From an uncultured Candidatus Saccharibacteria bacterium (lineage in GTDB: Bacteria; Patescibacteriota; Saccharimonadia; Saccharimonadales; Saccharimonadaceae), in contig CAZFYB010000005.1 in assembly GCA_964523145.1 (NCBI GenBank), positions 560 through 64,559 of the forward strand: a stretch of 64,000 nucleotides of DNA, read 5' to 3'. Numbering within the stretch: the first letter of the stretch is position 1; the number at the start of each line of letters is the position of its first letter. The notes under the pieces are model-generated. The model was not told the DNA's origin. It worked only from the letters and a program-made list of their open reading frames with translations, and made no database searches. A program made the translations under genes and the position numbers. This document shows positions 1 through 64,000 of this stretch, one piece after another.

Positions 1-578
1 CCGTCTCGAAATACCGTTACCTTTACGGTTGTGCCTACATCGCCACGAATTTTGGTCACAATTTCAGAGGTAGATTGGCCATCAATAGCTTCATCATTCA
101 CTGCCGTTAAAACGTCATTCACCTGCATTCCCTCTTTTTCAGCGGGGTTATCGCGTAAAACACGCACCACAGTTGGCAGGTTATTGCGAACACTGAGCTC
201 AATACCAATACCACCACCAATGTTACCCGACAGGCTGTCATCAAACTCAGTTGACTCTTGCTTGTCCATATACACCGTGTACTCATCGCCCAGCGCCTCT
301 ACAAGCCCTTTGTTGGCACCTTGAATAAGCTTAGCGGTATCGATGTCGCCGTCAAAGTTATTGCGTACCTCTTGGTAAGTTTGCTGAACGGTCGAGAGGT
401 CGAGCTCTTCTCGCCCTAACAGTGTTTGTACGCCGCCGAATACTTGGCTACTAATACCACCAGCGACAAACCCAATACCCGCAACAAGCACGAAAGCACT
501 GACCATAATTAAAGTTGGAACGCGGCCGTTAAGAGCGGTTCGTGCTGAGGCGCGAGAAAAGCGGTGTGGCGTAGCCAT
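1..578 (-). CDS. S41 family C-terminal processing peptidase (CtpA-like), N-terminal part; runs off window start
   Basis: Manual translation from ATG at 578 gives MATPHRFSR..., a hydrophobic segment, then a PDZ-like segment (GGIGIELSVRNNLPTVVRVLRDNPAEKEG...IVTKIRGDVGTTVKVTVFRD). Follows ftsEX-CHAP as in Firmicutes-type clusters. Not in the ORF track because it is truncated. Confidence 0.85.
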   Translation of the reverse strand, partial: MATPHRFSRASARTALNGRVPTLIMVSAFVLVAGIGFVAGGISSQVFGGVQTLLGREELDLSTVQQTYQEVRNNFDGDIDTAKLIQGANKGLVEALGDEYTVYMDKQESTEFDDSLSGNIGGGIGIELSVRNNLPTVVRVLRDNPAEKEGMQVNDVLTAVNDEAIDGQSTSEIVTKIRGDVGTTVKVTVFRD

Positions 579-638
579 AGAAATGAAGATCCCTCCAGAG
601 TATTCGTTAAATCTGTTCTTATTATATCGTACTGGTGC

Positions 639-1841
639 TTATTTAACGTAGATAAATTCGTCAAATGCGCTTGGTGACATTTCCATAAGGCTGTACATAC
701 CGTAACCTTGGCCATAGTCGTAGTTGTATTGGCTGACTTGTATAACGGTGCGACCTTGGCTGTTCACGTAAGGATTGGTTTCTACCCATACCACGTGGCC
801 GTATGGTTGGCCGGCTTTACCAGCGTGCATAACACCAAGTGAGTTGGCTCGAGCTTGACCACCAGTTGAATATCCAGCTGAACGAGCGTTACTTGGGAAG
901 TTCGTTGCATTACCCCATCGTGGGTACATACCGGTTTCTTTGGCCATTTTCCAGGCTGCGTAGCTGGCACATTGGCGGCAACCGTAGCCGTAACCATCGC
1001 CACCATTACCATCAGCACCACCAGTTGAGAGGTAACCCCACATTGGGCAGTTATTTGAGTTCCACTGGTATCCACCGACTGAACCGACAGCTATCAACGT
1101 TGCGCCACCGGTTGAATTAATTCGAGCGCGCAGTGCAGCTTGAATTGCTTTTGCCTCAGCAATTTGCGCAGCGCTATCTTTAATCATGTTTTGGTAGACA
1201 GCTTCATCATTTTGCGTTCGTGCAAGCAAGGTTGCTTGCTCAGCTTCTTTGGCTGCAAGTGCATCTCGTGCAACTTTTTGTTCAGAAAGTACTTTTTCTA
1301 CATCGGTCTTTTGGGTGGTCAGTTGAACTTTAAGGTCTTTCACTCGCTTGATAGTAGAGCTCAGTTCATCTTGTACCGCACTTCGGTATTCTTGCTTATT
1401 CAAGAATTCGCCAATGTTTTTACTACTTGCTAACATTTCAATTGGTGAAATTTCATCATCAACATAGATATCAGCAATAGTTGTACCTAACGCGTCTTGA
1501 TTTTCGGCAATTTGGCGTTCGGTTTCGGCAATTTCAATGACTAACTTGTCATACTGTGCTTGACTCAGGTTAACTTGCGCCTGTAAGGCGTTCTTTTCGT
1601 TATTTAATTGAGCCACTGCTACTGCGAGTGACGAAGCTTCGGCATTTAAGCGATCGGCCTCAGCTTGGTAACGTGACATATCAGCTTGAAGGGCGCGAAT
1701 ACGGTCATCGTATTGGTCAGCTGAAACTGGTCGGGTTACGTAGAACACAGCTGCTACTGCAATAGCGGCTATTAAAAAGAGAGCAATGCCCCATTTAGCA
1801 GTACGAGAGAGTGAAGCTGGTGTGGTGGATAACAGTTTCAT
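639..1841 (-). CDS. Coiled-coil + CHAP peptidoglycan hydrolase (PcsB/CwlO-like, probable FtsEX partner)
   Basis: N-terminal TM/signal segment, long heptad coiled coil, C-terminal CHAP with RQCASYAAW (Cys) and YGHVVWVE (His); downstream of ftsEX. Confidence 0.85.
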   Translation of the reverse strand: MKLLSTTPASLSRTAKWGIALFLIAAIAVAAVFYVTRPVSADQYDDRIRALQADMSRYQAEADRLNAEASSLAVAVAQLNNEKNALQAQVNLSQAQYDKLVIEIAETERQIAENQDALGTTIADIYVDDEISPIEMLASSKNIGEFLNKQEYRSAVQDELSSTIKRVKDLKVQLTTQKTDVEKVLSEQKVARDALAAKEAEQATLLARTQNDEAVYQNMIKDSAAQIAEAKAIQAALRARINSTGGATLIAVGSVGGYQWNSNNCPMWGYLSTGGADGNGGDGYGYGCRQCASYAAWKMAKETGMYPRWGNATNFPSNARSAGYSTGGQARANSLGVMHAGKAGQPYGHVVWVETNPYVNSQGRTVIQVSQYNYDYGQGYGMYSLMEMSPSAFDEFIYVK

Positions 1842-1906
1842 CGTTAGTCTAAATGTAGCATAAGCATAATATAGTTGTCAATTAGGTAAGATTGTTTATT
1901 TGCTCA

Positions 1907-3100
1907 TTAACGAGCGGCCCGAAAACCTACGTATTCGTTTGTGAAACCGGGCGAAATATTTAAAAGAAGCGTGTACACTCCCCCAAATCCAGCAGAATCC
2001 CAGGAGCCACCGCGCAAGAATGGGCGAAGCCCAGCATCGGTCGAGTTACTTTGTATTTGGCCTATATTCTGACTTGAGCTCCATCCGTTAGCACTGGGGT
2101 TTGCGTAAGAAGGAAATGGGTTTGGCGATAAGTTGCCTGTAGCCGAAAGAGTGTTCCAGTTACGCCACGAATACCCTGTAGCACCAGGCTGGTTGCCGCC
2201 TTCGGTTGTACCCTGTGTCCACTCATAGAGATTACCTGAAAAGTCCCAAATAACTTCTCCGTTAGTAAGCGTCAGAGTTCTTCGTTGCTCTCCGCTTGAA
2301 TTACCAGTGTAAACATATCCACTCGTGTCAAGCGGCGCAGCACCAAGGGGGTGCGTAGGACTATTATCAGTATGACCACGGAACATAGAGCCTGAACCTA
2401 CGCTCCCTCCGCTCCAGTTACTTCCTACACTCATAACATTCTGAGCGATAGTAAGCCACTCTGCTTCAGTAGTTAAGTGGCAGCCAGAACAAGAAGCGGC
2501 GGCAAGTGCAATAGCGCTAGACTGTGTAACAGAGGACCATGGCCAATCGTCAAGTACACTAGTAGCTACTCCGCCGACATTTTTCGCCTCATACTTCATC
2601 ACACAAAAAGCCTTCGTATCATAAAGTGAGCTACCGGGTACAACAATATAGCCTGCTGGGCAGGGCTCGCCATCAGCTGCTACTGTTGGAGCAGTTCCGG
2701 TATGACCAGCACAAGGGCCCGGTACCGCATTCTTCACGCTACTTGTCGTACCTGCAACATGGGCACTCGTTCCGCTTGATGTTGCTGTTAAGCAAAATGT
2801 ATTAGGAGTGACAGTGGTATTACGAGTATATTGATACGTTAAATCGCCGGAGTTTGTAATACCTGCATCGGCGAGTTCTTCGGGTAAGGTTTCGCTGTTC
2901 AAGAGTGCATGCGCAGTGATTTTCTTTCCCGTCTGTTGCGCATTAGATAAAGACGCTGAATCTTTGGCCCGGTTTTGGATGCCGTTATACGCCACGATAG
3001 TGATTGCTGCGAGAATCGCAATGACAACAACTACAATCAAGAGTTCAACGATAGTAAAGCCACGAACAGAAACGGTTTTACCTTCGTTGCCTCCCCTCAT
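1907..3100 (-). CDS. Type IV pilin-like protein with C-terminal FGE-sulfatase/C-type-lectin-fold domain
   Basis: Class III signal G|FTIVELLIVVVVIAILAAI; C-terminal FGE-type motifs FCVMKYEA, LTTEAEW, DFSGNLYEW, RGGSW, VGFRAAR. Confidence 0.85.
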   Translation of the reverse strand: MRGGNEGKTVSVRGFTIVELLIVVVVIAILAAITIVAYNGIQNRAKDSASLSNAQQTGKKITAHALLNSETLPEELADAGITNSGDLTYQYTRNTTVTPNTFCLTATSSGTSAHVAGTTSSVKNAVPGPCAGHTGTAPTVAADGEPCPAGYIVVPGSSLYDTKAFCVMKYEAKNVGGVATSVLDDWPWSSVTQSSAIALAAASCSGCHLTTEAEWLTIAQNVMSVGSNWSGGSVGSGSMFRGHTDNSPTHPLGAAPLDTSGYVYTGNSSGEQRRTLTLTNGEVIWDFSGNLYEWTQGTTEGGNQPGATGYSWRNWNTLSATGNLSPNPFPSYANPSANGWSSSQNIGQIQSNSTDAGLRPFLRGGSWDSAGFGGVYTLLLNISPGFTNEYVGFRAAR

Positions 3101-3156
3101 ATCTGTTTTACTCCATTAAATAATGTCTGCTCTTAGTCTACCATAAGCCCAATGGC

Positions 3157-4140
3157 TTATAACTTCAGGTAACGGCGGGTTGCCAGTAGTGATGAAACGA
3201 TGCCAATAACCGCTCCAATAATAATCATGCCAAGTAGTACAAACCCAGCGTAATACAGTACGAGGTCGAGCGTTGGTTGGATAGTTATTTCGGCGCTCGC
3301 AATAGCTGGTGCAACTAATATAAGAAGTCCGATACCAAGCGCGCTGGCAATTATTGCCGCAAAGAAGCCATATACGATCGCTTCAACCAAGAATGGGCCT
3401 CGAATAAATGAGCGTTCAGCACCAATAAGTTTCATCATCTGAATTTCTTCACGGCGGTTGAAGATTGCCATACGGATGGTGTTAAAAATAATCAACATCG
3501 AAATACTGGCAAATACCACGCTCACAATCACACCCACTTGCTGTGCAAAGGCAGCGGCGTTACCAATGGTTTCAATCGCATCTCGGCGCTCTCCTGCAAA
3601 CGATGGGTCGCGGTTTGGATCGATGAATTCTTTAATGACTTCATTATTTTCTACGACCTCAGCTAGTTGGGTTGTGTTATTGATTTCAACCACACTAATG
3701 TTTAATGTCCAGGGGAGCTTGTTAGTAGCTTGAGTTGCCGCTTCGAGTGCGCTAGGGTCACTACTTCGATCACGAATAAACTCTTCACGAGCTTCTTCTG
3801 GTGAAGTGGTTGTTACATTGGTAACACTACTAAGCTTTCGCACTTCGGCAGCGGCAAGCTCAGCATTCTCTGGAGTTGTTTCGGTTTTTAGGTAGATCGC
3901 CATCGTCACACTATCGCGCAGTTGCGATAGTGTGTTTTGCAATACATTCTGTGAAACCATACTTACGAAAATAACAAACAAGGTAATCGTCATAATGGCC
4001 GTAGCGGCAATCGTCAACCAAGCGTTACGGGTAAAGTTATTTACTCCGTATCGACACATGCGAAGAAAGGTCACCCACTGGCGGCGGTTTCGCTTTTGTT
4101 GCGATAATGTCTTTGAACTTACTTTCTTTTTTGCCATCAT
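3157..4140 (-). CDS. ftsX: Cell division permease FtsX
   Basis: 4-TM FtsX layout, IFNTIRMAIFNRREEIQMMKLIGA motif, coupled to ftsE. Confidence 0.93.
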   Translation of the reverse strand: MMAKKKVSSKTLSQQKRNRRQWVTFLRMCRYGVNNFTRNAWLTIAATAIMTITLFVIFVSMVSQNVLQNTLSQLRDSVTMAIYLKTETTPENAELAAAEVRKLSSVTNVTTTSPEEAREEFIRDRSSDPSALEAATQATNKLPWTLNISVVEINNTTQLAEVVENNEVIKEFIDPNRDPSFAGERRDAIETIGNAAAFAQQVGVIVSVVFASISMLIIFNTIRMAIFNRREEIQMMKLIGAERSFIRGPFLVEAIVYGFFAAIIASALGIGLLILVAPAIASAEITIQPTLDLVLYYAGFVLLGMIIIGAVIGIVSSLLATRRYLKL

Positions 4141-4823
4141 TACTGCCTGTAACTTCCCTCTGCTTGGTCACCGGTTACTTTACCGCCCTCAATCGTAATC
4201 ACTCGACGTTTGAGTTTATTGACAATATCAGCATTGTGAGTCGTCAGTAGTACGGTTGTTCCGTATTTGTTAATTTTTTCGAGCAAACGAACAATTTCCC
4301 AGGTGTTTTTTGGGTCAAGGTTACCAGTCGGCTCATCGGCAATCAGGATTTTAGGCTGACGCACAATCGCCCGAGCAATGGCTACGCGTTGACGTTCACC
4401 ACCCGAAAGTTGGCTGGGGAATTGTTTTTCTTTACCAGTAAGGCCGACAAGGTCGATCACTTTTGGCACGGTGTTTTTAATTTCACGGCCAGTCATACCA
4501 GCAATTTCGAGGGCAAAAGCAATGTTTTCAAACACGGTGCGTTGCGGCAACAGCTTAAAATCTTGAAACACCACGCCAATTTTACGGCGCAGCATAGGAA
4601 CTTGCGTATCTTTAAGTGTGTCGTAATCAATACCACCAACCACAATCTTGCCATTGGTTGGTTTTTCTTCGCGAGTCAGCAGCTTTAGAAGCGTTGACTT
4701 CCCTGCCCCAGAAGCACCAACAATAATCACGAATTCACGCGGTTCAATAAAAAGACTCAGCCGACTGAGAGCCGGCGCGTTATCTTTGCCGTATGTTTTT
4801 GTTACCCTATCTAGAAGTATCAT
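4140..4823 (-). CDS. ftsE: Cell division ATP-binding protein FtsE
   Basis: Walker A GASGAGKST, LRRKIGVVFQDFKLL, LSGGERQRVAIARA; adjacent to ftsX. Confidence 0.93.
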   Translation of the reverse strand: MILLDRVTKTYGKDNAPALSRLSLFIEPREFVIIVGASGAGKSTLLKLLTREEKPTNGKIVVGGIDYDTLKDTQVPMLRRKIGVVFQDFKLLPQRTVFENIAFALEIAGMTGREIKNTVPKVIDLVGLTGKEKQFPSQLSGGERQRVAIARAIVRQPKILIADEPTGNLDPKNTWEIVRLLEKINKYGTTVLLTTHNADIVNKLKRRVITIEGGKVTGDQAEGSYRQ

Positions 4824-4909
4824 TTCTGTACTAAGTATAGCATAAGCGTAGGTGCTGAAAATAGCATAAATACAGATATCAGGAGGTACAGAAACGTAAA
4901 TGTTGAGTT

Positions 4910-4946
4910 CCGAGAGGGCAACGCCTGGATTGGCGTGCCCTCTCGG
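4910..4946 (-). terminator. GC-rich hairpin ending the 4953-5501 gene
   Basis: ccgagagggc-a-acgcc / ggcgt-gccctctcgg inverted repeat with 6-nt loop, a few nt past the stop codon; U-tract weak. Confidence 0.6.
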
Positions 4947-4952
4947 GTGAAC

Positions 4953-5501
4953 TCACATAGAGGAGATGATGTCATCGATGGATTTCACGTTGAATGCCTT
5001 GCGAGCAGCCGCCAGTGAAACACCGACCATCCTGAGAACAGCTTCGACATGAGGGCTTTCGGAGTTGATAATCGCGACCAGCAGGTCTTTACGATACAAC
5101 ACCGGGTTCCTCGTCATCGCGCCAGGCGACAACATCAGGTTGATCATCATCTGATTGTAGGCCGGGGTGTTAGAAACAACGGGCTGTTCATCAACGATCT
5201 TCTTGCCCCACGCATCCTTTTTGGCGAAAAGGCGCTTGAACCATGAAGGTGTTGGGCGCTTCTCAAGGTTGAGCGTGATGTACTCCCGCACCATAGGTGC
5301 GCGCAGACCGATGTCGAGAAACCACTTAGTAGCAGTGTCGGCACCGGGGTTTTCAAGCATGGCGTACAAGTACACCACCGGTTCAAGCTGTGTAAGCTCA
5401 AACTCGTAAGTAGCGCTGTTGTTCGCGAGGGCAACCAGGTCGCCGATGTAGTTGGTGGGGAAATCATCGATGAACTGCCTCAAATCGGCGGAATCAGACA
5501 T
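4953..5501 (-). CDS. Hypothetical protein resembling a stand-alone Clp N-terminal (repeat) domain
   Basis: Start moved to ATG 5501 (purine-rich gagagagaag upstream). Two repeats with Clp_N-like pattern (LEPVVYLYAML...FLDIGL; YRKDLLVAII.SES..VEAVLRMVGVS). Confidence 0.5.
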   Translation of the reverse strand: MSDSADLRQFIDDFPTNYIGDLVALANNSATYEFELTQLEPVVYLYAMLENPGADTATKWFLDIGLRAPMVREYITLNLEKRPTPSWFKRLFAKKDAWGKKIVDEQPVVSNTPAYNQMMINLMLSPGAMTRNPVLYRKDLLVAIINSESPHVEAVLRMVGVSLAAARKAFNVKSIDDIISSM

Positions 5502-5637
5502 GAACACTTCTCTCTCTTGGGTGAGTTGGATTTCAGAATACTTATGTATCCCGTATCTACTGATATAGATTGTAAAGGTTCCCACCTCGCCACATAACCG
5601 TGGTGAAATCTGCTATATTATATCACACTTAAGCTAA

Positions 5638-6720
5638 TTAATCAATAGTTGGCGCTTCGAGGTAGGCTTCCATGAATGGATCAAGGTCGCCGTCAAGTAC
5701 CCCTTGCGCGTTATTGGTTTCATGCTTCGTACGGGTGTCTTTCACGAGTGTATACGGGTGGAGCACATAATTTCGAATTTGACTGCCCCAGTTAGCCGAC
5801 TCACCGGCTTGAAGTTCGGTAATTGAGCTGGCGTGCTGTTCGATTTGCAGCTGTGCTAACTTTGAGCGAAGTAACTTCAAGGCGGTTTCTTTATTTTGTA
5901 GCTGTGAACGTTCGTTTTGGATCGCAACTACGATACCAGTTGGAATATGGGTAATACGCACCGCACTATCAGTCGTATTTACAGACTGCCCGCCATGCCC
6001 ACCGGCGCGATATACGTCAATCTTTAGATCCTTATCATCTACCTGCACCTCAGTCGGAGCATCGATTTCAGGCAACACCTCAATCAGCGCAAAGCTTGTT
6101 TGGCGTAAGTTATCGCTATTAAAAGGGCTGAGGCGCACCAATCGGTGCACGCCATGTTCGGATTTTAGTTTTCCATACGCATACGGCCCGGTAACTTCAA
6201 TAACTACGGATTTTACCCCTGCTTCTTCACCGGCCGAACGTTCAATAATAGCGGTTGAGGCACCTGATTTTTCTGCCCAGCGTAGGTACATTCGTTCAAG
6301 CATTTCCGTCCAATCTTGGGCATCTGTACCACCAGCGCCCGCACTTAAACGTAAAATTGCATTATGATCATCGAATTCACCGTCAAACAATAAGTCTTTT
6401 CGGAGCACCGCAAAATCTTTTTCGAGTGCTAAAATCTGCCCTTCAAACTCCCCTAACAAACTATCATCATCAAGGTCCATAAGTTCAGTAATATCATTTA
6501 CCTGCGACCGCAGTGTTAACCATGGGTCGACCATTTTTTTCAGAGCCGCTAGTTGCTTGCTTAAATCTTGAGCATATGAAGGGTTGTTCCAAATTTCCGA
6601 AGTCGCCAGTTGCGCTTCGTACTCATCAATTTTTGCCTGCTTTTCAGGTAGATTCAATCGAGTAATGGCTGCTTCAAGTTGCGGGCGGAGTTCGGCAAGG
6701 CGTTTTAAGAGTGGTTGCAT
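5638..6720 (-). CDS. prfB: Peptide chain release factor 2
   Basis: SPF tripeptide (RLSPFNS) and GGQ motif; single uninterrupted ORF. Confidence 0.96.
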   Translation of the reverse strand: MQPLLKRLAELRPQLEAAITRLNLPEKQAKIDEYEAQLATSEIWNNPSYAQDLSKQLAALKKMVDPWLTLRSQVNDITELMDLDDDSLLGEFEGQILALEKDFAVLRKDLLFDGEFDDHNAILRLSAGAGGTDAQDWTEMLERMYLRWAEKSGASTAIIERSAGEEAGVKSVVIEVTGPYAYGKLKSEHGVHRLVRLSPFNSDNLRQTSFALIEVLPEIDAPTEVQVDDKDLKIDVYRAGGHGGQSVNTTDSAVRITHIPTGIVVAIQNERSQLQNKETALKLLRSKLAQLQIEQHASSITELQAGESANWGSQIRNYVLHPYTLVKDTRTKHETNNAQGVLDGDLDPFMEAYLEAPTID

Positions 6721-6732
6721 ACTACCAGTATA

Positions 6733-8016
6733 CTAGAGTGCGTTGACTGCGGCGATAAACTGTTCTCCGCGATCTGCGTAATTCTTAAATAATCCGAAGC
6801 TGGCGGCAGCAGGACTGAGGAGTACCACCCCACCTGGCTGGGCAAGTTCGGAAGCTCTTTTAGTAAACTTTTCTGCCGTAGCATTTTCAATAGTTTCAAA
6901 ATTCGTAAAACCGGCAGCTTGAAATGCGGCTGCGATAGTAGGTGCTTCATCACCAATAAGGATCGCTTTCACTTCATGGTTCGGAAGTTCAGCCGCTAGT
7001 TCTGTAAAATCTGAACCCTTTGAAGATCCGCCTAAAATTATCACCTTCGACTTATCAGCAAAAGCACGCAGCGCGGCAATGGCCGAGCTAGGTGTGGTAG
7101 CGATGCTATCATCGTAATATTCCACATCGTTCACTGTACGAACATACGCCAAACGGTGTGGCAATCCCTTAAAGCTACGAAGCCCCGCTTCGATATGTTC
7201 GGGGTTTTGAGTGTATTCCCATACAGCGTCAATGGCCGCAATGGCATTATCAAGGTTGTGCGCGCCCGGTAGTCGCACGGCATCTACCGAACATAGTTTC
7301 GTTTCACCATTGTAAAAATAACCGTCACGTATGTGTGTCGTAAAGTCGCTTGGGTAGGCAACTTTTTTTGCTACCGAACTGTCAGCAATTTGTTTAGCAT
7401 AATCGTTTGCGCCGTTATATATAAGGATGTCGTCTGGGGTTTGATGGCGGGTAATCTGCGCTTTTGCTTCAACATACTCGGCCATATCGCGATGAACATC
7501 TAAATGCTCCTGCTCAATAAACAATACGACAGCCGTGTGGGGCGATTTTTCGAGATCCCATAATTGAAAACTAGAAAGCTCGTACACAACCACATCTTCA
7601 GGTTTAATTTCAGATAATACATCTAGTGAAGATAACCCAATATTACCGACTAGCCATACTTTTTTACCGGCTGCTTGTAATATTGCTGCAATCAAGCTCG
7701 ATGTCGTCCCCTTCCCTTTTGAACCGGTCACGCCAATAATCGGCGCTGGGCACTGAACAAAAAATTCATTCGTAGCTGACCAAATTTTTCCATCGGTGCT
7801 AATTTTATGGGGCGCCAAACCGGCGGTTCGAATCACTAAATCAAAACCGTTCAATCGGCTAAAAGCACCCTCACCAGAGATAACTGCAGCGTCTGGCGGA
7901 AAAGCAAAGCCAGTACCATTTTCATCAATAATCGTGACTGAGTTTTCATGGTTTTTCGCCCAATACTGATAATTAGTCGCCCCTTCAACACCGTATCCAG
8001 CAATTGCTATATTCAT
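6733..8016 (-). CDS. murD: UDP-N-acetylmuramoyl-L-alanine--D-glutamate ligase
   Basis: GVTGSKGKGTT, GNIG, ELSSFQL, HLDVH, HRLAYV, DDSIAT, LLSPAAASFGLFKNYADRG. Confidence 0.95.
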   Translation of the reverse strand: MNIAIAGYGVEGATNYQYWAKNHENSVTIIDENGTGFAFPPDAAVISGEGAFSRLNGFDLVIRTAGLAPHKISTDGKIWSATNEFFVQCPAPIIGVTGSKGKGTTSSLIAAILQAAGKKVWLVGNIGLSSLDVLSEIKPEDVVVYELSSFQLWDLEKSPHTAVVLFIEQEHLDVHRDMAEYVEAKAQITRHQTPDDILIYNGANDYAKQIADSSVAKKVAYPSDFTTHIRDGYFYNGETKLCSVDAVRLPGAHNLDNAIAAIDAVWEYTQNPEHIEAGLRSFKGLPHRLAYVRTVNDVEYYDDSIATTPSSAIAALRAFADKSKVIILGGSSKGSDFTELAAELPNHEVKAILIGDEAPTIAAAFQAAGFTNFETIENATAEKFTKRASELAQPGGVVLLSPAAASFGLFKNYADRGEQFIAAVNAL

Positions 8017-8033
8017 AAGCTCATTATAGCGCG

Positions 8034-9323
8034 CTAGGGCGCAGCTTCAAACAGTGGCTGAATTTTGTCGTTTAGTTCAACGAGCGCTTCTTTATCACCA
8101 CTACTCACAGCTGCAAGTACCCAGGTGTTTGCTGCGATAAAATCATGCGCAACACTGACGATTTTTTCACGCGTCACTCGGCGCATCATGTCGGGCACTT
8201 TTTCATAATCTTTAATGAAATCATCGGCAAAATAGCGATTCGTGTAAAAACCACTAATCTGTGAGACCGTTTGCGCACCCATTTGGTAGCGGCCAAGGCC
8301 GAATGATTTAGCGGCTTCAATCTCTTCATCGGTGAGTTTGCCATCAAGCACCGCTTTAAGTTCTTTCGCAATAACGTCAAATAGTGCCGGTGCTGTATCG
8401 TGGTTTACTTGGCCGGAAATATCCCAGGCACTATCGTAAAATCCAGCTCCTGAGTAGGCACCAACGTAGTACGCCAGACCTTTTGCGCGAGCCTTGCCGT
8501 AAATACGCGAACTAGCAGTACCGGTCAGAATATGATTAAGAGTATGCATTGCATCGAGTTCTTCATCATTAAGAACTCGCGGTAAGCTCATCGTCCAACC
8601 AAATGTAAGGTTTGAAGCATCTTTTCGGCGGATGACGGTAGGGTTTGCACCGTGTAATTCATCGCGCGGTACTTCGAAGCGCTCCCCTTTTGGCAGTTCA
8701 AAACTTTCAAGTTGGCGGATTATGTCAGCTTTTCGGCCGCGTAGTTTCCCTGCAATCACAAACCGCATGTTGTTAGTGGTGTGGGTGCGTAGGTGGTGTT
8801 CACGGATATCCGCTAATGTCACATTCGCGATCGTAGCTAAGCCCTGCCGGAACGTTAATACATCCTCACCTAACAATTGCTGAACACGTGGCCACAAAAT
8901 ACGGTGGTGATCGTTTAGGTAATTTGTGAGCTCACTGCGCACATTCCCTTTTTCAGCTTCAAGTTCTTTTTGGTTAAAACGGGGTTCACAAATACTTAAT
9001 TTTTGCAGGTCAAGAATGCGATCCCATTCAAAGTCGGCGCAGTCAGCTTCATACACCATAGCTAAATCAGAGGTGTAGGCATTATGGTAAGCGCCGTTTT
9101 TGGTAAACTCTGCTTCAAAAGCATGCTCAGATTTGAACCGAGCATTGGCACCGAACGCCATGTGCTCCATAATATGCGCAACTTGCTCGATATCTTTACT
9201 TTTTGCGTAGCGATTCCCGGCCCTAAAGTGGAATTGCATACTCATAACGGTTGCACCAGGTACGTTAATCAACAGGCCACGAGCCCCGTTTTTAAGCTTT
9301 ACTTCTTCTACAGTATGATTCAT
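8034..9323 (-). CDS. M16 family zinc metallopeptidase
   Basis: Inverted zincin HIMEH motif, NAYTS, second half with GLAYYVGA. Confidence 0.88.
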   Translation of the reverse strand: MNHTVEEVKLKNGARGLLINVPGATVMSMQFHFRAGNRYAKSKDIEQVAHIMEHMAFGANARFKSEHAFEAEFTKNGAYHNAYTSDLAMVYEADCADFEWDRILDLQKLSICEPRFNQKELEAEKGNVRSELTNYLNDHHRILWPRVQQLLGEDVLTFRQGLATIANVTLADIREHHLRTHTTNNMRFVIAGKLRGRKADIIRQLESFELPKGERFEVPRDELHGANPTVIRRKDASNLTFGWTMSLPRVLNDEELDAMHTLNHILTGTASSRIYGKARAKGLAYYVGAYSGAGFYDSAWDISGQVNHDTAPALFDVIAKELKAVLDGKLTDEEIEAAKSFGLGRYQMGAQTVSQISGFYTNRYFADDFIKDYEKVPDMMRRVTREKIVSVAHDFIAANTWVLAAVSSGDKEALVELNDKIQPLFEAAP

Positions 9324-9332
9324 AAACTACAA

Positions 9333-11954
9333 CTATCTTCGACCAGATTTTCGATTTTGGCGCTGACTTTTCTTTTTCTTACGAGCAGCGTTCTTTTTTC
9401 GCTGTGCTTCATTTTCTGTTTCAGCTTTTTTCACTTGGAAATCATCGTCACGGCTTTTTTCACCACCGGTCACGGTATTAACACCCTTTTCAACCGCATC
9501 TTCAGCCAGGCGCGTGAGTTCGGTTTCGTGGTCTTCTTCTGATCGAGCAACCGCATCACGGATTGTTACATGCATCACTGCCCGAAGTACTTCATCACGT
9601 AGGGTTGCCTGTAGGCTATCAAACAACTTTGAAGATTCGCTACGGTATTCAACCAATGGGTCACGCTGTCCAACACTTCGCCAGTGAATACCTTCACGAA
9701 GGTGCTGCATGTTTTCGAGGTGTTGCATCCACAAAGTATCGAGTACCTGTAGATAGACTTCTCGTTCAACTTTTCGAAGCGTTTCAGTTTCAAGCTCTTC
9801 TTCTTTAGCTTTATAGAGTTTGTTTACCTCTTTTAGCGCCATTTCAAAGCGAAGTTTATCACGCTTTTCAGCACCAATTGCTTTTAAGCGTTTTTCGCTG
9901 ATCGGGAAAACGGTCAAGAATTCAGTTTCGAAGTTTTTATTGTTCTTCGCAGGAACAAGCGTCAGCTCACGAACCTTGGCTTCAATGAGGCGCTCGAGCT
10001 CAGCTTTAATGTCTTCACCTTCAAGAATTTTGCGGCGAATTGTGTACACTACGCGGCGGTGTCGGTTAATGACGTTGTCATACTGCACCACGTTTTTACG
10101 GTTATCGAAGTTGTAACCTTCGACACGTTTTTGCGCTGCTTCGAGTGTTTTACTGACCATTTTGTGCTGGATTGGCATGTCATCTTGAATACCAATTCGG
10201 CCCATAAGCCCCGCAATGCGATCGCCTTGGAAGATACGCATCAAATCATCTTCGGTTGAAACGTAGAACTGTGTTTCACCAGGGTCACCTTGGCGACCAC
10301 CACGTCCGCGAAGCTGGTTATCAATACGGCGAGATTCATGGCGTTCTGAACCGATAACCACCAGGCCACCAAGTTCTTTTACGCCTTCGCCGAGCTTAAT
10401 GTCGGTACCACGACCGGCAATGTTTGTCGCCAAAGTAATCGCGCCTTTTTTACCGGCTTCTTCGATAATTGCTGCTTCACGTTCGTTGTTTTTAGCGTTC
10501 AAAATTTCGTACGGGATTTTTTCTTTATCAAGGTGCGCAGCGATCATTTCGTTTTTCGCAATCGAAGCTGAACCAACTAGTACGGGGCGGCCAACTTTGT
10601 GATATTCCTTAATTGCATCGGCAATTGCCTTAAGCTTGGCTTTTTCACTTCGGAAAATGAGATCTTCTTTATCGATACGAGCAACTGGACGGTTTGATGG
10701 AATCTGTACTACTTCGAGCTTGTAGATTTGGTTCAGTTCTTCAGCTTCGGTAAAGGCGGTACCAGTCATACCGGCAAGCTTTTTGTACAAACGGAAGTAA
10801 TTTTGGAAAGATACGGTAGCGAGGGTCATGCTTTCTTGCAACACATCAACTTTTTCTTTAGCTTCGATTGCTTGGTGCAACCCTTCGTTGTAACGGCGAC
10901 CTTGCATAAGGCGGCCGGTAAATTCATCGACAATAATTACTTCGCCGTCTTTAGTAACAACGTAGTCTTTGTCGCGTTTAAACAGTGTTTGAGCCCGAAG
11001 AGCTTGGTCGAGGTGGTATACAGAACGAACGTATTCTGGGCTGTAAAGGTTTTTCACGCCGAGGAGCCGCTGGACTTTTTCAACACCATCATCAGTCAAT
11101 GCGACCATTTTACGCTTTTCATCAAGTACGTAATCTTCAGGGGCAAGTTTAGCAGCAACCTTTGCAAACTGAATGTAATTTTCAGGATTCTCGGCAGCTG
11201 GGGCGCTAATAATAAGTGGGGTTCGAGCTTCGTCAATAAGAATTGAGTCTACCTCGTCAACGATCGCAAAATTCAGTGTTCGTTGTCGCAATAAATCGAC
11301 TTCGTTCACCATGTTATCACGCAGGTAATCGAAACCATACTCGTTGTTTGTTCCGTAGGTAATATCAGCGGCATAAGCTTCTTTTCGAGTTGCCGGGCGA
11401 AGTTTTTTCATACGAATGTCGGTGTGGTCGGCATTGTCGAATTTTGGATCGAACAAGAATGAAGCATCGTTAATAATAATGCCTGTTTCAAGCCCAAGGA
11501 AATGGTACAACTCACCCATCCAACCGGCGTCACGTTGAGCTAAGTAGTCGTTTACGGTGACTACGTGCACACCTTTTTCTTCAAGGGCGTTTAAGTAGAC
11601 AGCCAAGGTTGCGACCAAGGTCTTACCTTCACCAGTTTTCATTTCAGCAATGCTGCCCTCGTGAAGCACGATTCCACCAATGAGCTGCACATCGAAGTGT
11701 CGCATACCAAGTACGCGGTCACTCGCTTCACGAACAAGCGCAAAGGCATCAGGCAAAATAGTATCAAGGGTAACGCCCTTTTTAGTAAGGCGCTTTTTAA
11801 GAACAGCTGTTTGCTGTTGCAGTTCCTTTTTCGTCATCTTTTTGTATTTATCAGCTAACGCGTTAATAGTAACGACACGCTTTTCGAGTCGTTTCAAAAT
11901 CTTCTTTTGTGGGTCACCAAAGACCTTCGTGAGTGCTCCCTGCCTCGTAATCAC
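9333..11954 (-). CDS. secA: Protein translocase ATPase SecA
   Basis: MKTGEGKT, DEVDSILIDEARTPLIIS, TNIAGRGTDI, ESRRIDNQLRGRGGRQGDPG. Confidence 0.98.
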   Translation of the reverse strand: MITRQGALTKVFGDPQKKILKRLEKRVVTINALADKYKKMTKKELQQQTAVLKKRLTKKGVTLDTILPDAFALVREASDRVLGMRHFDVQLIGGIVLHEGSIAEMKTGEGKTLVATLAVYLNALEEKGVHVVTVNDYLAQRDAGWMGELYHFLGLETGIIINDASFLFDPKFDNADHTDIRMKKLRPATRKEAYAADITYGTNNEYGFDYLRDNMVNEVDLLRQRTLNFAIVDEVDSILIDEARTPLIISAPAAENPENYIQFAKVAAKLAPEDYVLDEKRKMVALTDDGVEKVQRLLGVKNLYSPEYVRSVYHLDQALRAQTLFKRDKDYVVTKDGEVIIVDEFTGRLMQGRRYNEGLHQAIEAKEKVDVLQESMTLATVSFQNYFRLYKKLAGMTGTAFTEAEELNQIYKLEVVQIPSNRPVARIDKEDLIFRSEKAKLKAIADAIKEYHKVGRPVLVGSASIAKNEMIAAHLDKEKIPYEILNAKNNEREAAIIEEAGKKGAITLATNIAGRGTDIKLGEGVKELGGLVVIGSERHESRRIDNQLRGRGGRQGDPGETQFYVSTEDDLMRIFQGDRIAGLMGRIGIQDDMPIQHKMVSKTLEAAQKRVEGYNFDNRKNVVQYDNVINRHRRVVYTIRRKILEGEDIKAELERLIEAKVRELTLVPAKNNKNFETEFLTVFPISEKRLKAIGAEKRDKLRFEMALKEVNKLYKAKEEELETETLRKVEREVYLQVLDTLWMQHLENMQHLREGIHWRSVGQRDPLVEYRSESSKLFDSLQATLRDEVLRAVMHVTIRDAVARSEEDHETELTRLAEDAVEKGVNTVTGGEKSRDDDFQVKKAETENEAQRKKNAARKKKKSQRQNRKSGRR

Positions 11955-12049
11955 AATAACCCCGCCTTTCAGAAAAATGGTTCAGTAAAACTTCTTTAGG
12001 TCTATTATACGATTATATGGGGTCGCAGACAAGCGAGTTGTCGCATATT

Positions 12050-13039
12050 TTAGAGGGGCGGACCGGTAGACGTTGAATTATTCGCAGTACCATTCCAAGT
12101 CCAGCCTGGTGAAGTGCCGCTCGCAAACGGATAGAGCGTCTCGCCTTCAGTAACCATTAGCCCTGTACCCTCTAAGATTAAGCCAGCCGAAACATTCACA
12201 TTACTGTCCACGTCACTAATAATATAAAAACCGATCGCACCAGCTGGAGCAGTAACGGTATTTGATAATCTCGTCCATGTATTCGGTACAAGCGTTACTA
12301 CAGGGTCTAGCTCGATCGTCATTGTAGTGTTTGTAGCATCTCTCCATGACAAATGAATACCAACATTATTTAAAGCTCGATTCGAACGAATATAACTTGA
12401 GATAGTATATTTTTTACCTTCAGAAATTGGCGTTCCTGGCCCCTGATTATGCTCAAATCCAAGATCACCCCCTGCATTTGTAAAGGAGGTCCATTCTTTG
12501 CGAGCATACGTTGTTAACCCAGCGGGACCATCTGACGCGCCAGTGACGAGCGTGTACGATCCCGCACTTCCACTTTGCCCAAACCACCGGACATTACGCC
12601 AACCGGCACCGTTAGCATGCACCCCGTAAAATGTCGCGTCAGGATCAGTTGCTAAGTTCGTAATAGCACACGCACCAGCAGTAGGGCTGCTCGAAGTACT
12701 TGAGACATAATAGCTCACACCTTGAACAATAACCGTAAGGCAAAACGTTCGAGGGCTAGCAGTATTATTAACTTGATATTGATAGGATGTATTTGTATCG
12801 TTTTGCAAACCAGCGGTTGCAGCATCAATAGGATACGTTTCAGCATTCTGAATCGCATAAGATTGAATTTTCGTATATGCCTGTTTGGCACTTGATTGTG
12901 CCGCTGAAGCTTTGGCTCTATTTTGGATACCGTTATAAGCCACGATGGTAATTGCAGCAAGAATAGCAATCACCACAACGACAATGAGGAGTTCAACGAT
13001 CGTGAAACCCTTGCGCGCACCCAAAGAGCTATTATACAT
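12050..13039 (-). CDS. Type IV pilin-like protein with C-terminal carbohydrate-binding-like beta-sandwich
   Basis: G|FTIVELLIV signal; C-terminal TNLATDP...YTISSYIRS...WTRLSNTVTAPAGA...GLMVTEG...WTWNGTANNSTS pattern. Confidence 0.8.
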   Translation of the reverse strand: MYNSSLGARKGFTIVELLIVVVVIAILAAITIVAYNGIQNRAKASAAQSSAKQAYTKIQSYAIQNAETYPIDAATAGLQNDTNTSYQYQVNNTASPRTFCLTVIVQGVSYYVSSTSSSPTAGACAITNLATDPDATFYGVHANGAGWRNVRWFGQSGSAGSYTLVTGASDGPAGLTTYARKEWTSFTNAGGDLGFEHNQGPGTPISEGKKYTISSYIRSNRALNNVGIHLSWRDATNTTMTIELDPVVTLVPNTWTRLSNTVTAPAGAIGFYIISDVDSNVNVSAGLILEGTGLMVTEGETLYPFASGTSPGWTWNGTANNSTSTGPPL

Positions 13040-13098
13040 ACCCCTTATATTAGCCGAGTGCTCCGCTACTGTAAATGCTTATGATAAACCGCGAAAAC

Positions 13099-13431
13099 TT
13101 AAACCGCAGCTATTTTACGTTCAATCACCGAGTCTTTATATTTGCGCAGTTGAGCAACAATCTTCGCTTCTACGATGTCGACTGCTGCCATCATATTAAA
13201 AGTTGAGTCTTTTGCAGTCATCACCTTATCTGGCACATGAACAATAACTTCGGCTTCATATTTATTACCATGGTCGCGATTGACGCGCCTCAGTTTTACA
13301 TCGGCAGTCATCGTTTTTCGAGCGTGTGAGGGAATATATCGATCTAGTTTACCAACTTTTTCGGTAACGTATTTCAGAGTCTTTTCATCTACTTGGTATT
13401 TGATTCCGGTTACATCGATTGATGCTATCAT
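13099..13431 (-). CDS. hpf: Ribosome hibernation factor (HPF/RaiA, short form)
   Basis: S30AE/HPF pattern (YVTEKVGKLDRY, AAVDIVEAKIVAQLRKYK); upstream of secA as commonly seen. Confidence 0.88.
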   Translation of the reverse strand: MIASIDVTGIKYQVDEKTLKYVTEKVGKLDRYIPSHARKTMTADVKLRRVNRDHGNKYEAEVIVHVPDKVMTAKDSTFNMMAAVDIVEAKIVAQLRKYKDSVIERKIAAV

Positions 13432-13501
13432 GTGGAGCCTCCTTCGTAGTTGTTAATATCTTTATTATAACACTTTGAAGCTGAGCAACTCCTGAGTACT
13501 T

Positions 13502-14800
13502 TTACAGAATTTCGCGATTGCCTAAGTACCCACGAAGTACTTCAGGTACTATCACTGTCCCATCTTCGTTCTGGTTATTTTCAATAATTGCAATCATCGC
13601 CCGGCCAAGTGCAAAGGCAGTGGCATCATTCGTATAAATTAACTCAAGCTCACCGGTAGTCCGGCGAACACGCGTATTTAATCGGCGCGCTTGGTAATCG
13701 GTCATGTAGTCGGCAGTATGTGTTTCACGGTACTGGTCTTGCCCAGGCAGCCACGCTTCCATGTCGATGCCACGCGCATTCGGCTTGCCGATATCAGCGG
13801 TACACTTCTGAATAACACGGTACGGTAGGCCAAGTGAAGCAAGGAGGTATTCTTGAATCGCCACCATCAAGAGGTGTTCTTGCAAGCCATCTTCAGCAAC
13901 GGTGAAGCTTTCCATTTCGAGCTTATCGAATTGGTGCATGCGTAAAATACCCTCCATGTCTTTGCCGTAGGTACCGGCTTCGCGGCGGAAACTGGTCGCG
14001 TATCCTACGTAACGAATCGGGAGCGCAGTTTCGTCAAGAATTTCGTTGGCGTACATACTGCCCATAACATGCTCAGCACTTCCCTGTAACCACAGGTCAT
14101 CCCCTTCAAGCTTGTAGCGATCGTCACGCGGTTCAAGCCTATCCATTGCATCAAATAGCTCAGTGCGAATCATGAGCGGTGGCAAAATAGGAGTAAACGG
14201 CTTTAGTGAAACTTCAAGCCCAGCATCGGCAGCAATGTTCGCAATCACCTTTTCATCACTCAGTGAATCGATAACAAACTGAATAATTGCGAATTGTAGT
14301 TTAACAATATCGCCTTTTAAGTACGCAAAACGACTACCAGCAACCTTAGCGGCATGTTCTTTATCAATCCAATCACGCTGTTCGGCAATTTGATAATGAT
14401 TTCGCGGTTCAAAATTAAAGGTCGTTGGCTCACCTACTACCTTAGCGACAACATTTTCGTCCTCGCTTGCACCGAGCGGCACGTCTTCGGCTGCCATATT
14501 TGGAATCATTTTTTGTAGTTCAAGTGCTTCGGTTTCAAGGGTAGCTAAATACCCTTCTTGTTCGGCAAGCTCAACTTTAATATGCTTACCTTCGTCAATG
14601 ACTGACTGTTCAGGGCGGCCACCCTTCATATTTGCGGCATTGGCATTACGGCGTTCACGAAGCTCATCAACTTTTTTACTAAGCTCGCGGCGTTGGCCAT
14701 CAAGCTTTAAAAGTTGACTCACGTCAACACCATAACCTTTGTTGTGCGCATTCTGCTGAACCGCATCAGCATTGTCGCGTATAAACTTTATATCTAACAT
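13502..14800 (-). CDS. serS: Serine--tRNA ligase
   Basis: MLDIKFIR start, coiled-coil arm, FRREAG, RMHQFDKLEM, TAFALGRAMIAIIEN. Confidence 0.96.
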   Translation of the reverse strand: MLDIKFIRDNADAVQQNAHNKGYGVDVSQLLKLDGQRRELSKKVDELRERRNANAANMKGGRPEQSVIDEGKHIKVELAEQEGYLATLETEALELQKMIPNMAAEDVPLGASEDENVVAKVVGEPTTFNFEPRNHYQIAEQRDWIDKEHAAKVAGSRFAYLKGDIVKLQFAIIQFVIDSLSDEKVIANIAADAGLEVSLKPFTPILPPLMIRTELFDAMDRLEPRDDRYKLEGDDLWLQGSAEHVMGSMYANEILDETALPIRYVGYATSFRREAGTYGKDMEGILRMHQFDKLEMESFTVAEDGLQEHLLMVAIQEYLLASLGLPYRVIQKCTADIGKPNARGIDMEAWLPGQDQYRETHTADYMTDYQARRLNTRVRRTTGELELIYTNDATAFALGRAMIAIIENNQNEDGTVIVPEVLRGYLGNREIL

Positions 14801-14827
14801 AACTAGAGGTATTGTACCAAGTTTTTA

Positions 14828-15811
14828 TCAATTTTGTACAGCTGGACCAAAAGCAGCTGAGGTATTAGGCGCTCCTACCCACGCCCAGGCAGTTGAAGTA
14901 CCCTCGCCGTAGTCATAATACTGTGCACCACGAGTTACCATAAGACCATCAAAATCAAGCGTTTCACCAGCGGCAGTTGGGGTTGTACAGTTATTTGAGG
15001 GTGTCGTTAAGGCAATGCGGAGTGTCACGGCTCCGGCGGGTGCAACCCGTGCACCACCATCAAGTCGCATCCATGTGTTTATAGTAGACAAATTCGTCAT
15101 ATACTCGTAACTACCAGCTGACGTACCGGCACTATTAAACCAGTTGTAATTTAATGCAACCGGCCGAGCATGAGAAAAACGAAAGTAGCTTGATGCGCGG
15201 TACGTTTCTCCGGCAGTAATCGCTATTGAAGGTGACGTAATCCCAATATTACAAGTGTTCGTTGTACAAGCAGCTGTCCATTGCTTTCGATAGTAATTCC
15301 CTCCCTGTGCTCCACCGGTTGAATTAACAGCTACTACACCGCTAGCGCAGCCATTACCCCACCATTGATTTGACCATCCTGTCGCTCCGTTATCGAACGT
15401 TCCATTAATGGCAAAATTCGTCACACATGAACCCGCAACTGGCCCGTTTGAAGTTGCTGTGGTCGCATATACAAATGAGTTTGAGGAGTTCTCGAGTGAT
15501 GCACAATATGATTTTAGATCACTACTGGTTATATACGAGTAAGTAACAGGTGAGGTTTCCGTAAAATTCATATACGACAAAAACTCATTTTTATCTGCGG
15601 GATACGTTTCGTTATTGGTTACCGTATACGTACTCATTTTTTTATTTATTTGAGACACCGCTGAACGTGCGGCGCTATCTTTGGCGCGATTTTGAATACC
15701 GTTATACGCAACGATGGTAATTGCAGCAAGAATAGCAATAACAACCACCACTATAAGTAGTTCGACTATCGTAAAGCCTAATTTTTGACGAGATATGCCC
15801 ACTCGATTCAT
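14828..15811 (-). CDS. Type IV pilin-like protein with C-terminal carbohydrate-binding-like beta-sandwich
   Basis: G|FTIVELLIV signal; TNFAINGTFD...DFDGLMVTRG...WAWVGAPNTS; same architecture as 12050-13039. Confidence 0.8.
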   Translation of the reverse strand: MNRVGISRQKLGFTIVELLIVVVVIAILAAITIVAYNGIQNRAKDSAARSAVSQINKKMSTYTVTNNETYPADKNEFLSYMNFTETSPVTYSYITSSDLKSYCASLENSSNSFVYATTATSNGPVAGSCVTNFAINGTFDNGATGWSNQWWGNGCASGVVAVNSTGGAQGGNYYRKQWTAACTTNTCNIGITSPSIAITAGETYRASSYFRFSHARPVALNYNWFNSAGTSAGSYEYMTNLSTINTWMRLDGGARVAPAGAVTLRIALTTPSNNCTTPTAAGETLDFDGLMVTRGAQYYDYGEGTSTAWAWVGAPNTSAAFGPAVQN

Positions 15812-15841
15812 ACACTCATTCTATCATAAGAGATGTAATAT

Positions 15842-17140
15842 CTATTCAGTACGCAAAGCTTCAATTGGATCAAGCTTCGCCGCTTTACGAGCTGGCAAAA
15901 TACCCGAAGCAACCGCCACGATCATGAGCCCAATTACCACACCAGCAACCGCTAGTGGGTTGAATGAGAGCAAGTAGATATCACCAAGGCCAAGCGCTTC
16001 GCTAATAATCGGGTTCGCAATAACCCCTGCAATCACTGCCAAGCCAGCACCGATAGCACCACCGAGGAATCCAATCCAGGCTGCCTCAAGTTTAAACAGT
16101 CGACCAACATCACGGCGGCGCATACCAAGTGCTTTCATGAGGCCAATTTGTTGAGTACGTTCAAGAACCGAAATGTACTGGGTATTAATGATTCCGAAAA
16201 CCGATGTGAGTACCGCCAATGCACCAAATCCAATCAAGATACCAAGCAATACGTTAATGAAAGTATTTACCGTGCCGAGTAGATCCTCAGCGGTTTGTGC
16301 TTCGAAGCCATCGGCTTCAAGCGCCTCTTTAACTGAAGTTGCGTTACTAGCTTCGTTAATTTCTACTGCAGCCAGCAAGAAGTTGCCGTAAGCTCGCGTG
16401 CCTTCATTAATGTAGTTATACAACTCACGGGTAGAATCGCTCGAAAGCAAGATTGAACTTTGAGTACGGAAGGCTAAGCTTGATTCGCTGCTTACTGCTT
16501 TGACCTTAAAATCAAAGGTTCGGCTTTGAGGGTCAGTAACGGGAGATGAAAGTTTATCAGCTCGCAGGGAAACTGTCTTACCGATTGCATCGCTCGCATT
16601 TTCAAAACCTAACGCTTTTGCATAATCTTCAGGGATGATTATTTCACTATTAGTAAGTAGCCCGTCAACCGAACCGGCGGCATACGCACCAGTCACACTT
16701 TGCGTAAATACGCTGATTGAATCGACAACAAACCTTTCAGCACCTTCGGTAGTAATATACCGAACACTTGGGCTGTAATTAGGCGAAACAGCAACAACGT
16801 TGTCTAAATCAGCAATGTTGTCCAAGTCTGTTTGATTTAAAAAGGCAGCCTGTGATGCACCGGCACCACCACCAAACGATGCTCCAGTTGAGCTACTTGT
16901 TTCGCTATAAACTTGTGGACCAGTTGATGTTTCAGGCTGTGCTTTGGTTACTAAAAGTTCAGTTCGACTGGTATTCGCATTTACAATCTGGTCAGTATAG
17001 TCACGACCACCCTCACCCGCTGCCAAGCTTAAAGTAATAGTAAAGGCACCTACACCAATGGCAAGGCTTGTTAGTAAAGTTCGCGCTTTAGCGTTTTTTA
17101 AACTTCGTCCAGCTCGTTTAATTGTATCGGTAATTTTCAT
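15842..17140 (-). CDS. ABC transporter permease, MacB/FtsX family
   Basis: N-terminal TM, large extracellular domain, ERTQQIGLMKALG, C-terminal PARKAAKLDPIEALRTE. Confidence 0.9.
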   Translation of the reverse strand: MKITDTIKRAGRSLKNAKARTLLTSLAIGVGAFTITLSLAAGEGGRDYTDQIVNANTSRTELLVTKAQPETSTGPQVYSETSSSTGASFGGGAGASQAAFLNQTDLDNIADLDNVVAVSPNYSPSVRYITTEGAERFVVDSISVFTQSVTGAYAAGSVDGLLTNSEIIIPEDYAKALGFENASDAIGKTVSLRADKLSSPVTDPQSRTFDFKVKAVSSESSLAFRTQSSILLSSDSTRELYNYINEGTRAYGNFLLAAVEINEASNATSVKEALEADGFEAQTAEDLLGTVNTFINVLLGILIGFGALAVLTSVFGIINTQYISVLERTQQIGLMKALGMRRRDVGRLFKLEAAWIGFLGGAIGAGLAVIAGVIANPIISEALGLGDIYLLSFNPLAVAGVVIGLMIVAVASGILPARKAAKLDPIEALRTE

Positions 17141-17142
17141 GA

Positions 17143-17847
17143 CTACAGCGCCTTTCGCAGTGGCTTTTTGTTCGTATCGCGAATCGATTCAACTTTGCCG
17201 TCTTTAATGTTAATTTGCATATCACATTTTGCTGCTAGGTCAGGGTCGTGGGTCACGATAATCAATGTTACGCCGTTCTTTTTGTTATAACTAAACAACA
17301 TGTCTTCGACTTTTTTACCGGTCACACTATCGAGGTTACCTGTTGGCTCATCGGCAAAAATAATTTCTGGTTCATTTACAATCGCCCGCGCAACAGCCAA
17401 TCGTTGTTTTTGCCCACCAGACAAGTTTTTAGCTTTATTGCCAATTTTCTCGATCATATCAACACTCTCAAGTGCAGCTTGGATTTTTTTCTTGCGAGTT
17501 GCCCAGCTAACATCGGCAATTTCAAGCGGAAGGCTGACATTATCGCTGACTGTCTCGTTAGCTTGTACAAAGAAACTCTGAAAAATAAAACCAATTTTAT
17601 TCGCACGGAATTTATCAACTTGCTTAGGTTTAAGCGTTAAGATGTTTTGGCCATCGACAAGTATTTCGCCCTGTTCTGGACGATCAAGCCCACTCATGGC
17701 ATGCATTAATGTCGACTTACCACTCCCCGACTTACCAAGAATCGCCACACTCGCCCCATCAGGAATAGTAAAGCTTACGTTATCAAGCGCTGTAAAAGCA
17801 TTCTGCTTTTTTCCGTACGTTTTCGTAACTTGTTTAACCTCAATCAT
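17143..17847 (-). CDS. ABC transporter ATP-binding protein (MacB/LolD-like)
   Basis: [32 protein letters not shown]. Confidence 0.92.
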
Positions 17848-17872
17848 AATACTCTTATTGTAGCATTAATTT

Positions 17873-17902
17873 AAAAGCGGCACCCCGCAGGATGCCGCTT
17901 TT
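17873..17902. terminator. Intrinsic terminator (A/T tails on both sides)
   Basis: aaaagcggca / tgccgctttt inverted repeat. Confidence 0.75.
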
Positions 17903-17904
17903 AT

Positions 17905-18447
17905 TTATAGATTTGCGATCAGTTCAGTAACGGTCTTGGCGATCTTTGCTTTAACTTCCGATTCATCAATTATTGTACCGTCTGGATTGAGGTCTTTCAT
18001 GAAGAACAGGTTTGTTTGTGTACTCACGACATGTGCGCTAAGAGTATCGACTAAAGCACCCCGGGCAACATCATGCGCCTGGCCACCACCGGTACCCCAA
18101 CCATAGCCAACAAGTCCGACCGGTTTGTCTTTCCACTCTTTACCAATCCAGTCGATTGCGTTTTGTTGCACTGGGCTTAAAGCGTGGTTATATTCAGGAG
18201 TAACAAATACCACACCATCTGCATCGACTACCATTTGCGTCCAAGTTTTCACCTCTTCGTGCGTTGGCGCAAAATCTGGTGATGTTGGCGAGTTTGGATC
18301 GTCAAAAAACGGTAAGTTGAGCGTCTTTAGGTCAGCAACTTTCGCAGTCGCTGCTTGCGCTTCAACTTCTGCTGTTACCATTGGAACAACTTTCTCATTA
18401 ACACTGTTTGGTCGGACACTTCCGGTCACCACTAAAATAGACGGCAT
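17905..18447 (-). CDS. NAD(P)H-dependent FMN reductase (flavodoxin-like)
   Basis: GSVRPNS, FVTPEYNH, NAIDW, KPVGLVGYG..GG. Confidence 0.9.
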   Translation of the reverse strand: MPSILVVTGSVRPNSVNEKVVPMVTAEVEAQAATAKVADLKTLNLPFFDDPNSPTSPDFAPTHEEVKTWTQMVVDADGVVFVTPEYNHALSPVQQNAIDWIGKEWKDKPVGLVGYGWGTGGGQAHDVARGALVDTLSAHVVSTQTNLFFMKDLNPDGTIIDESEVKAKIAKTVTELIANL

Positions 18448-18515
18448 TATTTGTTTCTCCCTGAATTAAGATAATTACTATACTTAGTATAGCAATGTTT
18501 CAACGTAAGTAAACC

Positions 18516-20063
18516 CTATTCTAACGTGAGTTCAGGGTATAACGATTTCGTCACTTCATCAATCTCAGTTCGAAGCTGAGGGAAAGGCACACCTTCACGG
18601 GCAGTTACTCCCTCGAAAATCCAAAATACTCGTTCGCTAAAGCCCCAGCCACACGCTGGTGGCATGCCGTATTCCAGCATCTCTACGTAATCGATATCGA
18701 GCATCATTGCTTCGTCATCACCGGCTTCACGCATCTTTTGCTGTTCAACAAAACGGTCTAATTGATCGATTGGGTCATTAAGCTCCGAGAAACCATTCCC
18801 TAATTCAGAACCAGCAATAATAGGCTGGAACCGTTGAACAACGCGATCATCTTCTGGACTTGTTTTCGCAAGTGGTGATATAAATTTTGGCGTGTTAATA
18901 AGCCATACTGGCCCAACGACATCTTTACGAATATTTTTCCATAACTTATCAATACCACGGGCACGGTTTTCAGTTTGTTCAATTTCAAGTTTATTGTTAG
19001 CAAGAGCTTGCTTAACATCTTCAAGTGAGCTTTCATACACATCAATATTGTAGCGTTCACGAATCACCGTTGCGTAGTCCCATACTTCCCACTCACCAGC
19101 CATGTTGATATGCTTACCATTTAAATCAAATTCAAGCGTACCGAAAGTTTTTTGCAGCACATCTTTATACATCTGCTCCATAAATGCCATGCCATCGCGC
19201 CAATCAGCGTACGCCCAGTACCATTCCATTGCAATGTGTTCAGGCAGGTGCTCGTCAGAATAATTTTCGTTACGGAATCGTGGCCCAATATCATATACTT
19301 TTTCAAAGCCAGCACCAATTAAACGCTTCAACGGGAGTTCGTGGCTAATACGAAGGTAAAAATCTTGATCAAGTGCATCCATGTGAGTAACAAATGGGTT
19401 CGCATCAGCACCACCAGTGGTATGTTCAAGTACCGGTACGTTCACCTCAACAAATTCATGATCGTTTAAGAAATCGCGCGTTGCCTGCCAAAACTTACTA
19501 CGGCGTACGAACCGTTGACGCACGTCATCGTTGACGTTCATATCAACGTAGCGGCGGCGCATTCGCTCTTCTTTGTTCGTAAACCCTTCTTGCTGTGATG
19601 GCATTGGTCGCAGTGCCTTGCTAAGTAAACGGAATTCTCGTACTTCTACGGTAATTTCACCGGTTTTCGATTTTATCACTAGGCCAGATGCTTGCACAAA
19701 ATCCCCTGTATCAAGCAGAGGGAGTTCAGAAATAGTTAATAATCCTGGATTGGTATGTAAGATTTCAGGCGAAGGATGTTCATCGCCTTCGTGTGGCTGT
19801 GGGTGAGCAACTTCGCTTAAAAATAGTTGAATCGATGCCGAAGCATCTTTAATAACTACAAAAGCAATTTTGCCAAATTTACGAATACTCGTAATGCGGC
19901 CAACAACAGATACCGCTTGCCCTTCAAGGCTTTCAAAGTTTTCAAGGACTTGTTGGTTGGTATGCGTCCGCTCTGCTTTTGCAGGATACGGATCAACCCC
20001 TAATTGTTTTAGTTCAGAAAGTTTACGTAAGCGCTCATCGCGGAAATCTTTTAATGTCGACAT
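18516..20063 (-). CDS. lysS: Lysine--tRNA ligase (class II)
   Basis: OB fold, RRRYVDM, GGADANPF, FYLRISHELPLKRL, FRNE, GMPPACGWG. Confidence 0.96.
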   Translation of the reverse strand: MSTLKDFRDERLRKLSELKQLGVDPYPAKAERTHTNQQVLENFESLEGQAVSVVGRITSIRKFGKIAFVVIKDASASIQLFLSEVAHPQPHEGDEHPSPEILHTNPGLLTISELPLLDTGDFVQASGLVIKSKTGEITVEVREFRLLSKALRPMPSQQEGFTNKEERMRRRYVDMNVNDDVRQRFVRRSKFWQATRDFLNDHEFVEVNVPVLEHTTGGADANPFVTHMDALDQDFYLRISHELPLKRLIGAGFEKVYDIGPRFRNENYSDEHLPEHIAMEWYWAYADWRDGMAFMEQMYKDVLQKTFGTLEFDLNGKHINMAGEWEVWDYATVIRERYNIDVYESSLEDVKQALANNKLEIEQTENRARGIDKLWKNIRKDVVGPVWLINTPKFISPLAKTSPEDDRVVQRFQPIIAGSELGNGFSELNDPIDQLDRFVEQQKMREAGDDEAMMLDIDYVEMLEYGMPPACGWGFSERVFWIFEGVTAREGVPFPQLRTEIDEVTKSLYPELTLE

Positions 20064-20105
20064 AAGTACTTAAATTATAGCACAACCCCTCTGGCGAGCG
20101 AGGGA

Positions 20106-20561
20106 TTATCCTACTGAAACGATAGTGTAGCTAATATCACCTTTAGGTGTAGAGATGGTGACTTTTTCACCCTCTTTTTTGCCGTAAAGCGCCATACCGA
20201 TTGGTGATTCGTTGCTGATCTTACCCTCGAGCGGGTTTGCTTCAACCGGGCCAACAATCACATACTGAACCTTTTTTGTACCATTTTTTAGTTCAACACG
20301 ACTACCGAGGCCAATGGTACTTTTTTTGCTGGCTTTAATAATATCAGCATTGTTGATGATATCTTCAATATCAGCAATCCGTGTTTCAAGCAAGCCCTGT
20401 TCTTCACGGGCAGCATCATACTCAGCGTTTTCACTGAGGTCACCAAAGTCACGAGCTTCAGAAATCTTATCTGCAACCGCGCCACGGCGAGCTTTAAGCT
20501 CAGCTAACTCAGCTTCTAACTCTTTTTTGCCTTCGGCAGTGATTTGGTAATGTTTTTTCAT
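20106..20561 (-). CDS. greA: Transcription elongation factor GreA
   Basis: GDLSENAEYDAARE, ISNESPIGMAL. Confidence 0.95.
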   Translation of the reverse strand: MKKHYQITAEGKKELEAELAELKARRGAVADKISEARDFGDLSENAEYDAAREEQGLLETRIADIEDIINNADIIKASKKSTIGLGSRVELKNGTKKVQYVIVGPVEANPLEGKISNESPIGMALYGKKEGEKVTISTPKGDISYTIVSVG

Positions 20562-20598
20562 AATAATTTAACTTTCTTGTATCTTCTTAAGATTAAGG

Positions 20599-20620
20599 CC
20601 TACGCTATATATAGCGTAGG
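20599..20620. terminator. Hairpin between proS and greA
   Basis: cctacgctat-at-atagcgtagg perfect 10-bp inverted repeat. Confidence 0.55.
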
Positions 20621-20641
20621 TCCGTGTATTCACATCTCTAA

Positions 20642-21880
20642 TTAGCTTATTTTATCAAGCAGCTCAATGATAGTCAATAACTCAGTTTCACCAGTGCTTC
20701 GGCGAGTGAACTCATACTTGTTTTCAGCCAAAAGGCGTTCGCTTATCGTAACTCGGTACGGCAAGCCAATAAGTTCAGCATCAGCAAACTTTGCGCCTGG
20801 GCGCTCATCGCGGTCATCGAACAAGGTCGTAATGCCTCGTGAGCGTAAAAGTTCGTATAATTCAGTCGCCTGCTCGGCAATATCGCCAATACTTACTAGG
20901 TACACCTTATATGGCGCAACATTTTCTGGCCACACCAACCCTTTATCATCAGCAAAATGCTCGGCGATTAACCCCATGAGGCGGCTTGGGCCAATCCCGT
21001 AGCTCCCCATAATGACTGGTTTCGAAATACCATCTTCATCAGTAAAGTTTAATTCGAGAGGGTTACTAAAGCGCGTCCCTAAGGTAAAGATATTCCCCAC
21101 TTCTACTGCCTTCACTTCTTCGAGCTCATTTTTATTCACGCCAAGTTCAGCAAGTACTTCATCGGTGTACACTTCTTCATTAATCGCGATGCCTTTATTA
21201 CGGTCGAGATAAATAACATCTTCGCCTACTGGGCTTATTGTCTGGTACTCGTGGCTGAACTTAGCAAAACTACCGCCACTTGCAAAGGTCTTAAAAGTCA
21301 CCTCCCCTAACCCAAGTCGTGCAAATACCCGATCATACGCATCAGAAATTTTGTCGTAAAAATCATCATGCTCTTCTTGAGTGCGACTAAAACTGTATAA
21401 ATCCTTCATCCAGAATTCACGACCCCGCATTAACCCGCTTTTTGAGCGCAGCTCATTACGGAACTTGATTTGGAATTGATACGGGTAGACTGGCAAATCT
21501 TTGTAACTACGAATGTAGTTTTTCATCAGCTTCGTGAGCGGCTCTTCGTGAGTTGGCGCAAGCCCCAGTTCACTGCCGTTCGCTAATTTCGTCTTAAACC
21601 ATACGTCTAGTACTTTATCGTCCCAGCGACCAGAAGTTTTCCAAACATCGCTTGGCTGCAAGGCAGTCAGGCTAATCTCGTTTCCCCCCACATCGTTCAT
21701 TTCTTCGCGAATAATCTGAATAATATTTTCAAGGACCCGTTTACCAAGGGGTAAATACGCGTATACCCCCGCCATTTCTTTATAAATAAAACCAGCTCGC
21801 ATTAACAGTTGAGCGTTTTTCGCTACTTCATCAGCCGGAGCGTCTTTTAGGGTTTTGGTAAACAAGTGTGAAATTCGCAT
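20642..21880 (-). CDS. proS: Proline--tRNA ligase (short, no INS editing domain)
   Basis: APTHEE, FRNELR, RGREFWMKDLYSF, GSYGIGPSRL, anticodon domain PGAKFADAELIG; 412 aa. Confidence 0.94.
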   Translation of the reverse strand: MRISHLFTKTLKDAPADEVAKNAQLLMRAGFIYKEMAGVYAYLPLGKRVLENIIQIIREEMNDVGGNEISLTALQPSDVWKTSGRWDDKVLDVWFKTKLANGSELGLAPTHEEPLTKLMKNYIRSYKDLPVYPYQFQIKFRNELRSKSGLMRGREFWMKDLYSFSRTQEEHDDFYDKISDAYDRVFARLGLGEVTFKTFASGGSFAKFSHEYQTISPVGEDVIYLDRNKGIAINEEVYTDEVLAELGVNKNELEEVKAVEVGNIFTLGTRFSNPLELNFTDEDGISKPVIMGSYGIGPSRLMGLIAEHFADDKGLVWPENVAPYKVYLVSIGDIAEQATELYELLRSRGITTLFDDRDERPGAKFADAELIGLPYRVTISERLLAENKYEFTRRSTGETELLTIIELLDKIS

Positions 21881-21883
21881 AAT

Positions 21884-22639
21884 TTATCCTCCCAGTGTAC
21901 TAAGGAATAGCGGATTTATAAAGAGGAAGTAAAAAGCTATACCGTTCTTCATCATATGAAGCATGATCGATGGCCACAAACTACCCGACACTACTCGCAG
22001 CACGCACAGCACAATACTCAGAGCAAATACATCGAGTCCAACGTTCCAGGCAAAGTGCACCATGGCGAATAATACACTTGTGATAAGGATCGAAAGCCAA
22101 ATCGGCGCGTACTTACGTAACTTACCAAACAAGTAGCCACGAAATAGTACTTCTTCGGCAATCGGGGCAACAATAACGAGCATAAGGAACGCGAGGATAT
22201 ATTCGTATTGCTGCGAAATACCACTATAACCGGTTTCTTGGGCTTGATTGTAATCAATAAACGGCAAAAACGACATCGCTAAGGTGGTAATAATTGCCGT
22301 AAGGATAAAGTAAACCACTAGACCAGCCGGGGCCCAGGCGAAATCTTTCCAGTTAGGATACCGCTGCACACCAAGTTCTTCAGGGGTGGTACGAGATTTT
22401 TTTACCAACCAAGGCACTCCGATCACAATCAGTATCGAGAGTGTGTAAATAGCTCCGTTGGCAACAGTGTTAAAAATAACCTCACTGATAGCCGAGAAAT
22501 CAACTCCAACTGTGCGAGCAAGTTCTAGTGTCACGACAATAATTGCCTGCGCCAACATGAACGAGAAAAACGTCCACACCGGAAAACCGATAATTAGCAG
22601 TGCTTTTTTAGCGTTAGACGAGTTTCGTAACATCTGCAA
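21884..22639 (-). CDS. CPBP/Abi (CAAX-like) intramembrane metalloprotease
   Basis: AEEVLFRG, FAMVH, LHMMKN motifs; multi-TM. Start uncertain. Confidence 0.85.
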   Translation of the reverse strand: MQMLRNSSNAKKALLIIGFPVWTFFSFMLAQAIIVVTLELARTVGVDFSAISEVIFNTVANGAIYTLSILIVIGVPWLVKKSRTTPEELGVQRYPNWKDFAWAPAGLVVYFILTAIITTLAMSFLPFIDYNQAQETGYSGISQQYEYILAFLMLVIVAPIAEEVLFRGYLFGKLRKYAPIWLSILITSVLFAMVHFAWNVGLDVFALSIVLCVLRVVSGSLWPSIMLHMMKNGIAFYFLFINPLFLSTLGG

Positions 22640-23747
22640 TTGTTACCAAAATTATTAAGCCCATTAACACCATGAATCCAATACCATGTATTGTTTCTTC
22701 ACGCTCTTTTGTCAGTGGTTTACGTAGTACTTTAAAGAGTGCGGTCACAAACCATCGTCCACCATCGAGTGCTGGGATCGGCATAGCGTTCATCACCGCT
22801 AAAGCAAGTGAAATAATTGCTGCCAAAAAGAGCACTTGTATAATCCCTGCTTCACTGGCCGCCGGGAAAATAGTTCCCAAAATTCCCACCGGACCAGCAA
22901 CGCTTTCACTGGCTTTATTCAGCTGTGCAGTTGCCTGCTCACGAGCACCTTCGTCCACATTCAGTTGACCAAACACACCACCAAAGAAATTCGCTACGAG
23001 CTCACCCAAACCTTGAAAGGTCACCCAGGTAAACTGCGCTGCCGTCACCACACCGACAATCGGTGCTGACCAGGTAGATCTAATACTTTCTTGTTGCCCT
23101 AGCGAGGCACCAACTACAGCTGAATCAGCGTCACGCAGACTTACTTGGGTTGTTTGTTCGGTACCATCACGGCTATATACTACTTCAGCCGTTTCACCCC
23201 GGTATTGTTTACTCGTTTCAATGAGTTCAGCGGTCGTTGTTACCGGCTCACCGGCAAAACGGATAATACTATCGCCCGATCGTAGCCCAGCTTGAGCCGC
23301 AGGGTAATCAGCCGTCACCTCACCAATTCGCACCGGTGTTGTAACGATGTTCGTATCAGCAGCAACATTAAACTGATCAGGAATAATTTTTGGCATGCCG
23401 ACAAGTGCCACAATTGTGAGCAATACTACAGCGGTAATCCAGTTAATAAACACACCAGCGAATAAAATCTTTGTCTTCTGCCAAAAAGTTGCTGCGCCAT
23501 AATCACCTTTTTTATTAGCCGAATCATTTTCACCCTGAAGCTTTACAAAACCCCCAAGCGGAAGCCAGTTCAATGTCAGCAGGACACCATTTTTCAGCTT
23601 TTTACCCCAAGCTCTTGGAGGAAAGCCAATCCCAAATTCTTCTACCACTACCCCGTTGCGTTTTGCAACGATGGCATGACCCAACTCATGTAAAACCACG
23701 AGCGCCACTAAGACAAATAGCCCAACAATAATTCCAATAATTAGCAT
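22614..23747 (-). CDS. rseP: RIP metalloprotease RseP (M50)
   Basis: HELGH, PDZ-like segment, NAMPIPALDGG. Confidence 0.92.
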   Translation of the reverse strand: MLIIGIIVGLFVLVALVVLHELGHAIVAKRNGVVVEEFGIGFPPRAWGKKLKNGVLLTLNWLPLGGFVKLQGENDSANKKGDYGAATFWQKTKILFAGVFINWITAVVLLTIVALVGMPKIIPDQFNVAADTNIVTTPVRIGEVTADYPAAQAGLRSGDSIIRFAGEPVTTTAELIETSKQYRGETAEVVYSRDGTEQTTQVSLRDADSAVVGASLGQQESIRSTWSAPIVGVVTAAQFTWVTFQGLGELVANFFGGVFGQLNVDEGAREQATAQLNKASESVAGPVGILGTIFPAASEAGIIQVLFLAAIISLALAVMNAMPIPALDGGRWFVTALFKVLRKPLTKEREETIHGIGFMVLMGLIILVTIADVTKLV

Positions 23748-24446
23748 TTATCCTCCAAATCGGCGCTGTCTTCGCGCGTATTCATTCATTATAGCCGTCA
23801 CATCCGCTTTTGTCATATCTGGCCATAACTTCTTCAAAAACAGCAATTCACTATACGCTGAACGCCATAACATAAAGTTACTGATACGCTGTTCGCCACT
23901 GGTACGGACCATTAAATCAAGTGGTGGCACCTCTGGTGCATACAGATTTTGAGCAATTAACTCTTCGGTCACTTCCTCGGCCTCAACGCCCGATTGAACA
24001 ATTTTTTTAACTGCATCGGTAATTTCAAGTTGTCCGCCATAATTAAAACATACCAAAAACACACCGCCAGTGTTTTGAGCAGTGTCAGCTTCAGCCTTAT
24101 CGATAGCCTTTAAAATCTTTGGGTCGAGGCCGTCTTTTGAGCCAATAATCCGTAGCTGCACGTTGTATTTGTTGAATTCAGGCACATCAGCGCTGAGCAC
24201 TTTCAAGGTAAGTCCCATGATTCGCCTCACTTCATCGGAACTTCGCTTCCAGTTTTCGGTTGAAAACACATATGCCGACATATACTCCACACCCGCTTCT
24301 AGAGTCGCCAATGCCACCTCTTTCAATGCATTATAGCCCGCTAAATGACCCTCATACGTAGGCAAGCCATGTTTCTTCGCCCAACGGCGGTTTCCATCAA
24401 CAACATACCCCACATGTTTTGGTATTTGTGCAGCATCCTCGGCCAT
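23748..24446 (-). CDS. uppS: Undecaprenyl diphosphate synthase (cis-prenyltransferase)
   Basis: HVGYVVDGNRRWA, FSTENWKR, RTSGEQRISNFMLW, RRFGG. Confidence 0.95.
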   Translation of the reverse strand: MAEDAAQIPKHVGYVVDGNRRWAKKHGLPTYEGHLAGYNALKEVALATLEAGVEYMSAYVFSTENWKRSSDEVRRIMGLTLKVLSADVPEFNKYNVQLRIIGSKDGLDPKILKAIDKAEADTAQNTGGVFLVCFNYGGQLEITDAVKKIVQSGVEAEEVTEELIAQNLYAPEVPPLDLMVRTSGEQRISNFMLWRSAYSELLFLKKLWPDMTKADVTAIMNEYARRQRRFGG

Positions 24447-25000
24447 TACAAAGTCAGGATTTCTTTTTCTTTATCTTTAAAGAGTGAATCTAGCTGAGCA
24501 TTATTAGTAGCGACAAATTCATCGATTGTTTTTTCGATACGCTTTAAATCGTCCTCAGAAAGCTCTTTGGCATCTTTTAAGCGCTTGGCATCTTTTTGCG
24601 CATCTTGGCGAATATTACGCAAAGTGATGCGCGCTTCTTCAACCTTTTCAGAGGTTTGCTTAACTATTTGCTTGCGGCGTTCTTCGGTCAGTGGCGGAAT
24701 CGGCACACGCACTAATCGCCCGTCATCGCTTGGGTTTAGGCCCATTGCTTGCTCATTTCGAATCGCGGCAACGATATTTTGTAAGTTACCTGGATCAAAC
24801 GGAGTCACCGTTAATAGTTGCGCCTCAGGTGCGGTTACGTTCGCAACTTGATTCAGCGGCACTTTATTTCCGTATGCTTCAACCTGAATGCTATCAAGCA
24901 TAGTGGGGTGTGCGCGGCCAGTACGAACCTTTCGCAACTCATCGCTAAAGTGCGCGACAGCCTGGCTAAAACGGTCTTCATATTGTTTCGTATTAAACAT
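24446..25000 (-). CDS. frr: Ribosome recycling factor
   Basis: RTGRAHP, NPSDDG, PPLTEERRK; start moved to ATG 25000 (185 codons). Confidence 0.95.
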   Translation of the reverse strand: MFNTKQYEDRFSQAVAHFSDELRKVRTGRAHPTMLDSIQVEAYGNKVPLNQVANVTAPEAQLLTVTPFDPGNLQNIVAAIRNEQAMGLNPSDDGRLVRVPIPPLTEERRKQIVKQTSEKVEEARITLRNIRQDAQKDAKRLKDAKELSEDDLKRIEKTIDEFVATNNAQLDSLFKDKEKEILTL

Positions 25001-25097
25001 AAGTCTCTCTTTCTTAACAGTATTCATTATATCAGGTTCGGTATCCCCGTTATAAGATATTGCACATTTTAATGTAAAATTGTATAATATATCACAC

Positions 25098-26165
25098 ATG
25101 AAAAAGAAATCTGCCTCGGGGCCCATGGAGTCCCCTCGCTTTATCTACCAACCACACACCATTGATACCCTTGCAATGGCCACAGAGCGTCTGGACTCGA
25201 TCAATGAAGACTACCACCAGCTGTCTGTTGATCAAAACCCTCACTTAAACACACACCCCTATGAAGGTGCGGTGTTATTCACGATTGACGAACGCCCTGC
25301 CGATCGCGCTTCGGCTATTCTTCATGCACCTGCATATGGCCTATGGAACGACCCGCGGCTTGATTTTTTCAAAGACTCTATTGAGCGCCGAAGAGTTATA
25401 TTGAGCCAAACCGCCCTTGGTAAAGCGATCGCCGAAACAGTACCCACCTTTCATTCGAGTAAAATGAACCCCGAGCAACAGATAATTTGGGCGCGGCCTA
25501 TTGTTGATGGCGACACAACTACCGGTGCCGTGCAACTTGCGTATACCATTAATCAGGACCCCGAGTGGAACTACCCCACTAATGATGAAGTTGAAAACAT
25601 CTGGAGTAAACACGAACGTAGCATGAATGAAGTTGCCCGAGCACTTTCGCAACTTGCGCTACGGACCGGGTCGCTATCACGAAGCCTCGAAATTGCACCA
25701 CCTGTCACCCCGAACGCATTTATTGTTCATTGGGATATTCAAAACTCAGCTAAAGACGCTCTGACCGACCGCTATGCCCAAATGGCCGCCTATTTAGAGA
25801 TATGGAAGGCGCACCGTAAAGAGCTTACCGACCAGTTAAACGCAACCGTGCTTGATCGTGGTGATGGTGAACACATTATTATTCCTATTACCACCGACCT
25901 TAACGACCCAGCACGTGTTCGTACCTTTGGAAAACGAACAATTCCTGATTTCGTTACGGCACTCACCGCTGAACATGACCGTGTTGCGCAATCTTTTGCT
26001 CCGGATATCTTTCCTAAAATGCATGTAGGTGTTGGTATCGGCAATATCGAAAAGGGTGAAAACAACAATCCCACAGGACAAGTCCTATGGGATGTTATGA
26101 AACTGAGCCGGGCAGAAGATTATTCTGTCGCCTACACTGAGGCAGCTCGAAACATGTTGTTTTAG
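25098..26165 (+). CDS. GAF-like domain + divergent class III nucleotidyl cyclase domain
   Basis: GAF-like WARPIVDGDTTTGAVQLAY; cyclase motifs in correct order: IVHWDIQNS, DRGDGEHIII, KMHVGVGIGNI, TGQVLWDVMKL, SVAYTEAARNML. Start moved to ATG 25098, 9 nt after TATAAT. Confidence 0.7.
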   Translation: MKKKSASGPMESPRFIYQPHTIDTLAMATERLDSINEDYHQLSVDQNPHLNTHPYEGAVLFTIDERPADRASAILHAPAYGLWNDPRLDFFKDSIERRRVILSQTALGKAIAETVPTFHSSKMNPEQQIIWARPIVDGDTTTGAVQLAYTINQDPEWNYPTNDEVENIWSKHERSMNEVARALSQLALRTGSLSRSLEIAPPVTPNAFIVHWDIQNSAKDALTDRYAQMAAYLEIWKAHRKELTDQLNATVLDRGDGEHIIIPITTDLNDPARVRTFGKRTIPDFVTALTAEHDRVAQSFAPDIFPKMHVGVGIGNIEKGENNNPTGQVLWDVMKLSRAEDYSVAYTEAARNMLF

Positions 26166-26758
26166 TCGTTTACGCCGAGTTCAATGCGCTTGAAACGGCG
26201 AATAACAATGTTTTCACCGGTTTTTGCGATGTTCTCTTTAAGGAAATCAGCAACAGTTTGTGAATCGTTCATAATGTACGCTTGGTTCAATAGAACTTTA
26301 TCAGCAAAGTGCTTTTTCACTTGGCCTTCAACAATTTTTTCAGCCATTTCAGCTGGCTTGCTTTTTAGGGCTTCGCTTTCAAGTGCTTCTTTACGAACAC
26401 GCTCTAGTTCTTCGGCTGGAATATCAGCTTCAGAAACGTAAACTGGGTTCATTGAAGCAACCTGTAGTGCGATGTAGTGAGCAAACTCTTTAAACCCATC
26501 GGTGCGTGCAACGAAGTCGGTTTCACAGTTTACTTCTACAAGAACACCGATACGGCCACCGTGTACGTAGCTATCGATAACGCCTTCAAGTGCTTCACGG
26601 TCAGCCTTCTTTTCAGCTTTCGTGAGGCCTTTTTTGCGCATCGCTTCGAGTGCTTTATCAAAGTCACCTTCTGCTTCTACAAGCGCTACCTTAGCGTCAG
26701 TTAAACCAACGCCGGTAAGTTCTTTTAATTTTCGAATGTCGTCAATTGATACTGCCAT
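26162..26758 (-). CDS. tsf: Elongation factor Ts (short form)
   Basis: LKELTGVGLTDAKVAL, VEVNCETDFVAR, ENIVIRRF. Confidence 0.96.
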   Translation of the reverse strand: MAVSIDDIRKLKELTGVGLTDAKVALVEAEGDFDKALEAMRKKGLTKAEKKADREALEGVIDSYVHGGRIGVLVEVNCETDFVARTDGFKEFAHYIALQVASMNPVYVSEADIPAEELERVRKEALESEALKSKPAEMAEKIVEGQVKKHFADKVLLNQAYIMNDSQTVADFLKENIAKTGENIVIRRFKRIELGVND

Positions 26759-26763
26759 AATTA

Positions 26764-27480
26764 TTAGGCCTCCTCACCCTTATCTTTCTTTGTCACACCC
26801 TTACCTTCAGCAACTGCTGCAGCAACGTATTCAAGAATTGTTTGAACACCCTTAATGGCGTCATCGTTTCCTGGAATAACGTAGTCTACGAGGCTTGGGT
26901 CGGCGTTTGTGTCTACTAAAGCAACAACTGGTACGCCCAATGTTTTCGCTTCAGCAATTGCGTTGAGGTCACCATTTACGTCAATAATAAACAGTGCACC
27001 TGGTTTACCGCTCAGGTCTTTAACACCACTGTACTTAAGGTTCAGTGCGTCAATTTCTTCTTGGAATCGTTGTACTTCAAGCTTGTTGTAACGCTTTTCA
27101 AGATCACCAGTTGCCATTCGCTTTTCAAGATCTTTTAGCTTCTTGATTTGTGCAGAAATAGTTGCAACGTTTGTGAGTGTCCCACCTAACCAACGTTCGG
27201 TCATGTATGGCTGGCCAAGTTCTTCGGCAGTCTTTTTCACCAAGTCTTTGGTTTGCTTTTTTGTGGCAACAAACAGAATTGGCTTACCAGCTGCAGCTAT
27301 TTTAGTAAGGAAAGGCAATGCCTTTTCCAAACCTTCAACAGTTTTCGTTAAGTCAATGATGTGGCTATCTTGACGCTTGCTGTGAATGTATGGCGCCATT
27401 TTAGGGTGCCAACGGCTCGTCTTGTGTCCAAAGTGAACACCAGATTCGAGCAATTTCTTAATATCAACCTCTACGGCCAT
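26764..27480 (-). CDS. rpsB: 30S ribosomal protein S2
   Basis: GVHFGHKTSRWHPKM, ERWLGGTLTN, DTNADP, PGNDDA. Confidence 0.97.
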   Translation of the reverse strand: MAVEVDIKKLLESGVHFGHKTSRWHPKMAPYIHSKRQDSHIIDLTKTVEGLEKALPFLTKIAAAGKPILFVATKKQTKDLVKKTAEELGQPYMTERWLGGTLTNVATISAQIKKLKDLEKRMATGDLEKRYNKLEVQRFQEEIDALNLKYSGVKDLSGKPGALFIIDVNGDLNAIAEAKTLGVPVVALVDTNADPSLVDYVIPGNDDAIKGVQTILEYVAAAVAEGKGVTKKDKGEEA

Positions 27481-27597
27481 ATTGATGTACTCCTTTTGTC
27501 CTCACCCTCAGCCCTGATTGTGTCAGGAGTAATGCGGAGGGTTGTGTCGTTTAAAATATTACCGACTTATTATAACACCAGTGAGAAGTGAGGTCAA
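27481..27597 (-). promoter_or_regulatory. rpsB sigma70 promoter and structured 5' leader (candidate S2 autoregulatory leader)
   Basis: TTGACC(27597-27592)-17 nt-TATAAT(27574-27569); leader hairpins gtcg/cgac, accctc/gagggt enclosing cctga/tcagg; SD AAGGAG. Confidence 0.6.
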
Positions 27598-27626
27598 TGA
27601 TGCAGTTAGCAAGAACAGCTCGCCGC

Positions 27627-28139
27627 TTAAATCTCCACTTGCCTTCGCAAAATCGCACTCTTCACTACTCGTGACAATCCCAGCGCTCTTTGTACGTCAA
27701 TATTATTCGTAAATTCTTCAGCGCTCACATGTGTGAATTGCCGCGCACCGATAACACCAATGTGGCCGAGTGCTGAATCAAGGTGCGCTTTTACTTGTTC
27801 GGTCAAAAACGCTTCGTCAAACGTTTCGGCAATATCGTGGTCAACCTTGATATCGTCCACTACTTTCATTATTTCATCGTACCGATCACCGGTATATTCA
27901 GCTCGCTCATTGATAGTTCGGCGCAAGTTATCTGCATCCTCCCAAAAACCTTCAACAATCCTATAGGCTCGAATGTCTTTTGATTTTTCCGCCTGTGCCA
28001 AATACGCTTCAGCTAATGCGTCATAGTTATCTACCCGCTCTCGTACTTCATCTTCAGTAAGCGCCATTAAATGCGCTTTGTGTACGTCTGCTACTCGGCT
28101 ATCGTCTTCATGTGGTGAGTGCGGTGTTTCAAATGTCAT
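27627..28139 (-). CDS. Hypothetical protein (helical, acidic)
   Basis: Open frame of 170 aa; start moved to ATG 28139, 7 nt after a TAATAT box; no recognisable motif. Confidence 0.7.
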   Translation of the reverse strand: MTFETPHSPHEDDSRVADVHKAHLMALTEDEVRERVDNYDALAEAYLAQAEKSKDIRAYRIVEGFWEDADNLRRTINERAEYTGDRYDEIMKVVDDIKVDHDIAETFDEAFLTEQVKAHLDSALGHIGVIGARQFTHVSAEEFTNNIDVQRALGLSRVVKSAILRRQVEI

Positions 28140-28262
28140 AGTTGCTATATTACACCTTATATAAAATATTCCAAAATATGATATAATATAGATAATCACC
28201 GCGTGATTGTTCGTTTCACTATCCTCATGCTCGCCACCTCGTTGAAAGAAGGGCTTTTACCC

Positions 28263-28379
28263 ATGGCAAACTCATACAACCAACCGCCCGCTCAGGTATG
28301 GGGCCCCGAGGGCGACCCCAACTGCCGGTGCAACACCAGTAGCAAGCCGGATGACTGTCCGGTACACCCCTCGCATTAA
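28263..28379 (+). CDS. 38-aa micro-protein with CxC-x9-CPVH motif
   Basis: Manual translation [38 protein letters not shown]; purine-rich aagaaggg upstream, TATAAT near 28180, terminator at 28423-28447. Below ORF-track cutoff. Confidence 0.55.
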
Positions 28380-28422
28380 CCGCACGGAGCGCTCAGAGCT
28401 TGAGTCGAAGGAGAAACTCTAT

Positions 28423-28450
28423 AGGCCGCATCATATCGATGCGGCCTTTC
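28423..28450 (+). terminator. Intrinsic terminator
   Basis: aggccgcatc-atatc-gatgcggcct followed by ttc. Confidence 0.65.
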
Positions 28451-28453
28451 CCT

Positions 28454-28482
28454 TTGACAAATCGCTCCAAAACAGATACAAT
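28454..28482 (+). promoter_or_regulatory. sigma70 promoter of rpmE
   Basis: TTGACA-17 nt-TACAAT, ending 10 nt before the ATG. Confidence 0.8.
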
Positions 28483-28492
28483 AATTCAGATT

Positions 28493-28819
28493 ATGAAAAG
28501 CAACCTACACCCAACCGATTATCGCCCAGTCGTATTTAGCGACGATGTGGCCGGTTTTGCCTTTTTGACCCAGTCAACCGCGCAGACCACCGAAACTATT
28601 AAATGGGAAGACGGCAACGAATACCCATTGGTAAAAATGCACATCTCGAGTGCTTCTCACCCATTCTTCACCGGTGAAGAAAAGATTATCGACACCGAAG
28701 GCCGCGTTGACCGCTTCAAAAACCGTGCTGCCGCTGCCGATGCGCGCAAAGCCGAACTTGCAAATAAAGCGAAAAAAGCTGCTGCAAACAAAAGCAAAAA
28801 AGTCTCTACAGACCAATAG
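28493..28819 (+). CDS. rpmE: 50S ribosomal protein L31, type B (cysteine-free) with Lys/Ala-rich tail
   Basis: [31 protein letters not shown]; start moved to ATG 28493. Confidence 0.93.
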
Positions 28820-28830
28820 CTTTTCTTATG

Positions 28831-28865
28831 AAAGAACCCTCTTGTATCTCTCGAGGGTTCTTTTT
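28831..28865 (+). terminator. Intrinsic terminator after rpmE
   Basis: aaagaaccctc / gagggttcttt plus T-tract. Confidence 0.75.
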
Positions 28866-28894
28866 GTTAGAATAAAGATATAAAAGGAGCCACT

Positions 28895-29965
28895 GTGCCA
28901 AAAATTTCACTCAACATCGATGAACTCACCACCGAGCAAAAAGAACTCGATGCTTTTTTGGCGCGTCCTGATGCATATAGCGACCCTGATTTCTCGAAAA
29001 AGAATAAACGGTTAATGGAGCTCCAAACTATCCTTGAAAAAGCCCACCTGCGTGAAACTCTTGAAACGCAGCTTATTGAGGCGAAAGAACTTATGGGTGG
29101 TAACGATGAACTCGCTGACTTGGCTAAGCTCGAAGCTAGTGATGCCGAAAAACAACTTGCTAAACTCGAAGAAGAACTTTTCCTCATGCTGGCGCCAAAA
29201 GACCCTAACGATGATAAAAACGTCATTGTTGAAATTCGAGCTGGTGCTGGGGGTGATGAAGCAAGCTTATTTGCCGCCGAACTGTTCCGTATGTACCTTC
29301 GCTACTGCGAAGCCCATAACCTCAAAACCGAAATCATTAGCGAAAGCGCCAACGATACCGGTGGCTATAAAGAAGTTATTTTTGGTGTTCGTGGTGATAG
29401 TCCATACTCACAACTGAAATATGAGTCAGGTGTACACCGCGTGCAACGTGTACCGGCTACCGAAAGCCAAGGGCGTATCCACACGAGTACTATCACCGTA
29501 GCTGTGCTTCCGGAAGCTGAAGAAACCGATATTGAAATCGGGCCAAATGACCTTAAAGTCGATGTCTACCGCGCTGGTGGCCATGGCGGGCAATCAGTCA
29601 ACACAACCGACTCTGCGGTGCGTATCACCCACCTTCCTTCTGGCCTCGTGGTGACCAACCAAGACGAAAAATCGCAAATTAAAAACAAAGAAAAAGCTAT
29701 GAGCGTCCTTCGCTCTCGCCTGTTACAACAAAAAATTGACGCCGAAAATGCCAAGCTCGATGCCGAGCGCCGCGGGTTAATTGGTTCAGGTGATCGTTCG
29801 GAAAAAATCCGTACCTATAATTTCCCTCAAGACCGTATTACCGACCATCGTATTGGCTATTCGCGCTCTGCTATTCCACAAGCAATGAATGGGCAGATTG
29901 ATGACATAATTGAGCACTTACAAGCATATGAACGAGAACTTGCCGTTAGCACCACTGACAATTAA
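28895..29965 (+). CDS. prfA: Peptide chain release factor 1
   Basis: PAT tripeptide ([10 protein letters not shown]), [13 protein letters not shown]; GTG start with AAGGAG SD. Confidence 0.96.
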
Positions 29966-30785
29966 GGATTGGCTTGAGGACGCCACGCGTCAGCTTGTTT
30001 TTGAAGGTATCCCTTCGGCGCGGCTCGATGCTGAGCTATTACTTTCCCACACCCTTCGCCAATCACGTACCTGGCTGTACGGACATAACGATGAGATCCT
30101 TGATGATCGTACGCTCGAAATTGCCAGGGCTCGACTTGATTTACGCCTTGACCGCGTACCGGTTGCCTATATTATTGGCCACAAAGAGTTTTACGGTCGG
30201 CAATTTAAAGTAACCACCGCAACCCTCATTCCCCGCCCTGAATCTGAAGCATTGATCGAGCTGCTCTCCCAGGCAGTGCCAAAAAACCTGGCTTTACTGA
30301 CAGAAAAACCATTGCGATTGGTTGACGTTGGCACCGGGAGTGGCATTCTAGGTATTACTGCAAAGCTCGAATACCCCGAACTCGAGGTAACCCTCAGCGA
30401 CACCAGCCGTCACGCCCTTAAAGTTGCTGAGCAAAATGCCAAAAGCTTGGATGCGCACGTTACCATCCTTCAAGGTAACCTTCTTGCCCAATACCCCTTT
30501 GTGGCTGATATTATTATCGCTAACCTGCCGTACGTTGATAAAGAATGGGAACGTTCACCCGAAACCCAGCACGAACCAGCTGGTGCGCTCTTTGCCGCCC
30601 AACACGGCTTAGCACTTATCTACGAACTGATTACTCAAACGAAAACCAAACTCGTTCAAGGTGGCAACCTTATCCTTGAAGCCGACCCTATGCAACATAC
30701 AGCAATTATAAAAGCAGCCGCACAAAGCGGTTTAGTCCATGTTGAAACAAACGACTACGGGATTCTTTTACAGAAACTTAAATAG
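29928..30785 (+). CDS. prmC: Release factor glutamine methyltransferase
   Basis: [32 protein letters not shown] (NPPY-like); follows prfA. Start uncertain. Confidence 0.9.
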
Positions 30786-31578
30786 CCGTACCAACGCGGT
30801 TAAACACGAGGAGTAGTACTGCGATAACACTTATCGTGAACAGTAGCGGCAAAATTAAATCCGACATACGAATTTTTGAATGGTGATGGAAAGAGTCGTA
30901 CGATTTATACGCCAAAAAGCTAATAAGAGTCGTAATGATGGCTACCTGCGGTAACTGCAAACTTGGGACAAGTGGTAGCGAATATGCAATCGTCCAGTGA
31001 TACGCCACCCAGGCAATCTCTGCCAGCACCAAACCCCACGCCAAGCTCAGGAAAAGCCCGTGCGTTTCATCATCATAAGAACTTAAAATATGACGTGCGG
31101 CTGTGTAGCCAATCAACCACATACCAATGACGACAACAGATACCGGCCAGTTAAACGAAATGGCGAATAGTGCCGAAGTACCCAACAATACCGCTGCACC
31201 CGCCTGAGCGGCGATGTACGTGCGTTTCGAACGTGGTTTGATAAACAGCAACCACACAATATAGACCGCCGTCAGCGCACCTAAAAGTACCAATTTTCGT
31301 GGTTCGTCAATTGCTGCAACGTTAATAGTGTACATGTGCAGCACAACGCTGACGCTGACGATAAAGTCGACCATGTTAGAGCGTAAGTTTGCCCACCAAA
31401 AACGAGGGCGAACAGCAAACACTCGCCACTTACTCACCACAACCAAGGTAATAGCCAGCCCAACTGAGCCGGTAAAGTAAATGACTACCCCAACACCAAC
31501 CGCGAGGCCGATATTTAGTACCATGTAGATAAGTTCACTGAGGAATGAACGTTTGCGGACTAGTTTCAGTAACTCCAT
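30778..31578 (-). CDS. Multi-pass membrane protein of unknown function
   Basis: About 8 hydrophobic segments; no catalytic motif recognised. Confidence 0.75.
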   Translation of the reverse strand: MELLKLVRKRSFLSELIYMVLNIGLAVGVGVVIYFTGSVGLAITLVVVSKWRVFAVRPRFWWANLRSNMVDFIVSVSVVLHMYTINVAAIDEPRKLVLLGALTAVYIVWLLFIKPRSKRTYIAAQAGAAVLLGTSALFAISFNWPVSVVVIGMWLIGYTAARHILSSYDDETHGLFLSLAWGLVLAEIAWVAYHWTIAYSLPLVPSLQLPQVAIITTLISFLAYKSYDSFHHHSKIRMSDLILPLLFTISVIAVLLLVFNRVGTAI

Positions 31579-31600
31579 ACGTGCCTTTTAGTATACCATG

Positions 31601-33247
31601 CTACTGCACGATAGACGCGTCACCAATAATGATAACGAAATCAGTTTCTCCTACAACGCTGACCGGTGGCGCAGTGGTTTTAATGGTCACGTTGTACAGT
31701 TCTTTTAGCTTTGCGGCGGTAGCGGTTTTTTCAGGGTTCATTTGGTAAATTTCAATAGCAGCATAGGTTCCTTCGGGTGCGTTCGCTACTTCATCAATCA
31801 TGAAGCCGGCATCTTCAAGTGTATCGGCCAAAGTTTGGGCTACGCCCGCAGTTTCTGAACCGTTATACACCGAAACATGCGGCTCTTCTTTCACAAACGG
31901 ATCACTGGTAAGGTTCTTTTGAACGTAGGCGGCAATATCACTGTAGTTATACATACCGGCTACTGGTCGAACAATACTTTGGCCGTTAATACTATCGTTC
32001 GTTACGAGCATATTACCCTCTTCATTCAGGCTGAGTGAAATAATGCTCTCGGTTGGAATCTTTGTTCCCAGGTCCATAAGGGTACGGATTTCTTTTGTTT
32101 CAATGTTAGTGCGCAAGTTATTCCCCAGTGCATCAATCAGGCCAGTGACAGCGCCTAAGTTTGTCAGCGTGCCAGCACTCACCGCTTTTTCGCGGAGCGC
32201 CTTAATAATAAGCTGTTGGTTCTTTTCACGGTCGAAGTTACCTGCTGGTAATCCATAGCCGCCAGCAGCATTTCGAGCTCGAGCAAGCGCTAAGGCGTGC
32301 TCACCATCAAGGTGGGCTACTTCACCATTTTTATAGTTTACGTAGTAACAGGTGTAGTTACATTTCCAGTCAAAGTTTCGGTCAAGAATACCGCGTTCGT
32401 CAGAGCTTTGAATAGTCACATCAACACCACCGACTGCATTCACGGCATCTACCACAGCGGTAAAGTTCAGGTGTACATAATACTGAATATCAAGACCGGT
32501 AATCTCACCAACTTTTGCTTGTAATGCGGCCGCGCCGGCTGGTTCGTCACTCCCATCATCAGAAGCACAGAAATAAACAGCATTAATTTTACCCTGGTTG
32601 CCGACAGTACATGTTTCCTGGTAATCAACCCACATATCGCGCGGCAAGCTTAACATATACGCATCATTTTTCGTTTGATCGATACTGACTACCATAATCG
32701 AGTCGGTCAGGTTCGCGCCGCCGTGTTCACCACCTTCATCATCTTCGGCTGTACCAAATACTAAAAAGTTACTTCGGCCATTAGCGTCTTGCTTTAGCGG
32801 CTCATTTTGAACAATGTCAAAAAAGTTACCTTGGAACACATTATTACTTGCCAAGAGACCTTTGATAAATACATAGCCACCAATGCCGAGCAGAATAACA
32901 ACAAGGGCAATCACCACCCATTTAATAATTCGGCGCACCTTGTTTTTCGGTTTTTTGTTTTTACGGTCACGTTTCGCCTGTTTTCGCTGTTTTTTGGCTG
33001 TTTTTTTATCTCGCGGATCTAAAACGTCAATTTCACGCAGTGAATCATCAATATCAGTCCGACCATCAATAACCTTGCCCCTACGAGGGGTTCCGAGCAT
33101 TTCCGCTCCAGCATTACCGCCAGTATGAAGGGTACGATCAATAGGCTTTACGGCTGCATTAGGGTTTTTTACCCCGTGCAACTCGCCTAATTGGTTACCA
33201 GGCCGACGGGGTATAAACCCATCTATCGATGACTTGTTATTATTCAT
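31601..33247 (-). CDS. LCP (LytR-CpsA-Psr) cell-wall glycopolymer transferase with LytR C-terminal domain
   Basis: Single TM, TDSIMVV, SLPRD, KINA, ALARAR, REKNQQ; C-terminal VSVYNGSETAGVA. Confidence 0.88.
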   Translation of the reverse strand: MNNNKSSIDGFIPRRPGNQLGELHGVKNPNAAVKPIDRTLHTGGNAGAEMLGTPRRGKVIDGRTDIDDSLREIDVLDPRDKKTAKKQRKQAKRDRKNKKPKNKVRRIIKWVVIALVVILLGIGGYVFIKGLLASNNVFQGNFFDIVQNEPLKQDANGRSNFLVFGTAEDDEGGEHGGANLTDSIMVVSIDQTKNDAYMLSLPRDMWVDYQETCTVGNQGKINAVYFCASDDGSDEPAGAAALQAKVGEITGLDIQYYVHLNFTAVVDAVNAVGGVDVTIQSSDERGILDRNFDWKCNYTCYYVNYKNGEVAHLDGEHALALARARNAAGGYGLPAGNFDREKNQQLIIKALREKAVSAGTLTNLGAVTGLIDALGNNLRTNIETKEIRTLMDLGTKIPTESIISLSLNEEGNMLVTNDSINGQSIVRPVAGMYNYSDIAAYVQKNLTSDPFVKEEPHVSVYNGSETAGVAQTLADTLEDAGFMIDEVANAPEGTYAAIEIYQMNPEKTATAAKLKELYNVTIKTTAPPVSVVGETDFVIIIGDASIVQ

Positions 33248-33359
33248 AAATACTCAGATTATTATACCTGATTGTGCTTACGATTTGAAGCATAAGTAAT
33301 GTGTAAAAATTACACAAGTAGCGTTATAAGTAAGCCTAAGCTATAATGGATTCCAGTTC

Positions 33360-33968
33360 ATGGAAGCCTCCTTTTTCACTCGTCACCCCGTGCTTAAAGA
33401 CCTGCTCAGCCTGGTCATTTTTGTTATATGCGTGGTTATCGGTACGATTATTATCAATACCTATATCTTTCGTAGTTTTAACGTGGTCGGGCCAAGTATG
33501 GAAGAAACCATGCACACCGGGGACCGTTTAATCGTCAACCGCCTGCCTGTTACGCTTTCGCAAATTCAAGGTCAGTCATATATACCAGAGCGCGGCCAAA
33601 TTATTGTATTTAAAAATCCCCATTTTAACCGTGGTATCGAAGATGAATACATTGTAAAGCGAGTTATCGGCCTGCCCGGTGAACGCGTCACTATTCAAGA
33701 CGGCCACTATGTGGTGTATAACGAAGAATTTCCAAATGGGTTTAACCCGGATGATGAAAATAACGGCGAGCCCGGCGAAGTCACCAGTGGTGCAGCCGAT
33801 CAAATCGTCCCCGAAGGTGAGTTATTTGTATCTGGTGACCATCGTGCAGGTAATTTCTCATTCGACTCTCGTAATGGCGACCAAGGTATGGGTACAATTC
33901 CCCTTTACGATATTGTCGGGCCAGTCGGCGTACGACTCTTCCCATTCAACCACATTCGTACGTTTTAG
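33360..33968 (+). CDS. lepB: Signal peptidase I
   Basis: GPSMEETM (Ser), YIVKRVIGLPG (Lys), GDHR...SFDSR. Confidence 0.92.
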   Translation: MEASFFTRHPVLKDLLSLVIFVICVVIGTIIINTYIFRSFNVVGPSMEETMHTGDRLIVNRLPVTLSQIQGQSYIPERGQIIVFKNPHFNRGIEDEYIVKRVIGLPGERVTIQDGHYVVYNEEFPNGFNPDDENNGEPGEVTSGAADQIVPEGELFVSGDHRAGNFSFDSRNGDQGMGTIPLYDIVGPVGVRLFPFNHIRTF

Positions 33969-34865
33969 CTATTCGCCGAGGAGTTTTTGAATACGTTCAA
34001 GATCGTCGGTATTACCGAACTTAATCACAATACTTCCGGCACCCTTGCCGTTCACTCGAATAGCAACATCAGTTTTAAGGCGTTCACGAAGCGTTGCAAT
34101 GCTTGCCTCGTGGTGCGATTCCATAGGTTGTTTTGACGGTTCTTCGTCTTGTTGGCGAGCTTTCTTGATATTCACCATGTACTGCTCAACTTTACGCGCA
34201 CTCCACTCTTCAGCGATAATGCGTGGTACGAGTTCAGCTATCAGTGACTCGTCTTGACCAATGAGTGGACGCGCTTGACCTTCGCGTAACTTACCTTCAG
34301 CAATCGCGACAATAACTTCTTTAGGAAGTTTTAATAAACGCATCGTGTTAATAACTGCCGATGGCGATTTATGCACTCTTTTGGCAATGGCTTCTGCCGA
34401 TAAGTTGAACTGGTCACGAAGTTTAGCGTAAGCCGTAGCCGTTTCAATAGTATTAAGGTCGCGGCGCTGGATATTCTCAATAAGTGAAACTTCAAGCTGG
34501 TGCTGACCGCTCATGGTACGAACAACTACGGGGATTTCCGTTAGCCCTGCCAGTTTCGAGGCACGAAAACGCCGCTCACCAGCAACTATCTCAAAGCCAT
34601 CACCTTTTGCCGTTACGACAATTGGTTGAATCACCCCATGCTCGCGGATAGAATCGGCCAACTCTTCAAGTGCCTCTTTATCGAAGCTGCGGCGTGGTTG
34701 ATCGGGGTTTGCCTGTAGTTTGCTGAGTGGTAACGTTTTTTGCTCACTAATTTTTTGATCTTGGCTGGCCGTTGGGTCAAATGTGTCATCAAGCAGATCG
34801 GTAGGAATAAGCGACTCGAAGCCGCGCCCTAATCCTCTGCCTAATCCTTTTTTAGCCGCACTCAT
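33969..34865 (-). CDS. parB: Chromosome partitioning protein ParB
   Basis: NPDQPRR, GVIQPIVV, VAGERRFRAS, LIENIQRRDL, HTH. Confidence 0.94.
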   Translation of the reverse strand: MSAAKKGLGRGLGRGFESLIPTDLLDDTFDPTASQDQKISEQKTLPLSKLQANPDQPRRSFDKEALEELADSIREHGVIQPIVVTAKGDGFEIVAGERRFRASKLAGLTEIPVVVRTMSGQHQLEVSLIENIQRRDLNTIETATAYAKLRDQFNLSAEAIAKRVHKSPSAVINTMRLLKLPKEVIVAIAEGKLREGQARPLIGQDESLIAELVPRIIAEEWSARKVEQYMVNIKKARQQDEEPSKQPMESHHEASIATLRERLKTDVAIRVNGKGAGSIVIKFGNTDDLERIQKLLGE

Positions 34866-35635
34866 ACTGCCGCCTCTACACGGGTAATAACTTCTTTAGC
34901 GAGTGCTTTGTACGCCCGTGAACCCTTACTAAACTTATCGTAGACACCAATGGGAATGCCATGGCTCGGCGCTTCAGCCAGGCGAATATTACGAGGGATG
35001 GTAGATTCGAACACCTTACCTGGGAAGTGGCGCTTAATCTCGGCGTGCACTTGGTTACTGAGGCTCGTACGGCTATCAAGCATTGTTGGCAGTACCCCTA
35101 ATAGTTCAAGGCCAGGGTTCATACCTTTACGCACCAGTTTCATGGTTTCGAGCAGTTGCCCTAATCCTTCTAGAGCGTAAAATTCGGCTTGTACTGGCAA
35201 TAATACGTACTTTGCCGCAATAAGGCCATTCACCGTCAGCAAACTTAAGCTTGGCGGGCTATCGATAATCACGTAGTCGTAGGCAATACCGGTTGAATCG
35301 ATTGCGAGTTTTAAGCGTGAAAACCTTTTTTCAGTTTGCGCTAGCTCTACTTCGGTATTTGCCAAAATAGAGGTTGTTGGCGCAATCCATAAGTTTTTAT
35401 GTTCGGTGGGGATAATAACTTGTTCAAGCGTGGCTCGAGCCGTAATAACGTCTACCACCGTAGCTTTGAGCTCTGTTTTATCAATACCGAGGCCACTGGT
35501 TGCATTACCTTGAGGGTCAAAATCAACTAAAAGCGTCTTTTTACCCGCTTTTGCCAAAAAGTAGGCCAAGTTAATGGAAGTGGTCGTTTTCCCCACTCCT
35601 CCCTTTTGGTTGGTTACGGCAATAACAGTCGTCAT
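34862..35635 (-). CDS. parA: Chromosome partitioning ATPase ParA/Soj
   Basis: NQKGGVGKTT, DFDPQGNAT, DSPPSL, IPRNIRLAEAPSHG. Confidence 0.95.
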   Translation of the reverse strand: MTTVIAVTNQKGGVGKTTTSINLAYFLAKAGKKTLLVDFDPQGNATSGLGIDKTELKATVVDVITARATLEQVIIPTEHKNLWIAPTTSILANTEVELAQTEKRFSRLKLAIDSTGIAYDYVIIDSPPSLSLLTVNGLIAAKYVLLPVQAEFYALEGLGQLLETMKLVRKGMNPGLELLGVLPTMLDSRTSLSNQVHAEIKRHFPGKVFESTIPRNIRLAEAPSHGIPIGVYDKFSKGSRAYKALAKEVITRVEAAV

Positions 35636-35744
35636 AGAATCTAGAAATACCCTCTGTTCATTACCTGTAATTATAGCATGAGCGGCGAATGTGCGGTATA
35701 AAAAAGAAACCCTTGTAAGGGTTCCTTTTTATTGTTGGCTCAGA

Positions 35745-36053
35745 CTACTTGATTGAGGTAATTTCAATCTTTGAATACTTTTGGCGGTGGCCGTTCACTT
35801 TGTGAACTCGCTTTTTCGCCTTGTATCGGATGACCTTGATTTTGTCACCCTTAATTTCGTCTTCGACTACCTTTGCGGTAATCTTCACATCTTTGACCGT
35901 TGGAGCGCCGATAGAGATATTCTCGCCATCAATTACCAACAGTGCGTCAAGTGTGAGCTCTTTAGTTCCTTCCGGGAGGAGGTCCACCAGGAGGGTCTCT
36001 TTTTCGGCAACAATAAATTGTTTTCCGCCGATCTTAACGACTGCTTTTGTCAT
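35745..36053 (-). CDS. rplU: 50S ribosomal protein L21
   Basis: IGGKQFIV, GHRQKYSKIEI. Confidence 0.93.
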   Translation of the reverse strand: MTKAVVKIGGKQFIVAEKETLLVDLLPEGTKELTLDALLVIDGENISIGAPTVKDVKITAKVVEDEIKGDKIKVIRYKAKKRVHKVNGHRQKYSKIEITSIK

Positions 36054-36116
36054 ACATTTCCTTTGTTATTAACAATCAGTATGTAATTGTAACAGAGATG
36101 GAGTAGATTGTAAAGG

Positions 36117-37067
36117 TTAGATCTGTCCACCACCAGTAGCAACGATCACTAACGCGCCAAGCGCCAGCATACCCCAAAATGTGTACATTCCATGGTGCAA
36201 TTTCCAGCTTCGCTGCCACGTTTTCGGGAGCTTGTCGCGGTAATGATGAGCGGCAGCACCTACAATTGCAACAACAGCAAATAATCCTAGTATGAGTATC
36301 GTTACAGGGCTCAACGATTGAACCGCGCTCCCAAAGTACGTTAACGGATTACTTCCCTCACCTGATACGGTCGAGCCAGTAAATGTTGGCGATGCAGCAG
36401 TTGCCCCTTGAGTCGCAGCTACAGTTACTGGTGATCCATAAAACGCTACCACCAGCACCGTATCGCGGCCCTCAAGTGTTCCTTCAACTACCGCAAACCC
36501 TACTTCGCTATATTTTCCATTCAGCACATTCTCGCGGTGTGTTGGTGAATTCATCCAGGCAGCAACCGTTGCATCGGCCGTTGGGTAATTTTTTGCAAGG
36601 TTCTCGCCCGCAACACTATAGTTATACCCGGCATCACCAAGCCATTTCCAGGGGTGTACACCAGTTGGTGAGGTATGCGCCCAATAATTGTTGGTAAACA
36701 TGTCCTGCGCCTTTAGAAAGGCTGCTTGAGCGAGTTGATCGTTCAATGTAAGTGCCGCTACGCCTTGCTTGCTTCGCTCCCCATTCGTATCGGCCAATAG
36801 CTCAACAGTATCGATATCCGAAACACGGCCAAGGATCTCGAAATGACCAGTGGTTGCGAACCCGTATATCACCTGAGCGAGCAGGGCGATCGCCAGAACA
36901 ACAGTCACACCAGACAGGCGCGATAGATGCGGTCGGTAGTCGTTTGCCTTGTGTGGCACAAGTGCACGTTTTGTGTGACGCCGTACTTTTGCCACCAGCG
37001 AAGTAGGCTTCGCTTTAACTGAACGAGCCACAACAGATTTTTTTACTTGTTTCTTTTTAGTGGTCAC
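36117..37067 (-). CDS. CAP/SCP domain membrane protein
   Basis: LAQAAFLKAQDM, YWAH, AGENLA, WMNSPTHRENVL, EVGFAV; N- and C-terminal TMs. Confidence 0.88.
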   Translation of the reverse strand: MTTKKKQVKKSVVARSVKAKPTSLVAKVRRHTKRALVPHKANDYRPHLSRLSGVTVVLAIALLAQVIYGFATTGHFEILGRVSDIDTVELLADTNGERSKQGVAALTLNDQLAQAAFLKAQDMFTNNYWAHTSPTGVHPWKWLGDAGYNYSVAGENLAKNYPTADATVAAWMNSPTHRENVLNGKYSEVGFAVVEGTLEGRDTVLVVAFYGSPVTVAATQGATAASPTFTGSTVSGEGSNPLTYFGSAVQSLSPVTILILGLFAVVAIVGAAAHHYRDKLPKTWQRSWKLHHGMYTFWGMLALGALVIVATGGGQI

Positions 37068-37131
37068 GGTTGCCTACAGTATACCAAAAAGCCCTCACAA
37101 GCGTAAGGGCTTTATAGTTTATAGCAAATTA

Positions 37132-39762
37132 TTAACTATCTTCGCGGCGGTTACGCGCAGCGGCGATAATCCACCAAGCAAGCGCTGCAAGTCCGGCGAT
37201 AATCACAATCCACCAGTACCAAGCAAGTCCCATCCAGCGACCGTTGTTCTCATCGCTATTTACGGCTTGAGCAAGGGTGTCTTCGGTGGTGGCACCGGCT
37301 ACATCTTCGGCAGTAGCACTTTCGTCAGTACTTTCACCAAGTACAGCCACGTTTGTAAATCCAGGACCAACTATTGTTGGCGTTGCAGCAACAGCTGTTG
37401 TCTGTGGACCAGTTCCGTTTGCGCCATCAGCAGTTGTGTTCGTACCTTCTACTTCTTCGCCTGAGTTATCAACGAAGCTTGTGTAAGTAAAACTAAATGT
37501 ACGTGTCGTTACGTTACCTACTGCATCAGTCACGGTAAGGTCAAATTCGTAAGTGCCGTCTTGCAACACCGTAAAGTCAGGCTCAAGTACATTTGCATCA
37601 GAAATCTCAACACCATCAAGGTCTCCACTGGTTTGAGTCCATTCAGGAATTCCAGCCCCTGCATCTACTTCTGGAGTTATAACATTACCGAATGTAGTGT
37701 AGTTAAGAATCTCCACTTCAGGTGCCGTGTTGTCTACCGTAAAGCTAAAGTATTTTACCGAATTGGCAGTATCAAGGTTACCTGCGGCATCCCGCGCAGC
37801 AAGTCGAATCTGGTATACGCCATCATCAAGAAGTGTCGTGTCGAGCGATCGTGAAATTGAAGCAGCTGCACCGCTCACGTTCGTTTGGCCACCTGTTGTC
37901 CAACCACCTGCAACCGCTTCGCGATCGCTACTATGTGGAGCACCATCGCTTAAATCAACTCCGTCTTTATAGAGTGATAGATTGTAGTGACCAAATCGCA
38001 CGTTATCTGAAACTGAACCAGTGACTGTTACAGTTCCTCTTACCACTGTCGGTAATGAGTTGAGTATTACTTCAGGTGCAGCAGTATCGAAGTCAAAGGT
38101 TATTGTTGAAGAATTTCCGGCTGTATCTCGTACGGTTACAGTATTTTGCCCCTGGAGTATATGCGCCGGGTTAATGTTAGACCAGTTGAGGTCAGCCCAC
38201 GTACCAGTGCGGTTGTATAGGTTACCGTTAACATCAACTTCTTTAAGGTTACCGTTAACATCATGTAGCTTAAAGCTAATGTACGTGAATGGATTTGAGG
38301 CAGATGATCCGTCAACCATTGATGTACTAGTGCTCTTGATAGTAACGCTAGGAATGTTGTTATCGATAGTAAAGAAGTGGTAGCTGGTGTTTGAATTTCC
38401 AGTTGCATCGCTTGATACAATCTTTAGGCCATACTTTCCACTTAGCGCAGAAGTGTTAAAGACGAGCTTAGGTGAAGCACCGTAACGTACGTTGCCTGCT
38501 CCATTAGTATTGTCCTTAACCCAGTTTCCATATGAGCCATCCCAGTTAGCTTTAAATAGCTCGATGTAAGCGCCTTGTGGAGCACTACCTTCATCAGATA
38601 GAGTTGCCTGGAAAGTGGTTGGGTTAGCGCCAGGGATCAATACAGCTGAGCTTGATGCAGTGTTTTCAGGCAATTCTACTCCATTAGCATTAACCGTATT
38701 CGTAGGACCAGTCGAATCAAAGTTTAGTGTTACAGGACTAGACCATTCGGACGATAAACCTGTCGTTGTATTAAGAGCTTTCACGCGATACGTATATGAA
38801 CCATCTCCGTAAATCGAGAACTCACCTTGCGCTGGTACGTTATTTTTTACAAGCCAAGTATTGTTGAAATTATTCGATACTTGCTTTGTGCCACCTGGGT
38901 AAATAATTTCAGTAATATACTTAGCGCCACTAACAGCATCAAAGTTTAGCGCTACGTTACCCGTAATGAAACTTGGACCTACAGTAGTTCCACTTGCAAT
39001 CACCGCCGATCCACGGTTTATGCGAATATTCTGAGGTGTTTCTGGTGCGTATCGCCCAGCTTCGATATTACTCCAACGAACAGCGTAGTCATTTGTTCCA
39101 AAGTTATAATTATTTAAAATTATTCGGCGGAAGTCGACAGTTGGCTCAGTAGCACTGGTACCTACTAAGGAATCATTCACATATACATCAGTTTTTGTCG
39201 AATCAAGTTTATTGATTGCTAATTCAATCGTATTCCAGCCAATAGTTGCTGAAGTTACGTCAATATCGCGCCATCCTCCTGGGTTACTGTCCCAGATACG
39301 CCAGTTAGTAGAAGATGTGGCGGTGTTATACTCCAGGATTGGATACGAGCTAATGGCACCAGAAGTTTCGTGACCAACTCCCCAAAATCCTGCACGTACA
39401 TTTTCAGGCCAAGTTGGGTCGATATATAAATCAGCCTTTAGGGTTTGTGTACCGTTAGCAACTGTTTTCGCAATACCTTCATATTGATAAAAAGTAGAAG
39501 GAGCATCACTAGGCGCATCAACACCTATAGAAAGCGTTTGACGTCCATCGAAAGACTCAGAACCATATCCTCCTGAAGGTGTCGTACGATCAACCGTCCA
39601 ACCGGCAGCAGGATCTACGGTTGTATAGCCAGTACCAGCTACCGCTCCAACCTCTTGTGACAAAATAAACGGCACCGCGGCCGTCAAAGTACTTACTGCT
39701 AATACGAATGCAAGGCTAAAAAGTCCGACTCGTTTATATACTGAAATCAATGTTTGCTTCAT
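37132..39762 (-). CDS. Large cell-surface protein: signal peptide, lectin-like beta-sandwich, Ig-like repeats, C-terminal TM
   Basis: Signal MKQTL...QEVGA; repeated F.(I/V)DN.(I/A)P.V Ig-boundary motifs; acidic/Thr stalk; WMGLAWYWWIVII TM plus RNRR. Start moved to ATG 39762 (AGGAG SD). Confidence 0.8.
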   Translation of the reverse strand: MKQTLISVYKRVGLFSLAFVLAVSTLTAAVPFILSQEVGAVAGTGYTTVDPAAGWTVDRTTPSGGYGSESFDGRQTLSIGVDAPSDAPSTFYQYEGIAKTVANGTQTLKADLYIDPTWPENVRAGFWGVGHETSGAISSYPILEYNTATSSTNWRIWDSNPGGWRDIDVTSATIGWNTIELAINKLDSTKTDVYVNDSLVGTSATEPTVDFRRIILNNYNFGTNDYAVRWSNIEAGRYAPETPQNIRINRGSAVIASGTTVGPSFITGNVALNFDAVSGAKYITEIIYPGGTKQVSNNFNNTWLVKNNVPAQGEFSIYGDGSYTYRVKALNTTTGLSSEWSSPVTLNFDSTGPTNTVNANGVELPENTASSSAVLIPGANPTTFQATLSDEGSAPQGAYIELFKANWDGSYGNWVKDNTNGAGNVRYGASPKLVFNTSALSGKYGLKIVSSDATGNSNTSYHFFTIDNNIPSVTIKSTSTSMVDGSSASNPFTYISFKLHDVNGNLKEVDVNGNLYNRTGTWADLNWSNINPAHILQGQNTVTVRDTAGNSSTITFDFDTAAPEVILNSLPTVVRGTVTVTGSVSDNVRFGHYNLSLYKDGVDLSDGAPHSSDREAVAGGWTTGGQTNVSGAAASISRSLDTTLLDDGVYQIRLAARDAAGNLDTANSVKYFSFTVDNTAPEVEILNYTTFGNVITPEVDAGAGIPEWTQTSGDLDGVEISDANVLEPDFTVLQDGTYEFDLTVTDAVGNVTTRTFSFTYTSFVDNSGEEVEGTNTTADGANGTGPQTTAVAATPTIVGPGFTNVAVLGESTDESATAEDVAGATTEDTLAQAVNSDENNGRWMGLAWYWWIVIIAGLAALAWWIIAAARNRREDS

Positions 39763-39869
39763 CTGACACACTCCTACTTATGAAAAAGCAGTCGTCCACC
39801 TCGACTGTTTACTCGCAGTTTTAAATTGTTAATACAAATCTCAACTTTGTATTTTTCTTAACTTTACCA

Positions 39870-40517
39870 CTATTGCTTGTTTCGGGCAATACTGAAAAGA
39901 TTCTTAAAATTCTGCTTTTTACCCCATACGAAAAGGGTTACTAAAGTCACTAATCCCAGTACCCACCAATACCAGGCGACTGTTAATATGCGCCACCCCT
40001 CGCCACTTTTTTCAATTGGCGCAGTAGCTATTGTCGCCGCTCCTTTCACCGAACCCGTTGAGAGATAGATATATGCCGCGTAGTCGTTATTAGTAAGTTG
40101 CACAGGTAAACGATGAGTTGCATTCGGTAATGTTGTTATTGGTTCAAGTGCAGCTACGGTTGTATCGATTGGAGTAGTTTGTATAGTCGGCATTTCTACA
40201 GACTGAGATTCAGGTTGTGGCGCCGTAGCACTCGGTGCCTCACTTTGATTCGCCTGCAAAGGCTGAGCAGGTTGCACCGGCGTAGGCGTAGGCTCGGGCG
40301 AAGTTTGAGGTGTAGGCGCTGTTCGGCAATCTGTACCCGTAAGCAACCCTACCGTACAGCGAAGGGTGCTATATAAAAAACCCTCGGCACTAGCTGGCCG
40401 AGAATATGTTGTTGAGACAAGTAAAGATACGCTAAGGACGCTTAGCAAAAATATTCCTATTTTTGCACCTCGCAGGTGTGATTGCCCCAATCGTTGCTCC
40501 ACTTGTGCCCTCCCCAC
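39870..40517 (-). CDS. Secreted/membrane protein with Pro/Thr/Gln-rich linker and WYWW C-terminal anchor
   Basis: N-terminal hydrophobic segment, PTPQTSPEPTPTP stalk, WRILTVAWYWWVLGLV TM plus KK. Start uncertain. Confidence 0.7.
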   Translation of the reverse strand: MGRAQVEQRLGQSHLRGAKIGIFLLSVLSVSLLVSTTYSRPASAEGFLYSTLRCTVGLLTGTDCRTAPTPQTSPEPTPTPVQPAQPLQANQSEAPSATAPQPESQSVEMPTIQTTPIDTTVAALEPITTLPNATHRLPVQLTNNDYAAYIYLSTGSVKGAATIATAPIEKSGEGWRILTVAWYWWVLGLVTLVTLFVWGKKQNFKNLFSIARNKQ

Positions 40518-40561
40518 TGAACACGCCGTATAATGAACGTACTTATATTATAGCACGAGCG

Positions 40562-40960
40562 TTATCGGGGTTTGTACTGGTGATCAAACCCTTCTAAATG
40601 GTCAATTCGGTCATGATCGAGCCCATAGTAATGCGCAATTTCGTGCCAAAGTGTTCGCTTAATTTGTTCATAAAATTCTTCAGGCGTATTTGAAACTATG
40701 CCAATGGGGATTTTAAACAGCGTAATTTTATCGGGCAGCACAAAAGTATACCCAGCTCCCCGCTGAGTTAAGGGAATACCCTCATACAGTCCAAGCAGTA
40801 GTCCGCCTTCATGTACGTGAGATTTTTCAGCTTGATGCTGATCTGGCTGATCGGCATACACAATAACAACATTATCTAAGCCGGTAATATATTCTTGCGG
40901 CAGCTCATCCATTGCCTTAGAAATCAGGCGGTCAAATTCTTCATCAGTTACAGTAATCAC
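40562..40960 (-). CDS. Minimal zincin-like metallopeptidase (DUF1025-like)
   Basis: LLGLYEGIPLT, PDKITLF, HEIAHYYG; start moved to GTG 40960, 7 nt after TATACT. Confidence 0.85.
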   Translation of the reverse strand: MITVTDEEFDRLISKAMDELPQEYITGLDNVVIVYADQPDQHQAEKSHVHEGGLLLGLYEGIPLTQRGAGYTFVLPDKITLFKIPIGIVSNTPEEFYEQIKRTLWHEIAHYYGLDHDRIDHLEGFDHQYKPR

Positions 40961-40973
40961 TATACTTAGTATA

Positions 40974-41183
40974 CTACTGATTTTCAGTTTGAGTACTGGA
41001 TTCTTCTTCGGCACCGGTGTGGTACTCTTCAAGAATATGTGTCCATGCCGCTTGCAGCTCTTCGCCGTCAGGGTCATTCGTTAAGCTAATAGTGTCATCG
41101 TGCTTAAAGTCATCAAGCTCGCTAATACTGCCATCATCTTGTGGGTCAATTGGTTGGAGTTCTAAATATTCGTATACAGACAT
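40974..41183 (-). CDS. Small acidic hypothetical protein
   Basis: 69-aa D/E-rich ORF co-oriented with neighbours. Confidence 0.55.
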   Translation of the reverse strand: MSVYEYLELQPIDPQDDGSISELDDFKHDDTISLTNDPDGEELQAAWTHILEEYHTGAEEESSTQTENQ

Positions 41184-41270
41184 AATTTTTGTGTTTAACT
41201 TTTACTTTTTCTATTTAAGCATAATCACCATTAAAAGTCAATGGCTTGGTGTTTTCCAGGAAAAGGAAAA

Positions 41271-41292
41271 CCCCGGCTATTGCTAGCCGGGG
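41271..41292 (-). terminator. Terminator of the J-domain operon
   Basis: ccccggcta / tagccgggg inverted repeat; on the minus strand followed by ttttcctttt. Confidence 0.75.
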
Positions 41293-41304
41293 GATCCCCT
41301 ACTT

Positions 41305-42171
41305 CTAAGTCGGAGAATTCTGCGCCAATGGCGCGGAACTCTGAATCGAACCGATACGAGCCAGATGGCCACTGTGCCTGTTTCGCACAACAACCTCCGA
41401 TCCTTGGCTGAGTCGCGGTGTGAGCTTTGGCAAATACCAAGCTTCAGACGGTGCCGTCCAAGCGGGTGCTTGGGTGATCCCCGAAAACCCTTCCCCGAGC
41501 TCCGAAAATTCACCCTCCACAACCACGTCATCCTGTAGCCCTTCGTGACGAAGTGCGCCAGAAGGCAAGAAGCCAACCACGTCTACCCTCCCCATCATCT
41601 GGGGATTATGGATATAACGAGTCAACTTCAGCGACATATTCAAGAACATCTCGCTCCAGCGGCCGTTGCGATACGATGGTGCCTCGGATTGCTCCGGAAG
41701 CATATCGATCTCGCCAGCTGCAAGGCTCAAGAATGCCCTATCGTGCGTCACAACATCCAGAATGGTCCGCGAGGACTCGAACTGGAGGATGAAACTGGTC
41801 GGTACCTTGATGCCGAGGACTTGAAACTGGTCGATGTTCTCGAGCAGCGACAGTAGCGCCGACAGGCTGTCGCGTTCGCGCCTTCGTTCCAGCTCTGCCT
41901 GAACGTTCCGCTGAAAACGGGCACGATCAGACTGCTTGGTTTGGCGTTCGATGGCCAAAGCCAATCCATCCCGATGCCGCAAATCTTGTATGGCATCAGT
42001 GAATGGTTGTAGCATCTCGGCGGCTTCAGGATTCACATCGGGGTGATACAGCCGTGCGATCGCCCGATAGTACCCTTCGGCAAGCTTCAGGATGTTGTCC
42101 GAAGAACCGGCGGAGCGTTCGCGCTCTACCAGTTCTGCGGGGACCCCGAGAACTTCGAGAGAACTTTGCAT
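41305..42171 (-). CDS. N-terminal J-domain (HPD) protein with unknown C-terminal region
   Basis: SLEVLGV...YYRAIARLYHPDVNP...DAIQDL J-domain pattern; start moved to ATG 42171 (AAGGAG SD, 1 nt after upstream TGA). Confidence 0.75.
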   Translation of the reverse strand: MQSSLEVLGVPAELVERERSAGSSDNILKLAEGYYRAIARLYHPDVNPEAAEMLQPFTDAIQDLRHRDGLALAIERQTKQSDRARFQRNVQAELERRRERDSLSALLSLLENIDQFQVLGIKVPTSFILQFESSRTILDVVTHDRAFLSLAAGEIDMLPEQSEAPSYRNGRWSEMFLNMSLKLTRYIHNPQMMGRVDVVGFLPSGALRHEGLQDDVVVEGEFSELGEGFSGITQAPAWTAPSEAWYLPKLTPRLSQGSEVVVRNRHSGHLARIGSIQSSAPLAQNSPT

Positions 42172-42172
42172 A

Positions 42173-42682
42173 TCACTCCTTTCGTTCGTCAAGCGCCTGT
42201 AGTAGGTGTTCAACGCTGTCGATGTCGGTTGCGGCCGAAATGCCGCCGACTTTCTTGATCAGTCCATCGAGCGACTCGATGCTCGTGACGTCCTGCATGG
42301 TTTCGGCGTCCGCGTACACGCGCAAGAACTCGAGCAGACCCACGACATAATCGCGACTCAGCTCGTTATCGGTGCGGGTACGAACACCAACTTCATACAG
42401 GTACTCAACCACGAGCGAAACTTCGCCGACCGAGAACTCCTCAAGGAGCTCCTCAATCCACGAAACCGATTCGCCGTGAAAACTGACCAACCATACTAAC
42501 CCACCCACGATGGGTTCGGTGTTGAGTTCGGGCAGAAAGGCAACCAGATCGCCGATGGCGCGCTGGTCTTTGGTAGCAAGAGTATTAGCTTCGTATCGCT
42601 TCAACTCTTTCGGATCTCCCATGATACGCACGAGAGCGCCACCAGCTCTAAGAGCCGGGGCAGATAGTACGAGTTCGTTCAT
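42173..42682 (-). CDS. Hypothetical helical protein, first gene of J-domain operon
   Basis: 169 aa, AGGAG SD, coupled to the J-domain gene. Confidence 0.75.
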   Translation of the reverse strand: MNELVLSAPALRAGGALVRIMGDPKELKRYEANTLATKDQRAIGDLVAFLPELNTEPIVGGLVWLVSFHGESVSWIEELLEEFSVGEVSLVVEYLYEVGVRTRTDNELSRDYVVGLLEFLRVYADAETMQDVTSIESLDGLIKKVGGISAATDIDSVEHLLQALDERKE

Positions 42683-42769
42683 TATTCTCCTAAGATGTAG
42701 GGTGCTACGGAGGTACGAGAAGCAAAAAGTGGCAATAATGCCTACTCCAAGTCCTCAACGTTCGCTATA

Positions 42770-42850
42770 ATTATATCAGTTACCTACCAAAGTGTCAACT
42801 CGCTTAAGGTGTTAGCGCACTATTGACTTTTTGATTGAAAGTGATACAAT
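42770..42850. promoter_or_regulatory. Back-to-back sigma70 promoters
   Basis: Minus: TTGACA(42798-93)-17-TATAAT(42775-70). Plus: TTGACT(42823-28)-16-TACAAT(42845-50). Confidence 0.7.
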
Positions 42851-42904
42851 ACTCCCCAACTTGTCTGCAAGCCTGCAGCTGAGTCGTTCCCCCAAGGAGA
42901 GAAA

Positions 42905-43228
42905 ATGTCAGGTCCCACCAACTGGAAAGTCACCAACAAGGTGATCGAGTTCGATGACATCGTCAACCAGGTCAAGGCCACGCGGCGCCTTCTGCCCAAC
43001 AAAAGCTTCGTCGAGATGCTCGAGGAGGGCTTCGCCGAGATGCTCGAGGAGTACGCGCCCAGCATGATCGGCGCGCAGGCCATTGATGCCGATGCCGGCA
43101 TCACCCTCAAGGTGAAGCGCGGGCACAAGCTCTGGACGGAGTCACTCGCCCAGAAGATCGAGGAGACCGTTCGGTCGTACCGCACATCCAGCCGGGAGCC
43201 CGTTCGCTTCCAGGTGCAGATGGCCTGA
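42905..43228 (+). CDS. Hypothetical protein with high-GC3 codon usage
   Basis: 107 aa, AAGGAG SD, own promoter and terminator; codons end mostly in G/C. Confidence 0.8.
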   Translation: MSGPTNWKVTNKVIEFDDIVNQVKATRRLLPNKSFVEMLEEGFAEMLEEYAPSMIGAQAIDADAGITLKVKRGHKLWTESLAQKIEETVRSYRTSSREPVRFQVQMA

Positions 43229-43270
43229 GGTTCCTCTCCTCAAAAACTACCGGCAGTAAATGTCGGCCGC

Positions 43271-43328
43271 CCCTCGGGGATCCACCACAGCGCTAGAGCG
43301 TTACTGGGTGGGTCCTCGAGGGGTTTTT
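43271..43328 (+). terminator. Long hairpin terminator
   Basis: ccctcggggatccacc / ggtgggtcctcgaggg 16-bp stem (G-U pairs) followed by ttttt. Confidence 0.7.
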
Positions 43329-43369
43329 CATTTTTTATAATGAAGTTTAATTTCTGATAAAATAACAAT

Positions 43370-44041
43370 ATGAATCAAAATATCTCACGAATCATCACAG
43401 GACTTATCATATTACTTATTGGAGTTGGCGCACTACTCAGCGCAACCAATGTATTCCCTTTTTGGAGCCTTTTAAGTACATGGTGGCCATTACTTATCGT
43501 TGCGGCAGGTCTATTAGTATTGGCCGGTAATCCAAAAAGCAACTTTTTATGGGGTATTGCCCTTATCGTTATTGGTGGACTGTTGCAGTTTAACCAGCTC
43601 GATGTGCTTAGTTTTAATGCATTCTCACTTATCTGGCCAATCGCAATTATTGCCGTTGGACTTTCTGTCTTATGGAACGGGAAAGGCCGCTTTGGTAAAC
43701 AAGACCTTTCAAAAGATGTTGATGATATCTCAGTCATTTTTAGTGGCAGCGAAGTAGTGAATAAATCAAAAAATTATAACGGTGGTAAAATTACCGCAAT
43801 TTTCGGGGGAACCTCTATAGATTTGCGTGACGCTGTGATTAATAAAGAAGCAACTCTTGATATTTTCACCCTTTGCGGAGGTGTTGAACTCCGTGTCCCA
43901 CGAGAATGGCGCGTTGTTTCGAAGGTAACCCCAATTCTAGGGGGAGTTGAAAACAAGGCCCTCGGCAGTGAAGACCACAAAGGACCTGTTTTACTTATCA
44001 CTGGTATTGCTGCACTTGGTGGCGTTGAAGTTAAGACTTAG
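43370..44041 (+). CDS. LiaF/LiaI-like membrane protein (DUF5668 TMs + DUF2154-like beta domain)
   Basis: 4 TMs with WWPLLIV / IWPIAII; C-terminal AIFGGTSIDLR, GGVELRVP.EW.V. Confidence 0.8.
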   Translation: MNQNISRIITGLIILLIGVGALLSATNVFPFWSLLSTWWPLLIVAAGLLVLAGNPKSNFLWGIALIVIGGLLQFNQLDVLSFNAFSLIWPIAIIAVGLSVLWNGKGRFGKQDLSKDVDDISVIFSGSEVVNKSKNYNGGKITAIFGGTSIDLRDAVINKEATLDIFTLCGGVELRVPREWRVVSKVTPILGGVENKALGSEDHKGPVLLITGIAALGGVEVKT

Positions 44042-46926
44042 TGCTTTTTAAGCGAAATAGTCAGCGGCATTAACTCAATCACCACTTCATCGGTATAATC
44101 GAAACTATCTTCGCTCAGGCTCACCGCTAAGGTTTCAACTTGAATTGCCTCGGCAAATTCTACCACTGCTTTTTCGAGCTCTTCACCCTTGGCTTTTAAG
44201 CTGAGCTCAATACGGTCATCAATATTTAAACCGGCGTTTTTACGAGCGGCTTGCACATAGCGAATAACTTCTCGGGCGAGGCCTTCACGGCGAAGTTCAG
44301 GAGTAATGTTTTTATCGAGCACTACTGCAACATCATCGCCCTCTCCATGCTGTACCGATTTTACATTCACCTCTTCTGCGATAACATTTTCGTAATACTC
44401 ATCAAGCACTTCACCGGTATAAGTAAGGGTTGCAAGCGGTTGGCGAACTTTAATTTGCTGCTGTACGTCATCTTTATACATACGTAAAGCTAATCCTTGT
44501 TCGATGATTTCGCGGGTGCGAGCCATCCGGCTGAGCACTAACTCATTCGCATGGCCAACTTCTGGCCAGTCAGTTAAGTGCACGCTTTCGCCACCAGTAA
44601 GCTTTTGGTACAGCTCTTCAGCCATAAACGGTACAAATGGCGCAATTGCTTGGCTTAGGCGCACTAGCACATAGTGAAGGGTGCGGTAAGCGTTATTTTT
44701 ATCGGTGTCGTCTTCAGATTTCCAAAAACGGCGGCGTGAACGGCGTACATACCAGTTACTCGCATCATCTAGAAACGGTAAGATTGGTTTGGTTGCGGCG
44801 GCCACATCGTAGCCTTCCATTTTTTCTTCAATTTCTTGAATCAGTTGGTGAACCCGGCCCACGATCCATTGGTCGAGCGGGTTTTCCAGGTTGTCGCTAG
44901 GGTCAACTAAGCTACCATCAAACTCCCAGCCATCAACTTCGGCATACATTGTAAAGAAATCGTACATGTTCCACACCATGCTGAGTTTTCGAGCGATATC
45001 ACCTACGTCTTTATCCTGCAAGGCAAAATCTTCACCTGAAAGGAGTGGGCTTGAAAGCAGCAAGAAACGCAACGAATCGGCACTGAATTTATCCATTAAT
45101 TCGTTTGGATCGGTAAAGTTACCAAGGCTTTTACTCATTTTACGGCCATCGTTTCCTGCAACGTTACCGGTAACGATCACATTCTTAAAGGCGTTGTGAC
45201 CAAATAGTCCAACGTTAACGGCGTGCACATAGTAAAACCATGCCCGAACCTGCCCTACGTACTCAACAATAAAGTCGCCAGGGAAATTAGCTTCGAATTT
45301 TTCAACATTTTCGAATGGATAATGGAACTGTGCAAAGGGCATTGAGCCAGACTCAAACCAACAGTCGAGCACTTTGTCGATACGAGTATACGTCACACCA
45401 TCAATTTCAAAGGTAATGTCATCAACCCATGGGCGGTGATAATCATCGAGCTCTACCCCACTAAGGACTTTGAGCTCTTCATAACTGCCGATCACTTTAA
45501 TATGTTCAACGCCGTCTTTATCGGTGCCTTTCCATACTGGCATAGCCGTTGCCCAAAATCGATCGCGGCTTAAGTTCCAGTCAGGGGCGGTTTCAACGGT
45601 GTGCTCAAAACGACCGTGTTTTATGTAGTCAGGGAACCAGTTGATGTTTTCAGTATTTTGCTCGAGCATCTCAACTCGTTGGCCATCAATATCCATAAAC
45701 CAACTTGGGTGAGCCCGGTACATAAGGCGGTGGCCGGTACGAGGGTTGTGCGGGTATTCGTGGCGTATGTAGTCGATTTTCCATACTTTGCCATTTTCAA
45801 GCAGTGCCTTAGCAATGGCTTTGTTGTTTTCCCAAACGTCCAAGCCTTTCCACTCACCTTCAGTGTATTCGCCGTACTCATTTAACACATGGACAATGGG
45901 AATGCCTTTTTGCTTTGCAAGAATAAAGTCTTCTTCACCATAGGCTGGTGCTAAGTGAACAATACCGGTACCCGATTCAGTCGTCACGTAATCTGCTTCA
46001 TACACTTGATGCGCACCTTCGCCTCGATCTTCAAAGAGCGGTACATATTTTTTGCCAATCAACTCTTCGCCCTGAATGGTTCGAAGTTGTTCGTATTCCA
46101 GCGGTTGGTGTTTTTCATTGGTCAGTACTTTTTCAACGAGATCCTTAGCAAGAATGAGTTTTATACCATCAATAAGTACCTCTACATAAGTGACGTCTTT
46201 ATTGACCGCCAATGCTGTATTTCCCGGCAGGGTCCAAGGCGTAGTTGTCCAAGCAAGCAAGAACGTATCTTCGTCAGCAAGCTTGAATTTCGTATACACA
46301 CTCGGGTCGGTCACCTCAACATACGCTCCAGCGTCCATTGTCACTTCAGCCTTTGAAAGTGGAGTCGCCCACTTCGTGTCGTACATTAATACGCGTTCGC
46401 CTTCGTAAATTTTGCCTTTTTCGTATAGCTGCTTGAATGCCCACCACACACTTTCCATGTAGTTTTTATCCATGGTTTTGTAGGCACCTTTAAAGTCGAC
46501 CCAGCGGCCAACGCGGGTAATAGTGTCTTCCCATAAGCTCGAGGTTTGTACCATGCTTTCGCGGGCTGTGGTAATGTATTCCGCAAGGCTAATACGGGTG
46601 CCAATTTCGTGGCGGTCAGTAATCCCCAGTTGCTTTTCAACAAAGTTCTCGGCCGGCAAACCGTGGCAGTCCCAGCCCCATACTCGCTCGACTCGCTTGC
46701 CTTTCATCGTTTGAAAACGAGGAATTGCGTCTTTTACGACTGAACTTAATAGCGTTCCATGGTGCGGTACACCGGTAATAAATGGTGGGCCATCGTAAAA
46801 TACGTATGAATTTTCTTTCGGGCGCAGCTCAATAGACTTCTCGAAAGTTTGGTTATCTTTCCAGTACTGGGCGATGTCTTTTTCGTATTCGATTGCGCGG
46901 CGGCGGGTGTTGGCCTTAAATTGCAT
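44038..46926 (-). CDS. ileS: Isoleucine--tRNA ligase, type 2
   Basis: FYDGPPF, GWDCHGLP, WTTTPWTLP, WNLSRDRFW, VGQVRAWFY, KMSKS, WYVRRSRRRFW; start moved to ATG 46926. Confidence 0.96.
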   Translation of the reverse strand: MQFKANTRRRAIEYEKDIAQYWKDNQTFEKSIELRPKENSYVFYDGPPFITGVPHHGTLLSSVVKDAIPRFQTMKGKRVERVWGWDCHGLPAENFVEKQLGITDRHEIGTRISLAEYITTARESMVQTSSLWEDTITRVGRWVDFKGAYKTMDKNYMESVWWAFKQLYEKGKIYEGERVLMYDTKWATPLSKAEVTMDAGAYVEVTDPSVYTKFKLADEDTFLLAWTTTPWTLPGNTALAVNKDVTYVEVLIDGIKLILAKDLVEKVLTNEKHQPLEYEQLRTIQGEELIGKKYVPLFEDRGEGAHQVYEADYVTTESGTGIVHLAPAYGEEDFILAKQKGIPIVHVLNEYGEYTEGEWKGLDVWENNKAIAKALLENGKVWKIDYIRHEYPHNPRTGHRLMYRAHPSWFMDIDGQRVEMLEQNTENINWFPDYIKHGRFEHTVETAPDWNLSRDRFWATAMPVWKGTDKDGVEHIKVIGSYEELKVLSGVELDDYHRPWVDDITFEIDGVTYTRIDKVLDCWFESGSMPFAQFHYPFENVEKFEANFPGDFIVEYVGQVRAWFYYVHAVNVGLFGHNAFKNVIVTGNVAGNDGRKMSKSLGNFTDPNELMDKFSADSLRFLLLSSPLLSGEDFALQDKDVGDIARKLSMVWNMYDFFTMYAEVDGWEFDGSLVDPSDNLENPLDQWIVGRVHQLIQEIEEKMEGYDVAAATKPILPFLDDASNWYVRRSRRRFWKSEDDTDKNNAYRTLHYVLVRLSQAIAPFVPFMAEELYQKLTGGESVHLTDWPEVGHANELVLSRMARTREIIEQGLALRMYKDDVQQQIKVRQPLATLTYTGEVLDEYYENVIAEEVNVKSVQHGEGDDVAVVLDKNITPELRREGLAREVIRYVQAARKNAGLNIDDRIELSLKAKGEELEKAVVEFAEAIQVETLAVSLSEDSFDYTDEVVIELMPLTISLKKH

Positions 46927-46939
46927 GGCACTTCCTTTT

Positions 46940-47125
46940 TTAAAATAATAAAAACCTCTCTCGTCCATCGGAACCCGCTTGTGTGGGTGGTACCATCCGA
47001 TTTCCGAAAAAGGTTTTCTTTTTCAGCACTTGGTTCATCGCTTTGACGCAGCGGGCGCGTTGGGTTCTACTGAGATATTAGTCTGTTCTTCCCAAAACTT
47101 GTGGTTGATGGCCACTCAAACGTTC
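46940..47125 (-). promoter_or_regulatory. T-box riboswitch (Ile, AUC specifier) with ultrashort Stem I
   Basis: Minus strand: gtgg-CCAUCAA-ccac Stem I; GGAAGAAC...CAGUAGAACC Stem II (S-turn); cgct/agcg pseudoknot; Stem III ctgaaaaag/ctttttcgg; antiterminator ucgga-UGGUACC-accc...gggu-uccga; directly upstream of ileS. Confidence 0.85.
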
Positions 47126-47155
47126 TTACCTGTTATTTTACGCTACTCACCGGCT

Positions 47156-47779
47156 CTATGCAAATAAGTCAGGGCCAAATTTCAACACTACAAGGGCGAT
47201 CATGAGCACAATCCAGCTAGCGACAATAAGTTGGTGGTATCCAGCATCTAAGAATTTTTGTACTTTTTCGTTTATCTTTTTTTGTAAGTTGTAGGCATTT
47301 TCACGTAGAGCAAGTTTTGTCGAGGTAGCCAATAAGAGCGTACAAGCAGTTGTCACAATCAAGCACCATGGGCATAATATCTCAATCACATACACACTAC
47401 TGAAGAATAGCCAGTACGAAAATATTGTCCCAAGTAAAATACCTAGGTTCGTAGCAACTAAGAAGGACTTCGGGAAACGGACGCCCCATAACCCAGCTAC
47501 TGCAACGGTAACGATGACAGGGAATGCCATAAGTCCGAAGTACATGTTAGGAACACCAAAGAATACACTTGCCTGCCAGGTTTGCATAACCGCTGAACAG
47601 TTCAGTACAAGGTTAAACGTACACGAAAGAATCGCATCTGGATCGTTCATAATGTGGAGCTTTTCCATCGTTAACACAAAGGCTGCCGCAAGCGCGAATA
47701 AAGCTGCAAAAAGCATTACTAAGTAAGTAGCTTTGGTTGATTTTTTTTCAGCTTCTTTGGATTTAAATATATTAAACAT
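47156..47779 (-). CDS. Vitamin K epoxide reductase (VKOR) family disulfide-bond formation protein
   Basis: LSC...NCSAVM, FFGVPN..FGL, ILCPWC redox motif, 5 TMs. Confidence 0.9.
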   Translation of the reverse strand: MFNIFKSKEAEKKSTKATYLVMLFAALFALAAAFVLTMEKLHIMNDPDAILSCTFNLVLNCSAVMQTWQASVFFGVPNMYFGLMAFPVIVTVAVAGLWGVRFPKSFLVATNLGILLGTIFSYWLFFSSVYVIEILCPWCLIVTTACTLLLATSTKLALRENAYNLQKKINEKVQKFLDAGYHQLIVASWIVLMIALVVLKFGPDLFA

Positions 47780-48035
47780 AAAAACTCACCTCACTTATTG
47801 TTGGTAACGGTAATCCGCGCCATTGGTTTTGTACTTGCCCATCGTCCGATAAAGCTACGAGCGTAGGAAATTCTAAAATGTCATACGCACGGCAAAAACT
47901 AACGCCATCGGGGGTTTCCGGGTTCATCGTTTCGAGCACATGGCCAGTTTGGCGTTCAAAGTCACGCATATAATCGGTCACTTGCCGAGCGTAATCGGTT
48001 TCTTCTTTAAAAAGCACCACCACGCGCATAGCCAC
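47772..48035 (-). CDS. Small thioredoxin/glutaredoxin-like fold protein lacking CxxC
   Basis: YDILEFPTLVAL (cis-Pro-like motif); single Cys; overlaps the VKOR start. Confidence 0.55.
   Translation of the reverse strand: MAMRVVVLFKEETDYARQVTDYMRDFERQTGHVLETMNPETPDGVSFCRAYDILEFPTLVALSDDGQVQNQWRGLPLPTISEVSFYV

Positions 48036-64000: not shown

Follow-up and report, generated by a model that had tools for sequence, protein, structure and literature searches.

What does the gene between frr and tsf in a groundwater Saccharibacteria genome encode, and did it come to occupy the place of pyrH? An initial annotation of this locus described a GAF domain joined to a class III nucleotidyl cyclase that lacks canonical catalytic residues, and regarded the gene as inserted where pyrH normally sits. 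The genomes of Saccharibacteria and other CPR are tiny, these organisms rely on bacterial hosts, and hardly any signalling has been described in them. The proteins annotated as "adenylate cyclases" in oral TM7 (Saccharibacteria) are of the CYTH type. A conserved sensor-plus-cyclase family that is missed by all standard annotation libraries would offer an entry point to second-messenger signalling in these bacteria. Should the protein prove to be an inert binder or an ordinary adenylate cyclase of weak activity, the outcome is a routine gain in annotation.

A variable gene in a fixed slot

The window analysed here is a stretch of 64,000 nucleotides (64 kb), in which the coding sequence and a possible promoter are located as follows.

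25098..26165, + strand: coding sequence of a 355-aa protein composed of a GAF domain and a minimal cyclase-homology domain (CHD), stop codon included (open reading frame, homologs, AF2, dN/dS)
25061..25088, + strand: promoter-like TGCACA-16 nt-TATAAT (a pattern match from a consensus scan; such sites are not above shuffle expectation)

The open reading frame extends from 25080 to 26165 (+), and translation from the ATG at 25098 yields 355 amino acids, a start supported by a first methionine common to all 26 close homologs (26/26). As the initial annotation had it, the gene lies between frr (24446-25000, - strand) and tsf (26162-26758, - strand) and is carried on the opposite strand. The stop codons of the gene and of tsf overlap by 4 nt. 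The putative promoter falls within a 97-bp divergent spacer common to the gene and frr. With 9 nt between the end of its -10 hexamer and the ATG, an mRNA made from it would be leaderless or nearly so.

This is a real, conserved gene and not a chance open reading frame, as judged from several kinds of evidence. Homologs comprise 26 close and about 107 distant clusters, the full-length AF2 model has a pLDDT of 89.8 (pTM 0.84), and a contig of source-run DNA that spans 23700-27415 has 0 differences from the window. Values of dN/dS range from 0.02 to 0.16 (about 0.05) and are similar to those of the neighbouring housekeeping genes, a pattern that indicates purifying selection on the gene. The family profile and the column counts given below are based on 98 members (clusters). 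The metagenome-contig search was run with the close clade, as the wide alignment had no sufficiently conserved stretch. Three metatranscriptome runs of the source study contained no contig from the locus, and rpsB and tsf were likewise absent from them.

The same arrangement (frr <- gene -> <- tsf) recurs in 27 of 29 loci, and frr, tsf, rpsB, and uppS are the neighbours in 27 of 29. Within this fixed slot of Saccharimonadaceae-like Saccharibacteria, the protein is 21-53% identical between genomes whereas the flanking genes are 73-94% identical, and each of the very divergent versions is under purifying selection. Three close, near-complete relatives have no such gene; in these genomes tsf adjoins frr, and no pyrH is present there. 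The gene is gained and lost in its slot without a linked partner gene, and is an accessory insertion or variable cassette that is present or absent by strain. That purifying selection maintains very divergent versions in a single slot, from which the gene is often missing, points to a strain-specific function.

What the initial annotation said about pyrH agrees with generic bacterial gene order, in which an rpsB-tsf-pyrH-frr cluster is expected, and this position would be the argument for a functional substitute of the UMP kinase. Displacement of pyrH is a different matter. Because the relatives that are without the gene are also without pyrH in the slot, it is an accessory gene and not a pyrH replacement. 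The gene is moreover on the opposite strand, and the protein has a GAF plus CHD fold, not an amino-acid-kinase fold, with no match to PF00696. Fold and locus comparison refute such a replacement, and we regard it as practically impossible.

A GAF-fold sensor joined to a cyclase-homology domain

The two domains, the most conserved GAF motif, and the linker occupy the following positions.

25140..25667, + strand: GAF-fold sensor domain, residues 15-190 (AF2 models, Foldseek)
25458..25472, + strand: S121-K-M-N124-P125, the GAF motif with the highest conservation (column counts)
25671..25718, + strand: linker SLSRSLEIAPPVTPNA, between the C-terminal helix of the GAF domain and beta1 of the CHD (family alignment)
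25710..26162, + strand: minimal class III CHD, residues 205-355 (Foldseek, hmmsearch, hhalign)

Single-protein searches of Pfam, NCBIfam, PADLOC, and PDB sequences produced nothing usable, with a sub-threshold DUF7126 at best plus a dehydratase. The latter, a polyketide-synthase dehydratase, was matched weakly on residues 90-167 and was rejected; the fold results give it no support. A Pfam scan of the 98 family members revealed no bridging member, and literature searches found no description of the family.

Pfam GAF models matched neither the query protein nor any of the 98 members, and the assignment of the N-terminal domain to the GAF fold is based on AF2 and Foldseek. In the model, residues 19-46 form an N-terminal helix and residues 162-187/189 a long C-terminal one; the domain also has a sheet of five strands, with which two short helices are associated. 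When the domain was modelled separately (pLDDT 88.1), Foldseek returned 31 matches at E<=1e-3, all of them GAF or GAF-like IclR ligand-binding domains with TM <=0.65, including 3eea, PDE10A GAF-B, PtsP GAF, Lcd1 GAF+cAMP, PDE2/5/6, and DevS. Within the most conserved motif, S121 is kept in 93, N124 in 78, and P125 in 68 of the 98 clusters. Q146 (nt 25533-25535) is conserved in 90/98, and R98/R99 are also conserved. This pattern suggests that S121-K-M-N124-P125, Q146, and R98/R99 are candidate elements of a ligand pocket. The linker that follows has the family consensus SLxxxLELxxPxTPNA; P202, P205, and N206 are each retained by 87-91 of the 98 clusters.

For the C-terminal half, Foldseek gave TMt values of 0.5-0.63 (E 2e-5 to 5e-4) against many solved class III cyclases, among them Ma1120, Rv1900c, CyaB, AC C1, and Cya2, with 0.55-0.63 for the first four. 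Matches to the full-length model included the phytochrome-cyclase 6fht, the GAF-GGDEF protein 4zmu, and BLUF-cyclases. An hmmsearch with the family profile reached the adenylate cyclase Rv1625c at E 1.4e-4, and hhalign of the 98-member profile against eight real class III CHDs gave 95% (E 3.9e-8). The same comparison with eight real GGDEF domains gave 0.2% (E 0.26). Moreover, the family motif is G-D-G-[EQ], not GG[DE]EF, and a GGDEF diguanylate cyclase was rejected on these grounds. A Pfam GGDEF match at E 0.074 occurs in one of the 98 members, and there are two weak DUF3095 matches.

The domain has the class III CHD fold, on which AF2/Foldseek, hmmsearch, and hhalign agree, and in this respect the initial annotation was correct. 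The curated sequence model for this fold, Pfam Guanylate_cyc (PF00211), does not match the query, nor does it match any of the 98 members at E<=1. A fold other than class III, or aspartates that are not conserved among homologs, would have spoken against the annotation; the fold is class III, and the aspartates are conserved. The protein continues for one helix beyond alpha4 and stops at column 168 of the 214 template columns, before the KGKG hairpin, so the canonical last beta-hairpin is missing.

An intact metal site and a missing partner side

Four segments of the CHD correspond to sites of known importance in class III cyclases or carry residues peculiar to the family.

25731..25748, + strand: WDIQNS, residues 212-217, with the first metal-binding Asp D213 and the phosphate-loop Ser S217 (HMMER, hhalign)
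25851..25871, + strand: LDRGDGE, residues 252-258, with the second metal-binding Asp D256 in a G-D-G turn (HMMER, hhalign)
26019..26051, + strand: MHVGVGIGNIE, beta4-beta5 (column counts, hhalign)
26076..26111, + strand: GQVLWDVMKLSR, alpha4 helix, residues 327-338, at the canonical N-x-x-x-R site (column counts, hhalign)

The first, second, and last of these had been pointed out initially, and each was located in the translation. WDIQNS is the equivalent of the canonical F-x-D-I-x-G-F-T. HMMER and hhalign agree that D213 corresponds to the Asp of FADIVGFT, D256 to the Asp of GDSYMVV, and L252 to the substrate Lys of "IKVSGD". Both metal-binding aspartates are present, D213 on beta1 and D256 in the beta2-beta3 turn, and both are strongly conserved as well (93/98 and 95/98, respectively). 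S217 is kept in 89/98 clusters, G255 in 90/98, and G257 in 92/98. The full D...GDG set occurs in 86 of 98 clusters at a mean column identity of 21%, which fits an enzyme and not a mere binding module. Indeed, beta1-beta3, the metal half of the CHD, is the best-conserved part of the protein.

The remaining canonical residues are absent. The column at the Lys position (L252) is variable in the family (D17, S13, L11, and others), and no conserved Asp, Cys, or Ser was found at the second substrate-defining position. Thus, neither the Lys/Asp pair for ATP nor the Glu/Cys or Ser pair for GTP is present. H309 occupies the position of the canonical phosphate-binding Arg on beta4, where 51/98 clusters have R. 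The last beta-hairpin of canonical adenylate cyclases carries a phosphate-binding Lys, and this residue is missing along with the hairpin. The family has conserved residues of its own in this region, namely G315 (84/98) and E318 (72/98).

On alpha4, an aromatic residue at W331 (W/F/Y in 85/98) and a basic residue at R338 (K/R in 63/98) stand in place of Asn/Arg. The ungapped register of the initial annotation pairs W331 with Asn and K335 with Arg, and the hhalign register, after a four-residue gap, pairs D332 with Asn and L336 with Arg; the alpha4 register is of low confidence, as default hhalign stops at residue 323. In columns 300-355 there is no conserved Asn or Arg in any register, and an N-x-x-x-R pattern occurs within the last 50 residues of only 16/98 members, which leaves the domain without the transition-state pair. 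The early observation that both metal motifs are kept while the canonical Lys, Asn, and Arg are gone is therefore borne out. The missing terminal hairpin, the His at the beta4 phosphate Arg position, and the hypervariability of the locus had been overlooked. A site with intact metal ligands and no canonical base-reading or transition-state residue offers a natural experiment on the residues that class III cyclases need.

The reading that we favour, with a probability of roughly 0.45, is a GAF-gated two-metal nucleotidyl cyclase whose nucleotide specificity is not predictable. The protein is probably a soluble, dimeric, one-component signalling enzyme. Its GAF domain would bind a small molecule and, through the long C-terminal helix and the SLxxxLE-PPxTPNA linker, would control the minimal class III cyclase-type domain. 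That domain would bind an NTP and two divalent metals by means of D213, D256, and the D-I-x-x-S loop, and would carry out a reaction of the nucleotidyl-cyclase type with release of pyrophosphate. The base-reading and transition-state residues (Lys/Asp, Asn/Arg, and the hairpin Lys) may have been replaced by N206, Q/E258, E318, W331, and K/R338. With a family-specific set in place of the canonical residues, the nucleotide used and the exact product cannot be predicted, and the initial wording, a cyclase of unpredictable specificity or a pseudo-cyclase, is still a fitting statement of the uncertainty.

Several observations argue for a cyclase. In addition to the fold with its structural matches for both domains, the profile homology to class III CHDs, the retained catalytic core, and the low dN/dS, the succession of GAF, helix, and CHD is a known layout of ligand-activated cyclases. 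Furthermore, active class III cyclases without the canonical Asn exist, Rv1900c being one example (PMC4886424). Against a cyclase stand the failure of every member (0/98) to reach Pfam Guanylate_cyc, the loss of substrate Lys/Asp, transition-state Asn and Arg, beta4 Arg, and the last hairpin, and the fact that close relatives live without the gene. In addition, five of 98 clusters are without one or both metal aspartates and are nevertheless full length. Three of these lack both, including P0022 of the close clade.

The genomic surroundings offer no signalling partner. No open reading frame of the 64-kb window with a length of at least 150 aa encodes a cNMP-binding domain, a second cyclase, or a phosphodiesterase, in agreement with the initial remark that no effector is adjacent, and this too counts against a cyclase. 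None of these reading frames is pyrH. A link to Pycsar was not supported. PADLOC gave no match for four family members, there was no match to a PycC model and no adjacent cNMP-activated effector, the neighbours are those described above, and adenylate cyclases are better structural matches than PycC. In a viral structure library, the matches were to GAF and cyclase folds of a generic kind and gave no further connection to phages.

One of the two main rivals is a pseudo-cyclase, in which the CHD would bind NTP and metal without turnover and would serve as a nucleotide or small-molecule sensor or as a scaffold. We judge this somewhat unlikely. It would account for the complete loss of canonical catalytic residues on the partner side and of the terminal hairpin, for H309 in place of the phosphate Arg, and for the lack of an effector nearby. 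It is also consistent with P0022, P0036, and P0085, in which the aspartates are gone and the protein is otherwise intact, and with 6yii, whose TMq of 0.36 is the top TM-score, normalised to the query, of the full-length Foldseek matches listed. However, a pure binding role would not need both carboxylates. At a mean identity of 21% in the family, about 90-97% of clusters still retain the metal Asp pair, the GDG turn, and the phosphate-loop Ser, and the metal half is the best-conserved part of the protein.

The other main rival is a half-site enzyme. Because the partner-side residues and the hairpin are missing, the domain resembles one half of a heterodimeric cyclase, namely the "C1-type" half that bears the aspartates. 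Mammalian C1/C2 and soluble GC alpha/beta are established examples of heterodimeric class III cyclases, and a mammalian C1-type half is inactive by itself. The residue pattern fits such a half, with the Asp pair kept, the beta4 Arg in about half of the family, and the partner side absent, and a CHD protein encoded elsewhere would then supply the Lys/Asp/Asn/Arg half. We nevertheless consider this highly unlikely. There is no second CHD-like open reading frame among those of at least 150 aa in the window, tblastn found no paralog, the genomes are only about 0.8-0.9 Mb, and the gene comes and goes alone in its slot. Also, conserved E318, W331, and K338 lie in the second half of the domain and suggest a self-sufficient site.

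The divergence of the protein relative to its flanks and its patchy presence would also suit a palm-type nucleotidyltransferase other than a mononucleotide cyclase. Such an enzyme might make linear or cyclic di- or oligonucleotides or consume NTP, and might serve individual strains as a module against phages or for interaction with hosts. GDG(Q/E)-type hairpins are found in GGDEF and Cas10 palm domains as well, and the family has lost the residues by which the ribose is held for intramolecular attack. This alternative is very unlikely in our estimation, given that profile similarity to GGDEF is nil (hhalign 0.2%), that PADLOC gives no match and neither effector nor defence genes are nearby, that the viral structure library shows no specific link, and that selection overall is purifying and not diversifying.

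A more far-reaching form of the favoured cyclase would be a new class III-type subclass with a rebuilt site, formed by the metal half together with W331, K338, E318, N206, and Q258. The nucleotide signal that it makes might be non-canonical, or its substrate something other than a purine, and it might act as a swappable, strain-specific sensor cassette for cues derived, for example, from hosts or phages, at an frr|tsf hotspot of episymbiotic Saccharibacteria. We consider this quite unlikely.

Comparison with known cyclases and their relatives

The overall layout recalls the GAF-regulated cyclases of the cyanobacterial CyaB1/CyaB2 type, which likewise have an N-terminal GAF-fold sensor, a helix, and a C-terminal CHD with both metal aspartates. 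The structural match obtained here is the engineered phytochrome-cyclase 6fht. Unlike the GAF-regulated cyclases, the protein has one GAF domain and no PAS domain, both its GAF and CHD are undetectable by Pfam, and it has neither the substrate Lys/Asp nor the Asn/Arg pair nor a terminal hairpin.

In its residue pattern, the family resembles the C1 domain of mammalian membrane adenylate cyclases (1azs_A and 1cjk_A, TMt 0.56-0.57), which has the two aspartates and a beta4 Arg and is also without the Lys/Asp/Asn/Arg set. However, mammalian C1 works only with C2. For the present family no such partner is apparent, and the latter half of its domain contains conserved residues peculiar to the family. 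The P. aeruginosa protein 6yii, a class III adenylyl cyclase-like ATP-binding protein by its PDB title, combines a sensor with a degenerate CHD and is a precedent for a non-catalytic CHD. The likeness is drawn from that title and from its TMq of 0.36 among the matches listed, and in contrast the present family keeps a full metal site in about 90% of its members.

Pycsar PycC (7r65, 8jsz) shares a class III-like fold and atypical specificity residues, and is among the Foldseek matches. The similarity is weaker (TMt 0.40-0.44, hmmsearch E 0.21), PycC has no GAF domain, and no effector is adjacent here.

The best sequence and structure matches are the minimal mycobacterial cyclases (the catalytic domain of Rv1625c, Ma1120, and Rv1900c), with TMt values of 0.54-0.63 and metal motifs of beta1 and beta2-beta3 that align with those of the family. 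These enzymes keep the Arg, a canonical or variant substrate-defining pair, and the C-terminal hairpin, although Rv1900c is without the canonical Asn (PMC4886424). The present family keeps none of the three, and its sequence beyond the second Asp is shorter by about 20-25 residues.

Finally, the DUF2652 cyclase-like proteins are a class III offshoot that was found by profile and fold methods only (Ramakrishnan et al. 2016, PMC4886424). They differ in being single-domain proteins of about 250 aa that retain the Arg and occur in Actinobacteria, Bacteroidetes, and Proteobacteria (PMC4886424), and no Pfam match to DUF2652 was obtained for the query or the 98 family members. In both families, the proteins are invisible to Pfam or known at the DUF level, the metal aspartates are conserved, and the other residues are non-canonical (PMC4886424).

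A variable gene between frr and tsf

The initial annotation placed a gene for a GAF domain and a non-canonical class III cyclase between tsf and frr, where pyrH normally sits. This arrangement is confirmed: the target gene is a plus-strand ORF between frr and tsf, and one contig from the source DNA run spans positions 23700-27415 with zero differences from the window, which means that the gene arrangement is not an assembly artefact. The source is a groundwater metagenome, and the nearest named relatives are Candidatus Saccharibacteria and Microsaccharimonas MAGs. In the local order proS, CPBP protease, rseP, uppS, frr, target gene, tsf and rpsB, only the target gene is on the plus strand.

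24446..25126, minus strand: frr ORF as mechanically called, with a 42-codon N-terminal extension
25080..26165, plus strand: target ORF, with an ATG at 25098 that gives a 355-aa protein
26162..26758, minus strand: tsf

The first Met of the target protein is common to all close homologs, and the stop codons of the gene and of tsf share a 4-nt overlap. Translation of frr really starts at the ATG at 25000, and the 184-aa product agrees in length with all homologs; a 97-bp divergent spacer, rather than an overlap, therefore separates frr from the target gene. A promoter-like TGCACA-16-TATAAT in this spacer, recognized by pattern match only, stops 9 nt short of the target ATG.

The reference to pyrH is correct for generic bacterial gene order, but nothing indicates that pyrH was displaced. 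Three near-complete relatives (L010, L011, and L012; 0.83-0.93 Mb contigs, RRF 79-82% identical) carry neither the target gene nor pyrH between tsf and frr, which share a strand and are separated by 81-178 bp, the junction being at about 3820-4000. Window ORFs of at least 150 aa include neither a pyrH nor a cNMP-binding protein nor a second cyclase, and no paralog of the target was found. A role as a pyrH substitute is refuted. In L010, uppS seems split at 4555-5644 into ORFs of 129 aa and 156 aa, with a Prenyltransf match in the second only; this may be a frameshift or assembly error.

The same slot and orientation (uppS <- frr <- [gene ->] <- tsf <- rpsB) recur in 27 of the 29 loci with usable flanks. 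The two others are distant members, located before rplK (L009) and among Ku/LigD, IMPDH, and permease genes (L015). Flank identity is uniform across genomes (EF-Ts 83-94%, RRF 75-83%, uppS 73-77%, rseP 65-74%), and across the same genomes the slot gene ranges from 53% down to 21%. For close pairs, the target dN/dS of 0.02-0.16, mostly 0.04-0.08, is like that of the neighbors, while its dN is several-fold above theirs. In loci L032-L048, target dS is 0.8-12 times that of neighbors in the same genome pairs, mostly 1.5-5 times; the L038-L041 pair gives 1.13 versus 0.15-0.73. The explanation is either that the alleles predate the flanks or that codon-usage constraint is different. Functional and constrained, the gene is nonetheless accessory. 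Slot versions look older than the surrounding flanks, and the pattern fits deep allele classes that would be swapped via conserved flanks. At another locus, L004, this slot holds a second variable insertion: between the cyclase-like gene (target homolog P0029, 32% identical) and tsf lies a further ORF of 137 aa (7078-7491, minus strand) without a Pfam match.

Other genes of the window

A prokaryotic N-terminal methylation (type IV pilin-like) motif occurs on at least eight window ORFs; a PA14 domain accompanies it in one of them and a carbohydrate-binding module in one. This pilin/pseudopilin repertoire is large for a single 64-kb stretch. The 879-aa, CAP-family, and CHAP-domain proteins listed below are probably surface or secreted proteins, and plausibly host-interaction factors of an episymbiont.

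1907-3100, 12050-13039, 14828-15811, 54785-55573, 55596-56054, and 56824-58449, all minus strand: pilin-like ORFs with the methylation motif
639-1841, minus strand: CHAP-domain (peptidoglycan hydrolase-type) protein
36117-37067, minus strand: CAP-family protein
37132-39771, minus strand: 879-aa protein with Ig-like/PKD domains
27627-28199, minus strand: 190-aa acidic ORF adjoining rpsB, no Pfam match; its counterpart in relative L001 has a weak Phage_Mu_Gam match only

Fold and remote homology

The target protein was searched against Pfam, NCBIfam, PADLOC, and PDB sequences, with no meaningful result. The 26 full-length homologs that a word-indexed search recovered are 45-53% identical, and none carries a Pfam domain. 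When 1.84 billion cluster representatives were searched exhaustively with a profile, 107 clusters matched, nearly all of 320-375 aa. In one 2339-aa match (P0122), seven separate stretches align with profile positions 243-301 (E 3e-8), which may reflect repeats in the protein or an artefact of low complexity.

AlphaFold2, given the 26-sequence alignment, produced a confident two-domain model (pLDDT 89.8, pTM 0.84). Foldseek matches of its C-terminal half in the PDB are solved class III cyclases (Rv1900c, Ma1120, CyaC, CyaB, mammalian C1, Cya2, and soluble GC; TMt 0.5-0.63). Sensor-cyclase proteins are what the whole chain matches: phytochrome-cyclase 6fht, GAF-GGDEF 4zmu, BLUF-cyclases, and the AC-like ATP-binding protein 6yii. 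Residues 1-192, modeled separately (pLDDT 88.1), match almost only GAF and the GAF-like IclR ligand-binding domain. The fold initially proposed on the basis of sequence only, GAF plus class III cyclase, is thus right.

Not one of 98 wide-family members matches Pfam Guanylate_cyc even at E<=1. The profile of these 98 sequences (mean column identity 21%) nevertheless matches the Mycobacterium tuberculosis cyclase Rv1625c from beta1 to beta3 (E 1.4e-4), aligning D213 and D256 with both canonical metal Asp residues. Profile-profile comparison (hhalign) drew on real sequences taken out of annotated plasmids: eight class III cyclase homology domains (CHDs) gave 95% probability (E 3.9e-8) versus 0.2% (E 0.26) for eight GGDEF domains, which rules out a diguanylate cyclase. 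The C-terminal domain thus belongs, remotely, to the class III lineage.

Active site, possible function, and relation to known systems

Class III activity is set by metal-binding, substrate-binding, and transition-state residues (PMC4886424). Among the 98 family clusters the metal site is kept (D213 in 93, D256 in 95, G255 in 90, G257 in 92), as is phosphate-loop S217 (89), and 86 have the complete D...GDG set. Conservation is highest in this metal half (beta1-beta3) and lowest in residues 266-355. The canonical substrate Lys position is L252, in a column that varies across the family. The beta4 Arg position is His (309) in the window protein and Arg in 51 of 98. Helix alpha4, whose register is uncertain since default hhalign ends at residue 323, shows a conserved Asn or Arg in neither plausible register across the 98 members. 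The C-terminus stops at template column 168 of 214, where canonical CHDs continue with a beta-hairpin. Conserved instead are the family-specific N206, W212, Q/E258, G315, E318, an aromatic residue at 331, and K/R at 338. In its residues the family has the pattern of the Asp-bearing half of a heterodimeric cyclase, with a private residue set added. A half-site enzyme that depends on a partner is an improbable reading. Within the GAF domain, conservation peaks at S121, N124, P125, and Q146, which are candidate pocket residues.

On the most likely reading, with a probability of roughly 0.45, the protein is a two-metal nucleotidyl cyclase that its GAF domain gates and whose substrate and transition-state apparatus is non-canonical. 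The strongest argument for this reading is that almost all members retain the complete metal site at an overall identity of 21%, and that selection is purifying. Against it, every partner-side catalytic residue is gone, as is the hairpin, position 309 is His, no receptor turned up nearby among window ORFs of at least 150 aa, and a few members are Asp-less. Full-length P0022, P0036, P0085, P0028, and P0046 lack one or both Asp residues; P0022, of the close clade (48% identical), has G at 213 and N at 256. Such members may be non-catalytic derivatives or decaying copies. A non-catalytic NTP-binding sensor, for which 6yii is a precedent, is a rather unlikely account of the family. The nucleotide and product of the target cannot be predicted. 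A palm-type enzyme that makes some other product, or that has a conflict-related role, is improbable. The initial interpretation is partly supported: the fold and the metal Asp residues hold up, and there is no sign that pyrH was displaced.

Because the active site is unusual and the locus, hypervariable and strain-specific, belongs to a lineage whose signaling is little known, a biochemical test is worthwhile. No new principle is demonstrated. No description of this family was found in the literature searched. What has been noted as an "adenylate cyclase" of oral Saccharibacteria is a CYTH protein, and DUF2652 is an analogous cyclase-like offshoot but a different family. The architecture, GAF plus class III CHD, is known; the target is a divergent branch of it that had not been annotated before.

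Follow-up and report, generated by a model that had tools for sequence, protein, structure and literature searches.

The window, a stretch of 64,000 nucleotides from an uncultured Candidatus Saccharibacteria bacterium, contains a small cassette of genes here called A, B and C. A and B form an operon on the minus strand. Its promoter (42770..42798, minus strand) consists of TTGACA, a spacer of 17 nt and TATAAT with an extended -10 TG, and matches the consensus at 12 of 12 positions. Gene A (42173..42682, minus strand) starts at an ATG at 42682 behind an AGGAG Shine-Dalgarno sequence and encodes 169 amino acids. Gene B (41305..42171, minus strand) encodes a class-C J-domain protein of 288 amino acids. 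The two genes are coupled. Their junction reads GAAAGGAGTGATATG, with a Shine-Dalgarno sequence lying within A, the TGA stop of A, a single T and the ATG of B at 42171. Behind B, an intrinsic terminator (41271..41292, minus strand) comprises a 9-bp stem, in which 7 pairs are GC, and a T-run. Promoter, TGA-T-ATG junction and terminator had all been called in the original prediction, and all of them are present.

Gene C (42905..43228, plus strand) is divergent from A-B and encodes 107 amino acids to which no function is assigned. It has a promoter of its own (42823..42850, plus strand), with TTGACT and TACAAT 16 nt apart, a TG, and a 10/12 match to the consensus. This gene amends the earlier description of a self-contained two-gene operon. 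The A-B operon as such stands, but its restriction to two genes does not, since C adjoins A-B in three lineages (the clade of the window, G010 and G389) and thus is often part of the unit.

The composition of the cassette is peculiar. Its overall GC content is 0.55-0.61 versus 0.42-0.46 in the flanks, so that the GC-rich islet noticed before is real, and the excess is located at synonymous sites. GC3 amounts to 0.627 in A, 0.611 in B and 0.879 in C, far above the genome mean of 0.402 (sd 0.071, 730 ORFs). The three genes range among the top 2-3% of the ORFs of the genome, C being the highest of all. A conserved antisense gene was considered as the reason for the high GC3 and rejected; long antisense ORFs are to be expected in GC3-rich DNA, and they are not kept between relatives. 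A and B themselves are real genes, because homologues exist and their dN/dS values, 0.21 for A and 0.19 for B, reveal purifying selection.

The J-domain of B comprises residues 1-68 (41968..42171, minus strand). It is built from helix I (SLEVLGVP), an inserted helix of about 12 residues, helix II, the HPD motif and helix III. The HPD is encoded by CAC CCC GAT (residues 43-45; 42037..42045, minus strand). The family of B has roughly 60 representatives, on contigs as long as 862 kb, and conservation was counted in 50 full-length members. Their mean column identity is a mere 24%, yet H is found in 49, P in 44 and D in all 50 of them, which makes the HPD the best-conserved motif of the family. The basic positions of helix II are K or R in 39/50 and 42/50 members; helix III and an L.D motif are kept in B as well. 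Conservation of the HPD and of the helix II K/R in so divergent a family is a signature of selection for contact with Hsp70. Profile searches of the PDB with B matched J-domains only; with the family profile there were 35 such matches, the best with an E value of 7e-7. When B was aligned by hhalign with the DnaJ of the same genome, residues 1-69 were matched with a probability of 87% (E 3.6e-6), HPD on HPD. The similarity spans helix I to helix III and stops at residue 69.

Structure prediction agrees in part. In the AF2 model the HPD would lie in a loop between helices 24-41 and 48-64, with a local pLDDT of about 75 and an overall one of 62.7. This model and the alignment on the HPD of the cell's own DnaJ are consistent with the position between two helices on which the original prediction had made its J-domain depend. 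Among the best 50 Foldseek matches of the B model, J-domain structures are absent. Neither PF01556 (DnaJ C-terminal) nor PF00684 (zinc finger) is matched by any of the 50 family members. B is free of a G/F region, a zinc finger and DnaJ C-terminal domains and carries an unrelated domain instead, which places it in class C (type III). The genome has one copy of dnaK and one of canonical dnaJ.

A degenerate J-like domain that no longer works with DnaK also had to be considered. The pair would then be DnaK-independent and the HPD retained for structure only. Some features of B could be read in this way. Pfam DnaJ (PF00226) is matched by 23 of the 50 family members, while the B of the window alone reaches 16.6 bits versus a cut-off of 27.8; its J-domain is acidic overall (pI 4.8); the insertion between helices I and II is unusual; and a few members have HSD, HTD or SSD in place of HPD. 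However, the HPD and the helix II K/R are precisely the most conserved residues of this very divergent family, which has also kept helix III and the L.D motif. We therefore consider a loss of DnaK dependence improbable. As judged from these alignments, B appears to carry a genuine but divergent J-domain with its HPD under strong selection, much as had been predicted.

Behind the J-domain, AF2 predicts a single long helix (residues 69-113; 41833..41967, minus strand) with a low pLDDT at its C-terminal end; it may be a coiled coil or a stalk. A beta-rich C-terminal domain, delineated by the AF2 model and the family alignment, covers residues ~119-288 (41308..41817, minus strand). W172, G200, W238 and W245 are nearly invariant therein, and a motif W..P..AW[FY]LP.L is shared. 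Relatives of this domain were not detected, and a Foldseek search of the PDB yielded no significant match for B. A C-terminus without known identity had been noted before; according to the model it would consist of the long helix and this Trp-rich beta domain.

The partner, A, is an acidic protein (pI 4.4, net charge -16). Its AF2 model is all-helical, with 11 helices and a pLDDT of 80, and its conserved motifs are GGAL.R, LNTE, FHGE and YLYE.G.R. No match to A was obtained in Pfam, NCBIfam, PADLOC, PHROGs, the PDB (profile search and Foldseek) or BFVD (Foldseek). The original prediction had called it an ORFan led by a Shine-Dalgarno sequence. The Shine-Dalgarno sequence and the 169 amino acids were borne out; a strict ORFan it is not, for there is an A family, the members of which were seen only directly upstream of B-type genes. 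Signal peptides and transmembrane segments are absent from both proteins, and so are cysteines.

The linkage of A and B is strict among the lineages examined. In 7 of 7 (the clade of the window, G010, G389, G297, G185, G320 and L055), the gene immediately preceding B is of the A type, and the B proteins of these lineages are down to ~23% identical. The earlier argument had hinged on such co-occurrence elsewhere, which was found in every related locus examined. A stop and B start are usually coupled; in L055 a terminator and a promoter lie between the two genes. Covariation of the C-terminal type of B with the type of partner was looked at as a sign of binding and dropped, because the distant relatives L026 and L028 share the C-terminal domain. 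A search of the word index with the alignment of 50 sequences turned up known B-family members only, and GTDB scans for further members found none, or G389 once more.

Among the matches found, the B family is confined to Patescibacteria, chiefly Saccharibacteria. The cassette is accessory: it is carried by 2 of 40 species of the genus and by about 1% of the class. In the window it sits in a variable ileS-Zincin_1 site, which is empty in most congeners. In relatives the same site holds unrelated cargo of a housekeeping type, either TasA/camelysin-like plus signal-peptidase-like genes or unknown ones, and no defence genes. The neighbours of the cassette are housekeeping genes. The chromosomal site differs in G010, G389, G297 and G185. 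A and B diverge at about five times the rate of the genes on either side, with no overall sign of positive selection. Within the clade of the window the divergence of B climbs monotonically with that of ileS; horizontal allelic replacement within the clade was rejected for this reason, and the sequences point to vertical inheritance there.

A patchy cassette of this kind invites comparison with conflict systems, be they anti-phage, abortive infection or toxin-antitoxin-chaperone-like. B would then recruit DnaK to control an activity, toxic or sensing, that resides in A or in the C-terminal domain of B. The rarity, the differing sites, the variable and mostly empty site in congeners, the fivefold divergence, the cassette's own strong promoter and terminator and a composition that looks foreign to the genome would all suit such a system, whereas the housekeeping neighbours, the non-defence cargo at the site, the dN/dS of about 0.2 and the vertical inheritance that parallels ileS do not. 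Nor do the searches. At E <= 0.1, PADLOC-DB 2.0 gave no match for A, B or C, and in PHROGs, Pfam and NCBIfam there was no defence, phage, toxin or antitoxin match. The sizes of A and B (169 and 288 amino acids) are atypical of type II toxin-antitoxin or TAC modules. A defence or toxin-antitoxin identity was rejected, as all four collections were blank. A conflict system is, in our opinion, unlikely, though it is the least unlikely of the alternatives weighed here. Slightly less likely still is a module of the episymbiotic Saccharibacteria that depends on DnaK and serves conflict or interaction with the host, in which B would arm or disarm A, or its own Trp-rich domain, upon infection or host contact. 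If this were true, the persistently high GC3 and the low synonymous divergence would stem from exchange, or from selection, within a gene pool apart, not from ordinary chromosomal evolution.

A remnant of a phage or mobile element would be another way to account for a GC-rich cassette that moves between sites; its J-protein would have served to redirect the chaperone or heat-shock network of the host. There is a precedent in Rki, the J-protein encoded by phage RB43, which acts in this way on sigma-32 (PMC3486835). However, A and B had no relatives among 50,697 phage records searched by tblastn, scans of IMG/VR with the alignment of the family and with three relatives yielded none either, and the model of A has no structural match in BFVD. 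Integrase, repeats and phage genes were seen near none of the cassette loci looked at. A phage origin was rejected on the basis of the phage records, IMG/VR and BFVD, and long-term vertical retention under purifying selection also speaks against a remnant, which we regard as hardly probable. Of the earlier suggestions, neither the toxin nor the defence module nor the host-manipulating pair was supported: the databases are blank, phage relatives are missing, the cargo at the site is of another kind and the selection is plainly purifying.

Membership in the heat-shock regulon was rejected. The genome has perfect CIRCE sites, three of them near dnaK/dnaJ, but there is none at the cassette. In G297 the cassette adjoins groES-groEL. 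This adjacency does not mean co-transcription, since the two are separated by a terminator and by the CIRCE of groES itself.

The reading that we prefer is a three-gene accessory cassette in which the class-C J-protein B brings the single DnaK of the cell to a dedicated partner, A. We consider it about equally apt to prove right or wrong. The J-domain of B, with its HPD, would bind DnaK and trigger ATP hydrolysis. The long helix and the Trp-rich beta domain would provide specificity. A, made in step with B from one mRNA, would be the dedicated partner, either as a client that B passes to DnaK or as an adaptor or modulator seated on B, for which AtcC with AtcJ and CbpM with CbpA are precedents. 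The pair would in this way direct the remodelling activity of DnaK to a single target. For C, the role of a regulator or of a third subunit may be considered. The analysis shows the gene structure, the J-domain homology with its conserved HPD, the strict A-B linkage, the purifying selection, the accessory nature of the cassette and a DnaK in the genome; binding of A to B, recruitment of DnaK, the choice of the client and the downstream physiology are what we infer. No published description of an A-B cassette was found in the literature. Of the undescribed DnaK-recruiting module that had been predicted, the core thus persists with the J-domain, the A-B pairing and the single DnaK, while the toxin, defence and host-manipulation examples are not supported.

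J-domain proteins decide where Hsp70 works. To our knowledge, only a handful of specialised bacterial J-proteins have known targets (HscB, DjlA, CbpA/CbpM, AtcJ). Here a J-domain is joined with two folds that match nothing known, and this in ultra-small symbionts with a single DnaK and a minimal proteostasis machinery. If A were identified, a new process under the control of DnaK would come to light, and this in organisms otherwise difficult to investigate. Being small, soluble and cysteine-free, the pair lends itself to tests in E. coli.

A close parallel in E. coli is CbpA-CbpM, where a two-gene operon encodes a J-protein along with a small partner that has a direct action on it. CbpA, a class-B-like paralogue of DnaJ, possesses DnaJ C-terminal domains and binds DNA, and cbpA precedes cbpM. 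The pairing of a J-protein gene with a small partner gene in one operon is common to both systems, and PDB 3UCS, which we take to be a link to CbpA-CbpM, was among the matches of the profile searches with B. The proteins differ. Unlike CbpA, B has neither DnaJ_C similarity nor a match to the NCBIfam 'curved DNA-binding protein'; unlike CbpM, A is encoded upstream of the J-protein and has no Pfam or NCBIfam family match.

The class C (type III) J-proteins, e.g., DjlA, HscB and DjlB/DjlC, have been surveyed (PMC10410713). Like them, B combines a J-domain with an unrelated specificity domain and dispenses with G/F region, zinc finger and DnaJ C-terminal domains. It deviates from the others by its new C-terminal domain, its constant partner A and the additional helix that separates helices I and II.

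Another of the closest known systems is Atc of Shewanella oneidensis. AtcJ is reported to bind AtcC and to bring in DnaK, by which AtcB is modulated; the operon consists of four genes, and AtcJ itself is short, its J-domain being followed by a C-terminal PX7W tail of ~21 residues, the Trp-containing motif of which matters for partner binding (PMC6715715; bioRxiv 10.64898/2026.09.07.749886). By analogy, a small dedicated operon would in both cases equip a specialised J-protein with an operon-encoded partner, the binding being known for Atc and proposed here. The near-invariant Trp residues in the C-terminal domain of B likewise recall the Trp motif of AtcJ. However, B has 288 amino acids and, in place of a short tail, a long helix and a beta domain of ~170 residues. 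The cassette, with two genes and a divergent third, occurs in another phylum and is accessory and GC-atypical. For A and C, no sequence relationship to any annotated family was detected.

The A-B operon is read from the minus strand. It starts with a perfect sigma-70 promoter (TTGACA, 17 nt, TATAAT, with the extended -10 TG; 42798..42770), continues with gene A (42682..42173; 169 aa), the ATG of which is preceded by an AGGAG Shine-Dalgarno motif, and gene B (42171..41305; 288 aa), and ends just past B in a terminator made of a 9-bp GC-rich hairpin and a T-run (41292..41271). The 3' end of A, GAAAGGAGTGATATG, accommodates a Shine-Dalgarno motif, the TGA stop, a single T and then the ATG of B. 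The HPD codons of B, CAC CCC GAT (42045..42037, minus strand), encode residues 43-45. All elements listed in the original prediction proved real, and its boundaries, 41271-42798, run exactly from terminator to promoter. Its list lacks gene C (42905..43228, plus strand; 107 aa), which has its own promoter (42823..42850, plus strand; 10/12) and diverges from A-B out of a common AT-rich 222-bp spacer.

Judged by its sequence, gene B encodes a J-domain protein that is divergent yet genuine. Taken alone, this protein scores 16.6 bits against Pfam DnaJ, which is under the cut-off of 27.8. When 1.84 billion representative proteins were searched with a profile, 122 matched, of which about 50 are full-length relatives of 275-320 aa. 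An alignment of 50 family members (mean column identity 24%) matched 35 PDB chains, all of them J-domains (best E 7e-7). Aligned by hhalign with the genome's own DnaJ, it matches over residues 1-69 (probability 87%, E 3.6e-6), pairs helix I (LGV), HPD and helix III each with its counterpart, and reveals 12 extra residues between helices I and II. Searched one by one, 23 of the 50 members match PF00226, the sole Pfam family to turn up repeatedly. No feature of the family is better conserved than the HPD (H 49/50, P 44/50, D 50/50); the basic positions of helix II are K/R in 39/50 and 42/50.

The AlphaFold2 model of B (mean pLDDT 62.7; ~75 over the J-domain) predicts a short helix I, an inserted helix (12-21), helix II (24-41), the HPD in a loop, helix III (48-64), a single long helix (69-113) and a beta-rich domain (about 125-281). 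In the latter, W172, G200, W238 and W245 are near-invariant across the family alignment; Foldseek found no PDB match for it. Since B resembles DnaJ only as far as residue 69, its architecture places it in class C of the J-proteins. The window genome contains one dnaK and one canonical dnaJ. That a protein with so conserved an HPD should have a role independent of DnaK appears very improbable.

The acidic protein A (pI 4.4, net charge -16) is soluble, lacks cysteines and is confidently modelled as an 11-helix bundle (pLDDT 80, pTM 0.79). It found no match in Pfam, NCBIfam, PADLOC, PHROGs, PDB sequences, PDB folds or BFVD folds.

An A-type gene lies immediately 5' of B in every lineage with readable context. 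In the window clade the pair is seen on 3 database contigs and on 13 contigs of JGI metagenomes; on every one ileS and Zincin_1 flank it in conserved order. G010, a genome of the same genus, has it in another chromosomal context (LemA/TPM), and it is also found in G389, G297, G185 and G320. Start/stop coupling of the two genes is usual. The contig with the distant B-type protein P0035, whose identity to the B of the window is only 23%, has a terminator and a promoter between the genes; the upstream one matches the A profile with an E of 7e-29. A recognisable gene C, in divergent orientation, accompanies the pair in the window clade, G010 and G389; it is absent from the G297 and G185 loci. More distant J-proteins, which extend to other classes of the phylum, have the N-terminal ~110 residues and part of the C-terminal end in common with B, and they too follow an upstream ORF of 156-251 aa. 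A wider superfamily, defined by a J-domain with insertion and a long helix, can be traced in other Saccharimonadia and other Patescibacteria classes (L017-L023, L026, L028, L029), each member after an unannotated ORF; such pairs are often far GC-richer than their flanks (e.g., L020, 0.61-0.63 vs 0.36-0.45).

The cassette is accessory. Within the genus, 2 of 40 species genomes carry a full-length B, and within the class 4-5 of 401 do; among ~370 genomes of other classes (401-genome phylum sample), re-scoring disclosed one full-length relative, in G725. The interval between Zincin_1 and ileS (41078-44037 in the window) was compared in relatives (L044-L053, L031-L042). Among ten congeners, Zincin_1 directly follows ileS in six, a LiaF-like gene stands alone between them in one, and unrelated ORFs lie there in three. 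The cassette-bearing clade has extra GC-rich cargo 3' of B, among others a camelysin/TasA-like gene (Peptidase_M73; GC3 0.94; L035:7067-7666) and a signal-peptidase-like gene (Peptidase_S26; L035:8690-9229), also seen in L037-L040; together they resemble a TasA-SipW-type fibre cassette. The LiaF-like gene is on one side of the cassette in the window and on the other in L006, L035 and L041. The contents therefore mark the interval as variable and its cargo as mixed; it is not a defence island. A 69-aa acidic ORF (MSVYEYLELQPIDPQDDG...; 40974-41183, minus strand) lies just 5' of the Zincin_1 ORF and overlaps it. It is conserved in place in congeners (L044:8746-8970, L048:8802-9038, L052:841-1065) and may encode a small protein, so far unannotated, that pairs with the zincin-like peptidase; the true start of the listed 171-aa Zincin_1 ORF is probably further downstream.

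Within the window clade the cassette diverges fast. Identities between the window and its clade-mates are 84% for IleRS, 72-75% for Zincin_1, 45-51% for B, 40-46% for A and 25-35% for C. B identity drops monotonically with that of IleRS: 93-96% at 99-100%, 72-73% at 93%, 52-62% at 88-91% and 45-51% at 84-86%. This implies vertical descent with fast divergence and rules out allele swapping within the clade. In the L035/L036 pair, dN/dS is 0.21 for A and 0.19 for B, against 0.04 for ileS and Zincin_1; A and B are thus under purifying selection, about 5x more relaxed than their flanks.

The block from ~41200 to 43300 has a GC content of 0.55-0.61, compared with 0.41-0.46 in the flanks, and the excess sits at synonymous sites. 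GC3 is 0.627 for A, 0.611 for B and 0.879 for C, the genome maximum; the mean of 730 ORFs is 0.402 (sd 0.071; 797 kb in 16 contigs, 99.3% complete). It stays high (0.52-0.88) in all copies measured (window 41305-43228; L001, L004, L006, L008, L014, L015, L035-L042, L054, L055), even where the proteins are just 40% identical. Between the most closely related genomes, the dS of the cassette is 2-10 times below that of ileS (0.11 and 0.24 vs 0.56; 0.01 and 0.05 vs 0.14). Recent exchange, synonymous-site selection and biased gene conversion at a site prone to recombination are possible explanations. The window genome has about eight more clusters of GC3-rich ORFs (GC3 0.55-0.77 vs a mean of 0.40), at C1:92-93, 133-136 and 151.9-152.7 kb, C2:4.5-7.6, 42.5-50 and 99-107 kb, C4:6-9 kb and C9:8.6-10.3 kb. 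Their products include ThyX, a JmjC-domain protein, an LCP-family (LytR_cpsA_psr) protein, a surface protein of 569 aa and several unknowns. A high GC content is therefore the mark of a larger pool of accessory genes there, probably acquired laterally.

The GC-rich composition might suggest the remnant of a mobile element. Yet neither integrase nor repeats were found near any locus examined, nor relatives in phage records or IMG/VR, and we give this idea very little credence. A DnaK-dependent conflict module would suit the fast divergence; the cassette has no match in PADLOC or PHROGs, and such a module seems unlikely. Nor is there a CIRCE operator at the cassette, though the window genome has CIRCE at chaperone genes. 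Its perfect or near-perfect copies of this HrcA operator are at C1:49726, C3:14186, C6:13917, C6:17104 and C6:17151, three of the five around dnaK/dnaJ, and the tiny genome thus retains classical HrcA-CIRCE heat-shock control. In G297 (L015:1092-2907) groES-groEL come directly after the A-B pair, in the same orientation; a common transcription unit was dismissed, because a terminator and groES's own CIRCE intervene.

The best-supported reading, which we give about an even chance of being correct, is that of a class-C J-protein and a partner dedicated to it and expressed along with it. B would deliver DnaK to A, or to something held by A; that A and B bind each other and that DnaK is recruited is what we infer. 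None of the papers searched describes a pair of this kind from Saccharibacteria or Patescibacteria. By a membership test, the cassette belongs neither to the CbpA-CbpM system nor to the Atc system. CbpA-CbpM of E. coli is one of its two closest functional parallels. The other is AtcJ-AtcC-AtcB of Shewanella (PMC6715715; bioRxiv 10.64898/2026.09.07.749886).

Follow-up and report, generated by a model that had tools for sequence, protein, structure and literature searches.

The ileS gene of the window (the whole stretch of DNA that was analysed, 64,000 nt from a contig of an uncultured Candidatus Saccharibacteria bacterium) was preceded by a leader that resembled a T-box riboswitch and in which no classical terminator overlapped the antiterminator. 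This arrangement raised the question of which helix would carry the regulatory decision of the leader, and whether that decision would be taken in transcription or in translation.

Architecture of the ileS leader

The leader was located at 47129–46942 on the minus strand, inside a 230-nt gap between a VKOR-family gene and ileS, in a source genome of 797 kb (16 contigs, 99% complete). The features of the locus were as follows.

47779–47156, minus strand: VKOR-family gene, the upstream neighbour of the T-box leader
47135–47164, minus strand: promoter-like site with TTTGCA (47164–47159), an 18-nt spacer and TAAAAT (47140–47135), from a consensus scan
47101–47115, minus strand: ultrashort Stem I, with GUGG (47115–47112), loop CCAUCAA and CCAC (47104–47101), from the RF00230 alignment
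47109–47107, minus strand: specifier AUC in the apical loop of the 4-bp Stem I, with a conserved A on its 3′ side
47060–47095, minus strand: Stem II, UUGGG/CCCAA, with the S-turn halves AAGAAC (47090–47085) and AGUAGAA (47071–47065), from the RF00230 alignment
47039–47059, minus strand: Stem IIA, CGC/GCG, and the IIB pseudoknot of loop CGCU with AGCG (47042–47039), from covariation and a register test
47027–47031, minus strand: purine string AAGUG (5′-RRRxG ahead of Stem III), by direct reading, with the motif as given in PMC7583486
47004–47026, minus strand: Stem III, CUGAAAAAG / loop AAAAC / CUUUUUCGG, from the fold; proposed functional anti-terminator
46968–47000, minus strand: acceptor-end sensor, with A1 UCGGA/UCCGA, the 7-nt bulge UGGUACC (46995–46989) and A2 ACCC/GGGU, from the RF00230 alignment
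46951–46963, minus strand: segment X, CGAGAGAGGUUUU, the 3′ arm of the predicted terminator helix P(X), with its partner at 47017–47005, from the fold and duplex energy
46942–46954, minus strand: U-rich tract UUUUUAUUAUUUU, the first four U of which belong to P(X)
46924–46937, minus strand: Shine–Dalgarno sequence AAGGAAG (46937–46931) and ileS ATG (46926–46924), by direct reading
44038–46926, minus strand: ileS, type-2 isoleucyl-tRNA synthetase of 962 aa from the ATG at 46926 (TIGR00392, 776 bits)

Since the promoter-like TTTGCA-18-TAAAAT site lay at 47164–47135, the transcript was predicted to start near 47128, about 10 nt ahead of Stem I. In close relatives, GUAAAAUA was found again upstream of Stem I, at a similarly short spacing. 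The ATG at 46926–46924 is likely the start of ileS, and the N-terminus of the product, MQFKANTRRRA, was aligned with relatives whose start is the equivalent ATG. The product was matched with 649 and 598 bits to the PDB entries 8c8v and 1ile, which we take to be type-2 IleRS, and with 297 and 281 bits to 1ffy and 8c9e, which are presumably type-1; these scores bore out the assignment of the gene to IleRS2 in the earlier note.

The Rfam T-box model RF00230 aligned end to end (model positions 1–219) with 47129–46966, at 36.6 bits and an E value of ~1e-6 for this stretch. The alignment was full-length, but the gathering score of 93 was not reached, because the distal part of Stem I was missing and 78 model positions were replaced by 7 nt. 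At the gathering threshold a tRNA was the only Rfam match in the window, and at 36.6 bits against a cut-off of 93 the leader is therefore overlooked by routine annotation. The elements that the earlier note had read from the letters were found where it had placed them on the minus strand, namely the AUC at 47109–47107 in the terminal loop of an ultrashort Stem I, the S-turn Stem II, and the IIA/B pseudoknot. The Stem III and the UGGUACC-bulge antiterminator that it had described were confirmed by the RF00230 alignment and by covariation. Its likening of the ultrashort Stem I to the actinobacterial ileS leaders also held, with a 4-bp stem, a 7-nt loop, and the 78 replaced model positions.

When RF00230 was applied with strict filters to 61 relatives, no more than 13 leaders were recovered. 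After this low recovery, a covariance model, R1, was built from ten sequences. The R1 model spanned only the region from the 3′ half of the S-turn to the 3′ strand of A1, so that everything downstream was unbiased by it. At the family level, R1 found one copy of the leader in 130 of 151 genomes and 87 of 95 genera; at the order level, the figures were 191 of 251 genomes and 146 of 184 genera. For the counts of elements and pairings, 157 leaders of the order were parsed. The leader of ileS was the sole T-box of the 797-kb genome, in which no further one was found.

The decoding half was composed of Stem I, Stem II, and the IIA/B element. The AUC triplet matched the anticodon of tRNA-Ile(GAU) and the amino acid of the downstream gene, ileS, and it was placed within a 7-nt apical loop on a 4-bp closing stem in 140 of the 157 leaders. 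The AGUAGA of the S-turn showed almost no variation among the aligned relatives. The third pair of Stem IIA covaried (GC 26, UA 19, CG 16), and the two central pairs of IIB were 87–93% paired, with some double changes. In the register test of IIB, 71% was paired in register 0 versus 22–34% in slid registers.

The discriminator half contained the purine string, Stem III, and the A1/bulge/A2 sensor. In the alignment of relatives, A41, A42, G43, and G45 of the purine string were invariant and U44 was nearly so. Stem III was flanked by AAGUG on the 5′ side and by an AAA linker on the 3′ side, which fits the motif 5′-RRRxG ... AA-3′, and the hairpin alone was folded with −8.7 kcal/mol. In 100 relatives, Stem III was 97.7% paired, with changes on both sides in five of the six modelled pairs, and A1 and A2 also covaried, being 100% and 98.3% paired, respectively. 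The UGGU of the bulge was complementary to the A73-C-C-A of tRNA-Ile(GAU) and was present in 139 of the 157 leaders. The housekeeping tRNA-Ile(GAU) of the genome carried A73-CCA and fitted both the AUC specifier and UGGU.

When the standard helices A1, A2, IIA, and Stem III were taken together in the 100 aligned relatives, 98.7% of the cells were paired, although this alignment was fitted to the covariance model and leans towards structure. Double changes were seen in 13 of the 18 modelled pairs, and none of 500 shuffles was equally high. It is virtually certain that the ileS leader is a genuine T-box riboswitch.

The helix P(X) and its conservation

Segment X began 4 nt past A1 and was fully complementary to AAAACCUUUUUCG (47017–47005), forming 13 pairs of which two were G–U; UAUUAUUUU followed directly on the 3′ side of X. 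The partner of X consisted of four of the five loop nucleotides of Stem III and nine nucleotides of its 3′ strand. In the minimum free energy (MFE) fold of the leader, a 14-bp P(X) was followed by a 3×3 internal loop, with A1, the bulge, and A2 stacked above. The P(X) duplex of the window had an energy of −14.4 kcal/mol, compared with −6.9 ± 1.8 kcal/mol for shuffled sequences, and none of 2000 shuffles reached it. The energy calculated for the discriminator region was −31.1 kcal/mol in the terminator conformer versus −18.8 kcal/mol when X was kept single-stranded. The A1/A2 sensor remained folded in both predicted conformers. When the leader was folded progressively in 5-nt steps, Stem III was retained in the MFE structure until the 3′ end reached 46959, and P(X) appeared from 46954. 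The position 46954, where P(X) took over, corresponded to the entry of the polymerase into the U-tract.

The P(X) helix, of 13–14 bp, ended inside the U-tract UUUUUAUUAUUUU, which is a feature of intrinsic terminators. The helix was A/U-rich and enclosed a 41-nt structured insert, and was not a compact small-loop hairpin rich in G+C. It was not reported by a generic terminator scan, because the loop limit of that scan was 8 nt. In a 20-kb stretch, 27 terminator-like sites were counted versus 21 ± 5 expected, which was no clear enrichment, and clear examples were present.

No downstream complement was found for the A2 and A1 3′ strands. In a standard T-box, the 5′ arm of the terminator or sequestrator is the A2/A1 3′ half, and in this leader it was not. 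The earlier note had seen no classical terminator over the antiterminator and had proposed instead that the 3′ strand of Stem III pairs with a segment just before the U-tract. Both observations stood, and the proposed pairing proved real in the shuffling test, conserved and covarying. The 12-nt arm ahead of the U-tract had its best partner on the 5′ side of A1 in 148 of the 157 leaders of the order, and a clear classical terminator, formed with the A2/A1 3′ strands, was found in only two of the 157, L125 (genome G334) and L150 (genome G041). When the 30 nt downstream were paired with the Stem III region, the energy was better than that of shuffles by 10.5 kcal/mol, and when they were paired with the A2/A1 3′ half, the excess over shuffles was only 0.6 kcal/mol. 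The same energy test gave no excess over shuffles with either partner in GC-rich actinobacterial leaders, where it is without power.

The U-tract was as regular as the helix. It started 10–21 nt past A1 in 149 of the 157 leaders, and its first 10 nt held 7–9 U in 145 of the 152 that were scored. In a swap test on 152 leaders, X paired with its own partner at −15.1 kcal/mol, compared with −8.1 kcal/mol for the X of another genome and −6.0 kcal/mol for a shuffled X. When 45 nt of downstream sequence were included in the duplexes, the signal was obscured because the U-tract paired with A-rich stretches; segments cut at the U-tract and a register test anchored on A1 were used instead. In the register test, a gapless alignment was anchored on A1 alone and nothing was fitted to P(X). 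In register 0, in which nucleotide k upstream faces nucleotide k downstream of A1, 75% of the cells for k = 4–16 were paired, compared with 41–57% in slid registers and 57.7 ± 1.0% when X was permuted among genomes (maximum 61.3%, n = 1000). Changes on both sides were found at every position of P(X) from k = 4 to 20, with 30–57 cells at each position from 10 to 16; at k = 13, the pairs were CG 63, UA 33, and AU 16. Compensatory changes were thus seen across Saccharibacteria in Stem III and in P(X) alike, as a check of covariation for the proposal of the earlier note. The pairing of P(X) was extended to k = 18–20, past the 3′ strand of Stem III and into its loop, so that X always has a foothold uncovered by Stem III.

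The existence of the P(X) helix is, on this evidence, almost certain. Stem III and P(X) are two conserved and mutually exclusive helices. One strand is common to both and each of them covaries, a pattern that marks a two-state switch.

A proposed switch between Stem III and P(X)

Transcription of ileS is quite probably controlled by attenuation in the leader, and Stem III, held in place by uncharged tRNA-Ile, would be the real anti-terminator. This reading builds on observed features, namely the elements of the leader, the two alternative helices, their covariation, and their taxonomic range. The P(X) helix with the U-tract would terminate transcription, and the tRNA would act by protecting Stem III. 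The decoding half, with the AUC on the 4-bp Stem I, the S-turn, and the IIA/B pseudoknot, would bind the GAU anticodon, and the A1/UGGUACC/A2 hairpin would bind the A73-CCA end. In the terminator, the 13–14-nt X would be paired with the loop and 3′ strand of Stem III, and not with the A1/A2 3′ strands. The resulting P(X) would end at the U-tract, carry the intact A1/A2 hairpin on top, and exclude Stem III. Stem III is formally the anti-terminator in this scheme, because it hides the 5′ arm of the terminator.

With uncharged tRNA, the invasion of Stem III by X would be blocked while RNA polymerase crosses the U-tract, and ileS would be transcribed. The A1/bulge/A2 element is probably a static receptor of the tRNA 3′ end, and docking of Stem III on it would ward off the invasion by X for the few seconds that matter. 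With charged tRNA or none, Stem III would be undocked and weak (−8.7 kcal/mol). From its foothold in the loop, X would then displace the 5′ strand of Stem III to form the terminator (−31.1 vs −18.8 kcal/mol), and transcription would stop.

The discriminator as described from known T-boxes is compatible with such a role of Stem III. The discriminator includes Stem III with its 5′-RRRxG and 3′-AA purines as an integral component, which is indispensable for binding the tRNA 3′ end, and the antiterminator by itself barely binds tRNA (PMC7583486). When the M. tuberculosis ileS T-box was followed at the single-molecule level, the linker was docked and Stem III was stacked with uncharged tRNA, and a charged-tRNA mimic, extended at its 3′ end, undocked the linker and shifted Stem III off the antisequestrator (PMC12647780).

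Several points speak against the Stem III switch. The predicted terminator has a 41-nt structured insert in place of a small loop, and its stem is A/U-rich. The P(X) helix would take the position of Stem III under A1, so that tRNA might still bind to the terminated form. The leader also lacks the long Stem I that is held to be necessary for transcriptional T-boxes, for fast capture of the tRNA (PMC7583486). Finally, 15 of the 157 leaders have no Stem III, and the competitor in these leaders cannot be a Stem III hairpin.

The leaders without Stem III belonged to families f6, f10, f21, f33, f49, f51, f57, f59, f60, f64, and f65. Their purine string continued as UAAGUCCC-AAGC into A1. Their X, GGGAC or AGGGC directly ahead of the U-tract, paired, with covariation, with AAGUCCC or AAGCCCU. 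The 5′ arm of the terminator in these leaders is predicted to be the purine linker itself. An order-wide rule would therefore be that the terminator competes for whatever adjoins the 5′ side of A1.

These 15 leaders also favour a steric or kinetic reading, in which P(X) terminates but tRNA acts on A1/A2: the bulk of a tRNA bound on the bulge and the A1 stack would hinder closure of the long compound hairpin near RNA polymerase, and Stem III would be only a folding aid. The nesting of A1/A2 within the terminator, folded in both conformers, is also in its favour. We regard it as unlikely, because one strand is common to Stem III and P(X) and covariation was seen in each, as expected from selection for a two-state switch. 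Moreover, the X of the Stem-III-less leaders pairs with the purine linker, which is docked on the tRNA-end helix according to the literature, and the common theme of both groups of leaders is therefore competition for the segment 5′ of A1.

A control of translation, or of both levels, through access to the Shine–Dalgarno sequence, with the U-tract being incidental, was also considered. The ultrashort Stem I architecture has to date been described in translational ileS T-boxes, and the actinobacterial relatives were matched with 20–46 bits by R1. Against this, the AAGGAAG (46937–46931) lay on the 3′ side of the U-tract, was unpaired in all predicted conformers, and, like the ATG of ileS, was outside any conserved alternative helix. 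A search by eye of the leader for a helix sequestering the Shine–Dalgarno sequence gave nothing beyond a 4-bp UUCC/GGAA match. The 7–9 U in 10 nt directly after the helix, present in almost all leaders, were absent from the actinobacterial ones inspected. A translational leader is accordingly very improbable.

It is just as improbable that P(X) and the U-tract form a constitutive attenuator, or a stability or processing element, next to a T-box part that is a relic and no longer senses tRNA. Such a relic would be in keeping with the terminator conformer being 12 kcal/mol more stable than the alternative. A comparable gap is, however, normal in functional T-boxes, for which the TBDB preprint gives −19.5 kcal/mol for a terminator versus −7.4 kcal/mol for an antiterminator. 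The AUC, UGGU, purine string, and S-turn were moreover conserved over more than 140 genera, and the helices covaried.

Attenuation through Stem III can be stated more widely. We lean towards a third T-box platform in Saccharibacteria and in some other Patescibacteria, in which A1 and A2 would never unfold and would be purely a receptor of the tRNA 3′ end. The charging signal would be passed on solely by docking of the segment 5′ of A1 (Stem III with the purine string, or the purine linker), which would also be the 5′ arm of the terminator. If this is true, a T-box without a long, elbow-binding Stem I can work co-transcriptionally. The leader would be natural genetic support for a recent view from structural work, in which Stem III and the purine linker, and not A1/A2, are the carriers of the aminoacylation signal, and it challenges the rule that T-boxes of the terminator type have a long Stem I. 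In a genome of ~0.8 Mb with few regulators, the ileS leader is among the few recognisable cis-regulatory RNAs. Its compact design, with roughly 185 nt and a static receptor for the tRNA end, could be a scaffold for engineered tRNA-responsive switches.

Origin of the leader and comparison with known T-boxes

Outside the order, R1 matches were found in 76 genomes of other Patescibacteria classes, among 401 genomes sampled from the phylum. In the leaders inspected from these classes, the specifier was placed in a short apical hairpin, and the leaders were upstream of ileS, of valS (with a GUC specifier), and of other genes. By a crude classification of the wiring in 72 leaders outside the order, 33 paired on the 5′ side of A1 (including 11 of the 15 valS leaders) and 21 were classical. 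Another 12 paired with the 5′ strand of A1, the bulge or the 5′ strand of A2, a U-tract was missing from five, and the remaining one formed a local hairpin on the 3′ side of A1. Since 21 of the 72 were called classical, the pairing classifier was not biased to one answer.

In the earlier note, the aptamer was taken to be of the host type and perhaps to have come in along with ileS2. A scan of named genomes with a GC-rich DNA motif of IleRS2 gave at least 120 matching stretches, of which 80 loci were listed, almost all from Actinomycetota. Among the 80 loci listed, 53 had an ileS leader at R1 scores of 20–46 bits, compared with mostly about 40–100 bits inside the order. None of 28 inspected actinobacterial leaders had a U-tract, and their Shine–Dalgarno sequence was 30–60 nt downstream; the output domain of the Saccharibacteria leader is therefore not actinobacterial.

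An IleRS tree was calculated by a quick search from the N-terminal 380 aa in 106 rows, with an outgroup taken from one GC-rich DNA motif. All 34 Patescibacteria sequences were placed on one side of a branch with an SH-aLRT support of 76, and the 72 others (68 Actinomycetota, three Planctomycetota, and one Pseudomonadota) on the opposite side. The Patescibacteria side had long and deep internal branches, whereas the Actinomycetota formed a tight group. The comparison of IleRS2 phylogeny with Actinobacteria gave no support to the suggested acquisition, as the IleRS was not nested in the sampled Actinomycetota. The acquisition was also left unsupported by the presence of the leader in 146 of 184 genera and of related ileS and valS leaders in other Patescibacteria. 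The order-wide presence of the leader, such leaders in other classes of Patescibacteria, and the split IleRS tree thus give no hint that actinobacterial hosts were the source of a recent transfer. An ancient link between the ileS modules of Patescibacteria and Actinomycetota may exist; the tree, with its almost wholly actinomycetotal comparison set, rejects nesting within the sampled Actinomycetota and does not place the enzyme among all IleRS2 lineages.

A search for T-box papers linking Saccharibacteria, Patescibacteria, CPR or TM7 found none. The present leaders extend T-boxes to the candidate phyla radiation, where they are missed by the Rfam threshold. The wiring of a terminator that invades Stem III was not found in the searchable T-box literature, and older work may mention it. 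Only the two classical outputs are given in PMC7583486 and in the TBDB preprint.

Within the same order, L125 and L150 share the decoding domain and the gene with the leader of the window. They differ in the 5′ arm of the terminator, which is formed by the A2 loop and 3′ strand and the A1 3′ strand. With these two classical leaders, both wirings exist side by side in one lineage.

Translational ileS T-boxes with an ultrashort Stem I were reportedly described by Sherwood et al. in 2015 in Mycobacterium tuberculosis, M. smegmatis, and Nocardia farcinica, and TBDB has a translational set. In both the Saccharibacteria leader and the actinobacterial translational ileS T-box, Stem I was very short, presented the AUC in its apical loop, and lacked a distal domain for binding the tRNA elbow. 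They also shared the S-turn, the IIA/B pseudoknot, the purine string, Stem III, the A1/UGGUACC/A2 element, and a type-2 ileS as the target. In the actinobacterial leaders, however, the sequestrator is formed by the A1/A2 3′ strand and the Shine–Dalgarno region, and there is no U-tract (PMC12647780 and the leaders inspected). The Saccharibacteria leader has a free Shine–Dalgarno sequence, a U-tract, and an alternative helix on the loop and 3′ strand of Stem III, with A1/A2 intact.

When compared with the classical transcriptional T-boxes, such as Bacillus subtilis tyrS and glyQS, the tRNA contacts were alike, the terminator was likewise more stable than the alternative, and the choice between termination and readthrough was predicted to fall as the polymerase reaches the U-tract. 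In the published mechanism, the A1/A2 3′ strands turn into the 5′ strand of the terminator (PMC7583486), so that the antiterminator and the terminator of the textbook T-box share these strands, and a long Stem I carries an elbow-binding platform. In the Saccharibacteria leader, the 5′ arm is predicted to be the loop and 3′ strand of Stem III, Stem I has 4 bp, and the decision appears to have been moved to Stem III.

IleRS lineages and open reading frames behind the leader

The type-2 IleRS encoded behind the T-box leader carried a modified class I signature.

44038–46926, minus strand: ileS, encoding IleRS with the class I HIGH signature at residues ~48–63

The signature of this protein was PHHGT in place of PHYGH, with the final histidine replaced by threonine. 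The H-x-G-T form was common to 28 of 31 IleRS sequences from the order Saccharimonadales, and HYGH or HFGH was retained in the other three (loci L049, L063, and L067), which branched separately in the tree of the IleRS N-terminal 380 residues. Given the retained signature and the separate branching of these three sequences, two IleRS2 lineages seem to be present within the order, behind the same kind of leader.

Outside Patescibacteria, a 38-nt IleRS2 DNA motif of Actinomycetota also occurred in Planctomycetota and one Hyphomicrobiales genome (L219, L255, L260, and L266). These loci and one Acidimicrobiales sequence formed a small group in the tree, sister to the other 67 Actinomycetota. The grouping of the Planctomycetota and Hyphomicrobiales sequences beside Actinomycetota may indicate transfer of ileS2.

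The same T-box was followed by an ORF other than the IleRS N-terminus at L002, L008, and L010, all from one genus, and by eye this ORF looks like an acetyltransferase. The match of the NCBIfam model for GNAT-containing IleRS, NF040702, to the window's own protein was confined to the IleRS part, with 270.6 bits, far under the cut-off of 1999. At locus L004/L052 (genome G044), a short ORF (MAKGIVYIMTTAVSGLIKIGKTG...) was located immediately 3′ of the T-box terminator, at the expected place of ileS. It resembles, on visual inspection, a GIY-YIG or T5orf172-type domain, and may be a mobile insertion separating the leader from its gene.

tRNA contacts of the T-box

A second tRNA with the anticodon GAU was encoded 3 kb away from the T-box.

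49972–50045, plus strand: second tRNA, anticodon GAU

Its gene encoded CCA and A73 was present. On paper, this tRNA would match both T-box contacts, the AUC specifier and the UGGU bulge, and for this reason it could be a ligand or a decoy for the ileS leader. The tRNA also had a G3:U70 pair of the alanine type and a weak anticodon stem.

The bulge was UGGA, not UGGU, in 14 of the 157 leaders parsed from the order (e.g. L024, L028, and L062), which predicts a tRNA-Ile carrying U73 in the corresponding genomes.

Variation in terminator architecture

Stem III was wholly absent from the ileS leaders L132, L141, L143, L145, L146, L152, L156, and L158, and likewise from L159, L161, L162, L164, L165, L169, and L170. 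In these leaders, GGGAC and a U-tract downstream of helix A1 paired with the purine linker UAAGUCCC. Insertions in A2 placed the A1 3′ strand of L148, L154, L157, and L166 38–57 nt downstream of the model-match end; the true A1 3′ strand was followed by the proposed terminator helix P(X) and the U-tract as usual.

Leaders of valS were found in other Patescibacteria classes (L175, L178, L186, L187, L190, L321, L323, and others). Those inspected (L175, L178, L181, L186–L188, and L190) had a short Stem I whose apical loop contained GUC, and several of these leaders showed pairing of the segment preceding the U-tract with the one 5′ of A1. In L175 and L190, the terminator hairpin was instead free-standing, downstream of A1. 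Within Saccharimonadales, L125 (G334) and L150 (G041) had a classical terminator overlapping the A2 and A1 3′ strands, and these two leaders are potentially useful natural controls.
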